Positions 1 through 64,000 of a stretch of 64,000 nt of DNA are shown one piece after another. Location of the stretch: NCBI GenBank assembly GCA_040752415.1, contig JBFMGU010000019.1, positions 1 through 64,000 on the forward strand, written 5' to 3'. The stretch comes from Myxococcota bacterium (GTDB taxonomy: Bacteria > Myxococcota > JACRCW01). The notes under the pieces are model-generated. The model worked only from the letters and a program-made list of their open reading frames with translations. It did not search any database and was not told the origin of the DNA. A program made the translations under genes and the position numbers. Every line of letters begins with the position of its first letter. Position 1 is the stretch's first letter.

Positions 1-307
1 GCGTCCGACGAGAACGCCCGCGAAGGCCACGCGGCCCGCGCGCGCGGAGGCCCCCGCACCCGATCCGACGACGACGGCGCCGAAGGCGGCGACCGGCTCA
101 GGAAAGCTCACGCTGCAGACGAAGCCGTGGGGGCGCATCATCCTCGACGGCGTGGATACCGGGAAGTTCACGCCGGTGGTGGAGATGCCCGTGACGGCGG
201 GGACCCGCCGCGTCGAGGTGGTGAATGACCGGCTGGGGAAGCGCGTGGAGCTCGTGGTGCGCGTGGGGGCGGGGGAGACGGTGAAGGAGTCGCGCGCGCT
301 GGAGTGA
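1..307 (+). CDS. 3' end of a PEGA-domain protein (probably a membrane Ser/Thr kinase), partial
   Basis: Frame ending at TGA 305-307 reads ...GKLTLQTKPWGRIILDGVDTGKFTPVVEMPVTAGTRRVEVVNDRLGKRVELVVRVGAGETVKESRALE*, a PEGA-like pattern after a Pro/Thr/Ala-rich linker; the start lies outside the window. Confidence 0.6.
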   Translation, partial: RPTRTPAKATRPARAEAPAPDPTTTAPKAATGSGKLTLQTKPWGRIILDGVDTGKFTPVVEMPVTAGTRRVEVVNDRLGKRVELVVRVGAGETVKESRALE

Positions 308-345
308 TGGGGTGACGTCGGGAGCGGCGTCGACCGGCGAGACGT

Positions 346-1434
346 TCAGGGCAACAGGAACGCGCCCACCGCGCTCACTCCGCCCACCGTCGTCAACACC
401 AGCGCCAGCGCCGCGGCCACCACCGTCATGCCCAGTCCCCCGACGTAGACCGCCAGCAGCGCGCGATAGGGCAGCTCCGTCTCCATGCCGGCGCGTCGTG
501 GGTACGCGAGGATTCCCTGGTAGCTCCCCGCCGACAACGCCGCGGAAGCCAGCGTGACGACGACGGCCGCCGCTCCCGCACCCGCCAACCCGCCCGCCAG
601 CGGCCAGGCCACCGCGCGCAGCGACGGACCCTTGCGCACCTCCGTCGACGACGGCGCGCCACCCTCCAGCGGCGCCGGTGCCGTGATGGGCTCTTCTCCC
701 GACGGGGGCGTGGTCGCGGGGGTGGTGGGCTGGATGGCGGCCAGCGCGGCGGCGCGCTGCTGGGCGTCGACGGTGAGACGCAGCGGTTGCCGGGCGCTGC
801 CCAGGCGCGCCAGCGGAGTTCCCCGCGCGTTGCGGGCCTCCACCACGACGTCGAGCGCGCCGCTCACCGCCGTGGCCTCCCAGAGCTCCTCGCTGTTGAT
901 GACGCCCTGCGCGGTCCCGTCCTTCACCGCGAGCGTGAACTGCTGGTACGCGGGCTGGTCCACCGCGCGCGCAAAGGCCACCACGTGCGCCACCTGCTCC
1001 ACGTGCTTGAGCACCGGCACCGTCATCGTCGCCGCCTGCACCGACGGAGGACCCAGCGCCACGCCGTGCTCCGCACGCCAACGGTTGGCCACGTCCTGGA
1101 AAACCCCCAGCAGCTCCGGGGACGCGTCGAGCTCGCTGGGCTCGTACAACGGTCGCAACGCCAAGAGCCTGTGGAAGGCGGCCTCCGCTGGCGCCTTGCG
1201 CCGCAGAGCGTGCAGGCTGGCGCCGCGAAGCCAGTGGGCCTGCACCAGGTCGTCCTCCGTCAGGGATGCGTCGGCTTCCGCCTCGTCCAGGTGGACCAAT
1301 GCCGCGGCAAACTCGCCTTCCTCGTACGCCTTCCGGGCCGCGTCCACCTTGGGATGGGCCAGCACGTCCTGCGACGCCAGGAACAACGCCAGCCCCGTCG
1401 CCAACAGCCACACCATGCGCATGCGAAAAACCAT
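346..1434 (-). CDS. Exported TPR-like helical protein with C-terminal transmembrane segments
   Basis: Signal peptide (MVWLLATGLALFLASQDVLA), a TPR-like helix pair (ARKAYEEGEFAAALVHL...AEAAFHRLLALRP), a Pro/Thr linker and C-terminal hydrophobic helices. Start chosen at the internal ATG; the ORF track extends to 1605. Confidence 0.6.
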   Translation of the reverse strand: MVFRMRMVWLLATGLALFLASQDVLAHPKVDAARKAYEEGEFAAALVHLDEAEADASLTEDDLVQAHWLRGASLHALRRKAPAEAAFHRLLALRPLYEPSELDASPELLGVFQDVANRWRAEHGVALGPPSVQAATMTVPVLKHVEQVAHVVAFARAVDQPAYQQFTLAVKDGTAQGVINSEELWEATAVSGALDVVVEARNARGTPLARLGSARQPLRLTVDAQQRAAALAAIQPTTPATTPPSGEEPITAPAPLEGGAPSSTEVRKGPSLRAVAWPLAGGLAGAGAAAVVVTLASAALSAGSYQGILAYPRRAGMETELPYRALLAVYVGGLGMTVVAAALALVLTTVGGVSAVGAFLLP

Positions 1435-1531
1435 GTCGTGAAGCAGTAGGTCTGCCCCGGGGCGGGAGCAAGCTTTGTGATGTTTGCAGCCGCGTGTGTC
1501 ATAAAGGACTCCCTGCCGGAGGCCGTAGGTG

Positions 1532-2851
1532 ATGCGCACACGTTGGGGGATTGCCTGTTTGCTGGGGCTCTGGGCGGCCTGCCTGCCCCCCGCCACACCC
1601 TGCAACTCCGACGACGATTGCGACGGGCTCCGGAACTACTGCGACCTCACCAACCCCACCGACGGCGCCGCCGGGACCTGCACGCCCCACCTGCAGCCGG
1701 AACGGGGCTCCGTCTCGTCGAGCAGCGGCACGTCCACGGGGTCCGTGATCGGCACCACCAGCTCCTCCAGCTCCACCGGCTCGGGAAGCAGCAGCAGCAC
1801 AACGAGCTCATCCAGCAGCAGCGGGAGCAGCTCCTCCGCGTCGTCGTCCAGCTCCACGTCATCATCCACGGGTGGGTTGACCTCGTCGTCGGGGACGTCG
1901 GCGAGCTCGAGCGCTGGGACTTCCGCCAGCACCGGGGGCACGTCGTCCTCCTCGGCCGTGAGCACCTCATCCACGACGGGGACGGGAACCACGGGGTCCA
2001 GCACCAGCAGCGCTACCGCGTCGAGCACGACGTCGGCGACGAGCACCGCGTCGTCCAGCAGCTCAAGTGGGGTGGTGACGAGCAGTGGGACGTCGAGCAC
2101 GAGTGGGTCGTCCACGAGCTCCTCGGGGGTGGCGAGTTCCTCGTCGTCCAGCGGCGGGCTGACGGCGTGCGCGGATGGCGTGGATAACGACGACGATGGG
2201 CTGACCGACGTCGGATCGGACCCGGGGTGCGATGACGCGTCGGACATCAGTGAGCTGGGCGCCGCCGCTTGTGACGACGGTTTCGATACCGACGGCGACG
2301 GAGAAGATGACCGGACCGATCCCGGTTGTGAGTCACCCGGGGATGCCACCGAAACGTGTCCGCCCGGCGCGGGTTGCCCGCATTGTGACGACGGGATCGA
2401 CAATGACAGCGATGGGTTCACCGACTATCGGCCGCTCTCCGACGGGGACCCGGGCTGCAGCCTGCGCGCGGACGCCAGTGAACGAGACGTCACCCGCATG
2501 TGCGACGACGGTGGGGACAATGACAACGATGGTCGCACGGATGTGAACGTGAACGCCGCCCTGAGCGACCCAGGGTGCAGCGACCCCGCGGATACGAATG
2601 AGCGCTGCCCGGTGGGTGAGTGCCCGGCGTGCGATGACGAGAGCGACAACGACGGCGACGGCACCCGCGACTACGTGACGGGCGCCACCCGGGACCCCGG
2701 TTGCTACAGCCCCGACGACAACAACGAGCGCTGCCTGGAAGGCGGCAGCTGTCCGGAGTGTGACGACGGGGTCAACAATGACCTCGATGGCGACATCGAC
2801 TTCCCCGACGACCAGCAGTGCACCGGACCCAACGACGGCGAGCTGTTGTGA
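1532..2851 (+). CDS. Lipoprotein with Ser/Thr-rich linker and Asp/Cys-rich putative Ca-binding repeats
   Basis: Lipobox-like LWAAC, ~150-aa S/T/G low-complexity tract, then six C-D-D-G-x-D-N-D-x-D-G-x-x-D...DPGC type repeats. Confidence 0.75.
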   Translation: MRTRWGIACLLGLWAACLPPATPCNSDDDCDGLRNYCDLTNPTDGAAGTCTPHLQPERGSVSSSSGTSTGSVIGTTSSSSSTGSGSSSSTTSSSSSSGSSSSASSSSSTSSSTGGLTSSSGTSASSSAGTSASTGGTSSSSAVSTSSTTGTGTTGSSTSSATASSTTSATSTASSSSSSGVVTSSGTSSTSGSSTSSSGVASSSSSSGGLTACADGVDNDDDGLTDVGSDPGCDDASDISELGAAACDDGFDTDGDGEDDRTDPGCESPGDATETCPPGAGCPHCDDGIDNDSDGFTDYRPLSDGDPGCSLRADASERDVTRMCDDGGDNDNDGRTDVNVNAALSDPGCSDPADTNERCPVGECPACDDESDNDGDGTRDYVTGATRDPGCYSPDDNNERCLEGGSCPECDDGVNNDLDGDIDFPDDQQCTGPNDGELL

Positions 2852-3090
2852 ACCACCGGAAGGACACCACCAACTCCTGGCTCACGACGGTCGAAAACAG
2901 ATACGCCCGGCGGAGCAGCGCTCAACGCCCGGCGTACCCACGGTCTACCCGCGGCAGACCGCTTCGAAGGGGACGGCCTGCCACCACAAGGCGCCCCTTC
3001 TGCTGAAGCACAGGGTGACAACTCCACCGTGTTCCCTGTCTTCACGGGCGCTGTAACCACCGATGTAGGCGCGTGCAACGAAGGGTGCGC

Positions 3091-4557
3091 TCAGCGAGGC
3101 GCGCCCGTCCCGTACTGCTCCGCCACCCGCGCGCGCGAAGCCTCAACCTCGGCCGCGTCCAACACCACGCGACGCACCGTCTGTCCCGGCTGGAACTCCA
3201 CGACGTGGAAACCGTTCCTCGGCTTGGCAAAGGCCGCGTTCACGTCGTCCAGCGTGCGCACCGGCATCCCGTTGATCTGCGTGACAATGAGGTCGCGGTA
3301 GTCCTGGTAGCCAAGGTTGGCCTGGTCCGGGAGCACGTGCGTCATCAACACCACGCGCGGATGCTCCTCCGTGGGGAAGCTCCCCTCCAGCTCCTGCGCA
3401 ATCACCAGCCGCAGCGGTCCCCGACGACGCCAGTCCCCGTGCGTCGACAGGTACGGCACCGAGAGGTCCTGGAACACCAGGCCGCCGTGGATCGCGTACT
3501 GGGGTTGCTCGTCGTAGGAGTAGCCGAAGATGCGGTCATCCTGCGGCTGCATCCGCTTGACCGTCAGCGGCACCTCCTTGCGCTGCCCCTGTCGCAGCAC
3601 CTTGGCCACCAGCTTGTCGCCGGGGCGGCGTCCGTCCGTGAACAACATGGCGAACGCCAGCTTCCCGTACTGCGCGTGCTCGAACTGCCCCGCCCCGTCG
3701 ATGCGCACGCCGCCCAGCTCCAGCAGCACGTCACCGTTCTCCAGCCCGGTGCCGGCGGTGCCGTGCGGGAGCACGCGCGTGACCAGGATGCCGCCCTCGT
3801 CGGAGCGGAGGCCCAGGGAGTCGCGCAGCGCGGGGTTCAACAGCCGCTGCCACGTCATGCCCGCCCGACCAAAACCGCGGTACGGCTTCTCCTGCGCGGC
3901 CGCGAGGAACTGTCGCAGGAACGGACTGGCCACCGCGGCCAGCTGGTCTCCCATCTTGTCCGTGGTCAGCCCCACCACCTGCCCACCCACGACGACAACC
4001 TCCGCCAACCCGCCCTGCTGGATGTTGCTGCTGACGTCCAACGAGAGCACGTCGGTGCGGGAGACGCCGTGGCTGTCGCTGCGCACCTGGCGCACGGTGC
4101 CGGTGGCCACCTCGAACTGTCCGCTGTCCAGCCAGCGCTGGATGGTGACCTCGCCTTCCTTGGGCGCCACCTCGGCAAGCGGCGCGGGAGCCAGGCCGTC
4201 CCAGAAGCTGGCGTCGTCGACCTCGAGGAGACCCAGGCCCGCCTCGTAATCCACCAGGACCACGCGCGCCTGGTAGCGCTGCTGCTCACCGAGCTTCTGC
4301 ACCTCGACGAGCGTCTGGTTCCCCACGCTGTCGGCGGCGGTGAGGATGCGTTTGCCCTGGACCACGAGGCCATTGGACGCGCGCGTCCACGGCGGGTGCT
4401 TGGTCCACGGCGTCTTCCAGTGGAAGTCCTGGCCGGTCACGCGCACGCTGACCACCGCGCGGCGCATGTTGGCCTGCGGCGGGTTGGCCACGGTGGCGGC
4501 GCTCGCGGTGAGCGCGCACAGGAGCAGGCTACAGGTTGCGATCGCGCGGAATGCCAT
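3091..4557 (-). CDS. HtrA/Deg-like PDZ protein with degenerate (probably inactive) trypsin-like domain
   Basis: Paralogous along its length to 4529-5950 (PDZ plus C-terminal 'GGLVF' domain), but the catalytic motifs are replaced: ILTAADSV instead of TNAHVV, and no GNSGG. Confidence 0.75.
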   Translation of the reverse strand: MAFRAIATCSLLLCALTASAATVANPPQANMRRAVVSVRVTGQDFHWKTPWTKHPPWTRASNGLVVQGKRILTAADSVGNQTLVEVQKLGEQQRYQARVVLVDYEAGLGLLEVDDASFWDGLAPAPLAEVAPKEGEVTIQRWLDSGQFEVATGTVRQVRSDSHGVSRTDVLSLDVSSNIQQGGLAEVVVVGGQVVGLTTDKMGDQLAAVASPFLRQFLAAAQEKPYRGFGRAGMTWQRLLNPALRDSLGLRSDEGGILVTRVLPHGTAGTGLENGDVLLELGGVRIDGAGQFEHAQYGKLAFAMLFTDGRRPGDKLVAKVLRQGQRKEVPLTVKRMQPQDDRIFGYSYDEQPQYAIHGGLVFQDLSVPYLSTHGDWRRRGPLRLVIAQELEGSFPTEEHPRVVLMTHVLPDQANLGYQDYRDLIVTQINGMPVRTLDDVNAAFAKPRNGFHVVEFQPGQTVRRVVLDAAEVEASRARVAEQYGTGAPR

Positions 4558-5950
4558 AGGTCTTCATGATGGTGGCGTGGGCCGCATCCGCCTTGGCGCG
4601 GTCCATGGCTTCCACCTGGTTTGAGGTTTCAAACTCGAAAACGTGGTGCTTGCCCTGGTTCTGCGCGAGCGCCTCCGCCAGGTCCTTCAGCGACGTGATT
4701 TCCCGCCCGTTGACGCGCCTGATCACGCCACCCACCGGCGCGCTCATCTGCGAGTTGACGGGGTGACGCAGCACGCGCGCCAGCACCACCACCTCGCGGT
4801 CCGCGGCCTCGGGCGTTTCCCATTCGCGGTAGATCTGGTGCCACAGCAGCTCACGCGGGGCGTTGGCGCGCCAGTCGCCGTAGGTCTTGAGCAGCTCCAC
4901 GTCCAGGGTCATGAACACCAGGCCGCCGTAGACGAGATAGCGCGGGGCCACGTCGAACTGGTTGCGGTGTCGCTCTCCGCGCGCCAGCCGACGGGAGACC
5001 ATGGTGACGTCCATCTCCTTGCCGTCGCGCAGGATGTGGAACCGCGCCGGTTGGCCCACCTGCTTGAGGTCCAGCGCATGACTCATGGGTACGCGCGCTT
5101 CACCCAGCGCGATGCTGCCGTCGTCGGCCACCGGCTGGCCTTCCACGGCGAGGATGACGTCGCCGCGCATCAGCACGCCGTCCGCGGAGCCACCGCGCAG
5201 CACATCATCCACGACGACACCCTGCTTGCCGGCGGGCACGCCACGCTCACGCTTGAGGGCGGGGGAGGTGAGCTCCTGGGTGCGCAGCCCGTCGTCGGGG
5301 AAGCCGTGGTAGGTGCCGTCCTTGATGTCGTCCAGGAAGTGCTGCACCACGGGCGCGGGGATGAAGAAGCCCACGTTGTCGTAGCCAGGGATGCCCTGGA
5401 ACGCGACGCCCACCACCTTCCCGTCCTGCACCACCGGCCCGCCGCTGTTGCCGGGATTGATGGCCGCGTCCGTCTGCACCACGAGATGCGCGTCCCAGCC
5501 GGTGTGCGCGTACGGCTTGAACTCCACGCGCGAGACGATGCCGCCGGTGGAGCTGACCTCCTCGCCGCCGAGGGGGAAGCCGTAGGTGGTGACCTTGCTC
5601 CGCGCCTTGGGAAGCGCGCCGAGCTTCAGAGGCTTCAGTCCCTTGTGGAACTCCGGGTCCTCGACCTTGAGCACGGCGAGGTCGCAGTCATGGCCAATGG
5701 CCTCCACCTTGGCGACGAACGGGTCGGCGAAGTGGTGGCGCTTGATGAGGATCTGGCGCGCGTCACGCACCACGTGCGCGTTGGTGACGATGAGCCCACC
5801 GTCGATGATGAAGCCGCTGCCCAGCCCGCTTTCGACGGGATGGACGCGCCAGGGAAGGGACCAGTCGGGACGTGCCCGGTAGACCTGGACACGGACCACG
5901 GCGTCCTCGGGGAGTGCCGTGGCGGCGAGGAGCAAGAGTGCGGTGATCAC
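4529..5950 (-). CDS. Trypsin-like serine protease with PDZ domains (HtrA/DegP, Deg2-like)
   Basis: GSGF, TNAHVV, DCDLAVL, AAINPGNSGGP catalytic motifs; PDZ domain; N-terminal signal peptide. Confidence 0.9.
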   Translation of the reverse strand: MITALLLLAATALPEDAVVRVQVYRARPDWSLPWRVHPVESGLGSGFIIDGGLIVTNAHVVRDARQILIKRHHFADPFVAKVEAIGHDCDLAVLKVEDPEFHKGLKPLKLGALPKARSKVTTYGFPLGGEEVSSTGGIVSRVEFKPYAHTGWDAHLVVQTDAAINPGNSGGPVVQDGKVVGVAFQGIPGYDNVGFFIPAPVVQHFLDDIKDGTYHGFPDDGLRTQELTSPALKRERGVPAGKQGVVVDDVLRGGSADGVLMRGDVILAVEGQPVADDGSIALGEARVPMSHALDLKQVGQPARFHILRDGKEMDVTMVSRRLARGERHRNQFDVAPRYLVYGGLVFMTLDVELLKTYGDWRANAPRELLWHQIYREWETPEAADREVVVLARVLRHPVNSQMSAPVGGVIRRVNGREITSLKDLAEALAQNQGKHHVFEFETSNQVEAMDRAKADAAHATIMKTYGIPRDRNL

Positions 5951-6035
5951 GAGCGGGACGATGCACCGGCGTGTGGGGGTGGGGCAACCGGATCGTCCTC
6001 GTCAAGGTGAGGGTGAAGGTCGGCGAACATCCAGG

Positions 6036-6086
6036 ACCGCCGCACTCCAGGTCGTGGCCCGCTCACGACGTCCGCAAAACCCGCTG
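6036..6086. repeat. Single arm of palindromic repeat family B
   Basis: CCGCCGCACTCCAGGTCGTGGCCCGCTCACG is shared with 29459-29489. Confidence 0.7.
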
Positions 6087-6108
6087 GGCGGCTGGGCCGT
6101 TCCGTCGT

Positions 6109-6373
6109 GGCGGGCGAACACCTAACCCCCCACGTTCATGCCGTTCTGCTCGCTCGCCCCCCTTCCCCACACCCGCTTCGCCGTCGTCAACCGTTGCGGG
6201 GAAGGGGGGCACGCACTGGGGTGGCCGAGAAGCGTTCTCTCGTCGGTAAGAGCGCGGCCGCGTTCACCGAGTGCCCCCCTTCCCCGGCTCGGTGACGACG
6301 GAAAATCGGGACTGGGGAAGGGGGGCGAGTGGACGCAGTATGACAAGCGTGGGGGGTTAGGTGTTCGCCCGCC
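6109..6373. repeat. ~265-bp nested palindromic element, family A copy 1 (MITE/REPIN-like)
   Basis: Perfect 26-bp terminal inverted repeats GGCGGGCGAACACCTAACCCCCCACG / CGTGGGGGGTTAGGTGTTCGCCCGCC with internal CCCCCCTTCCCC / GGGGAAGGGGGG pairs; second copy at 57519-57770. Confidence 0.85.
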
Positions 6374-6420
6374 CCGCCGTATGCGCCAATCCGTTGCCAC
6401 GCTGTGCGCCCCGCTCGCCG

Positions 6421-8022
6421 TCACCGCACCACCAACGACGCCAGCCTCGCCGCGTGCGGCGGTGTCACGCCGAGCAGCGCCGCCAGCGTGGGCGCTACGT
6501 GACGCATGTCCACCGGTCCCTCGGTGTACCCGCTGGGAATCCGGTAGCCGGGCGGCACCATCAGCACCAACGGAACGCGCTGGTCCGTCACCGACGTCGA
6601 CCCGTGGTCCGTCCCGGAAAGGTCGCTCTGCCCGTCGTGCCACACCCAAAGCGGGCGCACCTCGACGAGGATGTCGCCGCTGCGCTCGGGGTCGGCCACG
6701 TGATGGAACGGGAGCCACGTGGGACTCGCCATGGACGCCAGTCGACAATTCGCGACCGCACGACCCACACCCTCCACCTGCGCCGCCGCACGCGCGGCCC
6801 CCTCGAGGTGCTCGCAGCTCACCGGCTGACCAGCGGGACGCTCCAGCCACACGTGCGGCGGGCTGAAGAGCGTGACCCAGTCGCGCGGGCCTTCCGCGGT
6901 GTCCAGGTACGCATCCACCGCCTTCCCCACCGCCGCCATCTGCGCGCGTCCCGACGGAAGACGGTACTGCGCGGTGTCCTCGGGAATCGGCGTCACGCCG
7001 TGGTCGGAGGTGAGGATGATGGCCAGCTGGCCTGCCCCCACGCGCTTCTCCAGCCCGTCGACAAAAGCGCGCAGCGCGTTGTTCAGCCGCACCAGCGCAT
7101 CCACCCGCTCCGCGCTGTAGGGACCAAAGTTGTGACCAATCAGGTCAAACCCGCTCAGCATCACCCACAGCAGGTCCGGGTCCGCGCGTCGACCCAGGTC
7201 GAACTGCGCCACGGCGGCGTTGGCGAGCTCCAACGTCATCTCATCCATGCGCGGCGTGCTGCGGATGACCGTGCCCCAACTCGCCTTGGGAATGCGCGGC
7301 TCCTGGATGACCTTCGGGAAGCCGGTGCCCAGGCCCAGCCAGTCCTGCTCGCCGCGTGCGGGCTCCGGTCGCGCGTGGCGCGCCAGGATCTCCGACGACA
7401 CCAGCGGCTCCCAGCGGTACCCCCCAAGCGACGCCAGGCCATGGCTCGCGTTGAACCTGTCCACCCACGCCGGCGGCTTCTCCGCGTAGAATGACGACGA
7501 CACGTAACGCGCCTGGTCCGGGTCCCACCACAACGCGGCGTCGGCGGCGAAACCAGCGGTCAACACCGCGCTACGGTCCTTCCCACTCACCGCCACCACG
7601 CGCGCCCGCCCCGACGTGGCCACCTTCAGCTGGTCTCCCACCGTCGGAACGCGCAGCGGACGCGGGGAACGGCCGCGCCTGGGCTCCGGGGTGCCCCACG
7701 TCAGCGACTGCTGATCCTCGACGACGTACGAACGCCCCTTCGGCGTCCACACGTGGTTGGCCACGATGCCGTGCTCATTGGCATACGCGCCGGTGGAGAG
7801 CGTGGCGTGTCCCGGTCCCGTCTCCGTGTTGACGGTGTTGTAGCGCCCGTCGAGCAGCGTGCCGCGCGCCTGGATTCCCGCGACGCCACCCGGACCCAGC
7901 AGCTCCTGCATGCGCTGCAGATCCTCGTACCGGAGCTGGTCCACCACCAGCACCACCACGAGCGAGGGTTGCGGAGCCGCGGACGGCGCGACGAGCAGGG
8001 AGAGCGCGAGGAGGGCGTGCAT
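6421..8022 (-). CDS. Alkaline phosphatase family protein (PafA-like / nucleotide pyrophosphatase-phosphodiesterase)
   Basis: VVDQLR, TETGPGHATLSTG (Thr nucleophile), GKDRSA, DLIGHNFGP, TSDHG, DHGS metal-ligand motifs; signal peptide. Confidence 0.88.
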   Translation of the reverse strand: MHALLALSLLVAPSAAPQPSLVVVLVVDQLRYEDLQRMQELLGPGGVAGIQARGTLLDGRYNTVNTETGPGHATLSTGAYANEHGIVANHVWTPKGRSYVVEDQQSLTWGTPEPRRGRSPRPLRVPTVGDQLKVATSGRARVVAVSGKDRSAVLTAGFAADAALWWDPDQARYVSSSFYAEKPPAWVDRFNASHGLASLGGYRWEPLVSSEILARHARPEPARGEQDWLGLGTGFPKVIQEPRIPKASWGTVIRSTPRMDEMTLELANAAVAQFDLGRRADPDLLWVMLSGFDLIGHNFGPYSAERVDALVRLNNALRAFVDGLEKRVGAGQLAIILTSDHGVTPIPEDTAQYRLPSGRAQMAAVGKAVDAYLDTAEGPRDWVTLFSPPHVWLERPAGQPVSCEHLEGAARAAAQVEGVGRAVANCRLASMASPTWLPFHHVADPERSGDILVEVRPLWVWHDGQSDLSGTDHGSTSVTDQRVPLVLMVPPGYRIPSGYTEGPVDMRHVAPTLAALLGVTPPHAARLASLVVR

Positions 8023-8040
8023 GGCGCCCCGGGTTATGGA

Positions 8041-8511
8041 TCAGCGTGCCGGCGCTTGGGAACGCCCGCCCACCGTGAGGTACGGCCGCAGCTTCTCCAC
8101 CGTCTTGGGACCTATGCCCTTGACGCGGTCCAGCTCGTCGACCGTGGCGAATGCGCCCCGTGCCTCCCGGTCCGCCAGGATGCGCTGCGCGGTGCGCTCG
8201 CCAATGCCGGGAAGCGCCACGAAGTCCTCCTGCGTGGCCGTGTTGACGTCGAGCTTGATGCCCAGCAGCAACTGCAGCCGCCCGCCCGGAGGAACACCCG
8301 CGCCGTCGCAGGTCAACGTGCGGGGCGCGCCAAACTGGAAGGGCGACGCGGCCGGGTGCTCACACGCGGGAACCGGTTGCGGCGGACCCAGGCTGTGGGG
8401 AAGCGCGCGCAGCGTGGCCGTGCCGCCCAGGGTGAGCAGCAGCGCCATCAGCGCCTTCCGACGACGCTCCCGCGCCTCAGTGCGTCGGCTTGTCCAGGCC
8501 GAATCCGTCAT
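8041..8511 (-). CDS. comEA: ComEA-family helix-hairpin-helix DNA-binding protein
   Basis: N-terminal TM segment, then DVNTAT...[12 protein letters not shown]...VKGIGPKT tandem HhH motifs. Confidence 0.8.
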
Positions 8512-9715
8512 GCAGCGTCCGCACCGCCAGCTCGCAGTACTTCTCGTCGACGACGCAGCTCACCTTGATCTCCGAGGTGCTGATCATCTGGATGTTGATG
8601 CCTTCCTTGGCCAGCAGCCGGAACATCTGCGCCGCCACACCCGCGTGGCTCCGCATGCCCGCGCCCACAATGGAGATCTTGGCCACCTTCTCGTCGCCCT
8701 CCACCGCCCGGGCGCCGATCTGCTTCGCCACCTCCTCGGTGATGCGCATGGCCTTCTTGTGATCCGTGCGCCCCACCGTGAAGGTCAGGTCGGTGTGCCC
8801 CGCCGCCGAAGCGTTCTGCACAATCACGTCGACGCTGATGTTCGCGTCGGCCAGCGCGGTGAAGATCTGCGCCGCCACGCCGGGCGCGTCGGGCACACTG
8901 CGAACCGCGATCTTGGCGTCGCCCTTGGAGTGGCTCACGCCCGTCACCAGCACCTTCTCCAGCATCTCTGCATCCTCCTGGCACACCAGGGTTCCATGGG
9001 GGTCGATTCCCGGACCGCTGAAGCTGCTCACCACGCGCAGCGGCACTTTGTATTGCAGCGCCAGCTCCACGCTCCGCAGCTGCAACACCTTGGCGCCCAG
9101 CGACGCCAGCTCCAGCATCTCCTCGTACGAAATGCGGTCGATCTTGCGCGCGGTGGAGCACACGTTGGGGTCCGCCGTGTAGACGCCGTCGACGTCGGTG
9201 TAGATGTCGCAGCGGTCCGCCTTCAGCGCCGCCGCCACCGCCACCGCCGAGGTGTCCGAGCCGCCCCGGCCCAGCGTGGTGATGTTGCCGTTCTCGTCGA
9301 CACCCTGGAACCCGGCCACCACCATGATCTCCCCGTCCTTGAGCCGACGACGGACCATCTCCTCGTCGATGCTCTTGATGCGGGCCTTGGTGAAGGCGGA
9401 GTCGGTGACCAGGCGGATCTGGCTGCCGGTGTAGCTGCTGGCGGGCACGCCCAGGTCGCGGATGGCCATGGCCACCAGCGCCGTGGAGACCTGCTCCCCC
9501 GTCGCCACCAGCGCGTCCAGCTCGCGCTCGTTGGGCTCCGGGCTCACCTCCTTGGCCAGCGCCAGCAGGCGGTTGGTCTCGCCACTCATGGCGCTCACCA
9601 CCACCACCACGTCGTTCCCGGCGCGACGCGTCTCCACGCACCGACGGGCCACGTTGCGGATGCGCTCCACGTTGCCCACGCTGGTGCCGCCGTATTTCTC
9701 CACTATCAAAGCCAT
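8477..9715 (-). CDS. lysC: Aspartate kinase
   Basis: [39 protein letters not shown], two ACT domains ending ISTSEIKVS. Confidence 0.96.
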
Positions 9716-9773
9716 GGGGTGCCTCTTGCCTCCATTGTCATGACGTCATGGGACGCGGTGCGCCACGCGGTGT

Positions 9774-11780
9774 TCAGGGGAAACGCGCCGTGGCGGTCTT
9801 TCCGCGCGCAACATCCAGCTTCACCATCCGGTCCTTGCCGCCGCGCTCCACCAGTCGCACCGTGTAGCTGCCCGGCGCGACCACCAGCGGCTTGTTGGGC
9901 ACGTCCCCCAGGCGCTTGCCGTTGAGGAACAGGGTCCCCGAGCGCCGCGCCACGACGGAGATGTAGCCCTCATTGGGCGCGCGGTTGTCCTGCGGGCGGG
10001 TGTCGTCGGGCTTGGGCGTCGTCGACACCGGGGTGGCCGCGGGGTCCCTGGCCGGCTTCCCCGACGAGGGGAGCGCGGGCAGCACCACCGCCACCTCGTT
10101 CCCCTCCACCGCGCTCACGCGCGTGGTGACGTCGCCATGGGGACAGCGCAGCACCACGGTGTGCGTCCCCGGCGTGATGTCCAGCCGACGCAGCGGCGCG
10201 CTCCCGTGGCTGGTGTTGTCCACGCGCACCTCACACGCGCTGTCCGCCGTCACCGAAAGGCGGGTGGGGGAGGGCGTGACCGTGGCCTGGCCGCGCTTCA
10301 CGCCTTCCTGCACGCCCAGGATCCACATGGTGGCCCCGCCCACCGCGCCCGACGCCACCGCCGTGGTCACCAGCGCCGCCACCGCCACCCGACGCGGGAC
10401 CTGCCAGCGGTTGCCCTTGATCATCGGGCCGGTCTGCGTGTTGAACGCGGCAGCCACGCTCGCCGCCTCGGGCGAGGACTCGTAGACCACCGGCGGCGGC
10501 AGCGGGGGCGAGGGAGGAACCGCGCGCCCGTCGGTGCCGGTGCGGAACACCCGCTCCAGCGCGCGACGATCCGTGGTGGTCAGCGGACTCTCCGACGACA
10601 ACATCGGCACCGGCGCGGGCGGCGGGACGGGGCGCATGCCCTCGTCGGTGGGAATCTCGCTGGTGCCCGGCACCGTCGGGGACGGGGGCTTGATGGCCTT
10701 GGGCGCGTCCGGCTCCAGGGAACGCGGCGTGGCCTCGCGCACCGTGTCGCGCTCCCCGTCGTCGGCGAGCAGCGAGGGTTGGTGACCCATGGCCTGGACG
10801 GGCTGCGTGGCCACCGCGCCCGCCGCCTTGCGCGCCCGCGCCGCGTCCTCCGCCATCTCCTCCGCCATCAGGTTGCTGATGAACTGGTCCATCTTCGTGG
10901 CCTGCGGCGAGATGGTCAGCGTCTGCAGGTACGCATCCAGCCGACGCTGCATGTCCCGCGCACTGGCAAAGCGGTGCTCCGGGTCCTTCTGCATGCACTG
11001 GATGATCACCTCCGCGAGGTCGTCGGGGAGGGAGGGGTTCAGCTCCTGGGGATGGGGGGCCTCGTCGTGGAGGATGGCGCGCGCCAGCGCTTCCGCGTTG
11101 GGAATGGGATAGGGGTGACGGCCGCAGCACAGCTCGTAGAGCACGACGCCACACGCGTAGATGTCCACGCGGTGATCCAGCGGCGCGCCCATGAGCTGCT
11201 CCGGCGCCATGTACGTCAGCTTGCCCTTGGCGCGACCATCCCGCGTGCGGTCCGTGCTCAGCGTGGCCTTGGCAATCCCGAAGTCCACCACCTTGGGCAC
11301 GCCGCTGTAGGTCACCATGATGTTCTCGGGCGAGATGTCACGGTGGATGATCTTCAGCGGCGCGCCGTCCTTGTCGGTCTGCGCGTGCGCGTGGTCCAGG
11401 CCCTCCAGCACCCCGCTGAGGATGCGCGCGGCGTGCTCCATGGGGATGCCAATGTGTTTCACCTCGCACTTCTTCATCACCGCCCGGAGCGTGCGCCCCA
11501 GGATGAACTCCATGGCGATGTAGAGGCGGCCCCCGTCCTCACCGAAGTCGAAGATCTGGACGATGTTGGGGTGGTTGAGCAGCGCGGCCAGGCGCGCCTC
11601 ATCCATGAACATGCGGCCAAAGCGGTCCTCGTCGACGCCGGCCCGGACCGTCTTGACCACGCAGCCCTTGGCAAAGCCGCCCGGCCCGCTGGCCCGCGCC
11701 AGCCAGACCTCCGCCATGCCGCCCACCCCGATGCGCTCCAGCAGCGTGTATTTGCCGAGCTGTTCCTTGTGCGCCGCCAT
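9774..11780 (-). CDS. Hanks-type Ser/Thr protein kinase with TM helix and C-terminal PEGA domains
   Basis: IGVGGMAEV, VVK, HRDISPENIMV, DFGIAK, YMAPE motifs; Pro-rich linker; TM helix; PEGA-like tail. Confidence 0.93.
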   Translation of the reverse strand: MAAHKEQLGKYTLLERIGVGGMAEVWLARASGPGGFAKGCVVKTVRAGVDEDRFGRMFMDEARLAALLNHPNIVQIFDFGEDGGRLYIAMEFILGRTLRAVMKKCEVKHIGIPMEHAARILSGVLEGLDHAHAQTDKDGAPLKIIHRDISPENIMVTYSGVPKVVDFGIAKATLSTDRTRDGRAKGKLTYMAPEQLMGAPLDHRVDIYACGVVLYELCCGRHPYPIPNAEALARAILHDEAPHPQELNPSLPDDLAEVIIQCMQKDPEHRFASARDMQRRLDAYLQTLTISPQATKMDQFISNLMAEEMAEDAARARKAAGAVATQPVQAMGHQPSLLADDGERDTVREATPRSLEPDAPKAIKPPSPTVPGTSEIPTDEGMRPVPPPAPVPMLSSESPLTTTDRRALERVFRTGTDGRAVPPSPPLPPPVVYESSPEAASVAAAFNTQTGPMIKGNRWQVPRRVAVAALVTTAVASGAVGGATMWILGVQEGVKRGQATVTPSPTRLSVTADSACEVRVDNTSHGSAPLRRLDITPGTHTVVLRCPHGDVTTRVSAVEGNEVAVVLPALPSSGKPARDPAATPVSTTPKPDDTRPQDNRAPNEGYISVVARRSGTLFLNGKRLGDVPNKPLVVAPGSYTVRLVERGGKDRMVKLDVARGKTATARFP

Positions 11781-11817
11781 CAGTTCCTGCCGTGGGGTGG
11801 GTCGACCATGCTGCCAG

Positions 11818-12201
11818 CTAGTACCGCCGGACGGAAGGGTCCACGGTGCGCGCCCAGAGGTCCGTCCCGCCGCGCAACGACCACGCGCTGCTGAAGCCCA
11901 GGCCGCGCAGCACCAGGGCGCCCTGCAGGCTGCGGATGCCGTGGTGGCAGACCACGACGGTCTCCACGGAGGCGGAGAGCTCCTCGGGGGCGCGCGCGGG
12001 GAGCTCCCGCAGCGGGATGTGCACCGCGCCGGGCATGGGCGCGAGCTGGACCTCCCAGTCCTCCCGCACGTCCACCAGGACCGGCGGCGAGGGCGAGCGG
12101 AGTCGCTCCGAGACGGCGGATGGGTCCAGCTCCAGGCCGGCGCGAGGGGGAATCACCCGGGGGTCTGTAGCGGGTCCGCGGACGCGCGGCCAACAGGTCA
12201 A
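11818..12201 (-). CDS. Rhodanese-like domain protein
   Basis: LVDVREDWE, GAVHIPL, active-site CHHGIRS, SLRGG; the true start may be slightly downstream. Confidence 0.85.
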   Translation of the reverse strand: MTCWPRVRGPATDPRVIPPRAGLELDPSAVSERLRSPSPPVLVDVREDWEVQLAPMPGAVHIPLRELPARAPEELSASVETVVVCHHGIRSLQGALVLRGLGFSSAWSLRGGTDLWARTVDPSVRRY

Positions 12202-12209
12202 GGTCCGGC

Positions 12210-12238
12210 TTGACAGCGGCGTGGGTGGGGGATAGCCA
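12210..12238 (+). promoter_or_regulatory. Possible sigma70 promoter for tRNA-Gly
   Basis: Perfect TTGACA at 12210-12215, a 17-bp spacer, then a weak -10 (TAGCCA) just upstream of the tRNA. Confidence 0.4.
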
Positions 12239-12249
12239 TCACGGCCCCG

Positions 12250-12326
<77 letters not shown>

Positions 12327-12329
12327 TCC

Positions 12330-12355
12330 AAGCCGCCGTAACTGGCGGCTTTTTT
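12330..12355 (+). terminator. Rho-independent terminator after tRNA-Gly
   Basis: AAGCCGCC-GTAACT-GGCGGCTT followed by a T run. Confidence 0.85.
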
Positions 12356-12829
12356 AATGCACCAGCTTCGACTTCTCGGTGGGGCTTCCCACTTTTCCGG
12401 GGCTTCCCCCCTTCTCTTCCCCACTTTTTTGGCAAGAGCGGCGCTTTGACCACCGACATGCCCCAAGGCGGCGTCGCCGGCACGAGCGCTCAGCGCGCGT
12501 TCTCGGCGCCGTGCCAAGTTGCAGCCTCTGCCCCCGTCCGGGCGCCTGAGAAGCGCAATGCGGTCGCATCCGTTACGTGCCGCAGGATGATCTCCAACGC
12601 CGGCTACTGGGAGCCCCCGACAGCTTTGGGGAAAGGCGCCTCGGGGGCGCATGGTCCCCCGGTCCCTGCGCACGCCTTGGAAGGCCGCAGAGCCGCTCAG
12701 AAGGTGCAGGGACCGATGCGGCTGCGGCACCGGGCGGTAGGCGGGCCGTTGACCCGACCGCTTGGCCGGCGTCATAACGTCAGCGATGACGTGACCAGCC
12801 GTGGAACAGGGTGGGTTGGGTCAGCGCAG

Positions 12830-13246
12830 ATGAGCGAACCCGGCGTAGCTTTCTTCGGTTTGGATCGTGCGGCCCTGGCCCGCCTTCGCGAGGGACGCGA
12901 GGTTCAGTTTGAAGTGAGCCCCGTGCTGGATGGCACCTTACTCGGAGCGCTGAGCTACGCTCAGAAGACACTCACCTGCATCGTGCTGTACGTTCGCGCT
13001 CCGGAAGGAACGGGGCTTTCCGTTTTCCGCGCGCTCGAGTTTGAGAGCGCGAGCCTGGCCCGAACGTTGGGCGGCACCAGCCTGCGCTACATTGCGCTGG
13101 CAGTGATCAATGACGCGCTGGGAAGAATCCTCCCCAAGAAAGGATTCGAGAGCACTGAAACTCCAATCCCGGACGTCTTGGGCGACAAGGGCAATGAAGC
13201 GGCGTTTGTGAAAACGGTCAGCGTTGGAAAGGAGGGTGCAAAATGA
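12830..13246 (+). CDS. Hypothetical protein (138 aa)
   Basis: ATG at 12830 in the 12266-13246 frame; globular composition; its stop overlaps the next start (ATGA) with GGAGG upstream. Confidence 0.5.
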   Translation: MSEPGVAFFGLDRAALARLREGREVQFEVSPVLDGTLLGALSYAQKTLTCIVLYVRAPEGTGLSVFRALEFESASLARTLGGTSLRYIALAVINDALGRILPKKGFESTETPIPDVLGDKGNEAAFVKTVSVGKEGAK

Positions 13247-14310
13247 TGCGCGACGCGACGACGTGGGCGAAGCTGAAAGCAGGTGGTGCGACGGCCGCCC
13301 AGTTGGCTGCCCGCTCGGCCGACGAGGGTGTCGATCTGTTCACCCGGGTCCGCCTCTTGCGCTCCACCTATGGGCTGAGTCTGGCTGAAGCGAAGCGGCT
13401 CGCCGCTCCGGATTCCGACGAGTCTGAAGGTCGCCTTGCCGCCGAGATTGCCTCGCACGACGACGGCGGGTTGACGATCGCCGATGAAGAGGTCGAGGCG
13501 CTAAAGCACTATCCCCCTTACGTCGTCCACGCGCTGCGCAATTGCGCGGGACGAGTGACCGCCGATCCGGAGTTCGTCTACACCGGGATCCGGCGTGACG
13601 GCCTTCTTAGGGATGGATTTGCCTTTTGCCGCAGGCTCGACTTTTCCGTCGACAACCACGGAGAGAAAACGCCTCCTCCGAAGGGGATGACCTTTGTCGT
13701 CTACGCTGCGGCAAGCGGTCACGTGTTTGATTGGGATTGGGTCCGCGCCGACAAGGCGGGCGCGCCTCTCGACGCGGAAAAGAGGTTCGCCGGTCCGGCG
13801 CCAAAGAAGTGTCGGATTCTCTCGGTGCCCCCTGCTGTGACCGTCGGCAGATTCAAGCCCCGTTGCGCGTCATACTCCAAGGTCGGTGATTGCATCTTTG
13901 CATACGTTTCCAACGAGCCGAGCTACGCTCAGCGCATCGACGACGACCTGACAGTTTTTGTCTCCCTCCGGCGGGATACGACGCTGACGGGATTGAAGCT
14001 GAAGAACGTGGAAAGAAACATCCTTGCCGTGACACAAGGCGATGTGAAAGCCGTGGAGAACACCGGCGTGGAGGTCAGGGCTGCGAAGGGCGCAAAGACC
14101 ATCACGATCGGCCTTCGTGTGTTGGTGGACTACTCCCGGGTCAAACAGGAGATGCGCTCACGTCTTCTGCCGGACCTGACGGACTTTGAGCCAGACCCGT
14201 ACCTTCGCGTGCTCAGGGCACTTGAGAGGCGGAAGCTCGATCCGGCGATTCCAATCCCCGAAGCCTTCGTGCTCGATCACATTCAGCGCGAGCGCAGCGC
14301 CGAGGGATGA
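13243..14310 (+). CDS. Hypothetical multi-domain protein (small helical N-terminal domain, central alpha/beta domain, DUF2283-like segment)
   Basis: RBS GGAGG, translational coupling to the upstream ORF, protein-like composition; domain resemblances by eye only. Confidence 0.65.
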   Translation: MMRDATTWAKLKAGGATAAQLAARSADEGVDLFTRVRLLRSTYGLSLAEAKRLAAPDSDESEGRLAAEIASHDDGGLTIADEEVEALKHYPPYVVHALRNCAGRVTADPEFVYTGIRRDGLLRDGFAFCRRLDFSVDNHGEKTPPPKGMTFVVYAAASGHVFDWDWVRADKAGAPLDAEKRFAGPAPKKCRILSVPPAVTVGRFKPRCASYSKVGDCIFAYVSNEPSYAQRIDDDLTVFVSLRRDTTLTGLKLKNVERNILAVTQGDVKAVENTGVEVRAAKGAKTITIGLRVLVDYSRVKQEMRSRLLPDLTDFEPDPYLRVLRALERRKLDPAIPIPEAFVLDHIQRERSAEG

Positions 14311-14339
14311 CGAATGACAACGGCGTCCGCGATCCCCAT

Positions 14340-15277
14340 TCGAACGCCGTACAGTGGGCCATATTTTCGCCGTGTACTCCGGTGCGCCCGCACTCACTCC
14401 CAGGCAGCGCTGGCGTCGTCAAAAGGAACTCCCGGATCTCGGCGATGAGCTTCCGCGATCGCTGATCCCGCCGCTTCGCCAGCTCCTCGGCAGGACCATC
14501 CTTCTCGACGCAGAACAGCTGCCCCACCTGATGCAGAATCCGCTTAGCTTAGCTTGCTCGGGAAATGCCGTCTCGATGTCGATGAAGTGTCGCCGGACGT
14601 GTGTCCAGCAGTGCGCCAGGTTCATCCCCGGCCGGGACTTCGCCAGCGACGTGTACACGCCGTAGCTGTCCACCATCCACACGCCGTCGGGCGACTGCAG
14701 CATCTCGACTGCCTCCTCCGCGCTCCGGCCGTCCTTGATGCTGTGGTGCACCGCCTGCTCCGTCGCCACGCACCACATCGTCCAGTTCTTTCGTCTCCGC
14801 GCCGAACACCGGCCGGCGCGTCTCATCCGCGCAGCGCACCTTCTGCGACGGGGTGAACTCCACCAACCGCTGCTCGACGGGAAGGAGCGCCTTGGACAGC
14901 GTATTCCTGGTCCCACAGCGTCTGGGAGCCCCCTTCAGCCACTTCGCGCGCCAGTATGCGCACCTGGCGCTGCAGCGGGATGTGCTCGAGGAACTTCCGC
15001 GCCACCACCCCCTGCAGGGGGCAACGCGCACCGCGACAGAGCCGACATCATCAACGACGCGGACCTTGCGGAACGCGGAAGTCGCCTTTCGCCAACGGTC
15101 CAGCGTGGGCACCGGGATGCCAAGCTCGGCGCAGGCCGCGGCCTTGGTCATGTCGGAAGCGACGGCGCGTGTGACGAGGGCGACTGCCTCTTGGCGCATG
15201 GTACGCGGAAATCGGCGTCGGTGTGCGGGCCCGAGGGCCACGGCCTGCGCCCGCCAATCTACGAGGTTCTGGTTCAT
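14340..15277 (-). mobile_element. Degenerate IS66-family element (TnpA-like HTH plus TnpC transposase fragments)
   Basis: Fragments in different frames: HTH (AACAELGIPVPTLDRWR), ADET, VDSYGVY...HCWTHVRRHF, and RDQRSRKLIAEIREFL...LPGS, all IS66-like; frameshifted and deleted. Confidence 0.75.
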
Positions 15278-15520
15278 GGTTTCCTCTGCCTGCGGAGGAA
15301 ATCTGCGCCGCGCGCGTCACGCCGCGGTGGCGCGCCGAGGAGTGACGCGGGGCCCCTGGCGGGGACCTCCTGTGCTGGCATTACCGCGACGCCGGAGCGT
15401 GCTTCGTCGGAACCCCAGACCTGAGTGTGCTTGCACATCCTCAGGCCCGGTTTGACGTCCCCGGTGCGCTAAGACCGGGCCTGCATTGCGCCGCCCCGCG
15501 TCTCGAAGGATCGTTGTCGC

Positions 15521-18500
15521 GTGTCCGCCTCCGAATGCCCCTTCTGCTCCGTCTCCGACAGTGACTGCGTCCTCCGGTCCGCCGCGGTGTTCGCAGTGCG
15601 AGATCGGTACCCCGTATCTCGCGGCCACACGCTGGTGATTCCTCACCGACATGTCACGACCTATTTCGACGCCGACAGCGAACTGCGTGAAGAACTCTGG
15701 CGGGCTGTAGACGTCGTCAAACGCCAACTTGACCAGGCGGTGCATCCCGACGGTTACAACATCGGGTTCAACGCGGGCGTCGCCGCCGGTCAGACGGTGA
15801 TGCACCTCCACATCCACGTCATTCCTCGCTACCGCGGGGACATGGACGACCCGCGGGGCGGTGTCCGCGGTGTGATCCCGGGAAAGCAGAAGTACGGTGG
15901 TGCGCGGCCATTCGAGGGCCTGCCGGCGTTTGTTCCGGGGCAGGACAAACCGCTATTAGGCGTGCTTCGCCAGGCGCTGCAGGCAGCCTCGCAAGCTGAC
16001 ATGGTCGCCGCTTTCGTCCAGCCCTCCGGACTACAGGCTCTCTACCCCGACGTCGTGGATGCACTTCGCCGTGGCGCCCAAATCCGGCTTCTCACGGGCG
16101 ACTACATGGGCACCACCAGCGCTGACGCTCTGCGCCGCCTCCTGGAACTGTCGGAGCAGCAGGCCGGGTTCAAGCCCTACCTGTTCGAGGTCAGCGCGGG
16201 AGAGTCGTTCCATCCCAAGGCCTACGTCTTCCGTAGCGGAGAACAAGGCGTCGCTTACGTCGGCAGCAGCAACCTTTCCCGCCAAGCCCTTGAGGAAGGC
16301 ATCGAGTGGAACCTTCGACTGGTGTCGTCGGACGACAAGGAAGCGTTCTCCTCCATCTGCCAGCGTTTTGACGAGCTCATCAGCTCCCCAGCCTGCAAGC
16401 CGCTGTCCAAGAGACTCATCGACGCGTACGAGGCCCGGGCACCTGTGCCGTTGATGCATGCGCCAGAGGTCCGCGCCGCGCCGTTCATCCCCCACGCCAT
16501 CCAAGTTGAGGCGTTGGCAGCGCTGAAGCGAACGCGCGCCGAGGACAAGCGGAGGGGCCTCGTGGTTCTTGCGACGGGCCTGGGCAAGACACTCTTGTCC
16601 GCGTTCGACTTCAAGGCACTGGGCGGGGAGCGCGCGCTCTTCATCGCGCATCGCGAAGAGATTCTGGAGCAGGCGCGCGAGCGCTGGGCGGCCGTCATGC
16701 CAGAGAAGGTGTGCGGCATCCTCGGCGTTGGCCGTGATGAGCGCGACGCGGACATCATCTTCGCGTCGGTTCAGACCATCGCCAGAAGCCAGCGCCTCAT
16801 GCAGTTCGCGTCGGAACACTTTGACTATGTCGTCGTGGACGAGTTCCATCGTGCTGCTGCGTCGACCTATCGACGCGTGATGACCCACTTCCGCCCGAGG
16901 TTCATGCTGGGGCTTACCGCCACGCCGGACCGCCTGGATGGTCGCTCGCTGTTGGAGCTATGCGACGACAATCTGGTGTTCCGGCAGGACATCGTCCACG
17001 GCATCTCCAGGCGTCTGTTGGTTCCGTTCTCTTACTTCGGCGTGAAGGACGCCGCCGACTTCGCGCCGATTCCTTGGCGAAACGGGAAGTTTGACACCGA
17101 GGCCCTGACCTCCGCCGTTGCGACACGCGACCGAGCGGACCAGGCGTTGCGCGAGTACCAAAGCCACGCACCCGCGAAGCCGCGCCGGACGCTCGTCTTC
17201 TGCTGCAGCACGCGACACGCGGATTACATGGCGAAGTTCTTCACCGAGAACGGCCACCCCGCCGCATCCGTCCACAGCGAGCCCTCGTCCGCGCCGCGCG
17301 CGGAGTCTCTGCGTAAGTTGCGGGACGGCAGCCTGGAGATCATCTGCGCAGTGGATGTCTTCAATGAAGGTCTCGACGTCCCGGAAATCAACACGGTCTT
17401 GATGCTTCGTCCCACCCAGTCGCCGGTGATCTTCCTCCAGCAACTCGGGCGTGGTCTCCGAACCGCCGATGGGAAGGAGCGCCTTGTCATCGTCGACTTC
17501 ATCGGAAATCACCGCAGCTTCATGCAGAAGCCGCAGGCGTTGGCGTACCTCAGTGGTCGTGACCTGCCTGCGGCGGCCGCGGTGCGCGCGCTGGCCAAGA
17601 GGGAGCTGCCGCTGCCTGAGGGGTGTAGCATCGACATCGAGACCGCCGCGATCGACATGCTGCGGGAGATGGCCAAGGGCTCCAGGGAGGACATCCTCCT
17701 CTACGAGTACATGTCATTCCGCGACTCTCATGGGCGACGCCCCACGGCGCGGGAGCTGTTCGACGCCGGTGTTAGCCTCAAGCCCGTCATGGAAGGGTAC
17801 GCGACCTGGTTTGACTTCGTACGGCATCAAGGGGACGCCACCGGCGACGAGCTACGGGTCTTGGGACGTCACGCCGGGTGGTTCGGTGATCTCCAGCGCA
17901 CCAGCATGACGAAGGCGTACAAGATGCTCGCTTTGCAGGGTCTGCTGAACGAGGGCGCGCTGTTCAGCGGAACGACGGTCGAGGCCAACGCCCGCGCCGC
18001 CGAGGCACTCGCGCGGGACAATCTGCTGCTGTTCCGCGAGCTTCGCGAGGACGAGAAGCGACGTGTGATGGGTAGTGAATTCATCCGCCAGTGGCGCAGC
18101 ATGCCGCTTCAAGTGTGGGCTCGCGGTGAATCGACCTCGAGGTCATGGTTTGAACTCAAGGATGACCGTTTCGTTCCAACGTACGTCGTCGATGAAGCTG
18201 ACCGGCCAGTCTTCGTCGAGATGACCGAGGAAGTCGTCGAGTATCGCCTGGCCCAGCACGTGGACAAGCTTAGGCGTGGCGCGACGCTGGATGCGGGACA
18301 GGCACCCATCGTCATGAAGGTTTCCCACACGGGTGGCAAGCCAATCCTGCGATTTGACCGGAAGGCCAGGCCGGATGTGCCGCAGGGAGAAGTCCGCGTC
18401 GACGTGGAAGGCGAGGATTACCGTTTCCAGTTCAAGCAAATCGCGGTCAACGTGGTGTGGCCACTGCACAAGGAACAGAACCTGTTGCCGCAACTGATGC

Positions 18501-19498
18501 GTGGCTGGTTTGGCCCCACGGCAGGCAATCCAGGGACCCGTCATTTCGTGGAGCTGATTCAGAGCGAAGCGGGCTGGAAGTTGCGGCCGCAGGCCACGGG
18601 GCAGGGGCAAACGCGTGAAGCCGACGTGCTCGCGTTTCCTCGGTTACCGTTTTACCCGGACTTTCAAGTCGCCTGCGGCGCTTTCGCGGAGAGCGACCGG
18701 ATGGCCCAGGCTGTGGGTGAGCTGTCAGTCGTGACCAGCAGGGACATTTCGCCATCACGGAACTTCGTGGTCCGCGCCTCCGGGGACTCCATGGATGGAG
18801 GGACCAGTCCCATTCGCGATGGCGACATGGTGCTCTGCGAGTGGTGGTCAGGGGGCGCGCCCGACGAGGTCATCGGCAAGCCGTTCTTGTTGGTCGGCCA
18901 GGACGGCGCAGACACGACGATTGCGGCGATCAAGGTGCCGCGAAAGCGCCCCGGCGGCTGGGTTCTGGAGAGTTGGAATCCTGCCTATCCACCCCTTGAG
19001 TTGCCCGCAGACGGTCGCGTCGAGCCCATGGCTCGTGTGCTCGAAGTCGTCCAGGAGCGCCAGGCACTCACTCTGTGGGGCCAGTACGAACGCGAGCAGA
19101 TCGCGCCCGCATTTGGTGGAAGAGCTGACGCGTCGTGGAGCGTCGGCGTGCGCGACGTGACCGTCGATGGCAATCCGCACACGATCCTGCTGGTGACGTT
19201 GCGGAAGGAGGAACAGACCGATCCCGACCAACGGTACACAGACCGCTTCATCACCCCTTCTAGGTTTCTGTGGTCCTCCCAAGCGAAGACTTCGCCAGAC
19301 GACGCCAAAGGCAAGCGCATCATCCGACACGAGGCGGAAGGCCGGCGGATACACCTCTTCGCGCGGCCCCATAAGCGCTCGCCCTTCGTCTATTGCGGCG
19401 AAGTGACGTACCTCAACCACACGGGCTCCGAACCCATGGCCGTGGAGTTCTCGCTCAGCCATCCGCTTCCCGACGGCCTCTGGCGTGTTTGGCAGTAG
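15521..19498 (+). CDS. HIT-PLD nuclease-SF2 (DEAD/DEAH) helicase-S24 peptidase-like-DUF3427 fusion; SauUSI-like type IV restriction candidate
   Basis: CPFC plus HLHIHVIPR (HIT); FHPKAY...YVGSSNLS (PLD); LATGLGKT, DEFHR, GLTATPDR, QQLGRGLR (SF2); RASGDSMD...IKV...LESWNP (S24-like); FLWSSQ...IHLFAR...FVYCG...PMAVEFSL (DUF3427-like). Confidence 0.85.
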   Translation: MSASECPFCSVSDSDCVLRSAAVFAVRDRYPVSRGHTLVIPHRHVTTYFDADSELREELWRAVDVVKRQLDQAVHPDGYNIGFNAGVAAGQTVMHLHIHVIPRYRGDMDDPRGGVRGVIPGKQKYGGARPFEGLPAFVPGQDKPLLGVLRQALQAASQADMVAAFVQPSGLQALYPDVVDALRRGAQIRLLTGDYMGTTSADALRRLLELSEQQAGFKPYLFEVSAGESFHPKAYVFRSGEQGVAYVGSSNLSRQALEEGIEWNLRLVSSDDKEAFSSICQRFDELISSPACKPLSKRLIDAYEARAPVPLMHAPEVRAAPFIPHAIQVEALAALKRTRAEDKRRGLVVLATGLGKTLLSAFDFKALGGERALFIAHREEILEQARERWAAVMPEKVCGILGVGRDERDADIIFASVQTIARSQRLMQFASEHFDYVVVDEFHRAAASTYRRVMTHFRPRFMLGLTATPDRLDGRSLLELCDDNLVFRQDIVHGISRRLLVPFSYFGVKDAADFAPIPWRNGKFDTEALTSAVATRDRADQALREYQSHAPAKPRRTLVFCCSTRHADYMAKFFTENGHPAASVHSEPSSAPRAESLRKLRDGSLEIICAVDVFNEGLDVPEINTVLMLRPTQSPVIFLQQLGRGLRTADGKERLVIVDFIGNHRSFMQKPQALAYLSGRDLPAAAAVRALAKRELPLPEGCSIDIETAAIDMLREMAKGSREDILLYEYMSFRDSHGRRPTARELFDAGVSLKPVMEGYATWFDFVRHQGDATGDELRVLGRHAGWFGDLQRTSMTKAYKMLALQGLLNEGALFSGTTVEANARAAEALARDNLLLFRELREDEKRRVMGSEFIRQWRSMPLQVWARGESTSRSWFELKDDRFVPTYVVDEADRPVFVEMTEEVVEYRLAQHVDKLRRGATLDAGQAPIVMKVSHTGGKPILRFDRKARPDVPQGEVRVDVEGEDYRFQFKQIAVNVVWPLHKEQNLLPQLMRGWFGPTAGNPGTRHFVELIQSEAGWKLRPQATGQGQTREADVLAFPRLPFYPDFQVACGAFAESDRMAQAVGELSVVTSRDISPSRNFVVRASGDSMDGGTSPIRDGDMVLCEWWSGGAPDEVIGKPFLLVGQDGADTTIAAIKVPRKRPGGWVLESWNPAYPPLELPADGRVEPMARVLEVVQERQALTLWGQYEREQIAPAFGGRADASWSVGVRDVTVDGNPHTILLVTLRKEEQTDPDQRYTDRFITPSRFLWSSQAKTSPDDAKGKRIIRHEAEGRRIHLFARPHKRSPFVYCGEVTYLNHTGSEPMAVEFSLSHPLPDGLWRVWQ

Positions 19499-19809
19499 CT
19501 GCGTGCGTGTCTAAGTTCCGGACACCCCGGTGACGACGTCATCAGTCTGAATTTCAGTCACCCTCCGCAGCGACACATCTGACGTGCGCACCCGCCCGTC
19601 ATGCACGTATCCCCGCCTCCAACTGCCCCCCGTGACGACGACAAACCGGCGCTGATCCCCAGACGCAACAGTCTCCACAACCTCCGGGCCCTCCGCCTTG
19701 GAACACCGGCTGCAATCACCTCCCTCACACGGACGCGGCGGGTTGGCGCATGCACCGCACAAACCCGCTCCGCGTCCCCAACGACGTGACATCCCGTCCG
19801 GAGGTTCGC

Positions 19810-20345
19810 ATGGCTGTTGCAGCCAACCAGATTCACCACCGCACCGTGGCGGCCTTTCGCGCGGCGCAAGTCAACCCGCAGATCGCCAAGTACATGCAGC
19901 CGGAACTGAAGGAGAAGCTGGACAACCTGGCCCGTCGCCTCATCCCGCTCCTCGCGGCCGCCGACGACGAGGGCGCGGTCAAGCAGGTGCTCAACGAGTG
20001 CGAGCAGGCGTACATCCAGACCCGTGAAGTCCTGGGGCGCGTCCAGGCCGGCGTGCGGCTCATCTACACCAAGCACCAGGGCGTCATGGCGCGCCTGGAG
20101 CCGCTGCGGCTTGGGGCGGACCCCACGGAGGACGCCATCCACTCACCCACCTCCGACAGGAGATCCCGCAGCTTGCCCGCCCCGCGTTCATGTGGCCCGA
20201 GGACCTGAACCTGGACATCATCGACGCCACCCTCTCCGCGCACCACGCCGCCGAGGAACGGCACGAGGGCGTGATCAAGGCCGTGCGGGGCGCCGCCCAG
20301 GAGCCGCGGGACCTGCGACCCGAGGCCGCCCGGCTCTGGGACAGG
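19810..20345 (+). pseudogene. Frameshifted hypothetical helical protein
   Basis: RBS GGAGG plus ATG at 19810 and host-like codon usage; the protein-like reading shifts frame near 20140-20190 (…PEDLNLDIIDATLSAHH…). Confidence 0.4.
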
Positions 20346-20352
20346 CCTGAAG

Positions 20353-21144
20353 GTGCTGAAGTCGCGCATCCGGCGCGCGGGAATTCCGTCGTCACGGATT
20401 GATGAGAGCATCCTGTTGGCCACCTGGAACGTGCGGGAGCTGGGGAAGAGTCCGCGAGGGAAGGCGTCGTTGCACTACATCGCGGAGATCGTCGGGCAGT
20501 TTGACCTGGTGGCGCTGGTGGAGGTCCGCGACAACCTCGCCGACCTGCGCGAGACCCTCGGGTACCTGGGTCCGGCCTGGGACGTGGTCTACTCCGACTT
20601 TGTCACCGACGACGGCGGGAACCACGAGCGCGTGGCCCACGTCTACGACAAGCGCGCCGTGGTCTTCACGGGGCTGGCGTCGGTGGCGGAACCGCGTCGC
20701 GTGAAGCGCAAGAACGGGGAGTACCTGCCCACCACGGCGTGGTGGCGGCGACCGTCCATGGCGTCGTTCCGGTCGGGGAGCTTCGACTTCGTGCTGCTGA
20801 CGTTGCACAGCCGCTGGGGCACCACGACGGGCCGCGCGGCCGAGCTGGAGCGGATTGCGGCCTGGGTCCACGAACGTCGCAACGAGCGACACGTGGAGGA
20901 CAAGGACATCATCGTGCTGGGGGACTTCAACATCCCCGGGCTGCGCAGCCCCCTGTACAAGGCGGTCACCCGACGGGGACTCCAGGTTCCGACGGCGCTG
21001 CTGGGTATCCGCGGGAGCAACCTGGCGCGGGATACACGCCATGACCAGACCCTGCACGACCCCGTGTTCACGCGGAGCTTCGGGGCGCGGGGTGGGGTGC
21101 TGGATTTCCACGTCGGCGCGCACCGCGTGCTGTATCCCGGGTGA
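20353..21144 (+). pseudogene. Endonuclease/exonuclease/phosphatase (EEP) family protein, probably truncated
   Basis: LATWNVRE, DLVALVEV, ERVAHVYD, IIVLGDFNIP motifs; the terminal SDH-P catalytic motif is absent and the ORF stops just before repeat family D. Confidence 0.65.
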
Positions 21145-21156
21145 GGATGAGCAAGC

Positions 21157-21741
21157 GATTCGGCGCGCTGGAGAACCGGCCTGCAATGTAGGGGCTGCCC
21201 GTTGCCGGTAACGCGTGAACGGTGAAGGTGGCCGGCAATGGTCAGCCCCGGGCCGCGCTGTCATGACGACGGAGAACGCCCAGCGCCGCCATGGACCGCG
21301 TCATTCAACGCGACGGAGAAGGGACCAGCAATGCAGGGGCTGCCCGTTGCCGCTAACGCGTGAACGGTGGAAGTGGCCGGCAATGGTCAGCCCCGGGCCG
21401 CGCTGTCACCACGAAGGAAAACGGCCCGCAGCGAGGAACGGATGGCCGCTGGCATTGAAGAAGTGGTCCGAAGCGTCCGAGCGCGGAAGCGAGTTGTGGG
21501 TGAATCGCCCGTGGCGACCCGTACGCGGGAAAACTGTGGGGCCGGTGGCGTGGTCGACCGTATTCCGTCGTCATGACAGCGCGGCCCCGGGGCTGACCAT
21601 TGCCGGCCACTTTCACCGTTCACGCGTTACCGGCCACGGGCAGCCCCTACATTGCAGCCCGGTTCTCCAGCGCGCTGAATCGGTCGGTCCGGTCGCATCG
21701 CGTGCCGTTTTCCGTCGTCATGACGGCGCGGCCCCGGGGCT
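21157..21741. repeat. Cluster of ~100-120-bp repeats (family D): two direct copies, one inverted copy and one partial copy
   Basis: GGGGCTGCCCGTTGCCG..TAACGCGTGAACGGTG..AGTGGCCGGCAATGGTCAGCCCCGGGCCGCGCTGTCA at ~21157-21273 and ~21329-21423; reverse complement at 21565-21681; partial at 21707-21741. Confidence 0.85.
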
Positions 21742-21903
21742 CCATGAACGACTCCGACCGCTCGTCCTCGGCAACGCCAAGCCGCGTGACAGGCTCGAGG
21801 AGGAGATCGTCGGGTACCGCGGGCCCTCAACGAGATTCACAAGAAGCGCATCATTCGAGCAGACCAGGAGGAGTACGACGAGAGCCTCAAGGGGCGCGCC
21901 GGA

Positions 21904-23949
21904 TCATGGAACGGACGTGGTGAAGATCCCGTCGCCGCCCGCGAGGTAGACGGTGCCATCGCCCAGGAAACGGATGCGTGCGAACTCCGGGTTGTCGACC
22001 TCCGTCTCCACCGCCGTCCAACGCCTCCCGCCGTCGCCCGACGCCATCAAGCCGCGGCCCACCAGCGACATCCAGACATGGTGCGCGCCGAGCGGGTCCA
22101 CCGTCAGGGAGAGCACGTCGTCCTCGGGGTCGAAGGTCATGGTCTGGGTCCAGGTGTGTCCTTCATCCTCGCTGATCAGGACGCCTTCGCGCGCGGCGGC
22201 AATGAGCAGGTTGGCCTGCGTGGGATGCGCCACCATCTGCTGCACCTGGCGCGCGGTGTTGACGGCGGTCCAGGTGCGCCCACCGTCCCGGCTCACGTGC
22301 CAACCGTCGTCCACCAGGGTGACGAAGAGCAGCTCGAACTCATGCGGACTGCTCCAGATCCAACGCGCGCGTTTGCTTCCCGGCAGACCCGTGGAGGTGG
22401 GGACCCACGCATTGCCATTGATGGTCTTGTACACCCCGGCGTCCGTCGCGGCGAAGGCGATGAGCGGATTCCGCGCAGCACTTGCAAGCGCGTAGACGAC
22501 GTCGGGCAGGCCGGCGTCACCCTGTTGCCAGGTCTGACCGGAGTTGCTGCTGCGCCACGCCCCCGCGCCCGTGGCCCACACGCTGCCGGGCGACTCGACC
22601 ACGGGGCTCAACACGTTCCGCGCCCCCAGGCCCACCAGGAAGGTTGGCGGCGTGGTGGTGACCGGCGCGAACGTGGTTGAGGTCTGCGCGCGTCGGTGCA
22701 GCCGTCCGTCGGAGGACACCGCCAACACCGTGGTCCCGACGATCTCCATGTCGGTGAGGGGCATGATCGGCAGTCCATGGGACGCGTCCTCCCACGCGGG
22801 ACTCTCGGGTGAGGAGACACGCGTTCCGGCCCAGCTGCTGAGGATGACGGCGTTGGGAGTCAATCCCAGCGCGCCAAGCTCGTGGTCGGGAATCTCCGCG
22901 GGCCAGACCGGCTGCAGATCTCCGTCAAACCGCTGGAAGGAGTCACCGCCGTCGACGGACTTGTACACGCCTTCTCGCGCGGTCCGGGTGAAGACGCTGG
23001 TGCCATCCTCCGTGGGCGTGATCTCCACCACCTCCGCGGTCCCAATCCCCAGCGACGTGGTCCAGTTCTGCCCGTCATCCGTCGACCGGATGATGTCGCC
23101 GTAACGGGTGGCATACACCACGCGCTCCACCAACGGATGAGCCACCACGGGAGGCGCCACGATGTTTGCCACGCTCGTCCACGTCGTCCCGTCATCCGCC
23201 AGCGAGAAGAGCGTCTGGTCGCGCAACACATAGGGCCGTCCCCCCGCCCCCACGGAAATGGCGACGACCGCGCCCCCGGACAACGGCAGCGCGAGCGCAG
23301 TCCACGTCACGCCCCGGTTCGTGCTCTGCCACGCAACGCCACCGGAGTCGCCGAGGAGCAGCACGTCCGGGTCGTCGGGATGACAGGCCAGGCTGGCCAC
23401 GGCACCGCGAAAGCTCTCCGGCAGCGTCACGGTCTCCCACGTGGCGCCACCGTCTCCCGTGGCAACCACGACGTCGGGAGAGAGGACGTGGAAGATGTTG
23501 TCGGCGTTTCCCGCCGCCAGGCAGAAGTCCACGGTCGCCGCGAGAATCCCGGGTGACCCGACGCGCGTCCAGGTGGTGCCATCATCGTCGCTGCGAAAGA
23601 GTCGGTAGCCCGAGGCACTCAACGTGGTGGTGGTGGCGAGCAACACGCCATCCCGCGACGTCCGAATGCGCGTCAACGCGACACCCGGCCAGTAGCCGTC
23701 CGGCGTTGCGGCGCTGAGCGACAACGAGGTGGGCACCGCGGTGACGGGTCCCCACGCGGGGTCATTGTTTCCGCCCGAAGAGGACGACGCGGATGAGCTC
23801 GTCGTGCTCGAGGAACTGCCGGAGCTCGTTGTCGCTTCGCCGGAGTTGCCCGGTGCACAGGCCCAGCTCGCTATGCCGGACGAGAGCACGAACGGGAGCA
23901 GCTGGTAACGCAGGACGGAAACAGGGATCGGGTTGAGTCGCGCTTTCAC
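21904..23949 (-). CDS. BNR/Asp-box repeat beta-propeller lipoprotein (WD40/YVTN/VPS10-like)
   Basis: Repeated S-x-D-x-G-x-T-W boxes (SDDDGTTW, STNRGVTW, STDDGQNW, SRDGGRTW, SEDEGHTW, SGDGGRRW); lipobox-like ASWAC plus Ser-rich linker. Start uncertain (ORF extends to 24105). Confidence 0.8.
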   Translation of the reverse strand: MKARLNPIPVSVLRYQLLPFVLSSGIASWACAPGNSGEATTSSGSSSSTTSSSASSSSGGNNDPAWGPVTAVPTSLSLSAATPDGYWPGVALTRIRTSRDGVLLATTTTLSASGYRLFRSDDDGTTWTRVGSPGILAATVDFCLAAGNADNIFHVLSPDVVVATGDGGATWETVTLPESFRGAVASLACHPDDPDVLLLGDSGGVAWQSTNRGVTWTALALPLSGGAVVAISVGAGGRPYVLRDQTLFSLADDGTTWTSVANIVAPPVVAHPLVERVVYATRYGDIIRSTDDGQNWTTSLGIGTAEVVEITPTEDGTSVFTRTAREGVYKSVDGGDSFQRFDGDLQPVWPAEIPDHELGALGLTPNAVILSSWAGTRVSSPESPAWEDASHGLPIMPLTDMEIVGTTVLAVSSDGRLHRRAQTSTTFAPVTTTPPTFLVGLGARNVLSPVVESPGSVWATGAGAWRSSNSGQTWQQGDAGLPDVVYALASAARNPLIAFAATDAGVYKTINGNAWVPTSTGLPGSKRARWIWSSPHEFELLFVTLVDDGWHVSRDGGRTWTAVNTARQVQQMVAHPTQANLLIAAAREGVLISEDEGHTWTQTMTFDPEDDVLSLTVDPLGAHHVWMSLVGRGLMASGDGGRRWTAVETEVDNPEFARIRFLGDGTVYLAGGDGIFTTSVP

Positions 23950-24094
23950 GGGTCTGGTCTTTCGTTGGTCTTCGCGGCGGTAGGAAATGTCTGCATGGGA
24001 GACACGGTCCGTCCCGCGCTGGTGTCTGGAGGAGTCGAAGTCGCCTTGTTTCGTCAGTTTGGGTTCAAGAACCCGTCGTGGTGGCGTGGTGGCC

Positions 24095-26128
24095 TCATAC
24101 CTCACGAGCTCGCACGAAACGCGGCCTCACGCGGCGCCGCGCACGATTGCGGGGAACGCCCATCAACAGCAGCGCCACGACCGGGATACCACTTCCCACC
24201 GTGAAGCTTTGGCAGCTCGCCAGGGAATCCGGCCCATCCGCGCCATCATCGTCGGAGGCCCCGTCGGCGCTGGCCTTGGTGCACGGGCTCAGCGGCACGT
24301 TGAAGCGACGCCGCGCGGGCTCAACCCCGTCCGCCTCGACGAGGAGCGTCATCCGGGCAGAGGCCTTGTCGCAGGAAACGCCATTCCGCACCGCGAACGA
24401 GACCGGTCGCAGGCTCTCACGACTGGAACGTTCCGCCATCTGGGCGAAGGGGGCTCCGTCGGAGAGGAGCTGGATGGCGGGGTCCGCGGTTGTCAGTGTC
24501 ACCCAGGGTGTGAGCGCGACGTCTCCGTTGTTGCGCGCCAGCACGTAGATGGAGAGCGCCTTGTCGCGCGGGAGGCCTCCCTCGGCCACGGGTCCCTCCG
24601 CGGAGACGACACGATAGGAGAGCACGGCCAGCGTCCCGGTCGGTTCGCCGCCAGGGCGGGGGCCGGCGTTCGGGCAGTCGGTCACGCGGGTCCAGTTGTC
24701 CGGGTCCGCGTCGGGGTCGCATCTCCAGCACGCATCCACGGAGGTTTGCCCGGCGTTCCAGCATTCACCGTTGATGAAACATCCGTCGTGCGTGGCGCCC
24801 TGGGGAACGCAGCTGCCGCTTTCACACGCGCCGTGGGTGCATTCCACGCCGTCCAGGTCATCACATTCCGTCCCGTTCTCCCGCCACTGCTGCAGGCAGT
24901 ATCCGCGCACGCAGGCCGCGAATGCGCAGGGCACCGTCGGAGCAACGCAGTCCGAGTCCGCCTGGCACGCGGGAGGAGGCGGCGCCGCGGTGGGATCCAC
25001 CAAGGGGCTCAGCGCCAGGACCTGGCTCTGGGCGGGGGAGAACTGCGCGTCCATGGGGATGTTCCCCGGGCTCATGATGTTCGCGTAGTCCTCCGGCTGA
25101 CAGTCGACCAGAGGCGTGCATTCCGCGGTGTCGCTCAGGGAGTCGTGTTCGTCGCCGTCGAACTCGTTGGTGTGTTTGAGGCCCAGGAAATGACCACTCT
25201 CATGGGCCCAGACGATGGCGTCGAGGACCCGCCCTCTCCAGACGATGGCAGGTCCGGCACCCCCGAGACCTTGTGGTCCGCCAAGCCGCGAGATGCCCTC
25301 CGCGCCCGCCAGCTCGCCGACAAAGGCCTCGACGAGCAGGATGTCCAACGCCGCCTTCTCCCCGGCCCGACCGGTAGCCTGCCGGTAGAGCGCCTCCAGC
25401 TCGGCCCCGGAACCGGGTGCGGAGAAACGCGCGTCCAGCGCGCTGTACACGACGTCACCGCGGAAGATCCCGGCCGGCTCGAGGAGCAGGAAGTACCGGG
25501 ACACCAGCTCCTTGAGCACGGGATGGTCCGCCGCGGTTTCGGGTGGAATGCCGAGACCTGGTGGCAGGTGCACGTGCAGCGAGAGGGCACCGGGGCGTCG
25601 CTCCGACAAGATGATTCGCACCTTCACGCGCGTGTCTGGTGGGGCGCCACAGGGTGCCGCGGTCACTGCCACGCAGTGCTCTCCCGGTTTCACCACGCCA
25701 GCGGGCTTGTCGTCGCCGGGGACGGTGGCGACCAGACCGCCAATGCTTCGCCGCGTGGTCGGAACACCCGCTTCCTCGCCGGTGCCGCACTCCACGCCTG
25801 AAACGTGGCGCGCGTCCGGCCCGGAGAGTGCCACCAGGTTCAAGCAGGTATCAGCATGTGTGGTCTCCACCACGACGGAAAACCCGATGCCCGAGTTGGT
25901 TTCGGGCGCCGGAACCGTGAAACGGAGCGGGCCGGAGGAATAGCCGGTCCCCAGCGCTACGTCGGCCAGCTCCAGGACCTGCAGCGGCTTCTGCACGGGA
26001 GGCCCCCAGCCGCCATCTGGCTCCGGGGCGGGAGCGTCTCGGGTACTGGAGTCGGACGAACAAGCCGCGAACGTCAGGGTCATGCAAGAAATTAGTGCGA
26101 CTGCGGGGTGCTTCGTTGCCATTGTCAT
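24095..26128 (-). CDS. Metzincin-type zinc metalloprotease lipoprotein with Cys-rich region and MYXO-CTERM-like tail
   Basis: Lipobox FAAC; HESGHFLGLKH zinc motif plus NIMS Met-turn; Cys-rich segment; C-terminal Cys-hydrophobic-Arg-rich tail. Confidence 0.75.
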   Translation of the reverse strand: MTMATKHPAVALISCMTLTFAACSSDSSTRDAPAPEPDGGWGPPVQKPLQVLELADVALGTGYSSGPLRFTVPAPETNSGIGFSVVVETTHADTCLNLVALSGPDARHVSGVECGTGEEAGVPTTRRSIGGLVATVPGDDKPAGVVKPGEHCVAVTAAPCGAPPDTRVKVRIILSERRPGALSLHVHLPPGLGIPPETAADHPVLKELVSRYFLLLEPAGIFRGDVVYSALDARFSAPGSGAELEALYRQATGRAGEKAALDILLVEAFVGELAGAEGISRLGGPQGLGGAGPAIVWRGRVLDAIVWAHESGHFLGLKHTNEFDGDEHDSLSDTAECTPLVDCQPEDYANIMSPGNIPMDAQFSPAQSQVLALSPLVDPTAAPPPPACQADSDCVAPTVPCAFAACVRGYCLQQWRENGTECDDLDGVECTHGACESGSCVPQGATHDGCFINGECWNAGQTSVDACWRCDPDADPDNWTRVTDCPNAGPRPGGEPTGTLAVLSYRVVSAEGPVAEGGLPRDKALSIYVLARNNGDVALTPWVTLTTADPAIQLLSDGAPFAQMAERSSRESLRPVSFAVRNGVSCDKASARMTLLVEADGVEPARRRFNVPLSPCTKASADGASDDDGADGPDSLASCQSFTVGSGIPVVALLLMGVPRNRARRRVRPRFVRAREV

Positions 26129-26554
26129 GCGCGATGCACCAGACCATCCAACCCCATCCCTTGGCAAACGTTTTCATCGGGTGCCCTCGGTCCAGATCCT
26201 GCCGTTCCCTGGGGTTGGTGTGGGTGTTGCCGCAGGGCAGGGCGGTGCCCGAGGGGCGAAGGGTTGGCGAAGTTTGCGCCTAACTTGACCCTGGGATTCA
26301 CGGCATCTGCACCGCGAAGCGAATGCGAGTTGGGTCAAGCCGGAGTGGGGAGCAACCACGGGCCCATCCCGATGAACCCTGCGATGACGCGCAATTCCCG
26401 CCCCCGACCCGACGCCGCGCCACCTCCAGGCATCCCCCATTTCCTGCTCCTCCTCTCCGCGGGACCGCGCGGACTCCTTCACTCGAGCTCGGGGGAACCG
26501 GGGCGGCACGCAGCCCTCGCCCGGACGGAGACAACGCTTGCCGCGGATCATGAC

Positions 26555-26584
26555 TTGACGCGCATATGAACGTCCGGGTATATA
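26555..26584 (+). promoter_or_regulatory. Putative sigma70 promoter / ArsR operator upstream of arsR
   Basis: TTGACG at 26555-26560 and TATATA at 26579-26584, only a few bases before the ATG (possibly leaderless); ATAT...ATAT inverted half-sites overlap it. Confidence 0.45.
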
Positions 26585-26590
26585 CGGCTC

Positions 26591-26929
26591 ATGGAATCGT
26601 CGTTCGCCATCGTTGCGGAGCCTCACCGGCGGGCCATCTTGAGCCTGCTGCTCTCCTCTGAGCGCTCCGTTGGAGAAATCGAGCGCGAGCTGCGACTGCC
26701 GCAGCCATCCGTCTCCAAGCACCTGCGCGTGTTGCGAGACGCGGGGTTTGTGGAGTCACGCATTGAAGCGCAGCGGCGCCTTTATCGACTGAAACCGGAG
26801 CCACTCATGGAAATCGACGCATGGCTCGCTCCCTTCCGGCGTTTCTGGACAAAGCACGTCGACGCCCTGGAGCGACACCTGGACAAGATGGAGGACGTTC
26901 CCTCCGTGAAAGGAAAGAGGAAGACATGA
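26591..26929 (+). CDS. ArsR/SmtB-family transcriptional regulator
   Basis: FAIVAEPHRRAILSLL...VGEI...QPSVSKHLRVLRDAGFV...QRRLYRL winged HTH. Confidence 0.92.
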   Translation: MESSFAIVAEPHRRAILSLLLSSERSVGEIERELRLPQPSVSKHLRVLRDAGFVESRIEAQRRLYRLKPEPLMEIDAWLAPFRRFWTKHVDALERHLDKMEDVPSVKGKRKT

Positions 26930-27492
26930 GCAACCATGAAGAGTACACGCCGGGCGCCGCTTCAGGCGCCGAGGTCCGAAAAGAAGGTGACAAGTGGACG
27001 CTGATTCTCGTCCGTGATCTCACCCACCCTCCCGCCAAGGTCTGGAAGGCGCTGACGGAGCCGGAGCATCTCCGCGAATGGGCACCGTTCGATGCTGACC
27101 GGAACCTGGGTTCTGTTGGCACCGCCAAGCTCTCGACGGTGGGAACGCCGACGCCGCACGTCACCGAGACCCACGTGAAGCGGGCCGACGCGCCCAAGGT
27201 GCTCGAATTCAATTGGGGCGGACAGGACATCCGCTGGGAGCTGGAGCCGCTGGGAGGTGGCGGCACCCGGCTCACGATTTGGCACAACATCGACCGTGGA
27301 TTCATCTCGATGGGCGCGGCGGGCTGGCACATCTGCTTCGACGTGATGGATCGGTTCCTCGCCGGTCAGCCCATTGGACGCATGGTCGGCCCCGACGCCA
27401 TGAAGGTCGGCGGCTGGCAGCGATTGAATGCCGAGTACGCCAAGCAGTTCGGCGTTGAGCCCCCCTCCTGGCCCTCTTCCCCAAGGAACTGA
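26926..27492 (+). CDS. SRPBCC/AHSA1-family protein
   Basis: ATGA overlap with arsR; RDLTHPPAKVWKALTEPEHLREWAP...LEFNW...GTRLTIWH...AAGWHICFD. Confidence 0.88.
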   Translation: MSNHEEYTPGAASGAEVRKEGDKWTLILVRDLTHPPAKVWKALTEPEHLREWAPFDADRNLGSVGTAKLSTVGTPTPHVTETHVKRADAPKVLEFNWGGQDIRWELEPLGGGGTRLTIWHNIDRGFISMGAAGWHICFDVMDRFLAGQPIGRMVGPDAMKVGGWQRLNAEYAKQFGVEPPSWPSSPRN

Positions 27493-27494
27493 AC

Positions 27495-27878
27495 ATGCCC
27501 CGCTCCAAAGGACTCGTCATCGGCTTCTGGATTGTCACCGCGCTCTTCTGCCTGCAGATAGGCTTCACCGCCTATGCGCAACTACGCCTGCCGCAGGTGG
27601 CGGAGGCATTCACCCACCTTGGCTTCCCCGCCTACTTCCGGGAAGAGCTCTCCTGGGCCAAGTTCCTCGGCGTGGCGCTGCTGCTTGCGCCGGTGCCCGC
27701 GCGGCTCAAGGAGTGGGCCTACGCCGGCTTCGCCATCACCCTCGCCTCTGCGCTCTACGCCCACCTCGCCGTGGGAGATGGCCCGGATGCGTGGGGCTGG
27801 GCTGTGGCCACCGGTGTGCTGTGGGGGCTCTCGTACGTCTTCTGGCGCCGTCTGCAGCCCACGCCGGCAACCGCGTGA
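27495..27878 (+). CDS. DoxX-like membrane protein
   Basis: FTHLGFPAYF...AKFLGVALLL...LKEWAYAGF motif; four TM helices. Confidence 0.88.
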   Translation: MPRSKGLVIGFWIVTALFCLQIGFTAYAQLRLPQVAEAFTHLGFPAYFREELSWAKFLGVALLLAPVPARLKEWAYAGFAITLASALYAHLAVGDGPDAWGWAVATGVLWGLSYVFWRRLQPTPATA

Positions 27879-28057
27879 CCGCGCGGTGAGCACGTGCTTT
27901 TGCGGGGGGGGCGCCTGCAAGATGAGCTCCCGGCGCGCCGCACCCGGGGAACGCGTTCGCACGTTGTTCGGGACCTTCGCTTAGCCGTCCGCGGCGCGAA
28001 ACTGAGGCGTTGCGCACGGGCGCTGCACGGTCAGTTTGGTCACAAAGGCATCAGCTT

Positions 28058-28807
28058 TCACGGAGCTGTCACGGAAAACGCGGGGTCAAAAGTCGCGCAC
28101 GGCTCGTCGGTGTACCCCCGTGGGTTGCATACCACCCGGGTCCGCCCAATCGCGTAGTCGCTCCGGGCGTGGACGTGGCCGTGAACCCACAGGTCCGGCT
28201 GGGTCTCGAGAATCAGGGACTCCAGGTCTGATGCATAAGCACAGTCGGTGAGGGACGGCTGCCCAGACGACAGCGACCGCGCGCTCGGCGCGTGATGGGT
28301 CACGACGACGGTGGGGCCTTGGTGGGGAGTTGTCAGCGTGTTGCGGATGAACGCGCGCGCCTGGTGGTGGAACATGACCGTGGAGTTCGGGGTCAGTCGT
28401 GAGAACCGCGGGCTGACGCGAATCTTCTTGTAATCGTTCATCACGGCACGCGCTTCTCCCATGGCCACCTCCGCCGCGTCCTGTCCCCGCAACAGGAAGT
28501 CCGTCCACAACGCCGCGCCGACGAAGCGGACGCCGTCGATGACCAACGTCTCCCGCTCGAGGAAATGAACCTGCGTGCCCGCGCAAGCCGCGCGCAGCTT
28601 CTCGGTCAGGTGCGGAATGGCTCCCCCGTAATACTCATGGTTTCCCGCCACGTAGATGACGGGCACCTTGAACGTGGCCAACGCCCAGCGGACTCCCTGA
28701 AGCTTCGGTGCGATGTCACCGGCGAGAATCACGACGTCCGCACCGACATCCGGCGGCTCGAATGGGCCGAACTCGAGGTGGATGTCGGACAGGATGTGCA
28801 GCTTCAC
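28058..28807 (-). CDS. Calcineurin-like metallophosphoesterase
   Basis: SDIHLE, LAGDI, GNHEYY, THHAP, WVHGHVH, NPRGY. Confidence 0.92.
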   Translation of the reverse strand: MKLHILSDIHLEFGPFEPPDVGADVVILAGDIAPKLQGVRWALATFKVPVIYVAGNHEYYGGAIPHLTEKLRAACAGTQVHFLERETLVIDGVRFVGAALWTDFLLRGQDAAEVAMGEARAVMNDYKKIRVSPRFSRLTPNSTVMFHHQARAFIRNTLTTPHQGPTVVVTHHAPSARSLSSGQPSLTDCAYASDLESLILETQPDLWVHGHVHARSDYAIGRTRVVCNPRGYTDEPCATFDPAFSVTAP

Positions 28808-28830
28808 GGCGGCCCTCAGGTCACCGAAAG

Positions 28831-29239
28831 CCTACAGCGGTTCTCTGTGGAGTTGGCCGTCGCGGAGGGTGAACCTGGCACCTGCGCCGCGTCCGGTCCT
28901 TGGCCGCGGAATGTCGCGGGGAACGCACCGGCGGCTCAAGCCGCGTCTGGAAAGGCACCAAGCCTTGCCTCGCATCCCGCCTGCCTCACTGGGCCGCGCA
29001 AGGCTCTGCGTTGGCGACATAGGGTGCGTGGCTTGAGAATGTGACGTTCCGGGGCCTCGTCACAAACCTGGATGCTGCGAACCACGTTCCCTCAACGCCA
29101 CCAACGCAGAGCCTTGCGCGGCCCAGTGAGGTAAGCGGGATGCGAGGCAAGGCTTGGTGTTTTTCCAGACGCGGCTTGAGCCGCCGGTGCGTCCCCCCGC
29201 GACGGAACCACGGGCAACCCGAACGGGAACCGCTGTAGG
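28831..29239. repeat. ~410-bp palindromic element, family C
   Basis: Outer IR CCTACAGCGGTTC / GAACCGCTGTAGG; ~90-bp inner arms (28925-29014 vs 29101-29190) are near-perfect reverse complements. Confidence 0.85.
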
Positions 29240-29240
29240 A

Positions 29241-29528
29241 GCTGCGTCGGAACAATCTGCCCACCGGGATTGCGGACGACGTAGGCGGACCACGACCTGG
29301 AGTGCGGCGGGCCCTCGCCGCCCTGGTCAGCGTCGAGCGGTTTGGACAACCGTCAAGGCTCCGCGCGCAACGAGACAACGCCGCGCCCGACATCATTGAG
29401 CCCCAGGGCTGTTCGGCCCGCTGTGAATACGCTTGGCGCTGGCCAGCGCGGCGAGGGCCCGCCGCACTCCAGGTCGTGGCCCGCTCACGGCGTCAGCAAT
29501 CCCGCTGCGCATCCTGTTCTGACGCAGC
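29241..29528. repeat. ~290-bp palindromic element, family B
   Basis: Ends GCTGCGTCGGAACA / TGTTCTGACGCAGC; inner arms CCACGACCTGGAGTGCGGCGGGCCCTCGCCGC and its reverse complement near 29448-29479. Confidence 0.8.
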
Positions 29529-29559
29529 CCAAACGTGTTTCCCAGGAACCGGGCCGCAA

Positions 29560-32500
29560 TCAGTTCCGCGTGCGCACCAACCGGACGCCGTTGTACTGCC
29601 CGTACCACGCCGGGTCCTCATCATCGCGCGACGCGCACCGCAGCTCGTCGGGGTAGCTCGCCTGGTCGCCACCGCGCAGCACGCGCCGGGTTCCCTCGCG
29701 GGCGCCCGTGGGATTGACCGAGTACGTCGGGTGCGCGCCGTACCAATCCTGCGTCCACTCGGCGATGTTGCCCGCCATGTCATACAGGCCCGCCGCGTTG
29801 GGGAGCTTCTCTCCCGGTGCAGAGAAGGGTGGGGTCCTCGTGTTGCCACAGAACCAGCCCACCTGCGTCATGGGCGTGCCCTCCGACGTCGGGAAGGACA
29901 TGCAGGATTGCTCGTTGCCCGCCGGAAGCTCACCGCCGACGGGCAGCGCTGACGACACCGCACCGGCCGAGCGCGCCGCGTACTCCCACTCCGCCTCGGT
30001 GGGCAGCCGGTATCCTTCACAATCCCGCGGCGGCATGGCCACGGTGCACTGGAAGCCGTCCAGGTAGCTCGTCATGGCGCAGACGTAGCAGAGTTCCAGC
30101 CCAAGCCTGGCGGATACCGCGTTGGCAAACGCCGCGGCCTCATGCCAGGTGATGAAGCCCACCGCGCACCTCCCGCCGGGGATGAGCTCGTTGACGTCGC
30201 CACTGCAGGCCCCGCGGAAGTCATGGGTGGGCAACCCGGCGGCGCGCAGGCTGCTGTTCAGCCGGTCCAGCGGGCTCCACCATCCCGTCCCGGACGGGTT
30301 GTACGCGGACATCTCGCGGACGAATTCGCCCACCGAGGCCTCGTAGGGGGAGATGTCAAAGGCGCCCAACGTCACCAGGTGCTCCGTCTCGTCGTCTTCG
30401 CGACCGCGCTCAGTGAGCGGGCTGCCCATCACGAACGTGCCGCCCGGGAGCGGAAGCAGGATGGGTACGATCCGGCAGTTGGAGTCGCAGTCATCACCGT
30501 CGAGCTGGTTGCCGTCGTCGCACTGCTCACCCAGCGCCAGGTTCAGCACGCCATCACCGCAGTAGCTGGCGCAGCGGTAGGTGCCATCCGCCTGGAGCGT
30601 ACCCACCTCGAAGTAGCGCGGCGAGTCGGCGGCCTTGGAGGTCAGCGGGACCAGGTTCTTGCTGTCGCGACGTACCTCGATGGTGGCCTGATCCCACCAA
30701 TCCGGGAAAAGGCTGACGGACCTGGAAAACAGCTCCAGCTCGTAGCGTCCCGGCATCAGGTTGACGTTCTGGTGGATCCAGAGGAACGGGAAGATGATCC
30801 CCAACTCCCGCGACGGCACCACGAAGCTCGGGAACTGCCGCAACATGGCCTCGTCCAGATTGAGGAAGCGGATCTGGCTCGCGTCCGCCGACGGCTTGAG
30901 CTCGTAGTCCGCATAGGGCGAGCCTGGGTGGGTGGCGGTGGCAAACCATTGATCCTCAAGCTCGTAACCATCAACGCCGTAGGGCGTGGCCAGGCGGGTG
31001 CCCGCGCTGTCGACGCGGTGGATCCACCACACCGCGCCTTCGCGACGCTTCAACGCCCAGTACCAGTCGCCCCACACGCCGTTGTACAACTGACCGCCAC
31101 CGGACAGCGGTGACACGTCGCTGTGGTCCCAGTCGTGGATCTGGACATGGTGGTAGGTGCACGCTTCCCAGCGGCACGCGCCGTTGCAGCCGTCGCCGCC
31201 GGCGCGGTTTCCGTCGTCGCACTGCTCGCCAGGGTTCAGCACTCCGTTGCCGCACAGCTCCACCTTGCAGCGTGAATCGCAGCCGTCGTTGGAGAGCAGG
31301 TTGCCGTCGTCGCACTGCTCGCCCCGCGCCGGCTGGACCGCGCCGTCACCGCAGTACTCCGCCCTGCAGTCAGCGGAGCAGCCGTCACCGCTGGTGGTGT
31401 TCCCGTCGTCACACTGCTCGCCCACCGCCGGCGCCCCGTCGCCGCAGCGCTCCTCGCGACAGAGCGGGTTGCAGCCGTCGCCGTGGCGATCGTTGCCGTC
31501 GTCGCACTGTTCACCGGGCTCCAGGGTGCCGTTGCCGCACGTCTCGGAGGCGCACGAGCCCACGGTGAGCATGTCGGTGCGATAGCCCCCTCCGGCGGAG
31601 AGTGACCCCGCGTACAGCGGCAGCCCGAGGCGATCCAGGATGCGGACGGTGCCACCCGCCCAGTCGGGACCGGCCAGGGTCACGGTGTAGACGCCCATGG
31701 GAAGGTCCACGGAACGCGTGTACTCGGTGTTGGCCTGCATCACCGGGCTCCGCGCCGTGAGTGCGTCGAACATGCCGTTGTTCTGCGCGGCAACCACCTG
31801 CCCCGCGACGTCCTGGATGATCCAGTCCAGGAGAGGGTAACCCTGCACGCTCGTCACCACCTGCTTGCGCACGCAGGGCTCGGGCACGCAGGTGATGCAG
31901 CCATCTCCACCGGCCTGGTTGCCGTCGTCGCAAATCTCGCCCACCGAGAGCTCGGCGACACCGTTGCCGCAGCCCCTGCCGCAGGCGGCCTGGAAGGGAA
32001 CCACCACGGACCGGCGGTCTCCGTCGAGGACGACCTTCACAATGGCATCTCCCCACGAATTGCGGATGGTGGCCGCACCGCGCGGCGACGAGTACGTCCA
32101 ATCCGGCGGAAGGTACATGCGGAGCTGCCAGGCGCCGGCGGGAATGTCGACGGGGAAGCTCCCTCCCTCCGCGGGGATGGAGCCGGGCGCGCCCCCGGTG
32201 AGCCGGCCGCCCTGGGGGTCCAGGATCTCCCAGCCCAGCAAATCCAGGCAGCCGTTGCAGCGGTGGTTGGAGAAGGTGATCTCGTGGCCAGCGCACGCCT
32301 CGAATCCGCAGGCCGCGTCACATCCGTCCCCGGCGCCGCTGTTACCGTCGTCGCACGACTCTCCGAGCTGCACCTGGCGCACGCCGTCACCACAGCGCTC
32401 CACGCGACATTCCTGGCTGCAGCCGTCCTCGCTCAGCTCATTTCCGTCGTCACAGTCCTCGTTGGTGCCAACCACGCCGTCGCCGCACCACAGGGCGTTG

Positions 32501-35500
32501 GGGCACGCCACGTCAAAGTCGACCTCCGCCGCGTAGGAGCGCGCGGGGATGGTGAGCGTGGCCACGAGGCGGTCGCGGTCATCCACGATCTCGATGTGCG
32601 TGTCGCCCCAGCCCTCGTGGGTCGCATCCCCGCGTAGCGTGTACCGGCCGTAGCGCATGCCGGTGAGCCGCTCGGATGTCATGGCGCTCGCGGGATACGG
32701 CGGCGCAACATTCGTGCGGCCGTACCAGGCAATGCCCTCGTGACTAAGCATCACCGTGCCGGTCGACGAGCGCACCTGCCAGTCAATCACGCGCTCGTGG
32801 TCGGCGTCGCCGGTGTAGACGCGCACGGTGTAGGGCGGGCAACGGCTGGGCTGACAGGTCTGGTCGCAGGTGCCGGTGGGGGCGTCCGGTGGGTCGTCGC
32901 ACAGCTCGCCCAGCGTAGGCTGGACAATGCCGTCCCCGCAGATCTCCACGCGGCACGTTGCGGAGCAGCCATCCCCGCTCACGGCGTCGCCGTCGTCGCA
33001 GACCTCACCGCGCGCCTCCTGGAGCTGGCCATCTCCGCACCACTCCAGCAGACACGCGGTGCGGAAGGGCAGGCGGGTGGGCGTGGGTCCGGCACCGCGC
33101 GAGCCGCGCACCACCTCGACACCATCGGCATCCAGGACGCTCACGAAGGCGTTGGTCCAGCCGCGCGTGTTGCCAGGCTCGTCGAGGATCAGGGTGTAGC
33201 CGCGCGGCGGCAGGTCCACCTCGTGCGTCACCACCGTGGCCGCAGGGTAGAACTCGGGGCCCAGCATGTCGGCGGAGGCGACCACCGCGCCCAGCTCGTC
33301 GCGCAGCCACCAGCGGTAGGACCCGGCGCTGGAAGTGTGCACCGCCACCGTGTGCGGGCCGCAGATGCCCACCTGACACGTCTCTGAGCAGCCATCACCC
33401 GCCACGGTGTTGCCGTCGTCACAGGCCTCACCAAGGTCGGGGTGGAGGATGCCATCGCCGCACCGCTGGGTGCACGACGCGACGAACGTGTTGCTGTGCA
33501 GGGGCGTGTTGGCCGGGATGATGCCGGATGCGATGCGGCCGCCGAACGCATCGCGCACCTCGTACCGGGAATCGGTGAGGTACGGGTTGTAACCCACCTC
33601 GGTCTCCTGCTCGAACGTGTAGATACCGTCGACGAGGTCCAGCGCGGTGACCTGTTCCACGTCGTCAAATCCACCCATGCCGGACGCCACCACCTGACGC
33701 TGCGCGTCGGTCACGCGCCAGGCGGCCGCTGCTCCCAGGTAGAAAGCCGCGGTGGTGAGCTCGTGACGCGCGCACGTCTCGAACACGCAGCTCGACGCGC
33801 ACCCGTCGCCATTGTCCAGGTTGCCGTCGTCGCAGGACTCACCGATGCCGGCCTGGATGTTCCCGTCTCCGCACCGTTCGACCACGCACGCCGAGGAGCA
33901 ACCATCACCGTCCACGAGATTGCCGTCGTCGCACGCTTCGCCATCGGCCACGACGCCATCACCACACCACGCCGGGAGACAGGGGATGTCGATCGCGCGT
34001 CCGCGGACATAGGGAGGCGCGGCGCCATGGGTACCGGAGAAGATCGGGGTCCCAACGAAGTCGGTGAGCTCGATGGAGCCGGACGCCCAACCCGCCGCCA
34101 CCCACGCCGTGGTTTCCAGCACGTGTGGTCCGGCGCCAAGGTCGAGCAGCGCCGTGGCCACTTCGCCGCTGGTGTAACGGCGGCCGTGGACCTGGAGGTG
34201 ATCGGCCACCACGCGACCATGGCCATCCACAATGCGCCAGCGCGGGTCGGTGGCGTCCAGCTCGGCGCGGTCGTCGGCGAGCACCCGCACTCGCGTGGGG
34301 GCGCAACGCTCCGCGGAACAGTCGGCTGCGCAGCCATCACCGGCCAGCCGGTTCCCGTCGTCACATTCCTCCGTGCCACCGAGCACGCCGTCGCCACAGC
34401 CTTCCACCTTGCACCATGGCGAGCACCCGTCTCCGTAGTCGGCGTTGCCGTCGTCGCACTCTTCACCGCGGGCCGGGGTGAGAAGTGCGTCGCCGCAGAA
34501 GTTCAGGGCGCAGGACACGCCGGGGAGCGTCAGGTCGAACGCGTGTCCATTTCCGGAATCAATCACCTCGCCCGAGGGCGCGTACACGACGTAGGAGCCG
34601 CCCGCGGCCGCGTCGAGATAGAACGACAGCGTGGAGGCCACGTTCGCCTGCACCGGCAGCATGACGACGTACTCGCGGTGTGCCGCCAGCGAACCGCGGC
34701 TGGCCTGCAGCACGATTTCTCCCCCACCGTTGTACAGCGTGTAGGCGGCGTTGGCGTCGGCGCCGGTGCGCAGTCGCAGCACATAGGGTCCGCAGCTCAC
34801 GCGACACTCCGGATCGCACCCGTCGCCGTCCAGCAGGTTCCCGTCGTCACACTGCTCGCCAATCTCGGTCTGCACGATACCGTCGCCACAGACGGGCGGC
34901 CGGCAGACCTGGGTACATCCATCGCCACCGACGCGGTTGCCGTCGTCGCAGGTCTCGCCGCGCTCGGGCTGCACCACGCCGTCGCCGCAGAACGCACCCT
35001 GACACCCAGCCTGGAAGTAGCGCGTGACGCCCCAACCGTCATTGTCGGCGTCCACTTCCACACGGGTCACCAGCGCTCCGTCGAGGGTGAAGACCTCCGC
35101 GCTTGCGTTGGTGCCGTCCACGGTGACGGAGGCCAGACCGGCCGGGATGGAAACCTCGACGTCCTGGATGGCGTAGGACGGGAGGATGGACACGCCGTTG
35201 CCCGGTGGGGTGGCCAGCACGCGGCCCGCGCCGTCACGGACTTGCCAGGAGACCCAGCCGTCTCTGCCGGCCTGGATGCGCACCCGGTGCGGCGCGCACG
35301 TCTCGCGCCCGCAGGTGGCGTTGCAGCCATCGCCGGGGGCGTTGTTACCGTCGTCGCAGGCCTCACCCGTGTTGACGTTGAGAACGCCGTCGCCGCAGGT
35401 GGCTCCGCACTGCGAGGTGAAGTCGAATTCCGCCACCAGCGTCGGTCCGGGGGGAACGTTGGGGAGCGGGCCCGTCGTGAACTCGCCGTGCGCAAAGATG

Positions 35501-38500
35501 CCGCCGTCGGCGTCACGCAGCTCAAAGGCATTGCGCGCGTACCGGGCGCGGTAGCTTGCGTAGTCGTACCACTGGATGCGCCAGTCGCCGGGCTGCAGCG
35601 TCACTGGAGCCGGGCCGGCGAACTGGTACACGCCAGCGTCGGAAAGCGGCAGCACCTCGCGGCCTGACCGGTCAACGACGCGCCAGCGCAGCAGGGAGCT
35701 CTCCGGTCCGCCATGCAGCTCGAGCGTGTGGGACGTGCAAGCTTCCGCGCGACAGGTGCTGGAGCAACCATCTCCGTCGGCGAGCGCGCCGTCGTCGCAC
35801 TGTTCGCCCAAGGCGGCCTGCACCGCGCCGTCACCACAGCGCTCCGTGCGACAATCCGGCCGACAACCGTCGCCAGACACCGGGTTGCCGTCGTCGCACT
35901 CCTCGCCCGCGGCCTGCTGGCGGACGCCGTCGCCACACCACGCGATGGTACAGGTGGTCTGGATGTTCGTGGCGGCCCACGTGGTACCTGGCATGACGTA
36001 GGCCGTGCCAAGGATGGCTCCGACGCTGTTGCGGACGCTCACCTGGTAGGCGCTGCTCACCGGCGCGTTGACCGCGACCTCAAGGCGGTGCGTTCCCGCC
36101 GACAACGAGATGGGACGCTCGAACGTGGTGGCACCGTCAATGCCCTGCCAGCCGGACTGCTCGACGATCACGCCGGCGGAGTTGCGCACGATCCAGCGGG
36201 CCGGGCCCACGGGACCGTTGGTCTGCACAACCGCGGTGTGGGGCTGACAGCTGCGCACGCAGCCTGTGGAGCAACCGTCGCCGTTGACCGTGTTGCCGTC
36301 GTCGCACTGCTCACTGACCTGCAACACACCGTCGCCACAGCGCTCGACAACGCATGCGGAGGAGCACCCGTCGGAGTCGTCGCGGTTGCCGTCGTCACAC
36401 GCCTCGCTGGCATCCACCACGCCATCTCCGCACCAGTGCGGGGTGCAGACGGCCTGGAACTGCGACGAGGGAGAGTAGGGCGGTCCCGAGAAGACGAGGT
36501 TCCCAAGGATATCGCGCAGCTCGTAGGTGTAGCCGGACGCGCCGTATGTGCGGTCATCGAACGTGTGTGGACCGGGCAAGAGCGTGACGGGTACGCGGTA
36601 GCTGGACACGGGCTCCGGCCATGCCACGTAGCGCACGCCGTTGTTGCCGCCCTCCGCCGCCACGCGACCAAACCCGTCGATAAAGCGCCACGCCGACTCG
36701 GCGCCGGTGGGCGTGTTGATCTTCAAGTCATGGGGCGCGCAATGCGCCACGCAGGCGGAGGTGCAGCCGTCGTTGTCGTTGGTGTTGCCGTCGTCACACT
36801 GCTCGACCGGCTGGCGGATGCCGTCGCCACAGCGCTCGGCCTGGCAGTTGGCATTGCAGCCGTCCAGGGAGACGTTGTTGCCGTCGTCGCAGGTCTCTCC
36901 CGCATCAACGGTCAGCACTCCGTCGCCGCACCAGCGACGCTGACAGGTGGCGTTGAAGGTGAAGTACGCGGGGTAGCCTCGTCCAGCGTAGAGGTTGTCG
37001 ACGACGAGCGCGAGGGCGCCGCTGCCGTCGAAGATCTCCAGGCGCCCACCATTTCCTGCGCTACCAACCTCCACCGTGTGCTGTCCGGGAAGCGCCTGGA
37101 ACAACACCGACGTGTCTGAGAACGGCTCCAGGTTGCCGCCGCCACTCAGCACCACTTCGCCGGCGGGCCCCATGATGCGCCAGTACGCGTTGACGGAGGT
37201 GCCGGCGCCCTGGATGCGCAGCCTGTGTGGCTTGCACGCCTCGCCGGTGCACGCGGCGGTGCACCCGTCATCCGAGGTGACGTTGCCGTCGTCGCATTCC
37301 TCGTTCCGCAGCGGGTGCACCACGCCGTCGCCGCACTGGGCGTTGCAAAACACGCTGAACTCCGCCCCCAGCAGGGGCAGCGGGTAGTCGCGCGTCAGCT
37401 TGCCGCGTGCGCGTACGCCGCCGAAGGAATCCACCAGGCGCCAGTAGGCGTCATCAGGGATGCTGTCACCGGCAAACTGCATCGCGTAGTCGCCGTCGCC
37501 GAGGGAGATGGAGACGCCGACGCTGTTGTCCACATCCAGGAGCCGACCATCAGCCACCACGGAACCGTCAGCGCGGTCGACGATGGACCACGTCGCGAGG
37601 GTCAGCATCCCGGCCTCGAGGAAGAGCCGGTGGCTCGCGCACGCCTCGGCAACGCAGGTGGCGCCGCAACCATCCCCCGCCACCGCATTGCCGTCGTCGC
37701 AGGACTCACCCAGCCAACCCTGCACCACGCCGTCGCCGCACTCTTCCACCACGCACTGCGCGGAGCATCCGTCGCCGTCGGAGGCGTTGCCGTCGTCGCA
37801 GGTCTCGCCCCGGGCCAACTGCACCACACCGTCGCCACACCACTCCGCCTGGCACGACGTGACGGGGAGACCCACGGTGCGGACGAACTGACCGTCAAGC
37901 TGCGCCGTGACGAGCACCTGGCCCGTCGGCGAGACCAGCTCCATCCGACCATCCCAGTAGCCGTATTCCCGCGCATCGAGAGTGAGGGAGTGCGTTCCCA
38001 CGCCGAGGGAGACGGGCACCTCGTAGGTCCGGTTGTTCTGGTAGAGACCATCGGACGCCCGGTGTTCAGCCACCAACGACCCGAGCGCGTCTCGCACCGT
38101 CCAGCCGATGAAGCTTGGCCCGTCCCAGCCCAACGACGGCGTGACGATGCGCAGGGTGTGGGGCGCGCAGCGTTCCCACAGGCACGTGGCGTCGCAACCG
38201 TCGCCGGGGAGGAGGTTGGCGTCGTCACACTGCTCGCCCAGCGCGGGTTTCAGCGTGCCATCACCGCACCAGCCGCTCACGCAGCGCGTGTTGCACCCGT
38301 CATCGTTGACCGTGTTTCCGTCGTCACAATCCTCGCCCAGCTCCGGCTGGATCACACCGTTGCCGCACGCCTCCGTGCGACACACGGAATCGCAACCGTC
38401 ACCCGACACCTGGTTTCCGTCGTCGCACAGCTCATTGCGCCCGGCCTCCACGACGCCGTCGCCACACCAGTGCGTCTGACACGTGGTGACGTTCAGTTCC

Positions 38501-41500
38501 GCGCGGAGCTGCCGGCTCCCCACGTACCGCCGGTTCGTCGCCGACGACGTGCCGTCGGGCGCGACCATCTCGAACGATGCGTAGAGCGCGTCACAGGCGT
38601 GCGTGATTTCGAGCGTGTGGAAGCCGAGACGGGCGGGCAGCGGCGCCGTGATGATCGAGCCCGCGGGCCACCAGTTAGGATCCTGCGGACCGACGGGCAT
38701 CGGCTTTTCCGCCACCACCTGGCCGGCAGCGTCGCGGAGCACCCAGGACGCCTGCTGGCAGTTGTTCCCGTTGGGCGGATAGCGCTCGGTCACCACCCGG
38801 AGCACATGTGGCGCGCACGTTTCGAGCTGACAGGTCGCGCTGCAGCCGTCGTCGCTGGTGGTGTTTCCGTCGTCGCACGCCTCGCTGAGGGACGGATGCG
38901 GAACTCCGTCGCCGCAGCGCTCCGTCACGCATCGCGGATCGCAACCGTCGCCCGCCGTGGCGTTACCGTCGTCGCACTGCTCACCGGCCTCGGGCCGCAG
39001 CACACCGTCGCCGCACCACGCGCTGGTGCAGGGCGGAGTGAAGCTGAAGCGCTCGACGGGAAGTGGTCCCTGGTAGCGGCCGGACGCCACCACGGCTCCG
39101 CCGGTACCCACGACTTCCAGGTATGGATTGCCGTCGGTGGTCCAGCTGATCATCTCCACCGTGTTGCGACCCACGCGCACCGGCAGAGGGAAGTCGAGCA
39201 CGGCATTCCCGGGCAGCGCGCCGTCTTCCACGCGGATGTGCTTGGCAATCACGTTGCCCAGCGGGTCCAGCACTCGGAAGTCCGCGACGCCATTGGACGG
39301 CGTGTGCAAGCGGACCACCGCGGGCTCGCAGGCGGACCACTGGCAACCCGTGCCGCACCCGTCGCCATCGACCGCGTTGGCGTCGTCGCACTGCTCGCCG
39401 CGTCCCGGGCTGAGCACGCCGTCGCCACAGCTGCGTGAACAGGCGGTGGTGAAGGTGGCGCGGACCGGACCGGCGTTGTTGAGTGACAGCTCCACGTGGG
39501 TCAACACGGTGCCCAACGCATCCGTGAGCTCCAGCACGTGTGGCCCGTTGTATGACGAGGTCCCCGCGGCGGTGGCGTCGTAACGCACCTCCAGCGTGTG
39601 GTCGCCTTCGGTCAACATGATCGCCTGTGTCGTCGTGGCGAAGCTCGGGAACGTGCGCGTCGGTGCGAAGGCCACCACGCGCTGCGCGGAAGCAAGAATG
39701 AAGGTCAAGCCCTCCGCGCCGTCCGCACCGCGCACTGTCAGTGTGTGCGCCGCACAGGCCTCCCAGGTGCAACCCGCGCACCCATCCCCGGCGTTGGCGT
39801 TGCCGTCGTCGCAGGACTCCCCGATGCCTGGCTGCACCACGCCGTCACCGCACCACTCGACCTTGCAGGTGCGCGTGCAGCCATCGCCGGTCACATCGTT
39901 TCCGTCATCGCACTCCTCGCCCAGCGGGGGCTGCAGCACGCCGTCACCACATCCCTCGACGCGGCAGGTGGGATCGCACCCGTCGCCGGAGTTGGTGTTG
40001 CCGTCGTCGCAGCCCTCGTTCGCCTGCAGCAAGCCGTTGCCACAGACCTCGAGTCGGCACTGGGCATCACATCCGTCGCCAGTCCGCAGGTTGCCGTCGT
40101 CGCATTCGTCGGTGGCTTGGAGCACGCCGTTGCCGCAGACCTCGGTGTGACACTGCACGTCGCAACCGTCGCCTTCGACGGCGTTGGCGTCGTCGCAGGT
40201 CTCGCCGCGGCCGGCCTGGAGGATTCCGTCGCCGCAGCGTTCGACCGCGCAACCGGCGGAGCACCCGTCGCCGGAGTCGGGGTTGCCGTCGTCGCACGCC
40301 TCGCCCAGCTCAGGCTGGAGGACGGCGTTGCCGCAGCGCTCGGTGATGCACTGGGGATTGCATCCGTCCGCGGCGTTGGCGTTTCCATCGTCGCACAGCT
40401 CGCCGAGGGAGGGATGGAGGATTCCGTCGCCACAATTGGCCTCACAGCGGGTGACAAACGCGCGCGTTCCAAGCGAGCCAGTGGCGATGACCCCGCCGTA
40501 GCTGTCCACCACCTCGTAGCTGCCGTTCCACCAGTTGCCATAGGGAACCGACGACGCCACGAATTGGTACGCCCCGGGCGGCAGGCGTACGGCGTGGGAA
40601 TAGGTGCGCGACGCCTCGTAGGGCCCTGCGTTGCCGGCGACGCGGAGTCCCTGGGCGTCACGAATCTCCCATTGCACGCCCAGGCCGCTGTAGCCGGTGC
40701 GGATGCGCACGGTGTGATCGGCGCAGCTCCCGGACACGCAGGTGGGACTGCAGCCGTCGCCGTCGACGTCGTTGCCGTCGTCGCAGGTCTCGCCCAGCGC
40801 CGCGTGCACCACGCTGTCGCCACAGCGCTTCTCGCAGGCGGCGGTGAACGGGACATCCTGACGGATTTCCGTGGTACCGGTGCTGCCGGTGGGGTTCCCG
40901 AGGATCCGCTCGGCAATGCGGCCACCGAGATGGTCATCCAGGGTGATTCGGCCGCCCATCCATCCCGCCCATCCGCCGGTGATGATGCGCAACGTGTATG
41001 CGCCCGGCAGCAACGACACGGGCGTCGTGACGCGCTCGTTGTTCTGGTAGCTGTTGTACCCGCGCTGCATCACGACCACGCCGTCGTCGCGGACAATCTC
41101 CCAGCCCACGGCGTAGGCGGTGGTGGTGGTCTCCACGGTGACCGAGTACGCCGCGCAGGCCTCGAAGCGGCAGCCCGCGCCGCAGCCGTCCCCGTTGGCG
41201 GTGGCGCCGTCGTCGCATTCCTCGCCCAGGGCCGGGTGGGCCATGCCGTCGCCGCAGACTTCCACCACGCAGGCGGTGTTGCACCCGTCCCCATCCGCCG
41301 TGTTCCCGTCGTCACACGGCTCGCCAACCTGGACCAGGCCGTTCCCGCACACTTCCGCGCGACAACGCTCGTCGCAACCGTCACCCGCGGTGTGGGCTCC
41401 GTCGTCGCAATCCTCACCGATGCCGGGCTGCGCCACGCCGTCGCCGCAGCTCTCCACCACACACTCGCTCGAGCAGCCATCGCCGCTGACCGCGTTGTCG

Positions 41501-44500
41501 TCGTCACATTCCTCACCAAAGGCGGCCTGCACCACGCCGTCGCCGCATGCCTCCACCTCGCAGCGACCGTTGCACCCGTCCTCATCGACGGTATTGCCAT
41601 CGTCGCACGCCTCGCCCGCCAGCGGCTGGACAACGGTGTCGCCACAGCGGATGCCGCAGCTCGTCTGGAATTGCAGCTCGGTGGTGGCGGCGCCTGAGAG
41701 CGGAACGCGGTGACGGATGCCGCCGCCCGGATCCTGCACCTGCAGCTCGCTGTTGTTGGGCAGTCCGTCGTCGGCTTCGGTGAGGATGAGGCGATAGGTG
41801 CCCGCGGGGAGGTTGACCAGTGTGGTGAAAGCCTGGCCGCCAGGGCGGAACGCAAACGGCGCCTGGCCCACCAGACGACCACCGGCGTCCAACACCCGCC
41901 ACCCGTAGAGCGCCCCGGACCTCACGAACACGGCGACCCGGTACTGCGCGCACGCCTCGAAGGCACACGTCGACGAGCAGCCATCGCCATCCGCGGCGTT
42001 GCCGTCGTCGCACAGTTCCGCGCGCGGAGCCTGGATCACCCCGTCACCACAGAGCTCGGCGCGGCACGTGGACGAGCAGCCATCGTTGGAGGTGACGTTG
42101 CCATCGTCGCAGTTTTCGCCGAGCGCGCCCTGGATCTGGCCGTCGCCGCAACCCTCGAGGAAGCAGCGTGCGGAGCAGCCATCCTCGTCGCGGTTGTTGC
42201 CGTCGTCGCACGCCTCACCGCGGAAGGCCTGGACCACGCCGTCTCCGCAGCGCTCCACCACACAGGCGCTGCTGCAGCCATCTCCCGAGGCCGTGTTGCC
42301 GTCGTCGCAGGTTTCACCGCGACCGGCCTGGAGCACCCCGTCGCCGCAGCGCTCCGTGCGACAGGAGGTACCGCAACCATCGCCCGCCACGGTGTTGCCG
42401 TCGTCACAGGATTCCCCGCGACCAGCTTGGATGATCCCATCCCCGCACCGCTCGAGCGTGCACGTGGCGCTGCATCCGTCCTCGGGGAGCGTGTTCCCGT
42501 CGTCGCAGGTCTCGCCGCGGCTGGCCTGGACCACGCGGTCGCCACAGCGGTCAACCTCGCACGTGGTGCCACACCCATCATCCAGGACGGAATTTCCGTC
42601 GTCACACTGTTCACCCAGCGAGGTCTGCACCACGCCGTCGCCGCACCGCTCGTTCAAGCAGGCGGCGGAGCAACGGTCTCCGTTCACCAGATTCCCGTCG
42701 TCACACTGCTCGCCCAGTGCCGGCTGCCAGGCGCCGTCGCCGCAGCGCTCGGTCACGCAGAGGGCGTTACAACCGTCGCCGGGCGCGGTGTTGCCGTCGT
42801 CGCAGGTCTCCCCGATGCCGGCCTGCACCAGGCTGTCACCACAACGCTCACGTGCGCACGCGGCGTCGCACCCATCGTCGTCCTGGAGGTTGCCGTCGTC
42901 GCATTCCTCGCCCAGGGCCAGTTGGGTCACGCCGTCGCCGCAGAACTCCTGCACGCACGCGGCCGAGCATCCATCCCCCGAGGCGCGGTTTCCGTCGTCA
43001 CAGGCCTCGCCGCGCTCCGCCTGCGTGAGGCCGTCTCCGCACCACGTGTTGACGCACGCGCCCCCGAAGTCGACCACGCCGCTGCGACGGTCCTGGAGCG
43101 TTCCCGACGCGATGACCGTGCCGGTGCGGTCGGTAATCTCGAAATAGCCGTACTGGAGCCAGCCCCAGCCCGCGGTGTTGGCGGCGTTGAGCACCATGCG
43201 GTACGCGCCCACGGGCAGGTTCAACGGAACGGTGTACGTGGTGTAGCTGGTGTACGCGCCGACGGGTGAGCTGGCGACGATCTGGCCGCTCTGGTTCAGC
43301 AGGGTCCAGCCATACCACTGACCCTGGTCCTCGGTGCGGACGCGCAAGGTGTGGGCCGCGCACGCCTCGAAGCGACACGTGGAGTCGCAGCCATCCCCTT
43401 CGGCGGTGGCGCCGTCATCACACTGCTCGCCGATTCCACCTTGCACGATTCCATCGGCACAGCGCTCGATCACGCAGGTGGCGTTGCATCCGTCGTTGGC
43501 CACCCGGTTTCCGTCGTCGCATTGCTCACCGGTGGCCGTCTGGAGGAATCCGTTTCCACACAGTTCGTCCCGGCACTGCGCGTCACACCCGTCGGCGTCC
43601 TCGGTGTTGCCGTCGTCGCACCGTTCACCCAGGGCCGGCTGCACCACGCCGTCGCCGCAGCGTTCGACCGCGCAGGTGGCATTGCACCCGTCCCCCGCAA
43701 CGCGGTTTCCGTCGTCACAGGCCTCACCGCGGGCCGCCTGCAGAGCACCGTCACCACACCACTCCACCACGCACGGGGTGGCAATGGCGGCGGAAGCGGT
43801 TCCGCTGCTCGGCAGGTCGACCTGTGCCACCACGTCGCCAATGTGGTTGCGCAGCTCGGCCGTGCCGCGCACGTACGCGCTCGGATGTACCGCAAAATCA
43901 AGCGTGGCCGAGCCGTCGACGAGAATGACGTCGTAGGTTTCGTCCGCCGCGTAGTACAACGCGTTGGGAGGAACGGAGAGGACCGCGCGTCCCAGGTTGT
44001 CCCGCACCGTCACGGAGAGGTCGGAAGCGCCTGCCTCGACCCGCAGCCTCAACCGGTAACGGCCGCACTGCTCCACCTGGCACTGGTCATCACATCCACC
44101 GCCGTCCACCGCGGCGCCGTCGTCGCATTGTTCACCGCGAGCCGTCTGCACCACCCCGTCGCCGCAGGCTTCCACCAGGCATGTGGGGCCGCACCCGTCG
44201 TCGGGAGTGGTGTTGCCGTCGTCGCAGGTTTCGCCGCGCGCGGCGTGGATGATGCCGTCGCCACACCGCTCCGCCGCACACGCGGGACCGCATCCGTCGT
44301 CAGGACCCGTGTTGCCGTCGTCGCATTCCTCGCCCAGCGGGAGCTGCAGCACGCCGTCGCCGCAGAATTCGAGCCGGCAGGTCGCGGAACAACCATCGCC
44401 GGAGATGGCGTTGCTGTCGTCGCATTCCTCGCCCGCCAGGACCACGCCGTCGCCGCACCACCGCGCCTGACATGCCTGCACGGTGAACCCGACCGCGCCC

Positions 44501-47500
44501 TCACCGTCGTTGAAGCCGGCGCCGGTGGCCACCGTGGCGCCCGCGGGGTCCAGGATCGTAAAGCGCGCGCCAAAGCTCCAGCGCAGATACGCGGGGTCCA
44601 GGCGCTCGAAGGTGTAGCTGCCAAGACGGAGGTCCAACGCCTGCTCGACGACCTGATTCCCGGTGTACGTCCCGGCGGCCGCACTGGCGACTTCCACGCC
44701 CAGCCCGTCCAGGAGCCGCCACGCGACGTCAAACCCCAGACCGGTCTCGATACGGAGCACGTGCGGCTGGCAGCGCTCGGTCTGGCAGGCCGCGTCGCAG
44801 CCGTCGCCGGGCACCACGTTTCCGTCGTCACAGGCCTCACCGGCGGCGCGGTGGAGGATGCCGTCACCGCAGCCTTCCACGCGACAGGTGCGCGAGCAGC
44901 CGTCGTTGTCGGCGCGGTTTCCGTCGTCGCAGTCTTCGCCCGCCTGGACGACGCCGTCGCCGCACCAGGTGGTCACACAGGTGGCGGTGAAGGGCTGCGG
45001 GAATGCGCTGGCGTCGCGGAGCGCACCGCCGGCCACCGTGGCTCCGTCGAGCAGGGCCACGCGCCAGGTCTCCTGGTTGGAATCCGGCCGGTAGACCAGG
45101 CTGAGCTGACGGAAGCTGTGCGGGCCGGGTGCCAGGACCACCTCGCGCGTGAGGCTCCCGGTGGCCGGTCCGTCGGGCGTCACCACCGCGGTGCCGTCGG
45201 CGTCGAGGATGCGCCAGGTCTCCAGGTTGTCCGGTTCCACCGACGACACGGTGAGAACGTGGGGCGCGCAGCGCAGGCGACACAGACTGTCGCAACCATC
45301 GCCATCCTGGGTGCCTCCGTCGTCACACTCCTCGCCGAGCTGGACGTAGCCGTTGCCACACGACTCGAGGCGGCAGAAGGCGTCGCAGCCGTCACCCTCG
45401 GTTGTGTTGCTGTCGTCGCATTCCTCGCCCAGCGTGGCCTGCAGGACACCGTTGCCGCACGTCTGGAGCAGGCAGCCCAGTTGCAGCGGCACGTCCTGGG
45501 TGATGACGCCAGGCCGGATGCGCTCCGTCGCCACCACGGTTCCCGCGGCGTTGAGCACCTGCAGGAAGGCACCGTCCGGCCAGCCCGTGGCAAACGGGTC
45601 GCGCAGGGTCAGCGCGTATGCGCCGGAGAACGCAGGAAGCTCCGTGTCCACGAAGATGTTCGGCTGCGTGTAGCTGCCGGGAAGCATCTCCGCCACGACG
45701 ACACCGTGGTCATCCCGGACGGTCCACCCGATGCGGCCAAAGAACGCGTCGGTCCGGACCCGGACGGTATGCGACCGGCAGAAGTGCGCCGCGCAGTTGT
45801 CGGAACAGCTGTCCCCGTTGTTGTTGTTTCCGTCGTCGCAGACCTCCGCGCGGGCGCGTTGCACCAAGCCGTCGCCGCAGCTCTCCACCAGGCAGACGCT
45901 GGAGCACCCGTCCCCGCCGACGAGGTTGCCGTCGTCGCACGCTTCGCCCAGCGCGGGCTGCGTGAGCCCGTCGCCGCAGCCTTCGCGCACGCAGGTGGCG
46001 CTGCACCCGTCTCCCACGTTGCTGTTGCCGTCGTCGCATTCCTCATTCGCTTCGATGCGGCCATTGGGGCAGCCCTCCGTGAGGCACGCGGCGCAACCGT
46101 CGCCGCCGACGTTGTTGCGGTCGTCGCAGGTCTCACCCAGCGCGGCGTCAACATAGCCATCCCCGCAGTAGCCTGCGCATCCCAGGGTGATGGGCGTGAT
46201 CACGGTGCGGGCGGCCCCACCCGGGCCATCCACGGTCCCCGACGCCACGACGCCCGCGGGACCGATGAGCTCCCACGTGCTGCCGTACCAGGAGCCCGCA
46301 GGAGCCACGGCCACGAGCTCGTATTCTCCCGCCAGGAGCTGGACCGGTGTCTCCACGACGGCAACCCATCGCGACGCGCCATACGCCACCATCTCACCGC
46401 CCACGCGGCGCAAGCTCCAGTCGGCCGGCACCTGGTTGACGGAGTTGAGACGCACCACGTGCGCCGCGCATCCCTCGATTGCGCAGGCGGCGCTGCAGCC
46501 GTCGCGGTCCTGGGTGTTCCCGTCGTCGCACGCTTCGCCAAGGAACGTCTGCACAATGCCGTCCCCGCAACGCTCGGTCAGGCAGGTTTCACCGCATCCG
46601 TCGGCGGGATTCGCATTGCCGTCGTCACAGTCCTCACCCGCGCCGGCCTGGATCGTCCCGTCGCCGCAGCGGGCCGCCACGCAGGTGTTCGAGCATGCGT
46701 CGTCATCGACGAGGTTGCCGTCGTCGCAGTCTTCACCGGCCTGGACGCGTCCATTGTTACATTGCTCGATGAAGCAGGACGGATCGCACGAGTCACCCGC
46801 CGCAATGTTGCCGTCGTCGCACTCCTCGCCCAGGAACGCCTGGGTGAACCCGTCGCCACAGCCCTCCAACTTACAGGTCGCGCCACAGCCATCGGCGACG
46901 CTAGTATTCCCGTCGTCACACGTCTCTCCCGCGCCGGCCTGTACGCGTCCATCCCCGCATTCCGCCGCCACGCAGGTGTTGGAGCACGCGTCGCCGTCGA
47001 CGTCGTTGGCGTCGTCACATTCCTCGCCGGGGTCCGTGATGCCGTTGCCGCACCATTGGCGCTCACACGCGAGCGTGAGCGTGGCGGGCTGCAGCCAGGG
47101 GAGCGAGGCGGTGGCGACGACGGTGCCGCGCCAATCCCGGACCTCGTAGCTGCCCCACGGCGTGTAGGCGGGTTGCGGGATGTAGGAGGCCGGGATGTCC
47201 AGCGCATACGTACCGCCAGCAAGGCGCAGCGCGACGGTGTGCGTGGAGCCGTTCGTCACGCCGGGGTCCGTCGTCGGAGAAGCCGCCACGGAGCCTTGGG
47301 CGTCGCGCAGGCGCCACTCGCTGAAGACGCGGGAGAAGCGCGTCTGGAACACCAGCTCATAGGGAGCACACGCCGACTGACACGCGGCGCAGTCATCGGT
47401 GTCGTTGGTGTTTCCGTCGTCGCACTGCTCGGTGAGCCAACGCTGGACCAGGCCATCACCACAGGCCTCGGTGCGGCAGGTCCGACCGCACCCGTCGCCA

Positions 47501-50500
47501 TCGACGGTATTGGCGTCGTCGCACTCCTCTCCCATGGTCGCGTGCAGGACGCCGTCGCCGCAGACCTCGGTGTGGCAGTCCGGCGTGCAGCCGTCACCGG
47601 GCAGGGTGTCCCCGTCGTCGCAGGTTTCGCCCAGGCCCGGCTGGACCACGCCGTCGCCGCAAATCTCGTCCCGACAATACGAGGTGCAACCATCTCCATC
47701 GGCGCGGTTTCCGTCGTCGCACGTCTCCGGCGCTTCCATCACGCCGTTGCCGCACCACCGGATCTGGCACGCCGCGGCGCGGAAGGGCTCCTGTTGCCCA
47801 AACGTCAGGCCGACTCCGCCGGTGAGCAACGTCCCATCAAACGTCGTCAGGGTGTAACCGGAGCAACCCCAACCCTCGCCCACCCGCTCAAAGGTGTGAT
47901 CGCCCACGGCAAGCGCAAGCGGCACCTCGGTGGACGTGAGCCCCACGTAGGTGCCCACCGTTGCCGAGGCCACCGTGCGGCCAAACCTGTCGCGCACCAC
48001 CCATCCCAGTCGCTCCGCGCACCACGTGGTCTGCGCTTGCAGGCGGAGCAGGTGTGGCGCGCAGGCTTCGAGCTGGCAGGCCCCATCACAGCCGTCGCCG
48101 GACGTGAGGTTGCCGTCGTCGCAGACCTCGGGGAACTGCACCACGCCGTTGCCGCAGACTTCGTTCCGGCACGTGGCGTCGCACCCGTCGCGGGAGACGT
48201 TGTTGCCGTCGTCGCAATCCTCGCCCCGCGCGGGCTGGACAACCGTGTCGCCGCAGGATTCCACGCAGGAGGTCTGGAACGGGAACGTCTCCCGGTCCCT
48301 CGTGTAGCTGCCGCGCCATTCCAACGTGCCGGTCCGCAGCACCGCTCCGTTGAGGTCCCGCACCTCGAAGAACCCTCCGGGCCAGCTCGCATAGGGGCTG
48401 ATCGCGGTGAAGGTGTAGGAACCCGCAACCAGCGTCACGTCGGTGAAGTAGTCGCGCTGCTGCTGGTATCCCTGTCCGCCCGATGCCACGAGGGTGCCCG
48501 CGCTGTTGTGGATCTCCCACGAGAGCGAGGTGGACCACCCGGTGAACACGCGGACCACGTGGCGTGCACAGCCCTCGACGGTACAGGTTGGGCTGCAAGT
48601 ATCGCCTGCGATGTTGTTGGCGTCGTCACACGCCTCGCCCTGGTGGAGGATTCCGTCGCCGCAGACCTCAATCTGGCACGTTGGGCCGCAGCCATCTCCG
48701 CCCGCCGTGTTGCCGTCGTCGCACTGCTCGCCGATGTCCGCGCGCAGGAGGCCGTCGCCGCAATAGCCGACCACGCAGCCGCGGTCGCAGCCATCGCCGT
48801 TGATGTCATTGCCGTCGTCACATTCCTCGCCCAGCGCCGGCTGCGGGATTCCGTCGCCGCACACCTCGGTGCGACACACCTTGTTGCACCCGTCGCCATC
48901 GACCTGGTTCCCGTCGTCGCACTGCTCGTGCGGCTCCACCGTGCTGTTTCCACAGGAGGGCTCGCACGTCTGCGCCTGGATGAAGACGTTGGCGGAATCC
49001 GTGCCCGGATCGGGATACGCGCCAATGGTCTGCAGGAGATTGCCGCTGGCGTCGAGCACCTCCAGCGTCGTGCCTTGGCCCCAGCCCTCGTACTGGGTGG
49101 CGAGGTAGTCGAGGCGCTGGAGTCGGTAGGTGCCCAACACCAGCGCCACCGTGACGTTGTAGGTGGTGTTCGGCGCCAGGTCTTGCGGGAGTCGCTCCAG
49201 CACCAGCGTGTTCGACCGGTCATACAGGCGGAAGCCCGTGGCGGCGCTCGTGAAGTACGTGGCGCTGCCGGTGTGGAAGCGGAAGGTGTGGGGCTGACAG
49301 GGCTCCGTGGTGCAGTCGGCGTCGCAACCGTCGTCATCCGCGGCGTTGCCGTCGTCGCATTGCTCTCCGTCGCCCAGCGTCAGGATTCCGTCGCCACAGA
49401 ACTCCTCCTGGCAGTTGGCATTGCAGCCGTCTCCGTCGACGCGTTCGCCGTCATCGCACTGTTCACCCAGGGAAGGCTGCACCCGTGCGTCGCCACACCA
49501 GCCGGGGATGCAGGTGATGTCCACCGGGTTCAGCACGACGTAGGTGGGGTAGCCCTGCGACCAACCCGAGTCGACGAGCTGACCCCGGAAATCGAACAGC
49601 TCGTAGTAGGTGTTGAATCCCTGCGTGGTCCCGTCCTGGAGCTCGAGGGTGTACCGGCCCTGCCAGAGGCTCAGCGGCACTTCCACCTCGGACAACTCCT
49701 GCGGAATGGCGGTCTGCTGCGCCACCACGACGCCACGCGGGTCCAGGACGCGCCAGGACGTGGCGGACGCGTAGTAGCCGTAGTGCAGGACAAGTCGGTG
49801 GGGCGCACAACTGGCCACGCACCCCGTGGTGCATCCGTCTTCCTCGTCGACGTTGCCGTCGTCACACGCCTCGGCCAGCTGCCAGTGCGCGTTTCCGCAA
49901 GCTTCCGGGTAGCACTCCGCGTCACAACCATCCCCGCCAGAGTTGTTGCCGTCGTCGCAAACCTCGCCACGGTTGGTCTGGATGATGGTGTCACCGCAGC
50001 GCGTGATGCGGCAGGTGTTGTCGCAGGCATCCAGCGGGTCGCTGTTTCCGTCGTCGCACTCCTCGCCCTGGTCCACCACGCCGCTGCCACATCCCTCGAT
50101 GCGGCACCGGGTGTCGCAGCCGTCGCCGTCGTCGAGGTTTCCGTCGTCACAGCGCTCGCCAATGTCCGCCTGCAGCTTTCCGTCGCCGCAGTACTGGTAG
50201 TAGCAGTTGACATCAAAGGGCCCCGTGCCCTGGCCGGTGGCGTCGTAGACCTGCTTGTTGCCCAGGAGGACGATGCCGCCACCGCGGTTCTCCACCTGCC
50301 AGCTCGCCATACCGAACGCGTTTCCGGGCGGCGCACCAGGGTTGAACGTGAAGGGGCCCACCGGGATGAAACCTCCGGGCTGCGCATTCAGCAGGTCCAC
50401 GTGCTCGACGTAGTCCGTGTTCGGCTGTGTGTCCGTGGGACCCAGGAAGGTCCATCCGTTGGCGGAGCGGATGCTCCACTGCGCGGACCCCGTGCCGGTG

Positions 50501-53500
50501 CGGTAGCGCACGGTGAAGGGCGCGCAGCTCTCTCCCTGGCACGTGTCGCTGCAGCCGTCGCCGGCCTGGGCGTTTCCGTCGTCGCAGGTCTCGCCGGTCT
50601 GGATGACGGAGTCCCCGCAAGTCTCCCGGCGACAGGTCGCGCTGCATCCGTCGTTGGAGGCCGTGTTGCCGTCGTCGCACGTCTCGCCGTTGACCCACGG
50701 CTGGACCACCCCGTCACCGCAACGTTCCACACGGCAGTCGTAGGCGCACCCGTCAACGTTCAGCAGGTTCCCGTCGTCGCACTCCTCGGGAGCCTCCCGC
50801 GTGCCGTTGCCGCAGACCTGTGGGTCGAGACAATCCACCAAGCCGTCCTCGTCGGCATCCGCCACGCAGTCCGTGTTGCAGTTGGGCGCGTTGTCGTCGC
50901 AGTCGGCGGCACACGTGCCAACGCCGTATCCGTCACCATCCATGTCCAGACACGGATCGCATGCGTCACCCACGCCATCGCCGTCGGTATCCGTCTGCGG
51001 GGCGCCGGCCAGTTGCGGGCAGACGTCACACGCGTCGCCGAGTCCGTCGCCGTCGGCGTCGACCTGGTCGGGGTTGGTGACGGCGGGGCAGTTGTCGCAC
51101 GCAAGGCCCACGGTCTCCCCCGGCAGCTCACCGACCGAGTGGATCCGGATGGCGCCCCGCACCGCGGCCGTGGTCGGACAGCACACCTGCTTCGTCGCGA
51201 GCTCGATGTACATCGGGTACGAGTCCGCGCTCAGCGCCGTGGTGTTCGTGAGCCAGAGCTCCCAGATGCCATTGCGCCGGAAATACACCTCCACCACGTT
51301 TCCGGTGCGAACGAGCCTCACGCCGCCCGGCGCAAGGTCTACCCCAACAGACTCGGGAAGTTGGCCTGCCCCCGCGATGTAGTCACCCTCGTAGTAGCTC
51401 CAGCCGCAATTGGCTCCGGAGTCGGCCATCCAGATGCCGAAGGTGCCGTAGGGGGAGCTGTCCGGCTCGCGCAGGATGTCCAAGCCAAGGCCGGGGCATT
51501 CCGAGTCGGCGCCGATGAGGTAGAGGAACAGGGTGCCCGGCGCCGTGAACGTGACGCTCAGCTCGATATCGAAGTCGCCGAAGGTCTGCGTCCCGAGGAT
51601 CCGCGCCAGGCCGAGCGCGCCGTTGCGGTGGAGCAGCAGGTCGCCGTTCTCCACCTCGGCAACGCCGTGCGTCACCCGCCACTCCGCCAGGTTCAGCGTC
51701 GTGCCGTCGAATGTCTCGCTGTAGCCGCCCCCGGCGACGGCCTGGTCCGGGTTGCTGACCCCGGCACAGTTGTCGTCCTGATCTGCGATGCCGTCGCCAT
51801 CAGAGTCCCCGCTGTCGCAGGCGTCCCCGATGCTGTCATTGTCGACGTCCCCCTGGGTGGGGTTGGGGACGCTCACGCAGTTGTCGCAGGCGTCACCGCG
51901 CTGGTCGCCGTCGATGTCGGCCTGGTCCGCGTTGGAGACGCCGGGGCAGTTGTCCACCGCGTCGCAGGCGACGTCAGCATCGGCGTCGACGCACGGGTCG
52001 TCGCAGTCCCGCGCACCATCGCCGTCGGTGTCGGTGGTGCAGTTGGTGGTGCAAGCGGCTACCGCGTCGTCGCAGTCCACGGTGCTGCACAAGCCGTCCC
52101 CGTCGGCGTCCACGCAGGTGTCGCGGCAGTCGAAGATCGAATCGTTGTCGATATCCGCGCAGGTGGCGGAGCAGAGGGCGCTGGTGTCGTCGCAGTCATC
52201 GAGGTCGCGGCACAGCGCGTCACCGTCTCCGTCGACGCAGGGATCGTCACAGTCCCGCTGCGTGTCCCCGTCGACATCCGCGGTGCAGTCGAGCTGGCAG
52301 GTGGCCACGGCGTCGTCGCAGTCCGTGGGCCGACAGGTGCCATCCGCATCCACGTCCACACAGGGATCGTCACAGTCCCGCGCCGTGTCAGCGTCGAGGT
52401 CGGTGGTGCAATCGGTGGTGCACGACGCGCGGGTGTCATCGCAGTCTGCGGTGCTGCACACGCCGTCCGCGTCAACGTCCAGGCAGGCGTCATCGCAGTC
52501 ACGACGACCATCCTGGTCCGCATCGCTGGTGCAATCCGTCGTGCACAGCGTCACGGCGTCGTCGCAGTCATCCGTGTTGCAGATCAGGTCCTGGTCGACA
52601 TCGATGCAGGTGTCGCGGCAATCCGGCAGGTTGTCCCCGTCCACGTCGGTGCAGTCCAGCGCGCAGGCTGACGTGGTGTCGTCGCAATCCGTTGCGCCGC
52701 TGCACAGGCCGTCGGCATCCGCATCCACGCAGGGATCATCACAGTCCCGTGCGCCATCTCCATCCGTGTCCACGGCGCACGCAACGTTGCACGTGGGAAC
52801 GGCGTCATCGCAGTCGGCGGCGCACTGGCCCGCGCGGCCGAACCCGTCCCCGTCGGCGTCGACGCAGGAGTCATCGCAATCCCGCCAGCCGTCCACGTCC
52901 ACGTCGGTGAAGCAGTCGTAGCGGCAGGTGGGCACCTCATCGTCACAGTCCGCGCGGCATCCGCCGCCCGAGCCCGCGCCGTCCCCGTCGACGTCCACGC
53001 AACGGTCCAGGCAATCCGTGGTTCCATCCTGGTCGCGGTCGGATGTGCAATCGGCCGCGCAGCGCGACGAGGTGTCGTCGCAGTCGGCGGGCAGGCACAC
53101 GCTGTCGCGGTCCTGGTCGACGCACGGGTCGTCGCAGTCCCGCGCGCCGTCGCCGTCCGTGTCGCCGGTGCAATCGGAGCTGCAACCCGTCACCGCGTCG
53201 TCGCAGTCATCCGGGCGGCACGAGCCGTCAGCATCCACGTCCACACAGGGGTCACCGCAGTCCGGCGTGAGGTCCACATCCACGTCCGTTGCGCAGTCGT
53301 CCACGCAGCCGATCGCGTCGTCATCGCAGTCCTGATTGCGGCAGGAGCCGTCGCCGTCCACGTCGACGCACGGATCCTCGCAGTCCGGCAGGCTGTCGTT
53401 GTCGACGTCGGTCTGGCAATCGGCCGCGCAGGTTGCCGAGTTGTCATCGCAGTCCGCGTCCCGGCAGACCCCGTCGTTATCCACGTCAAAGCAGCCGTCG

Positions 53501-54828
53501 TCGCAGTCCCGCAGGTTGTCGCCGTCCACGTCGCTGGTGCAGTCGGTGGTGCACAAGGCAACGTCGTCGTCGCAGTCGGCGGGACGGCAGGCCCCGTCGC
53601 CATCGACGTCCAGGCAGGCGTCGTCGCAGTCGCGGCGGGAGTCGTTGTCCACGTCGGTGGTGCAGTCTGCGGCGCAGGCGGCCACGGCGTCGTCGCAGTC
53701 CGCGGGACGGCACACGATATCGCCGTCGACGTCGACGCAGGAATCGTCGCAGTCTCTGGCGCTGTCGCCGTCCACATCGGTGGAGCAATCGCTGGTGCAG
53801 GTCGCCACCGCGTCGTCGCAGTCCGCGGGGCGGCAGACGGTATCGCCATCGCCGTCGACGCACGCGTCGTCGCAGTCCCTTGCGCCGTCCCCGTCCACGT
53901 CGGAAGCGCAGTCCAGGGTGCATGCCGCCACGGCGTCGTCGCAGTCCTCGGGACGGCAGGAAGCATCGCCGTCGACGTCCACGCACGGATCGTCGCAGTC
54001 GCGCGCGCCGTCCCCGTCCACGTCGGTGGCACAGTCCGCACCGCACACCGCGTTGAGGTCGTCGCAATCGGTGCCCAGGCAAACGGTGTCGCCGTCAACG
54101 TCGATGCAGGTGTCATCACAATCGCGTTCGCTGTCGCCATCCACGTCGCTGGTGCAGTCGGTGGAGCAGGAGGCTGCCGTGTCGTCGCAGTCGGTACCCG
54201 CGCACACGGTGTCTCCGTCCACGTCTACACACGGATCATCGCAGTCGCGCGCGGCGTCGCCGTCGACATCGGATGTGCAGTCGCTGGTACAGGTTGCCAC
54301 GGTATCGTCGCAGTCCGTTTCCCGACAGATACCGTCGTCATCAACGTCGATGCAGGGGTCGTCGCAGTCGCGATCGCCGTCGGCGTCCACGTCGGTCGTG
54401 CAGTCGGTGGTGCAGGCAGCCACGGTGTCATCGCAGTCGGTCCCGAGGCACGCGCCGTCGTCATCGACGTCGAGGCAGGCATCATCGCAGTCCCGCTGGC
54501 CGTCGGCGTCTACGTCGGTGGTGCAGTCGGTGGTGCAGGTGGCCACGGTGTCGTCGCAGTCGGTGCCAACGCAGGCGTCATCGCCGTCGACATCGATGCA
54601 TGTGTCATCGCAGTCCCGGGCGCCATCACCGTCGACGTCGGTGGCGCAGTCGTTGCCACACGCGGCCACGTTGTCATCGCAGTCGGGGCCCTGGCACGCG
54701 GCTCCCTCTCCGAGCCCGTCGCCATCCTTGTCCGTGCATGTGGCCGTGGGCGGTTCCTCCGTGCCTGAGGTGCAACCCCACCCGCCGAAAGAGAAGGCCA
54801 ACGCCACGCAGGCCAGAGAGACCCTCAT
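29560..54828 (-). CDS. Giant (~8,420 aa) surface lipoprotein: Asp/Cys 41-aa repeats, TSP3 repeats, lectin-like insert, DUF4215 (Myxococcus Cys-rich) repeats alternating with ~33 beta-rich modules, C-terminal FGE-sulfatase/CLec domain
   Basis: Uninterrupted ORF; signal peptide plus lipobox ([19 protein letters not shown]) at ATG 54828; many CGDG...GE.CDDGN...DGC...C repeats; FGE motifs ([43 protein letters not shown]). Confidence 0.9.
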
Positions 54829-55070
54829 CGTGACGCTTCGCCCGCGGAATCCTCGCGACGAAGCGGACCGAATGGGGAGGGAATGCGCTACGATCGGTGG
54901 GACGACGGCCATGACTGCCTCGGAGGTGATCGTGACGTCGTTGTAGAACGCTCGCGCTTGGGATCGCGAGCAGAATCGACGACATGGTTGACATTCGCGG
55001 GACGGGGTTCCATCCTCGCGCTTGATGCAGAAGGGGACGTCTGTGGCGACGTGCAACGCCCGCGAGGTCG

Positions 55071-55655
55071 TTACGCAGTTTCTTTGGAGGGGCGCGCCAA
55101 CAGAGCGATCCGCCGGCCATGCTCCGAGTCGTCGATGAGCACGGCCAGACGCTTCGCGCGCGTTTCCTGCTTCTTCGCGCTCATCACCCACCAGCTCGCG
55201 GTCTTGCGGTAGCCCGGCGGCTGCGCGCTGAAGAACGCCCACGCCTTCTTGTTGGCGCGGAGCTGCTTCTCATCGTCCGCGCTGAGCGCACGATTCTGCT
55301 CGTACGAATAGCGCGTCCCCGCGCTCTCGTCTTTCCGGGAGAACGCGGCCAGCCCTTCGGGCTTCACGCGACCGAGCTCGATGAGCATGTTCATCCGCTT
55401 GATGTTGACCGCGCTCCAGATGCTGCGTGGCTTCCTCGGTGTGAAGCGGATGGTGTAACTCTCGTCGCCAAGGCTTTTCCTCACGCCGTCGATCCAGCCG
55501 AAGCACAGCGCCTCGTCGAGCGCCTCCTGGTACGTGATCCCGGTCTTTCCGGAGGACACCTTGTAGAAGCCCAGGAGAATCTCCGTGGCCTTCACATGGT
55601 TTCTCGTCAGCCAGGCGCGGAGCTCGGATGCGGTGGTGAAGAACGTCGGCGTCAT
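55071..55655 (-). CDS. YdeI/OmpD-associated family protein
   Basis: [47 protein letters not shown]. Confidence 0.88.
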
Positions 55656-55760
55656 CGCAAGCAATGCTAGCTCGTCCGGGCGGGGCGCCAACACGGAACA
55701 CGCTTGCGCCGGAAACCGGAATCACTCGCGCCACGCGTTTGTTCGTGTATCATGCACACC

Positions 55761-56675
55761 ATGAATCCGGAAGCCGCCTCTCGGGAAGCCCGGCTGGAAC
55801 GCAGCATGCTCGCCCTCGACGGGTTGTCGGTGGGGGACGCGTTCGGCCAGAAGTTCTTCATCACGCCGGAGAAGGCCATCAGCGTGGCGCGACACCGCTG
55901 GTTGCCGGTGGCACCCTGGCGTTTCACCGACGACACCGTGATGGCGCTCTCGGTCGTGGAATCGCTGGTGCGCTTTGGCGAGGTTCGTGAGGACGAGCTC
56001 GCGGACGCGTTTGCGCGACGGTGGGCGGAGGACAAGGGTCGTGGCTACGGGCCCGGAGCGTTCCGCATCCTGGAGGCCATCCGCATGGGCACCCCGTGGC
56101 GACTGGCGGCGCGCAGCGCGTTCAACGGCAGTGGCTCCATGGGCAATGGCGCGGCCATGCGCGTGGCGCCGGTGGGGGCGTACTTCGCGGATGACTTCGC
56201 GGTCGTCGTCGAGGAAGCGCGCAAGTCCGCGCGTGTCACCCACGCCCACCCCGACGGGATTGCCGGTGCCATCGCGATTGCCGTGGCCACCGCTGCGTCG
56301 TGGCAGCTCCGCGGTCAGTCGGATCGGGCCGCCCGGATTTTCGCGGAGGTGCTGCGGTGGACTCCCGCGTCGGACACCGCGGAAGGTGTGGCGCGCGCGG
56401 CGCAGATTCCGCTGACGGAGCCGGTTGACGACGTGGCGGAGCGATTGGGCGCGGGCCACCAGGTGCTGTCCAGTGACACGGTGCCGTTCTGCATCTGGAG
56501 CGCGTGTCGCAACCTGGAGTCCTTCGAGGATGCGATGTGGAACACGGTGGCCGCGCTCGGGGACCGCGACACCACGTGCGCGATCGTCGGTGGGATCGTC
56601 GCGGTCTCCGTCGGAGCGAGGGGGATGCCGGAGAAGTGGATTGCCGCGCGGGAGCCGCTGCCGACGCTGGAATGA
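55761..56675 (+). CDS. ADP-ribosylglycohydrolase family protein
   Basis: GLSVGDAFG, FTDDT, GSMGNGAAMRVAP, THAH, GDRDTTCAIVGG. Confidence 0.92.
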   Translation: MNPEAASREARLERSMLALDGLSVGDAFGQKFFITPEKAISVARHRWLPVAPWRFTDDTVMALSVVESLVRFGEVREDELADAFARRWAEDKGRGYGPGAFRILEAIRMGTPWRLAARSAFNGSGSMGNGAAMRVAPVGAYFADDFAVVVEEARKSARVTHAHPDGIAGAIAIAVATAASWQLRGQSDRAARIFAEVLRWTPASDTAEGVARAAQIPLTEPVDDVAERLGAGHQVLSSDTVPFCIWSACRNLESFEDAMWNTVAALGDRDTTCAIVGGIVAVSVGARGMPEKWIAAREPLPTLE

Positions 56676-56760
56676 TCGCCGTGAGGCGGCGTGCTTCCTC
56701 GCCCCGTACCCAGCCGGTATGTCGTCGTTGTTCACGTGAGCTCGTTCTGGTGACCGGGGG

Positions 56761-56861
56761 GGGGGGCAGCGGCAGCCAAGGCTGCACCTGGAAAGGCACC
56801 AAGCCCGGCCTCGAAAGCACACCTGCACGACGTCACCGCGCCGGGCTCTGCGTTGGTGGCG
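56761..56861. repeat. Degenerate single arm of repeat family C
   Basis: CTGGAAAGGCACCAAGCC and GGCTCTGCGTTGG blocks are shared, in the same order, with 28947-29014. Confidence 0.6.
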
Positions 56862-57004
56862 GCAGGAGACGTGATGTGCGGCCTCCACGTTGGCGAGTCG
56901 CTCAAGCAGCAAAGCCGGGAAAGCCAAGCCCGGCCCTTCGGCCCAGAGTTGAAACCTTTCGCGCCCTCGGGCATCTCAGGGCCAACCTGTTTCCGGAGGT
57001 CGCA

Positions 57005-57475
57005 ATGAGCTTTCATGATCACACCGTCACTTCCCTCGAGGGCCAGCCCTTTCCCCTCAACCAGTTCAAGGGTCGCGTGGTGCTCGTGGTGAACACGGCG
57101 TCGCAGTGCGGGTTCACGCCGCAGTACGCCGGCCTGGAGAAGCTGCACGAGGAGTACAACGGCAAGGGCCTCACCGTCCTGGGCGTCCCGAGCAATGACT
57201 TCGGCGCGCAGGAGCCCGGCACCGAGCAGCAGATTGCGCAGTTCTGCACCACGAAGTTCGGCGTGAAGTTCCCCATGACGAGCAAGAACGTCGTGAAGGG
57301 GAAGGACAAGAGCGCGCTCTACCAGTTCCTCACCGACAAGCATGGCGAGCCCAAGTGGAACTTCCACAAGTATCTCGTCGGGAAGAACGGTGAGGTCCTC
57401 GGGGCGTTCCAGAGCTCCGTGGCACCGGAAAGCAAGGAGCTGCGCAGCGCCATCGACAAGGCGCTTGCCGGCTGA
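57005..57475 (+). CDS. gpx: Glutathione peroxidase (Cys-type)
   Basis: NTASQCGFTPQY, PSNDFGAQEPG, WNFHKYL; RBS GGAGG; catalytic codon is TGC. Confidence 0.93.
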   Translation: MSFHDHTVTSLEGQPFPLNQFKGRVVLVVNTASQCGFTPQYAGLEKLHEEYNGKGLTVLGVPSNDFGAQEPGTEQQIAQFCTTKFGVKFPMTSKNVVKGKDKSALYQFLTDKHGEPKWNFHKYLVGKNGEVLGAFQSSVAPESKELRSAIDKALAG

Positions 57476-57518
57476 GCGTCAGCGCGGCGTCAGGATGATC
57501 TGTCCATGTGATGAGGCT

Positions 57519-57770
57519 GGCGAACACCCAACCCCCCCACGGTCAGGCCGTTGCGCTCGCTCGCCCCCCTTCCCCACACCCGCTTCGACGTCGTCACCCG
57601 TTGCGGGGAAGGGGGGCACGCATTGGCACTGGGACTTCTTCTCGTCGGAAAGTGGCAGTTGCGCCCATCAAATTGCCCCCCTTCCCCGGCTCGGTGACGA
57701 CGGGAAAACGGTACTGGGGAAGGGGGGCGAGCGAGCGCAACCGCTTGACCGTGGGGGGTTGGGGTTCGCC
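57519..57770. repeat. Nested palindromic element, family A copy 2
   Basis: GGCGAACACCCAACCCCCCCACGG...CCGTGGGGGGTTGGGGTTCGCC with the same internal arms as 6109-6373. Confidence 0.85.
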
Positions 57771-58088
57771 GGACACGGCCAGCTCATTCTGACGCAGCCC
57801 TCACCGGCGACGACGTCGCGCTGCCAAACCACAACGCCAATGCCCCGGCCCATGGCGCCATCTCCTTCGTAGGCACGGCACACACAGCCCGACTGCGCCC
57901 CAGGTGCTCTGGTGAGCGCGCTGGCGGGCAGGGTCAGCGCAAGCAGGAACAGGAGCGCACCACCCACGACGACGTTGCCTTCACCCATGCTCCACGCGCT
58001 ACCAGCCACGAGGATGACACGGAACCTGGGACGACAACGTGCGTTGCGCGGCTGCGTCTGCTAGCAGGGGCCCACTTCGGGCGGAACG

Positions 58089-58898
58089 ATGGCACTCAGT
58101 GGATCACTCAAGGAGTTTGCTCCCGCGGACGTGCTGCAGCTTGTGGGTCGGCAGCGCATGACGGGCATGCTGGCCATGCGACGTCGCAGTCGCGCGGTGG
58201 ACTTCTGGTTCAAGAACGGGACGCTGGCCTGGGCCCAGTCGGTGAGTCGGGAACAGCGGGAGCGGCTGGGCCAGATGCTCGTCGACGCGGGCGTCATCAG
58301 CGAAGCGCAACTGGAAGCCGCCGTCGAGCAGCACGTGCGCACCAAGCGTCGCCTGGGGATGGTGCTGCTGGTGCAGGGCATCGTGTCGGCGGAGGACATC
58401 GAGAAGTTCGTGCAGTTGCAGCTGAGGGAGAGCATCTACAACGTGTTCCTCTGGCGCGACGGCACCTACGACTTCACCCCCCGTCCCGTCCCCCCGCCCG
58501 AGCCCGGCGCGGTGCTGGACATCCGCTGGGAGCAGCTCCTCATGGAAGGCATCCGACGCGCGGATGAATGGCCGCGCATTCGCGAGGTCATCACCAGCCC
58601 GGAGCTCACCTTCAACGTGACGGCGCCCCTCCCCGCGCCCGGCGCCACGCCCGAGCCTACCGACGAGGATCTCGAGCGCGCGTTCCTCGCCGAGGACGGG
58701 TTCGAGGACGAGGCGGTCCGCTCTGAGATCACCGAGCACGAAAGGCTGCTCTATTCACTGGCGAAGCCCAACGTCAGCGTGCAGCAGCTCATCAACCGCT
58801 CCTGGCTCGGCGAGTTCGAGACGTGCTCGTGCCTGGCGCGGTTGGTGCGCGGGGGATACCTGGAGGCGCGGCACGAGGGTGAGGACGTGGATTTCTGA
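58089..58898 (+). CDS. DUF4388 (PatA-N-like) domain protein
   Basis: MALSGSLKEF..ADVLQL....MTG.L, RLGQMLV..G.IS, FLWRDGTYDF, LLMEGIRRADEW. Confidence 0.85.
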   Translation: MALSGSLKEFAPADVLQLVGRQRMTGMLAMRRRSRAVDFWFKNGTLAWAQSVSREQRERLGQMLVDAGVISEAQLEAAVEQHVRTKRRLGMVLLVQGIVSAEDIEKFVQLQLRESIYNVFLWRDGTYDFTPRPVPPPEPGAVLDIRWEQLLMEGIRRADEWPRIREVITSPELTFNVTAPLPAPGATPEPTDEDLERAFLAEDGFEDEAVRSEITEHERLLYSLAKPNVSVQQLINRSWLGEFETCSCLARLVRGGYLEARHEGEDVDF

Positions 58899-58921
58899 TG
58901 GGCGGGCGGAGAATCCGAGAG

Positions 58922-59019
58922 AAGGAAGTCAGAAGTCAGAAGTCAGAATGTGGAAGTCGGAAGGTGCTCCGCCTTCGTCGTCACGGAACCACTTCTGACT
59001 TCTGACTTCTGACTTCCTT
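58922..59019. terminator. Heptamer-repeat (GAAGTCA)n inverted repeat between convergent genes
   Basis: Perfect 27-bp arms AAGGAAGTCAGAAGTCAGAAGTCAGAA (58922-58948) and TTCTGACTTCTGACTTCTGACTTCCTT (58993-59019); a terminator role is inferred. Confidence 0.6.
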
Positions 59020-59043
59020 GGGGCTCCGACACCCCTGACCTCG

Positions 59044-60054
59044 TCACCGCGCCACACGCGCCGCCGTCACGCGGTTGGCCTCCTTCACGGTCCCCCGCTC
59101 GAAGTCACTGATGTTCTCCATCGTGGTCCGCGCGATGTTGCCCACGGCCTCGCGCGTGAAGAACGCCTGGTGCGCCGTGATCAGCACGTTGGGGAACGTC
59201 TGCAGCCGGGCGAACACGTCGTCCTGGATGACCTCCTCGGAGAGGTCGCGGAAGAACAGGTCCCCTTCCTCCTCGTACACGTCCAGTCCCAGGGCGCCCA
59301 CCTGTCCCGTCTTGAGCGCCTGGATGACCGCGTTGGTGTCGACGAGCGCACCGCGGCTGGTGTTGATGAGCATCACCCCGCGCTTCATCCGCTGGATGGA
59401 CGCGGTGTTGATCACGTGGCGCGTCTGCGGCGTCAGCGGCGTGTGCAGCGTGATGATGTCGCTGCGGGACAACAGCTCCTCCAGCGCCACGTAGCTCACC
59501 CCCAACGCGCGACACTCCTCGCTGGGATACGGATCATGCGCCAGCACGGTGCACCCGAAGCCTCTCAGGATCCGCGCCACCACCACGCCAATCTTCCCCG
59601 TCCCGACGACACCCGCGGTCTTCCCGTTCATGTCAAAGCCCATCAGCCCGTCGAGAGCGAAGTTGTGCTCCCGCACGCGGGCGTGCGCGCGGTGGAACTT
59701 GCGGTTCAAGGTCAGCATCAGCCCCACGGTGTGCTCGGCCACCGCGTACGGTGAATACGCCGGCACCCGCAGCACGGTGAGCCCCAGCGCATCCGCCGTG
59801 GCCAGGTCCACGTGGTTGAACCCGGCGGACCGCAACGCAATCAAGCGCGTCCCCTGCTCCTTCAGCCGACGCAACACCTCCGCGCCCAGGTTGTCGTTGA
59901 CGAACGCGCACACCGCCGGTGAGCCCAGCGCCAGCGGGACCGTGTGCTCGTTGAGCCCCGTCTCCAGGAACACCAGCTCGTGCGCGTGCGGCTGGTTCGC
60001 CTCCGTCAGCCAGGCGCGGTCATAGGGGCGGGCACTGAACACGGCGACTCGCAT
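59044..60054 (-). CDS. ldhA: D-lactate dehydrogenase (D-2-hydroxyacid dehydrogenase)
   Basis: [48 protein letters not shown]. Confidence 0.9.
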
Positions 60055-60166
60055 GGGCGTTTCCTCCCCGCGCAATCAATGCGTCGAAACGCAAGCTTGT
60101 GCCGTGCTTGTAGCGGCCCAACGCAACGGTTGCGCGCGAATGCTGGTGGAGCGTGAAAACTCTGCA

Positions 60167-60181
60167 TGGCACGCGTCTTGT
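60167..60181 (+). promoter_or_regulatory. Possible sigma54 -24/-12 promoter for nrfHA
   Basis: TGGCACG-CGTC-TTGT has the correct spacing but a mismatch at the -12 C; 30 bp upstream of the nrfH ATG. Confidence 0.3.
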
Positions 60182-60210
60182 TCTGCGTGCGGTGTGCCGA
60201 AGGAGCGGAC

Positions 60211-60681
60211 ATGCGCGCGGAATGGTTGGCAGGGGTGGCGTTGGGCGTGGCGGTGGGCGCGGCCGTGGGGATTGGCGGCTTCACCTTCGGTTACGCACGT
60301 GGCGCCTCGTATCTCACGAATGACGCACGCGCGTGTGCCAACTGCCACATCATGCGCGACCAGTACGACGGGTGGTTGAAGTCCAGCCATCGCGCGGTGG
60401 CGGCGTGCAATGACTGCCACACGCCACCGGGTTTCGTTGCCAAGTACGTGACCAAGGCATCCAACGGCTTCTGGCACAGCTACGCGTTCACCACCGGCAA
60501 CTTCCACGAGCCCATCCAGATCAAGGCCACCAACCGCGCCGTGACGGAGTCGGCGTGTCGTCACTGTCACGCGGACATGGTGGACGCCATGAACTTCACC
60601 CATGACGCGCAGGTGAGTTGCCTGCGTTGCCACAACAACGTCGGGCACGGCGAACCGACGCCCAGCATTGCCGCGAGGTAG
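60211..60681 (+). CDS. nrfH: Cytochrome c nitrite reductase small subunit (tetraheme)
   Basis: N-terminal TM helix; four heme motifs CANCH(IM), CNDCH, CRHCH, CLRCH; RBS AAGGAG. Confidence 0.93.
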   Translation: MRAEWLAGVALGVAVGAAVGIGGFTFGYARGASYLTNDARACANCHIMRDQYDGWLKSSHRAVAACNDCHTPPGFVAKYVTKASNGFWHSYAFTTGNFHEPIQIKATNRAVTESACRHCHADMVDAMNFTHDAQVSCLRCHNNVGHGEPTPSIAAR

Positions 60682-60688
60682 AAAAATC

Positions 60689-62101
60689 ATGTCCAAGCCC
60701 ACCCGGACCATCTGGATTGCCACCGTCGGAGCGGCGTTGCTCGCGGCGGGCGCCACCGCGCTGCTGGTGAACATCATGGAGCGGAAGGAAGAAGGGAGGA
60801 ACCCGTTCTACCGCGTCGTGGAGCTGACGGAGGAGACGGAGGACCCCGTGCCCTGGGGCAAGAACTTTCCGCTCCAGTACGACGGCTACAAGCGCACCGT
60901 GGACCAGGTCCGCACGCGTTACGGCGGAAGCGAGGCGGTCCCACGCACGCCCACCAACGTCGACCCGCGCACGGTGACGGCGCAGTCGCGCCTGGAGGAG
61001 GACCCGCGTCTCAAGACCATGTGGGCCGGCTACGCGTTCGCAGTGGATTTCCGCGAGGAGCGCGGCCACGCGTACATGCTGGAGGACCAGACCTTCACCG
61101 AGCGCCAGCAGGTCACCAAACAGCCCGGCACCTGCATGCATTGCCACGCCTCCGTCTACGTCCCGTACCGCAAGCTGGGCGAGGGCGACCTCATCAAGGG
61201 CTTCGAGAAGATGAACCAGATGCCGTACGCGGAGGCGCGCAAGCTGGTCACCCATCCCGTCACCTGCATTGACTGCCACGACCCGGAAACCATGGCGCTG
61301 CGCGTGACGCGGCCTGGCTTCATCGAGGGCATGCGGGCCTTGAAGGCGGGGCAGGGCGTCAAGGACTACGACGTCAACACCATGGCCACGCGGCAGGAGC
61401 TGCGCTCGTTCGTCTGCGGGCAGTGTCACGTGGAGTACTACTTCAAGGGCCCGGAGAAGCGCCTGGTGTATCCGTGGTCCAAGGGCCTGAAGATCGACGA
61501 CATCATGGCCTACTACGACGAGAACCCGCACAAGGACTGGGTGCACGCGGAGACCGGCGCGGAGGTCCTCAAGGCGCAGCACCCGGAGTTCGAGATGTAC
61601 AACCAGGGCATCCACGCGCGCTCCGGCGTGGCGTGCGCGGACTGCCACATGCCCTACAAGCGTGAGGGCGCCATGAAGATCAGCGACCACCACGTGCGCA
61701 GCCCGCTCTTGAACGTCAACCGCGCGTGCCAGACGTGCCACAAGGCCTCCGAGGCGGAGCTGACCGCGCGCGTGACGACGATCCAGGACCGCACCTTCCA
61801 GCTGCGCAACGTGGCCATGGACGCGCTGGTGGCGCTGATTGCGGACATCAAGGGCGCCAAGGCCGCGGGCGCCAACGACGAGCAGCTCAAGGAAGCGCGC
61901 ACCATGCAGAAGAAGGCGCAGTTCCACCTGGACTTCATCGAGGCGGAGAACTCCATGGGTTTCCACGCGCCGCAGGAGGCCGCCCGCGTGCTGGGATTGT
62001 CGATTGATTATTCTCGTCGGGGACAGGTGGCGTTGCGTCGGCTTCCGGTGACGGCGGCGGCGCCCGGCACGCCTTCAACGACGACGAAGGGCGCGCCCTG
62101 A
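60689..62101 (+). CDS. nrfA: Ammonia-forming cytochrome c552 nitrite reductase (pentaheme)
   Basis: WAGYAF...RGHAY, hemes CMHCH, CIDCH, CGQCHVEYYF, CADCHMPY, CQTCH; KAQHPEFE; AENSMGFHAP. Confidence 0.95.
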   Translation: MSKPTRTIWIATVGAALLAAGATALLVNIMERKEEGRNPFYRVVELTEETEDPVPWGKNFPLQYDGYKRTVDQVRTRYGGSEAVPRTPTNVDPRTVTAQSRLEEDPRLKTMWAGYAFAVDFREERGHAYMLEDQTFTERQQVTKQPGTCMHCHASVYVPYRKLGEGDLIKGFEKMNQMPYAEARKLVTHPVTCIDCHDPETMALRVTRPGFIEGMRALKAGQGVKDYDVNTMATRQELRSFVCGQCHVEYYFKGPEKRLVYPWSKGLKIDDIMAYYDENPHKDWVHAETGAEVLKAQHPEFEMYNQGIHARSGVACADCHMPYKREGAMKISDHHVRSPLLNVNRACQTCHKASEAELTARVTTIQDRTFQLRNVAMDALVALIADIKGAKAAGANDEQLKEARTMQKKAQFHLDFIEAENSMGFHAPQEAARVLGLSIDYSRRGQVALRRLPVTAAAPGTPSTTTKGAP

Positions 62102-62109
62102 GCCACCCA

Positions 62110-62171
62110 GGTCACGAAGTGGGAGAGCGAGCAGCGCCGGGCGACGCTCATCCCGCTCCCACTTCGTGACC
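62110..62171 (+). terminator. Stem-loop downstream of nrfA
   Basis: 16-bp perfect arms GGTCACGAAGTGGGAG / CTCCCACTTCGTGACC; no U tract. Confidence 0.45.
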
Positions 62172-62348
62172 GTGTTCGTCCGGTACGCCATGCCCACCGG
62201 CAAGGTGCTCCGACCCACCGCGCTCTCCACGGTCACCACGCAACCCCGTTCCAAGGCAATGGTCGCGGCGGCGGCCTGCCCGAGAGTCCGCGCGCGGCCC
62301 GGTCGCATCTTGATCGAGGCCTCCGGCGGGAGGTAGTGCCTTGTCGCG

Positions 62349-63311
62349 TTGAGACGCGTCCTCCCCATCCTCGCCCTCGCGGCGGCATTCCTGGCGTCCT
62401 GCGCGGTGCGCCAGGTCCCGCTGCATCCCGCGCTGGAACCCCTTGTCGACGACGACACGCCCCGCTCCCAGGCCAAACAGGTGGTGGCGCTGGTGATGGA
62501 TCAGCGCGTGGCGGGATTCCGACGTGACCGCGACTTCAGCCTGGTGCAGGAGGAGCGTTACTCGTCGGGAGAGCACTTCATGCGGTCGCTGCTGGCGCAG
62601 CTGCGTGCGCGCGGCGTGACGGTGCTGGAAGTGGAGAATGAGCAGCAGGCCGCGGAGCTGGGCGCGCCCTACACGCTCATCCCGGACACGCCCGGTGTGA
62701 ACGTGATCCGTCCCAAGGGCCTCCTGGACTTCTCGTTCCTTGGCTCCCTCAACCGCATCAGCGTCAGCTACTCGGTGCGTCTGCTCCGGCCGGGAGCGCG
62801 CATCCCCGAGCGCATCAGCGGCTCCGGTTCCCGCACCGCCAGCTTCTTCTGGTCCAACGCGCTGCTGCAGAGCGTGGGTCTCTCGCTGCTCGGCGCTTCG
62901 GTCAGCATCGTGATCTATTCGGCGTGGTTCGGCATCACGCTGGCGTTGGACCCGCGCGCCATCAAGGGCCCGGACCAGGTGCAGCGTGACCTCGCTGCGG
63001 CGCGCTGCGGTGGTGGCGCACCGGAACAGTGCCTCACCGACGTCAACAACGCGCTCCCCACGCTGGCCATCCCGCCGGAGGTGGGCATCATGGTGTTCAT
63101 TGCCGACGAGCTGGTGAGCCAGGCCACCGCGCAGGTGGTGCCGCGCGTCATCAATCCGCTGGTGGACATCTTCATCAATGAGCCGCGCTGGCAATCCATG
63201 GTGCAGGGCGCCCACGACGAGGCCGCCGAGGATCTCGCCGACGCCATCGTCGCCCGGATCAACAAGCTGGGCGCCAGCCCCAGGCCCGCCACCACGGGGA
63301 CGGCCCGATGA
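62349..63311 (+). CDS. Hypothetical lipoprotein with internal hydrophobic segments
   Basis: Lipobox LASC; host-like codon usage; ATGA overlap with the next gene. Confidence 0.65.
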   Translation: MRRVLPILALAAAFLASCAVRQVPLHPALEPLVDDDTPRSQAKQVVALVMDQRVAGFRRDRDFSLVQEERYSSGEHFMRSLLAQLRARGVTVLEVENEQQAAELGAPYTLIPDTPGVNVIRPKGLLDFSFLGSLNRISVSYSVRLLRPGARIPERISGSGSRTASFFWSNALLQSVGLSLLGASVSIVIYSAWFGITLALDPRAIKGPDQVQRDLAAARCGGGAPEQCLTDVNNALPTLAIPPEVGIMVFIADELVSQATAQVVPRVINPLVDIFINEPRWQSMVQGAHDEAAEDLADAIVARINKLGASPRPATTGTAR

Positions 63312-64000
63312 AGCGCACGCTGGCCCTGCTGACCGCGGTGGCGCTCCTTGCCGCGTGCTCCACGGTGCGCAAGCTGGAGGTGGACCCCACGCTGGAGGAG
63401 CCGCTGCCGGAGGGTGCGCCCGTCGGTCGCCCGGTGCGTGTGGCCATCTACCGCCAGGAACCGCCGCCTCAGTCTCCCAACGGGGGTGCCCGGGGAGCGG
63501 CCGGTGACACACCCGCGGTGACGTCGTCAGGAAAGCCGGGCGCCAAGCCGCCGCCGCTGCCGGAGACCCGCGTGGATTTCAGCAACACCTACGCCGAGGA
63601 GTATCCGTCGGTGCAGCACATGCTGAAGTCCGTGCCGCTGGCGCTGCGCGAGGTGGGATTTGACGTCGTGGAGGTGAAGAACCTGCAGGAGGCGCGGGCG
63701 GCGCGCGCGGCCATGATCCTGGAGCTGCTGCCCCCGGAGATCGAGGGATTTCGCCAGGCTTCGGGTCGCAACATGACGGCGGGCGGGTCCTCCTATGACA
63801 TCCACGTGCTCTACCGGGGGCGCCTCAGCTCGTCGGCGGGACCCATGGGCCTGGTGTCCGGTCACGGGGAGAGCTCCACGCACTTCATCTTCGCCGACCC
63901 CTACGTGGAGACCGCGTCGGTGGGCGCGGTGTCGCTGAGCCTCATGGCGGTGGTGAGCGTGGTGGTGGCCATCCCGCTCATTGGCTTCATGGTCTATCGC
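63308..64000 (+). CDS. Hypothetical lipoprotein, partial (runs off the window)
   Basis: MKRTLALLTAVALLAACSTVRKLEVDPTLEEPL...; open to the window end; absent from the ORF track because it has no stop. Confidence 0.65.
   Translation, partial: MKRTLALLTAVALLAACSTVRKLEVDPTLEEPLPEGAPVGRPVRVAIYRQEPPPQSPNGGARGAAGDTPAVTSSGKPGAKPPPLPETRVDFSNTYAEEYPSVQHMLKSVPLALREVGFDVVEVKNLQEARAARAAMILELLPPEIEGFRQASGRNMTAGGSSYDIHVLYRGRLSSSAGPMGLVSGHGESSTHFIFADPYVETASVGAVSLSLMAVVSVVVAIPLIGFMVYR

Follow-up and report, generated by a model that had tools for sequence, protein, structure and literature searches.

A SauUSI-like restriction enzyme with an N-terminal HIT domain and a predicted LexA-type self-cleavage unit in a Myxococcota bacterium

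Introduction

A single 1325-residue chain encoded in a Myxococcota bacterium raises the question of what a SauUSI-like nuclease would do with an additional HIT domain and an additional S24 peptidase. SauUSI is a type IV restriction endonuclease of Staphylococcus aureus (PDB 7CLG; PMC7913695, PMC3141236). A preliminary description, based on a 64,000-nucleotide stretch of contig JBFMGU010000019.1 (the window), had interpreted the chain as an anti-phage enzyme that couples the cleavage of modified DNA to the sensing or degradation of nucleotides. The observation of this protein was confirmed by the present analysis and the interpretation was partly supported. No publication describing a HIT-headed SauUSI-like enzyme with an S24 module was found, and the design is conserved yet, as it appears, so far undescribed.

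Results

The enzyme gene and its surroundings

The gene (15521..19498, forward strand) is intact: it forms one uninterrupted frame that starts with GTG, contains no internal stops and encodes, from the N- to the C-terminus, HIT, PLD nuclease, SF2 ATPase, SauUSI-like coupler, B3-like barrel and S24 peptidase modules, followed by the SRA-like half of DUF3427 (Table 1). The G+C content around it is 0.62-0.65, compared with 0.67-0.74 in the flanks. The tRNA and the IS66 debris mentioned earlier were both recovered, the latter as a match of the ORF to profile positions 85-168 of 284 (E 8.5e-17); an att-like direct repeat of the tRNA 3' end was not found in a search up to position 21300. None of the seven flanking ORFs was matched by PADLOC, whose models include Thoeris ThsA and ThsB. 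With regard to the earlier statement that the window harbors no methyltransferase, the Pfam models PF00145, PF01555 and PF02384, which represent three families of DNA methyltransferases, had no match on its contig, and the small methyltransferase-like partner known from related loci is absent from the window. The same three models do match elsewhere in the genome, which carries at least two C5-methyltransferase-like loci, so that self-targeting is a real risk. Two RecA genes and one LexA-like gene are also present in the genome.

Table 1. Features of the enzyme gene and its upstream region (positions in the window)
Feature	Position	Strand	Residues	Basis
tRNA-Gly(CCC), context	12251..12326	+		ARAGORN; 3.2 kb upstream of enzyme gene
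IS66-family transposase fragment, upstream context, outside enzyme	14419..14916	-		Pfam DDE_Tnp_IS66
Likely ribosome-binding site GAAGGA	15506..15511	+		Read from sequence; ends 9 nt before GTG
HIT domain, complete His triad H95-x-H97-x-H99	15533..15895	+	~5-125	Pfam HIT
PLD-family nuclease, single HxK (H231, K233)	15953..16420	+	~145-300	Pfam PLDc_2, RE_NgoFVII; SauUSI alignment
SF2 helicase-like ATPase	16487..17560	+	~323-680	Pfam ResIII, Helicase_C; motifs
Coupler, helical and winged-helix-like subdomains	17561..18274	+	~681-918	Structural match to SauUSI
B3-like (pseudobarrel) domain, tentative	18290..18601	+	~924-1027	Structural matches
S24 (LexA/UmuD-type) peptidase, Ser1090 in G-D-S-M, Lys1138	18656..19054	+	~1046-1178	Pfam, structure
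Predicted self-cleavage site Ala-Cys-Gly, scissile bond Cys/Gly	18671..18679	+	1051-1053	Conservation, LexA/cI structural alignment
SRA-like reader (C-terminal half of DUF3427) and stop codon	19055..19498	+	1179-1325	Pfam, structure

Relationship to SauUSI

The SauUSI structure was matched by residues 140-674 (E 1.2e-92) and weakly by residues 1180-1299, SauUSI matched the family profile with E 5e-155, and the PADLOC search proposed in the preliminary description returned the mREase_IV model (E 1.8e-124). By these sequence comparisons the enzyme is a relative of SauUSI, as had been claimed. The three N-terminal assignments also agreed with Pfam: HIT (residues 12-105, E 1.1e-23), PLDc_2 (153-285, E 8.3e-11; RE_NgoFVII E 2.9e-4), and ResIII (325-471, E 6.9e-36) with Helicase_C (552-648, E 3.9e-16). 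The PLD region aligns with the SauUSI nuclease, and the ATPase motifs GxGKT (Walker A, 353-357), DEFH (440-443), TATP (466-469) and QQxGRGxR (640-647) are invariant in 47 family sequences. The coupler resembled SauUSI residues 622-798 best (Z 8.4, rmsd 2.5, 100 aligned), followed by generic winged-helix structures at Z 6-7.8, and the alignment of the family profile with SauUSI extends to chain residue 672. The motif TSMTKAYKMLAL (about residues 793-804), previously listed as a further domain, was placed structurally in the winged-helix part of this coupler; no Pfam family was found for the coupler, the motif included.

At the C-terminus, DUF3427 was detected at residues 1179-1322 (E 5.5e-21), with a match to no more than profile positions 123-277 of 280. 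The earlier assignment of a DUF3427-like C-terminus thus holds in that the domain is SRA-like, although DUF3427 as such is represented by its second half alone. Its structural matches were the SUVH5 SRA domain (Z 10.2), AspBHI (Z 9.7) and LpnPI (Z 9.4), and it aligns with SauUSI 800-918. The stacking Trp of the SauUSI pocket (W868) corresponds to W1251, and the base-contacting Asp (D858) to D1241, which is D in 39, E in 7 and N in one of the 47 sequences. In contrast, SauUSI Y831 is replaced by V/I/L and M829 falls in a variable column. For Y831 a contact with the methyl group has been proposed, and both differences count against the reading favoured below.

The enzyme shares with SauUSI the order of a single-HxK PLD nuclease, an SF2 DExH-type ATPase, a helical coupler and a C-terminal SRA-fold reader, as well as the lack of a partner DNA methyltransferase nearby. 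It differs in being 372 residues longer, with the N-terminal HIT domain and about 260 residues (B3-like barrel, S24 autopeptidase and cleavage site) added between coupler and SRA domain. Beyond nuclease and motor the overall similarity is weak, the SRA part scoring 17.8 bits.

Conservation of the fusion and the HIT domain

It had been considered that the HIT fusion might be a read-through accident unique to this genome. However, HIT, S24 and DUF3427 labels occurred together in 80 of the 120 best database matches, and 47 full-length members (41-61% identity) could be aligned, which identifies the fusion as a conserved design at the sequence level. Every catalytic residue checked is kept in 46-47 of these sequences; H95, H231, K233, K356, D440, E441, A1051, C1052, S1090, K1138 and W1251 are kept in all of them, and H97, H99 and G1053 in 46.

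The HIT domain is the second most conserved module (mean identity 0.56), and among solved structures it comes closest to HIT proteins of bacteria and archaea, Ap4A phosphorylase and FHIT. The PADLOC model of ThsC matched it with E 8e-13. ThsC is a HIT protein that accompanies 2.4% of Thoeris systems and whose role is itself only a hypothesis (accessible text of PMC8565338); it likewise represents a HIT-family protein as an optional accessory in an anti-phage system. Among 80 related loci, HIT was fused in 13 and encoded by a separate adjacent gene in another 13, which supports a functional link between HIT and enzymes of this family. A SAM-methyltransferase-like gene of about 200 aa with likeness to TehB-type enzymes was present in 42 of these loci, where it alternates with HIT; both occurred together in one locus only. 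In one relative a MutT/NudG-like NUDIX gene takes the place equivalent to HIT, which loosely fits the earlier idea of HIT acting on phage-modified dNTPs or signalling nucleotides. This idea leaves the far commoner SAM-methyltransferase-like partner unexplained, and the swap of the two matches no simple nucleotide-hydrolysis account.

The S24 module and the B3-like barrel

The most unusual feature of the enzyme is the S24 part, from which nothing had been drawn in the preliminary description although the domain had been seen. Sequence and structure model predict a complete LexA/UmuD-type self-cleavage unit. Peptidase_S24 was matched at residues 1049-1173 (E 1.3e-7, 31.8 bits, cut-off 23.3), and the fold (Foldseek probability 1.0) resembled the LexA C-domain (Z 12.9), Thermotoga maritima LexA (Z 12.7), lambda cI (Z 11.8) and UmuD' (Z 10.9). 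The sequence alignment with UmuD takes in GDSM and the Lys of the Ser-Lys dyad. The predicted cleavage site lies 38 residues ahead of Ser1090; in structural alignments of LexA 75-204 and lambda cI 98-229 their Ala-Gly sites fall within 1-2 residues of it, so that distance and structural position are equal. As in these proteins it is preceded by a flexible hinge (1028-1045), which is poorly conserved (mean identity 0.24) and of low pLDDT. The setting differs from that in LexA, UmuD and lambda cI: instead of a helix-turn-helix repressor domain or polymerase subunit as its partner, the S24 module has a 1325-residue enzyme around it, with an SRA domain following.

The structure models are confident (pLDDT 85.4 and 93.6), the latter value being that of the model used for the domain ahead of the S24 module, which had been overlooked before. 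This domain is tentatively assigned as a B3-like barrel by matches to R.NgoAVII B3 (Z 7.1, 95 aligned), FUS3 (Z 6.5) and RAV1 (Z 6.0), Z scores below 8 being rated as middling by the tool. A PLD nuclease joined to a B3-like pseudobarrel is also found in BfiI and R.NgoAVII, but these two represent sequence-specific type II or ATP-dependent systems that include methyltransferases. Barrel and S24 are inserted exactly between the SauUSI-type coupler and the SRA reader. Of 78 related enzyme genes, 24 encode an S24 domain that has GxSM together with an A[AC]G site, with ACG or AAG at the cleavage-site position in distant relatives; Pfam confirmed S24 in six further related tails, and a gammaproteobacterial subgroup carries Arg in the column of the catalytic Lys. 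A search of 1.84 billion representatives yielded 307 representative clusters with the B3-S24 cassette (E<=1e-10). Most relatives end with S24 and have no SRA behind it.

Discussion

The favoured reading, with a probability of about 0.62, is a single-chain, ATP-dependent type IV (modification-dependent) member of the SauUSI family to which HIT, B3-like barrel and S24 have been added as three extra modules, and in which S24 self-cleavage would uncouple the reader and HIT would be an active accessory. By homology with SauUSI, the SRA-like domain would flip out and recognise a modified base, with a derivative of cytosine as the most likely one, the coupler with its helical and winged-helix parts would signal recognition to the SF2 ATPase, the part that would translocate on DNA, and two PLD domains with one HxK each would pair for DNA cutting. 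Ser1090 and Lys1138 would cut between Cys1052 and Gly1053, leaving 1052 residues with HIT, nuclease and motor as the body and 273 residues with S24 and SRA as the reader piece. In SauUSI, SRA recognition activates the ATPase via the coupler (accessible text of PMC7913695), and since the SRA domain acts through the coupler there, a cut between the two should break this activation; cutting would most likely be uncoupled from reading. The trigger would most likely be RecA on single-stranded DNA, i.e. DNA damage, but could be something else, as LexA-like proteins that cleave without RecA exist (accessible text of PMC7101444). The HIT domain would be an active nucleotide phosphohydrolase beside the nuclease, acting on free or DNA-linked nucleotide. 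Cleavage might also be mere maturation, if both pieces stay together, and where S24 is terminal, as in most relatives, the reader-uncoupling logic as stated does not apply. The favoured reading also draws no help from the gene neighbourhoods, in which no gene recurs from locus to locus.

Self-cleavage would thereby represent a built-in 'restriction alleviation' switch that limits harm to the cell's own DNA. In the alleviation of type I restriction, ClpXP degrades HsdR after DNA damage. The proposed logic is alike, with proteolysis turning off a translocating restriction enzyme when the own DNA is endangered, whereas the protease is external there and part of the self-cutting enzyme here; the analogy is functional only.

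The main rival to uncoupling is activation by cleavage: the S24(-SRA) tail would inhibit the nuclease-motor, and RecA filaments from phage replication or recombination intermediates would trigger self-cleavage and free the nuclease for licensing or abortive infection. UmuD, whose processed form shares the fold of the module, is activated through the same type of cleavage, the loss of a terminal S24 domain is more easily pictured as release of an inhibitor, and several HIT-S24 relatives without any SRA reader need another infection sensor. However, LexA and phage repressors are inactivated by cleavage, the scissile bond sits between the coupler and the type of reader that activates the SauUSI ATPase, and a damage-freed nuclease would endanger a cell whose SOS response is normal, as indicated by its RecA and LexA-like genes. 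We regard activation as unlikely.

It is still less probable that S24 and HIT are chemically idle and serve as dimerisation modules or scaffolds that keep a pair of single-HxK PLD domains in contact. HIT proteins and LexA C-domains are classic homodimers, and a nuclease dimer is required by SauUSI, but SauUSI dimerises without HIT or S24 (accessible text of PMC7913695). Furthermore, the Ser, Lys, A-C-G and His triad residues, which a scaffold would not need, are almost invariant in domains that are only 44-56% identical, and an in-chain clamp is impossible in the 13 loci where HIT is a separate neighbour.

A role as SOS-linked repair factor, in which helicase and SRA find lesions and blocked DNA ends are processed, is very improbable. 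The combination of HIT, PLD, helicase and LexA-like module does recall aprataxin, a HIT protein that removes 5'-AMP, and Tdp1, a PLD-superfamily enzyme that removes 3' adducts, and the helicase has a weak likeness to RadD (E 9.8e-35, 120 bits, cut-off 720). Nevertheless, it is SauUSI that the PLD and motor domains specifically resemble, and repair genes are as a rule vertically inherited core genes, whereas this full-length gene was present in only one of 40 sampled relatives and sits in DNA of lower G+C next to IS debris. One orthologue adjoins a Lamassu-like SMC ATPase, a GIY-YIG nuclease and a transposase.

Phosphorothioate-modified DNA is a highly improbable target: the winged-helix part did match the sulfur-binding domains of Hga (Z 7.1), SprMcrA (6.6) and ScoMcrA (6.1) over 109-116 residues, ScoMcrA also joins sulfur-binding and SRA domains, and HIT enzymes, which are able to desulfurise nucleoside phosphorothioates, or the TehB-like methyltransferase of sister lineages could detoxify the nucleoside phosphorothioates released, yet the region matches the SauUSI coupler better and generic winged helices equally, neither a sulfur-binding domain nor ScoMcrA appeared by name among the best 60 of 253 family-profile structure matches, and the likeness to PbeA and Dnd-type restriction enzymes is restricted to helicase motifs.

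Taken together, the SauUSI-type enzyme with a self-cleaving, reader-uncoupling S24 module is the reading preferred here, and such a design may link the restriction of foreign DNA with DNA-damage signalling.

Domain architecture of the enzyme

The enzyme gene forms one uninterrupted frame that starts with GTG, with GAAGGA located 9 nt 5' of the start. In a Pfam scan of the encoded protein six families were matched. Structure models were generated for residues 675-1325 (pLDDT 85.4) and 725-1035 (pLDDT 93.6) and subjected to fold searches; the resulting modules, together with the other features discussed here, are listed in the table. SauUSI (PDB 7clg) aligned with residues 140-674 (E 1.2e-92), and with a family profile this match improved to E 5e-155 and extended to chain residue 672 of SauUSI. 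A weak alignment was obtained between SauUSI 800-918 (7clg chain numbering) and residues 1180-1299. Residues 675-1045, searched alone against Pfam, gave no family even at E 10. For the coupler, fold matches beyond the top one were generic winged helices (Z 6-7.8). The matches of the tentatively assigned B3-like barrel span about 95 residues with middling Z scores. The S24 region was recovered with a Foldseek probability of 1.0.

A preliminary description made from the sequence had taken the protein for a SauUSI-like restriction enzyme with an extra HIT domain, and on frame, domains, tRNA, IS66 fragment and methyltransferases it was right wherever checked. PADLOC, which it had suggested running, classified the protein as a type IV methyl-directed restriction enzyme (E 1.8e-124), and the DUF3427/SRA-like nature of the C-terminus was borne out by both the Pfam match and the SRA folds.

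Modules of the enzyme (residues) and genomic features in the window and in related loci (nucleotides)
Feature	Position	Strand	Assignment
HIT	residues 12-105		Pfam HIT, E 1.1e-23
PLD nuclease	residues 153-285		Pfam PLDc_2, E 8.3e-11
SF2 ATPase	residues 325-471		Pfam ResIII, E 6.9e-36
SF2 ATPase	residues 552-648		Pfam Helicase_C, E 3.9e-16
Coupler	residues 725-918		top fold match SauUSI 622-798, Z 8.4, rmsd 2.5, 100 aligned
B3-like barrel (tentative)	residues 924-1027		R.NgoAVII Z 7.1, FUS3 Z 6.5, RAV1 Z 6.0
S24, Pfam	residues 1049-1173		Peptidase_S24, E 1.3e-7, over cut-off
S24, fold	residues 1041-1184		LexA C-domain Z 12.9, T. maritima LexA Z 12.7, lambda cI Z 11.8, UmuD' Z 10.9
DUF3427	residues 1179-1322		Pfam, E 5.5e-21; profile 123-277 of 280 only (C-terminal half)
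SRA	residues 1179-1319		SUVH5 Z 10.2, AspBHI Z 9.7, LpnPI Z 9.4
tRNA-Gly(CCC)	window 12251-12326		
ORF	window 13243-14310	+	
IS66 transposase fragment	window 14419-14916	-	Pfam
Enzyme gene	window 15521-19498	+	1325 codons
ORF	window 19750-20208	+	
Endonuclease/exonuclease/phosphatase-family gene	window 20353-21144	+	Pfam, E 1.6e-10
8560-codon open frame	window 29560-55242	-	DUF4215 repeats, E 9.3e-74
L002, SMC-type ATPase	4213-6672	-	Lamassu LmuB and MADS mad3 models
L002, GIY-YIG nuclease	10846-11385	+	
L002, transposase fragment	11428-11796	-	
L004, NUDIX-methyltransferase-like fusion	5979-6968	+	NUDIX domain: PADLOC candidate PDC-S07, E 5.6e-49
L067, NUDIX gene	6462-6875	+	MutT/NudG-like
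L098 (G035:C20), stand-alone HIT gene	9302-9706	-	60% identical to the window's HIT
L098, 390-aa gene	10762-11931	-	weak HIT-like and nucleoside deoxyribosyltransferase-like matches
L099 (G031:C159), HIT plus PLD start	244-708	-	
L100 (G002:C12), HIT plus PLD start	16284-16805	+	

Conservation of the architecture

Searched against 5.8 billion clustered proteins, the enzyme gave 4449 matches among 8000 scored candidates. Precomputed HIT, S24 and DUF3427 labels occurred together in 80 of the best 120 matches, the window's protein included. Most of these 80 have a length of about 1310-1410 residues and share 41-61% identity with the query, and they originated from Myxococcota, Planctomycetota, Actinomycetota and metagenomes. 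The HIT fusion, for which uniqueness to this genome had initially been considered, is therefore shared, and the conservation of the architecture across relatives rules out a read-through accident as its origin.

From the 119 listed relatives, 46 of full length that spanned the identity range were chosen and aligned with the query, with fragments omitted. In all 47 sequences His95 of the HIT domain, His231 and Lys233 of the single HxK motif of the PLD domain, Lys356 of Walker A, Asp440 and Glu441 of the DEFH motif, Ala1051 and Cys1052 of the S24 cleavage site, the S24 dyad residues Ser1090 and Lys1138 and the SRA pocket residue Trp1251 are kept; His97, His99 and Gly1053 are each kept in 46. The ATPase motifs Walker A, DEFH, TATP and QQxGRGxR show no variation, and the PLD region aligns with the SauUSI nuclease. 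Twelve of the 47 members carry no precomputed S24 label and still possess the checked residues, so that the label under-counts the domain. Averaged over the alignment, identity with the query amounts to 0.56 for HIT, 0.47 for PLD, 0.63 for the ATPase and 0.44 for both S24 and SRA, and drops to 0.24 in the hinge ahead of the S24 site.

The S24 unit and the reader pocket

LexA, UmuD and cI carry an Ala/Cys-Gly scissile bond about 35-38 residues ahead of the catalytic serine. The enzyme contains the S24 motifs VACG (1050-1053), GDSM (1088-1091) and AAIKV (Lys1138) in the order and layout of LexA and UmuD, with the Cys-Gly pair 38 residues N-terminal of Ser1090. In structural alignments with LexA 75-204 and cI 98-229 this pair is offset by at most 1-2 residues from the bonds cut in those proteins, and the region of the Ser-Lys dyad aligns with UmuD. 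All features of the SauUSI family and of S24 self-cleaving domains that can be computed are found in the enzyme. An identity as LexA repressor was rejected because no N-terminal helix-turn-helix repressor domain but the enzyme domains precede S24; the host genome has a LexA-like gene in addition to two RecA genes.

In the 80 related loci, 24 of the 78 enzyme genes contain S24, and a neighboring S24 piece was found in locus L017; six C-terminal tails in which Pfam finds S24 had been overlooked by the first S24 profile. GxSM together with ACG or AAG was observed in 24 of 24 S24-bearing enzyme genes. A gammaproteobacterial subgroup (L004-L007, L013, L014, L017, L026 and L037) has Arg in the Lys column and keeps the Ser and the ACG site, with the exception of L017, which has ACS; these copies may be cleaved differently or not at all. 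When the B3-S24 cassette alone was searched against 1.84 billion cluster representatives, 544, 307 and 47 clusters were obtained at E<=1e-3, E<=1e-10 and E<=1e-30, respectively.

The SauUSI paper (PMC7913695) assigns residues 618-805 to the coupler and 806-953 to the SRA reader, and describes that reader binding turns on the ATPase through the coupler. Judged by these boundaries, the B3-like barrel and S24, an insertion of about 260 residues that belongs to the enzyme and not to SauUSI, sit exactly at the junction of coupler and reader. The residues of the proposed SauUSI pocket were transferred via the alignment of 7clg with the enzyme. Trp868 corresponds to Trp1251 (47/47) and Asp858 to Asp1241 (Asp in 39, Glu in 7 and Asn in 1 sequence), whereas Tyr831 is not conserved, being replaced by Val, Ile or Leu in the enzyme family, and Met829 falls in a variable column. 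A base-flipping pocket is probably retained.

The HIT domain and its alternative partners

The HIT motif HLHIHVI (His-x-His-x-His-x-x) occupies residues 95-101. Structure matches were obtained to bacterial and archaeal HIT proteins, Ap4A phosphorylase and FHIT (E 1e-17 to 1e-24) and to Hint (about 1e-10), and all NCBIfam matches of the domain lay far under their own cut-offs. Since the catalytic residues are intact and HIT also occurs as a separate neighboring gene, we argue for a role in chemistry rather than as a scaffold.

Module profiles were run over 80 loci (L001-L080, one genome per species) encoding SauUSI-like paralogues with the enzyme's coupler type. HIT was fused N-terminally in 13 loci and encoded by a neighboring ORF in another 13, two of which (L016 and L040) resemble frameshifted fusions. 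A gene of about 200 codons for a class I SAM-methyltransferase-like protein was detected in 42 loci, in 39 of them within 124 nt and mostly on the strand of the enzyme gene. Both partners co-occurred in one locus only (L025, included in the fused-HIT and the methyltransferase counts), where the methyltransferase-like gene is a weak match at some distance; 13 loci had neither, five of which end at a contig edge. HIT (26 loci) and the methyltransferase-like gene (42 loci) are hence near-exclusive alternative partners. The latter, labelled class I SAM-dependent methyltransferase in the Protein Atlas, is akin to TehB, BchM and UbiG-type enzymes and unlike DNA methyltransferases. In L004 a NUDIX domain is fused to this partner directly 5' of the enzyme gene, and in L067 a NUDIX gene immediately precedes a second SauUSI-like gene.

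A fast maximum-likelihood tree computed from the ATPase domains (83 rows; a careful search was incomplete) placed all fused-HIT enzymes in one group of 20 rows (SH-aLRT 86), sister to a gammaproteobacterial group of the methyltransferase type (joint support 99). In the Bacillota clade loci with adjacent HIT are interspersed with methyltransferase-type loci, and the well-supported branches require at least four changes. Nine loci (L012, L013, L014, L023, L025, L030, L043, L050 and L067) additionally harbor a SauUSI-like gene of the ordinary type (PLD-ATPase-DUF3427). These second genes group in a clade of their own (support 97), and the coupler-type enzyme beside them often lacks the SRA reader. 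The pair may constitute a two-enzyme system, and the window's protein would then be its fused, self-sufficient form. The window's genome has no second SauUSI-like gene, the next match being a 581-aa helicase frame with 31% identity.

The only precedent for HIT in defence in the literature searched is ThsC of some Thoeris systems, to which PMC8565338 ascribes a putative role. No PADLOC family was matched by any of seven ORFs flanking the enzyme; ThsA and ThsB were not found there, and the identity as Thoeris with ThsC was rejected. The stand-alone HIT gene of L098 lies beside gpsA and neighbors the 390-aa gene listed in the table, with no PLD-helicase gene within 9 kb.

Genomic context and distribution

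The G+C content over the enzyme gene is 0.62-0.65 compared with 0.67-0.74 in the flanks. The preliminary description had placed the gene beside IS66 debris downstream of a tRNA, and both were located; no direct repeat of att type that would copy the end of tRNA-Gly and delimit an island was detected in 12150-21300. Its statement that no methyltransferase lies in the window also held, as PF00145, PF01555 and PF02384 match elsewhere in the 11-Mb genome with zero matches on the enzyme's contig, and Pfam and PADLOC scans of the flanking ORFs revealed no DNA methyltransferase. The enzyme thus resembles SauUSI in having no cognate DNA methyltransferase adjoining. At least two C5-cytosine methyltransferase-like loci (464-aa and 820-aa frames) are found on two other contigs of the host genome, C62 and C46, and for this reason an enzyme reading modified cytosine would need to avoid or survive self-targeting.

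Among 40 relatives sampled, G027 alone has the full-length gene (56% identity), and in the single genome of the same family the helicase alone was matched. L099 and L100, which match the HIT and PLD start with 46-48% identity and contain in-frame TAG stops, probably represent degraded genes of this type. Copies covering 80% of the protein were absent from all 135 matching plasmid records and all 1915 matching phage records. No conserved partner gene accompanies the full-length enzyme, the neighbors differing among the window, L001, L002, L004, L008, L023 and L089. L002, in which the Mycolicibacter orthologue is flanked by the Lamassu-like SMC ATPase, the GIY-YIG nuclease and the transposase fragment of the table, looks like a defence island.

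The two window ORFs listed without an assignment show a coding-like codon-position G+C pattern, match no Pfam or PADLOC family and have no equivalent beside related enzymes; the first is situated between the tRNA and the IS66 fragment, where the G+C content is low. The endonuclease/exonuclease/phosphatase-family gene, 0.85 kb 3' of the enzyme gene, has no PADLOC match and was not seen beside related enzymes. As the first 3000 residues encoded by the 8560-codon frame show DUF4215 repeats only, this frame would encode a huge cysteine-rich repeat protein, and an NRPS/PKS identity is excluded.

Discussion

Domain set, insertion point, conserved catalytic residues and the recurrent link with HIT are direct observations, and with them we propose a mechanism. 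By analogy with SauUSI, binding of the reader to a modified base would activate the ATPase via the coupler, the enzyme would translocate, and a PLD dimer would cut the DNA. S24 is predicted to cleave the enzyme at Cys1052-Gly1053, which would uncouple the reader from the nuclease-motor and act as an off-switch, likened here to the restriction alleviation known for type I enzymes. RecA filaments, which alert the cell to broken or single-stranded DNA, are the likeliest trigger; LexA-like proteins independent of RecA are known, as PMC7101444 describes. The combined proposal, a DNA-damage fuse in which a RecA-induced cut at Cys1052-Gly1053 detaches the reader, together with a requirement for HIT, or in sister lineages the SAM-methyltransferase-like protein, as interchangeable, small-molecule-processing partner, is tentative and we give it a probability of roughly 0.3.

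A serious rival is that self-cleavage switches the enzyme on, in line with the position of S24 as the last domain in most relatives and with UmuD, which shows that such cleavage can activate. We favor uncoupling because the scissile bond lies between coupler and reader. That the enzyme targets phosphorothioate DNA has low odds, as matches to sulfur-binding domains were no better than those to generic winged helices and weaker than the match to the SauUSI coupler.

The literature searched, most subscription journals being out of reach, gave no account of SauUSI-like enzymes with HIT or S24. Restriction enzymes are usually viewed as always-on nucleases that are kept safe through methylation or target choice. 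That a conserved LexA-type self-cleavage unit lies exactly between reader and motor-nuclease throughout a widespread family suggests that DNA damage controls restriction directly at the post-translational level. Such control would bear on how bacteria avoid autoimmunity when they gain new methyltransferases and on how phages might exploit the switch or set it off. If the damage fuse is true, the SOS signal would switch innate immunity to foreign DNA at the protein level, without a separate protease or regulator. As the family is regularly paired with either HIT or the small SAM-methyltransferase-like protein, type IV restriction seems to involve an accessory chemistry that has gone unrecognised, and interchangeability of the two partners, if true, would point to an unknown nucleotide step in restriction.
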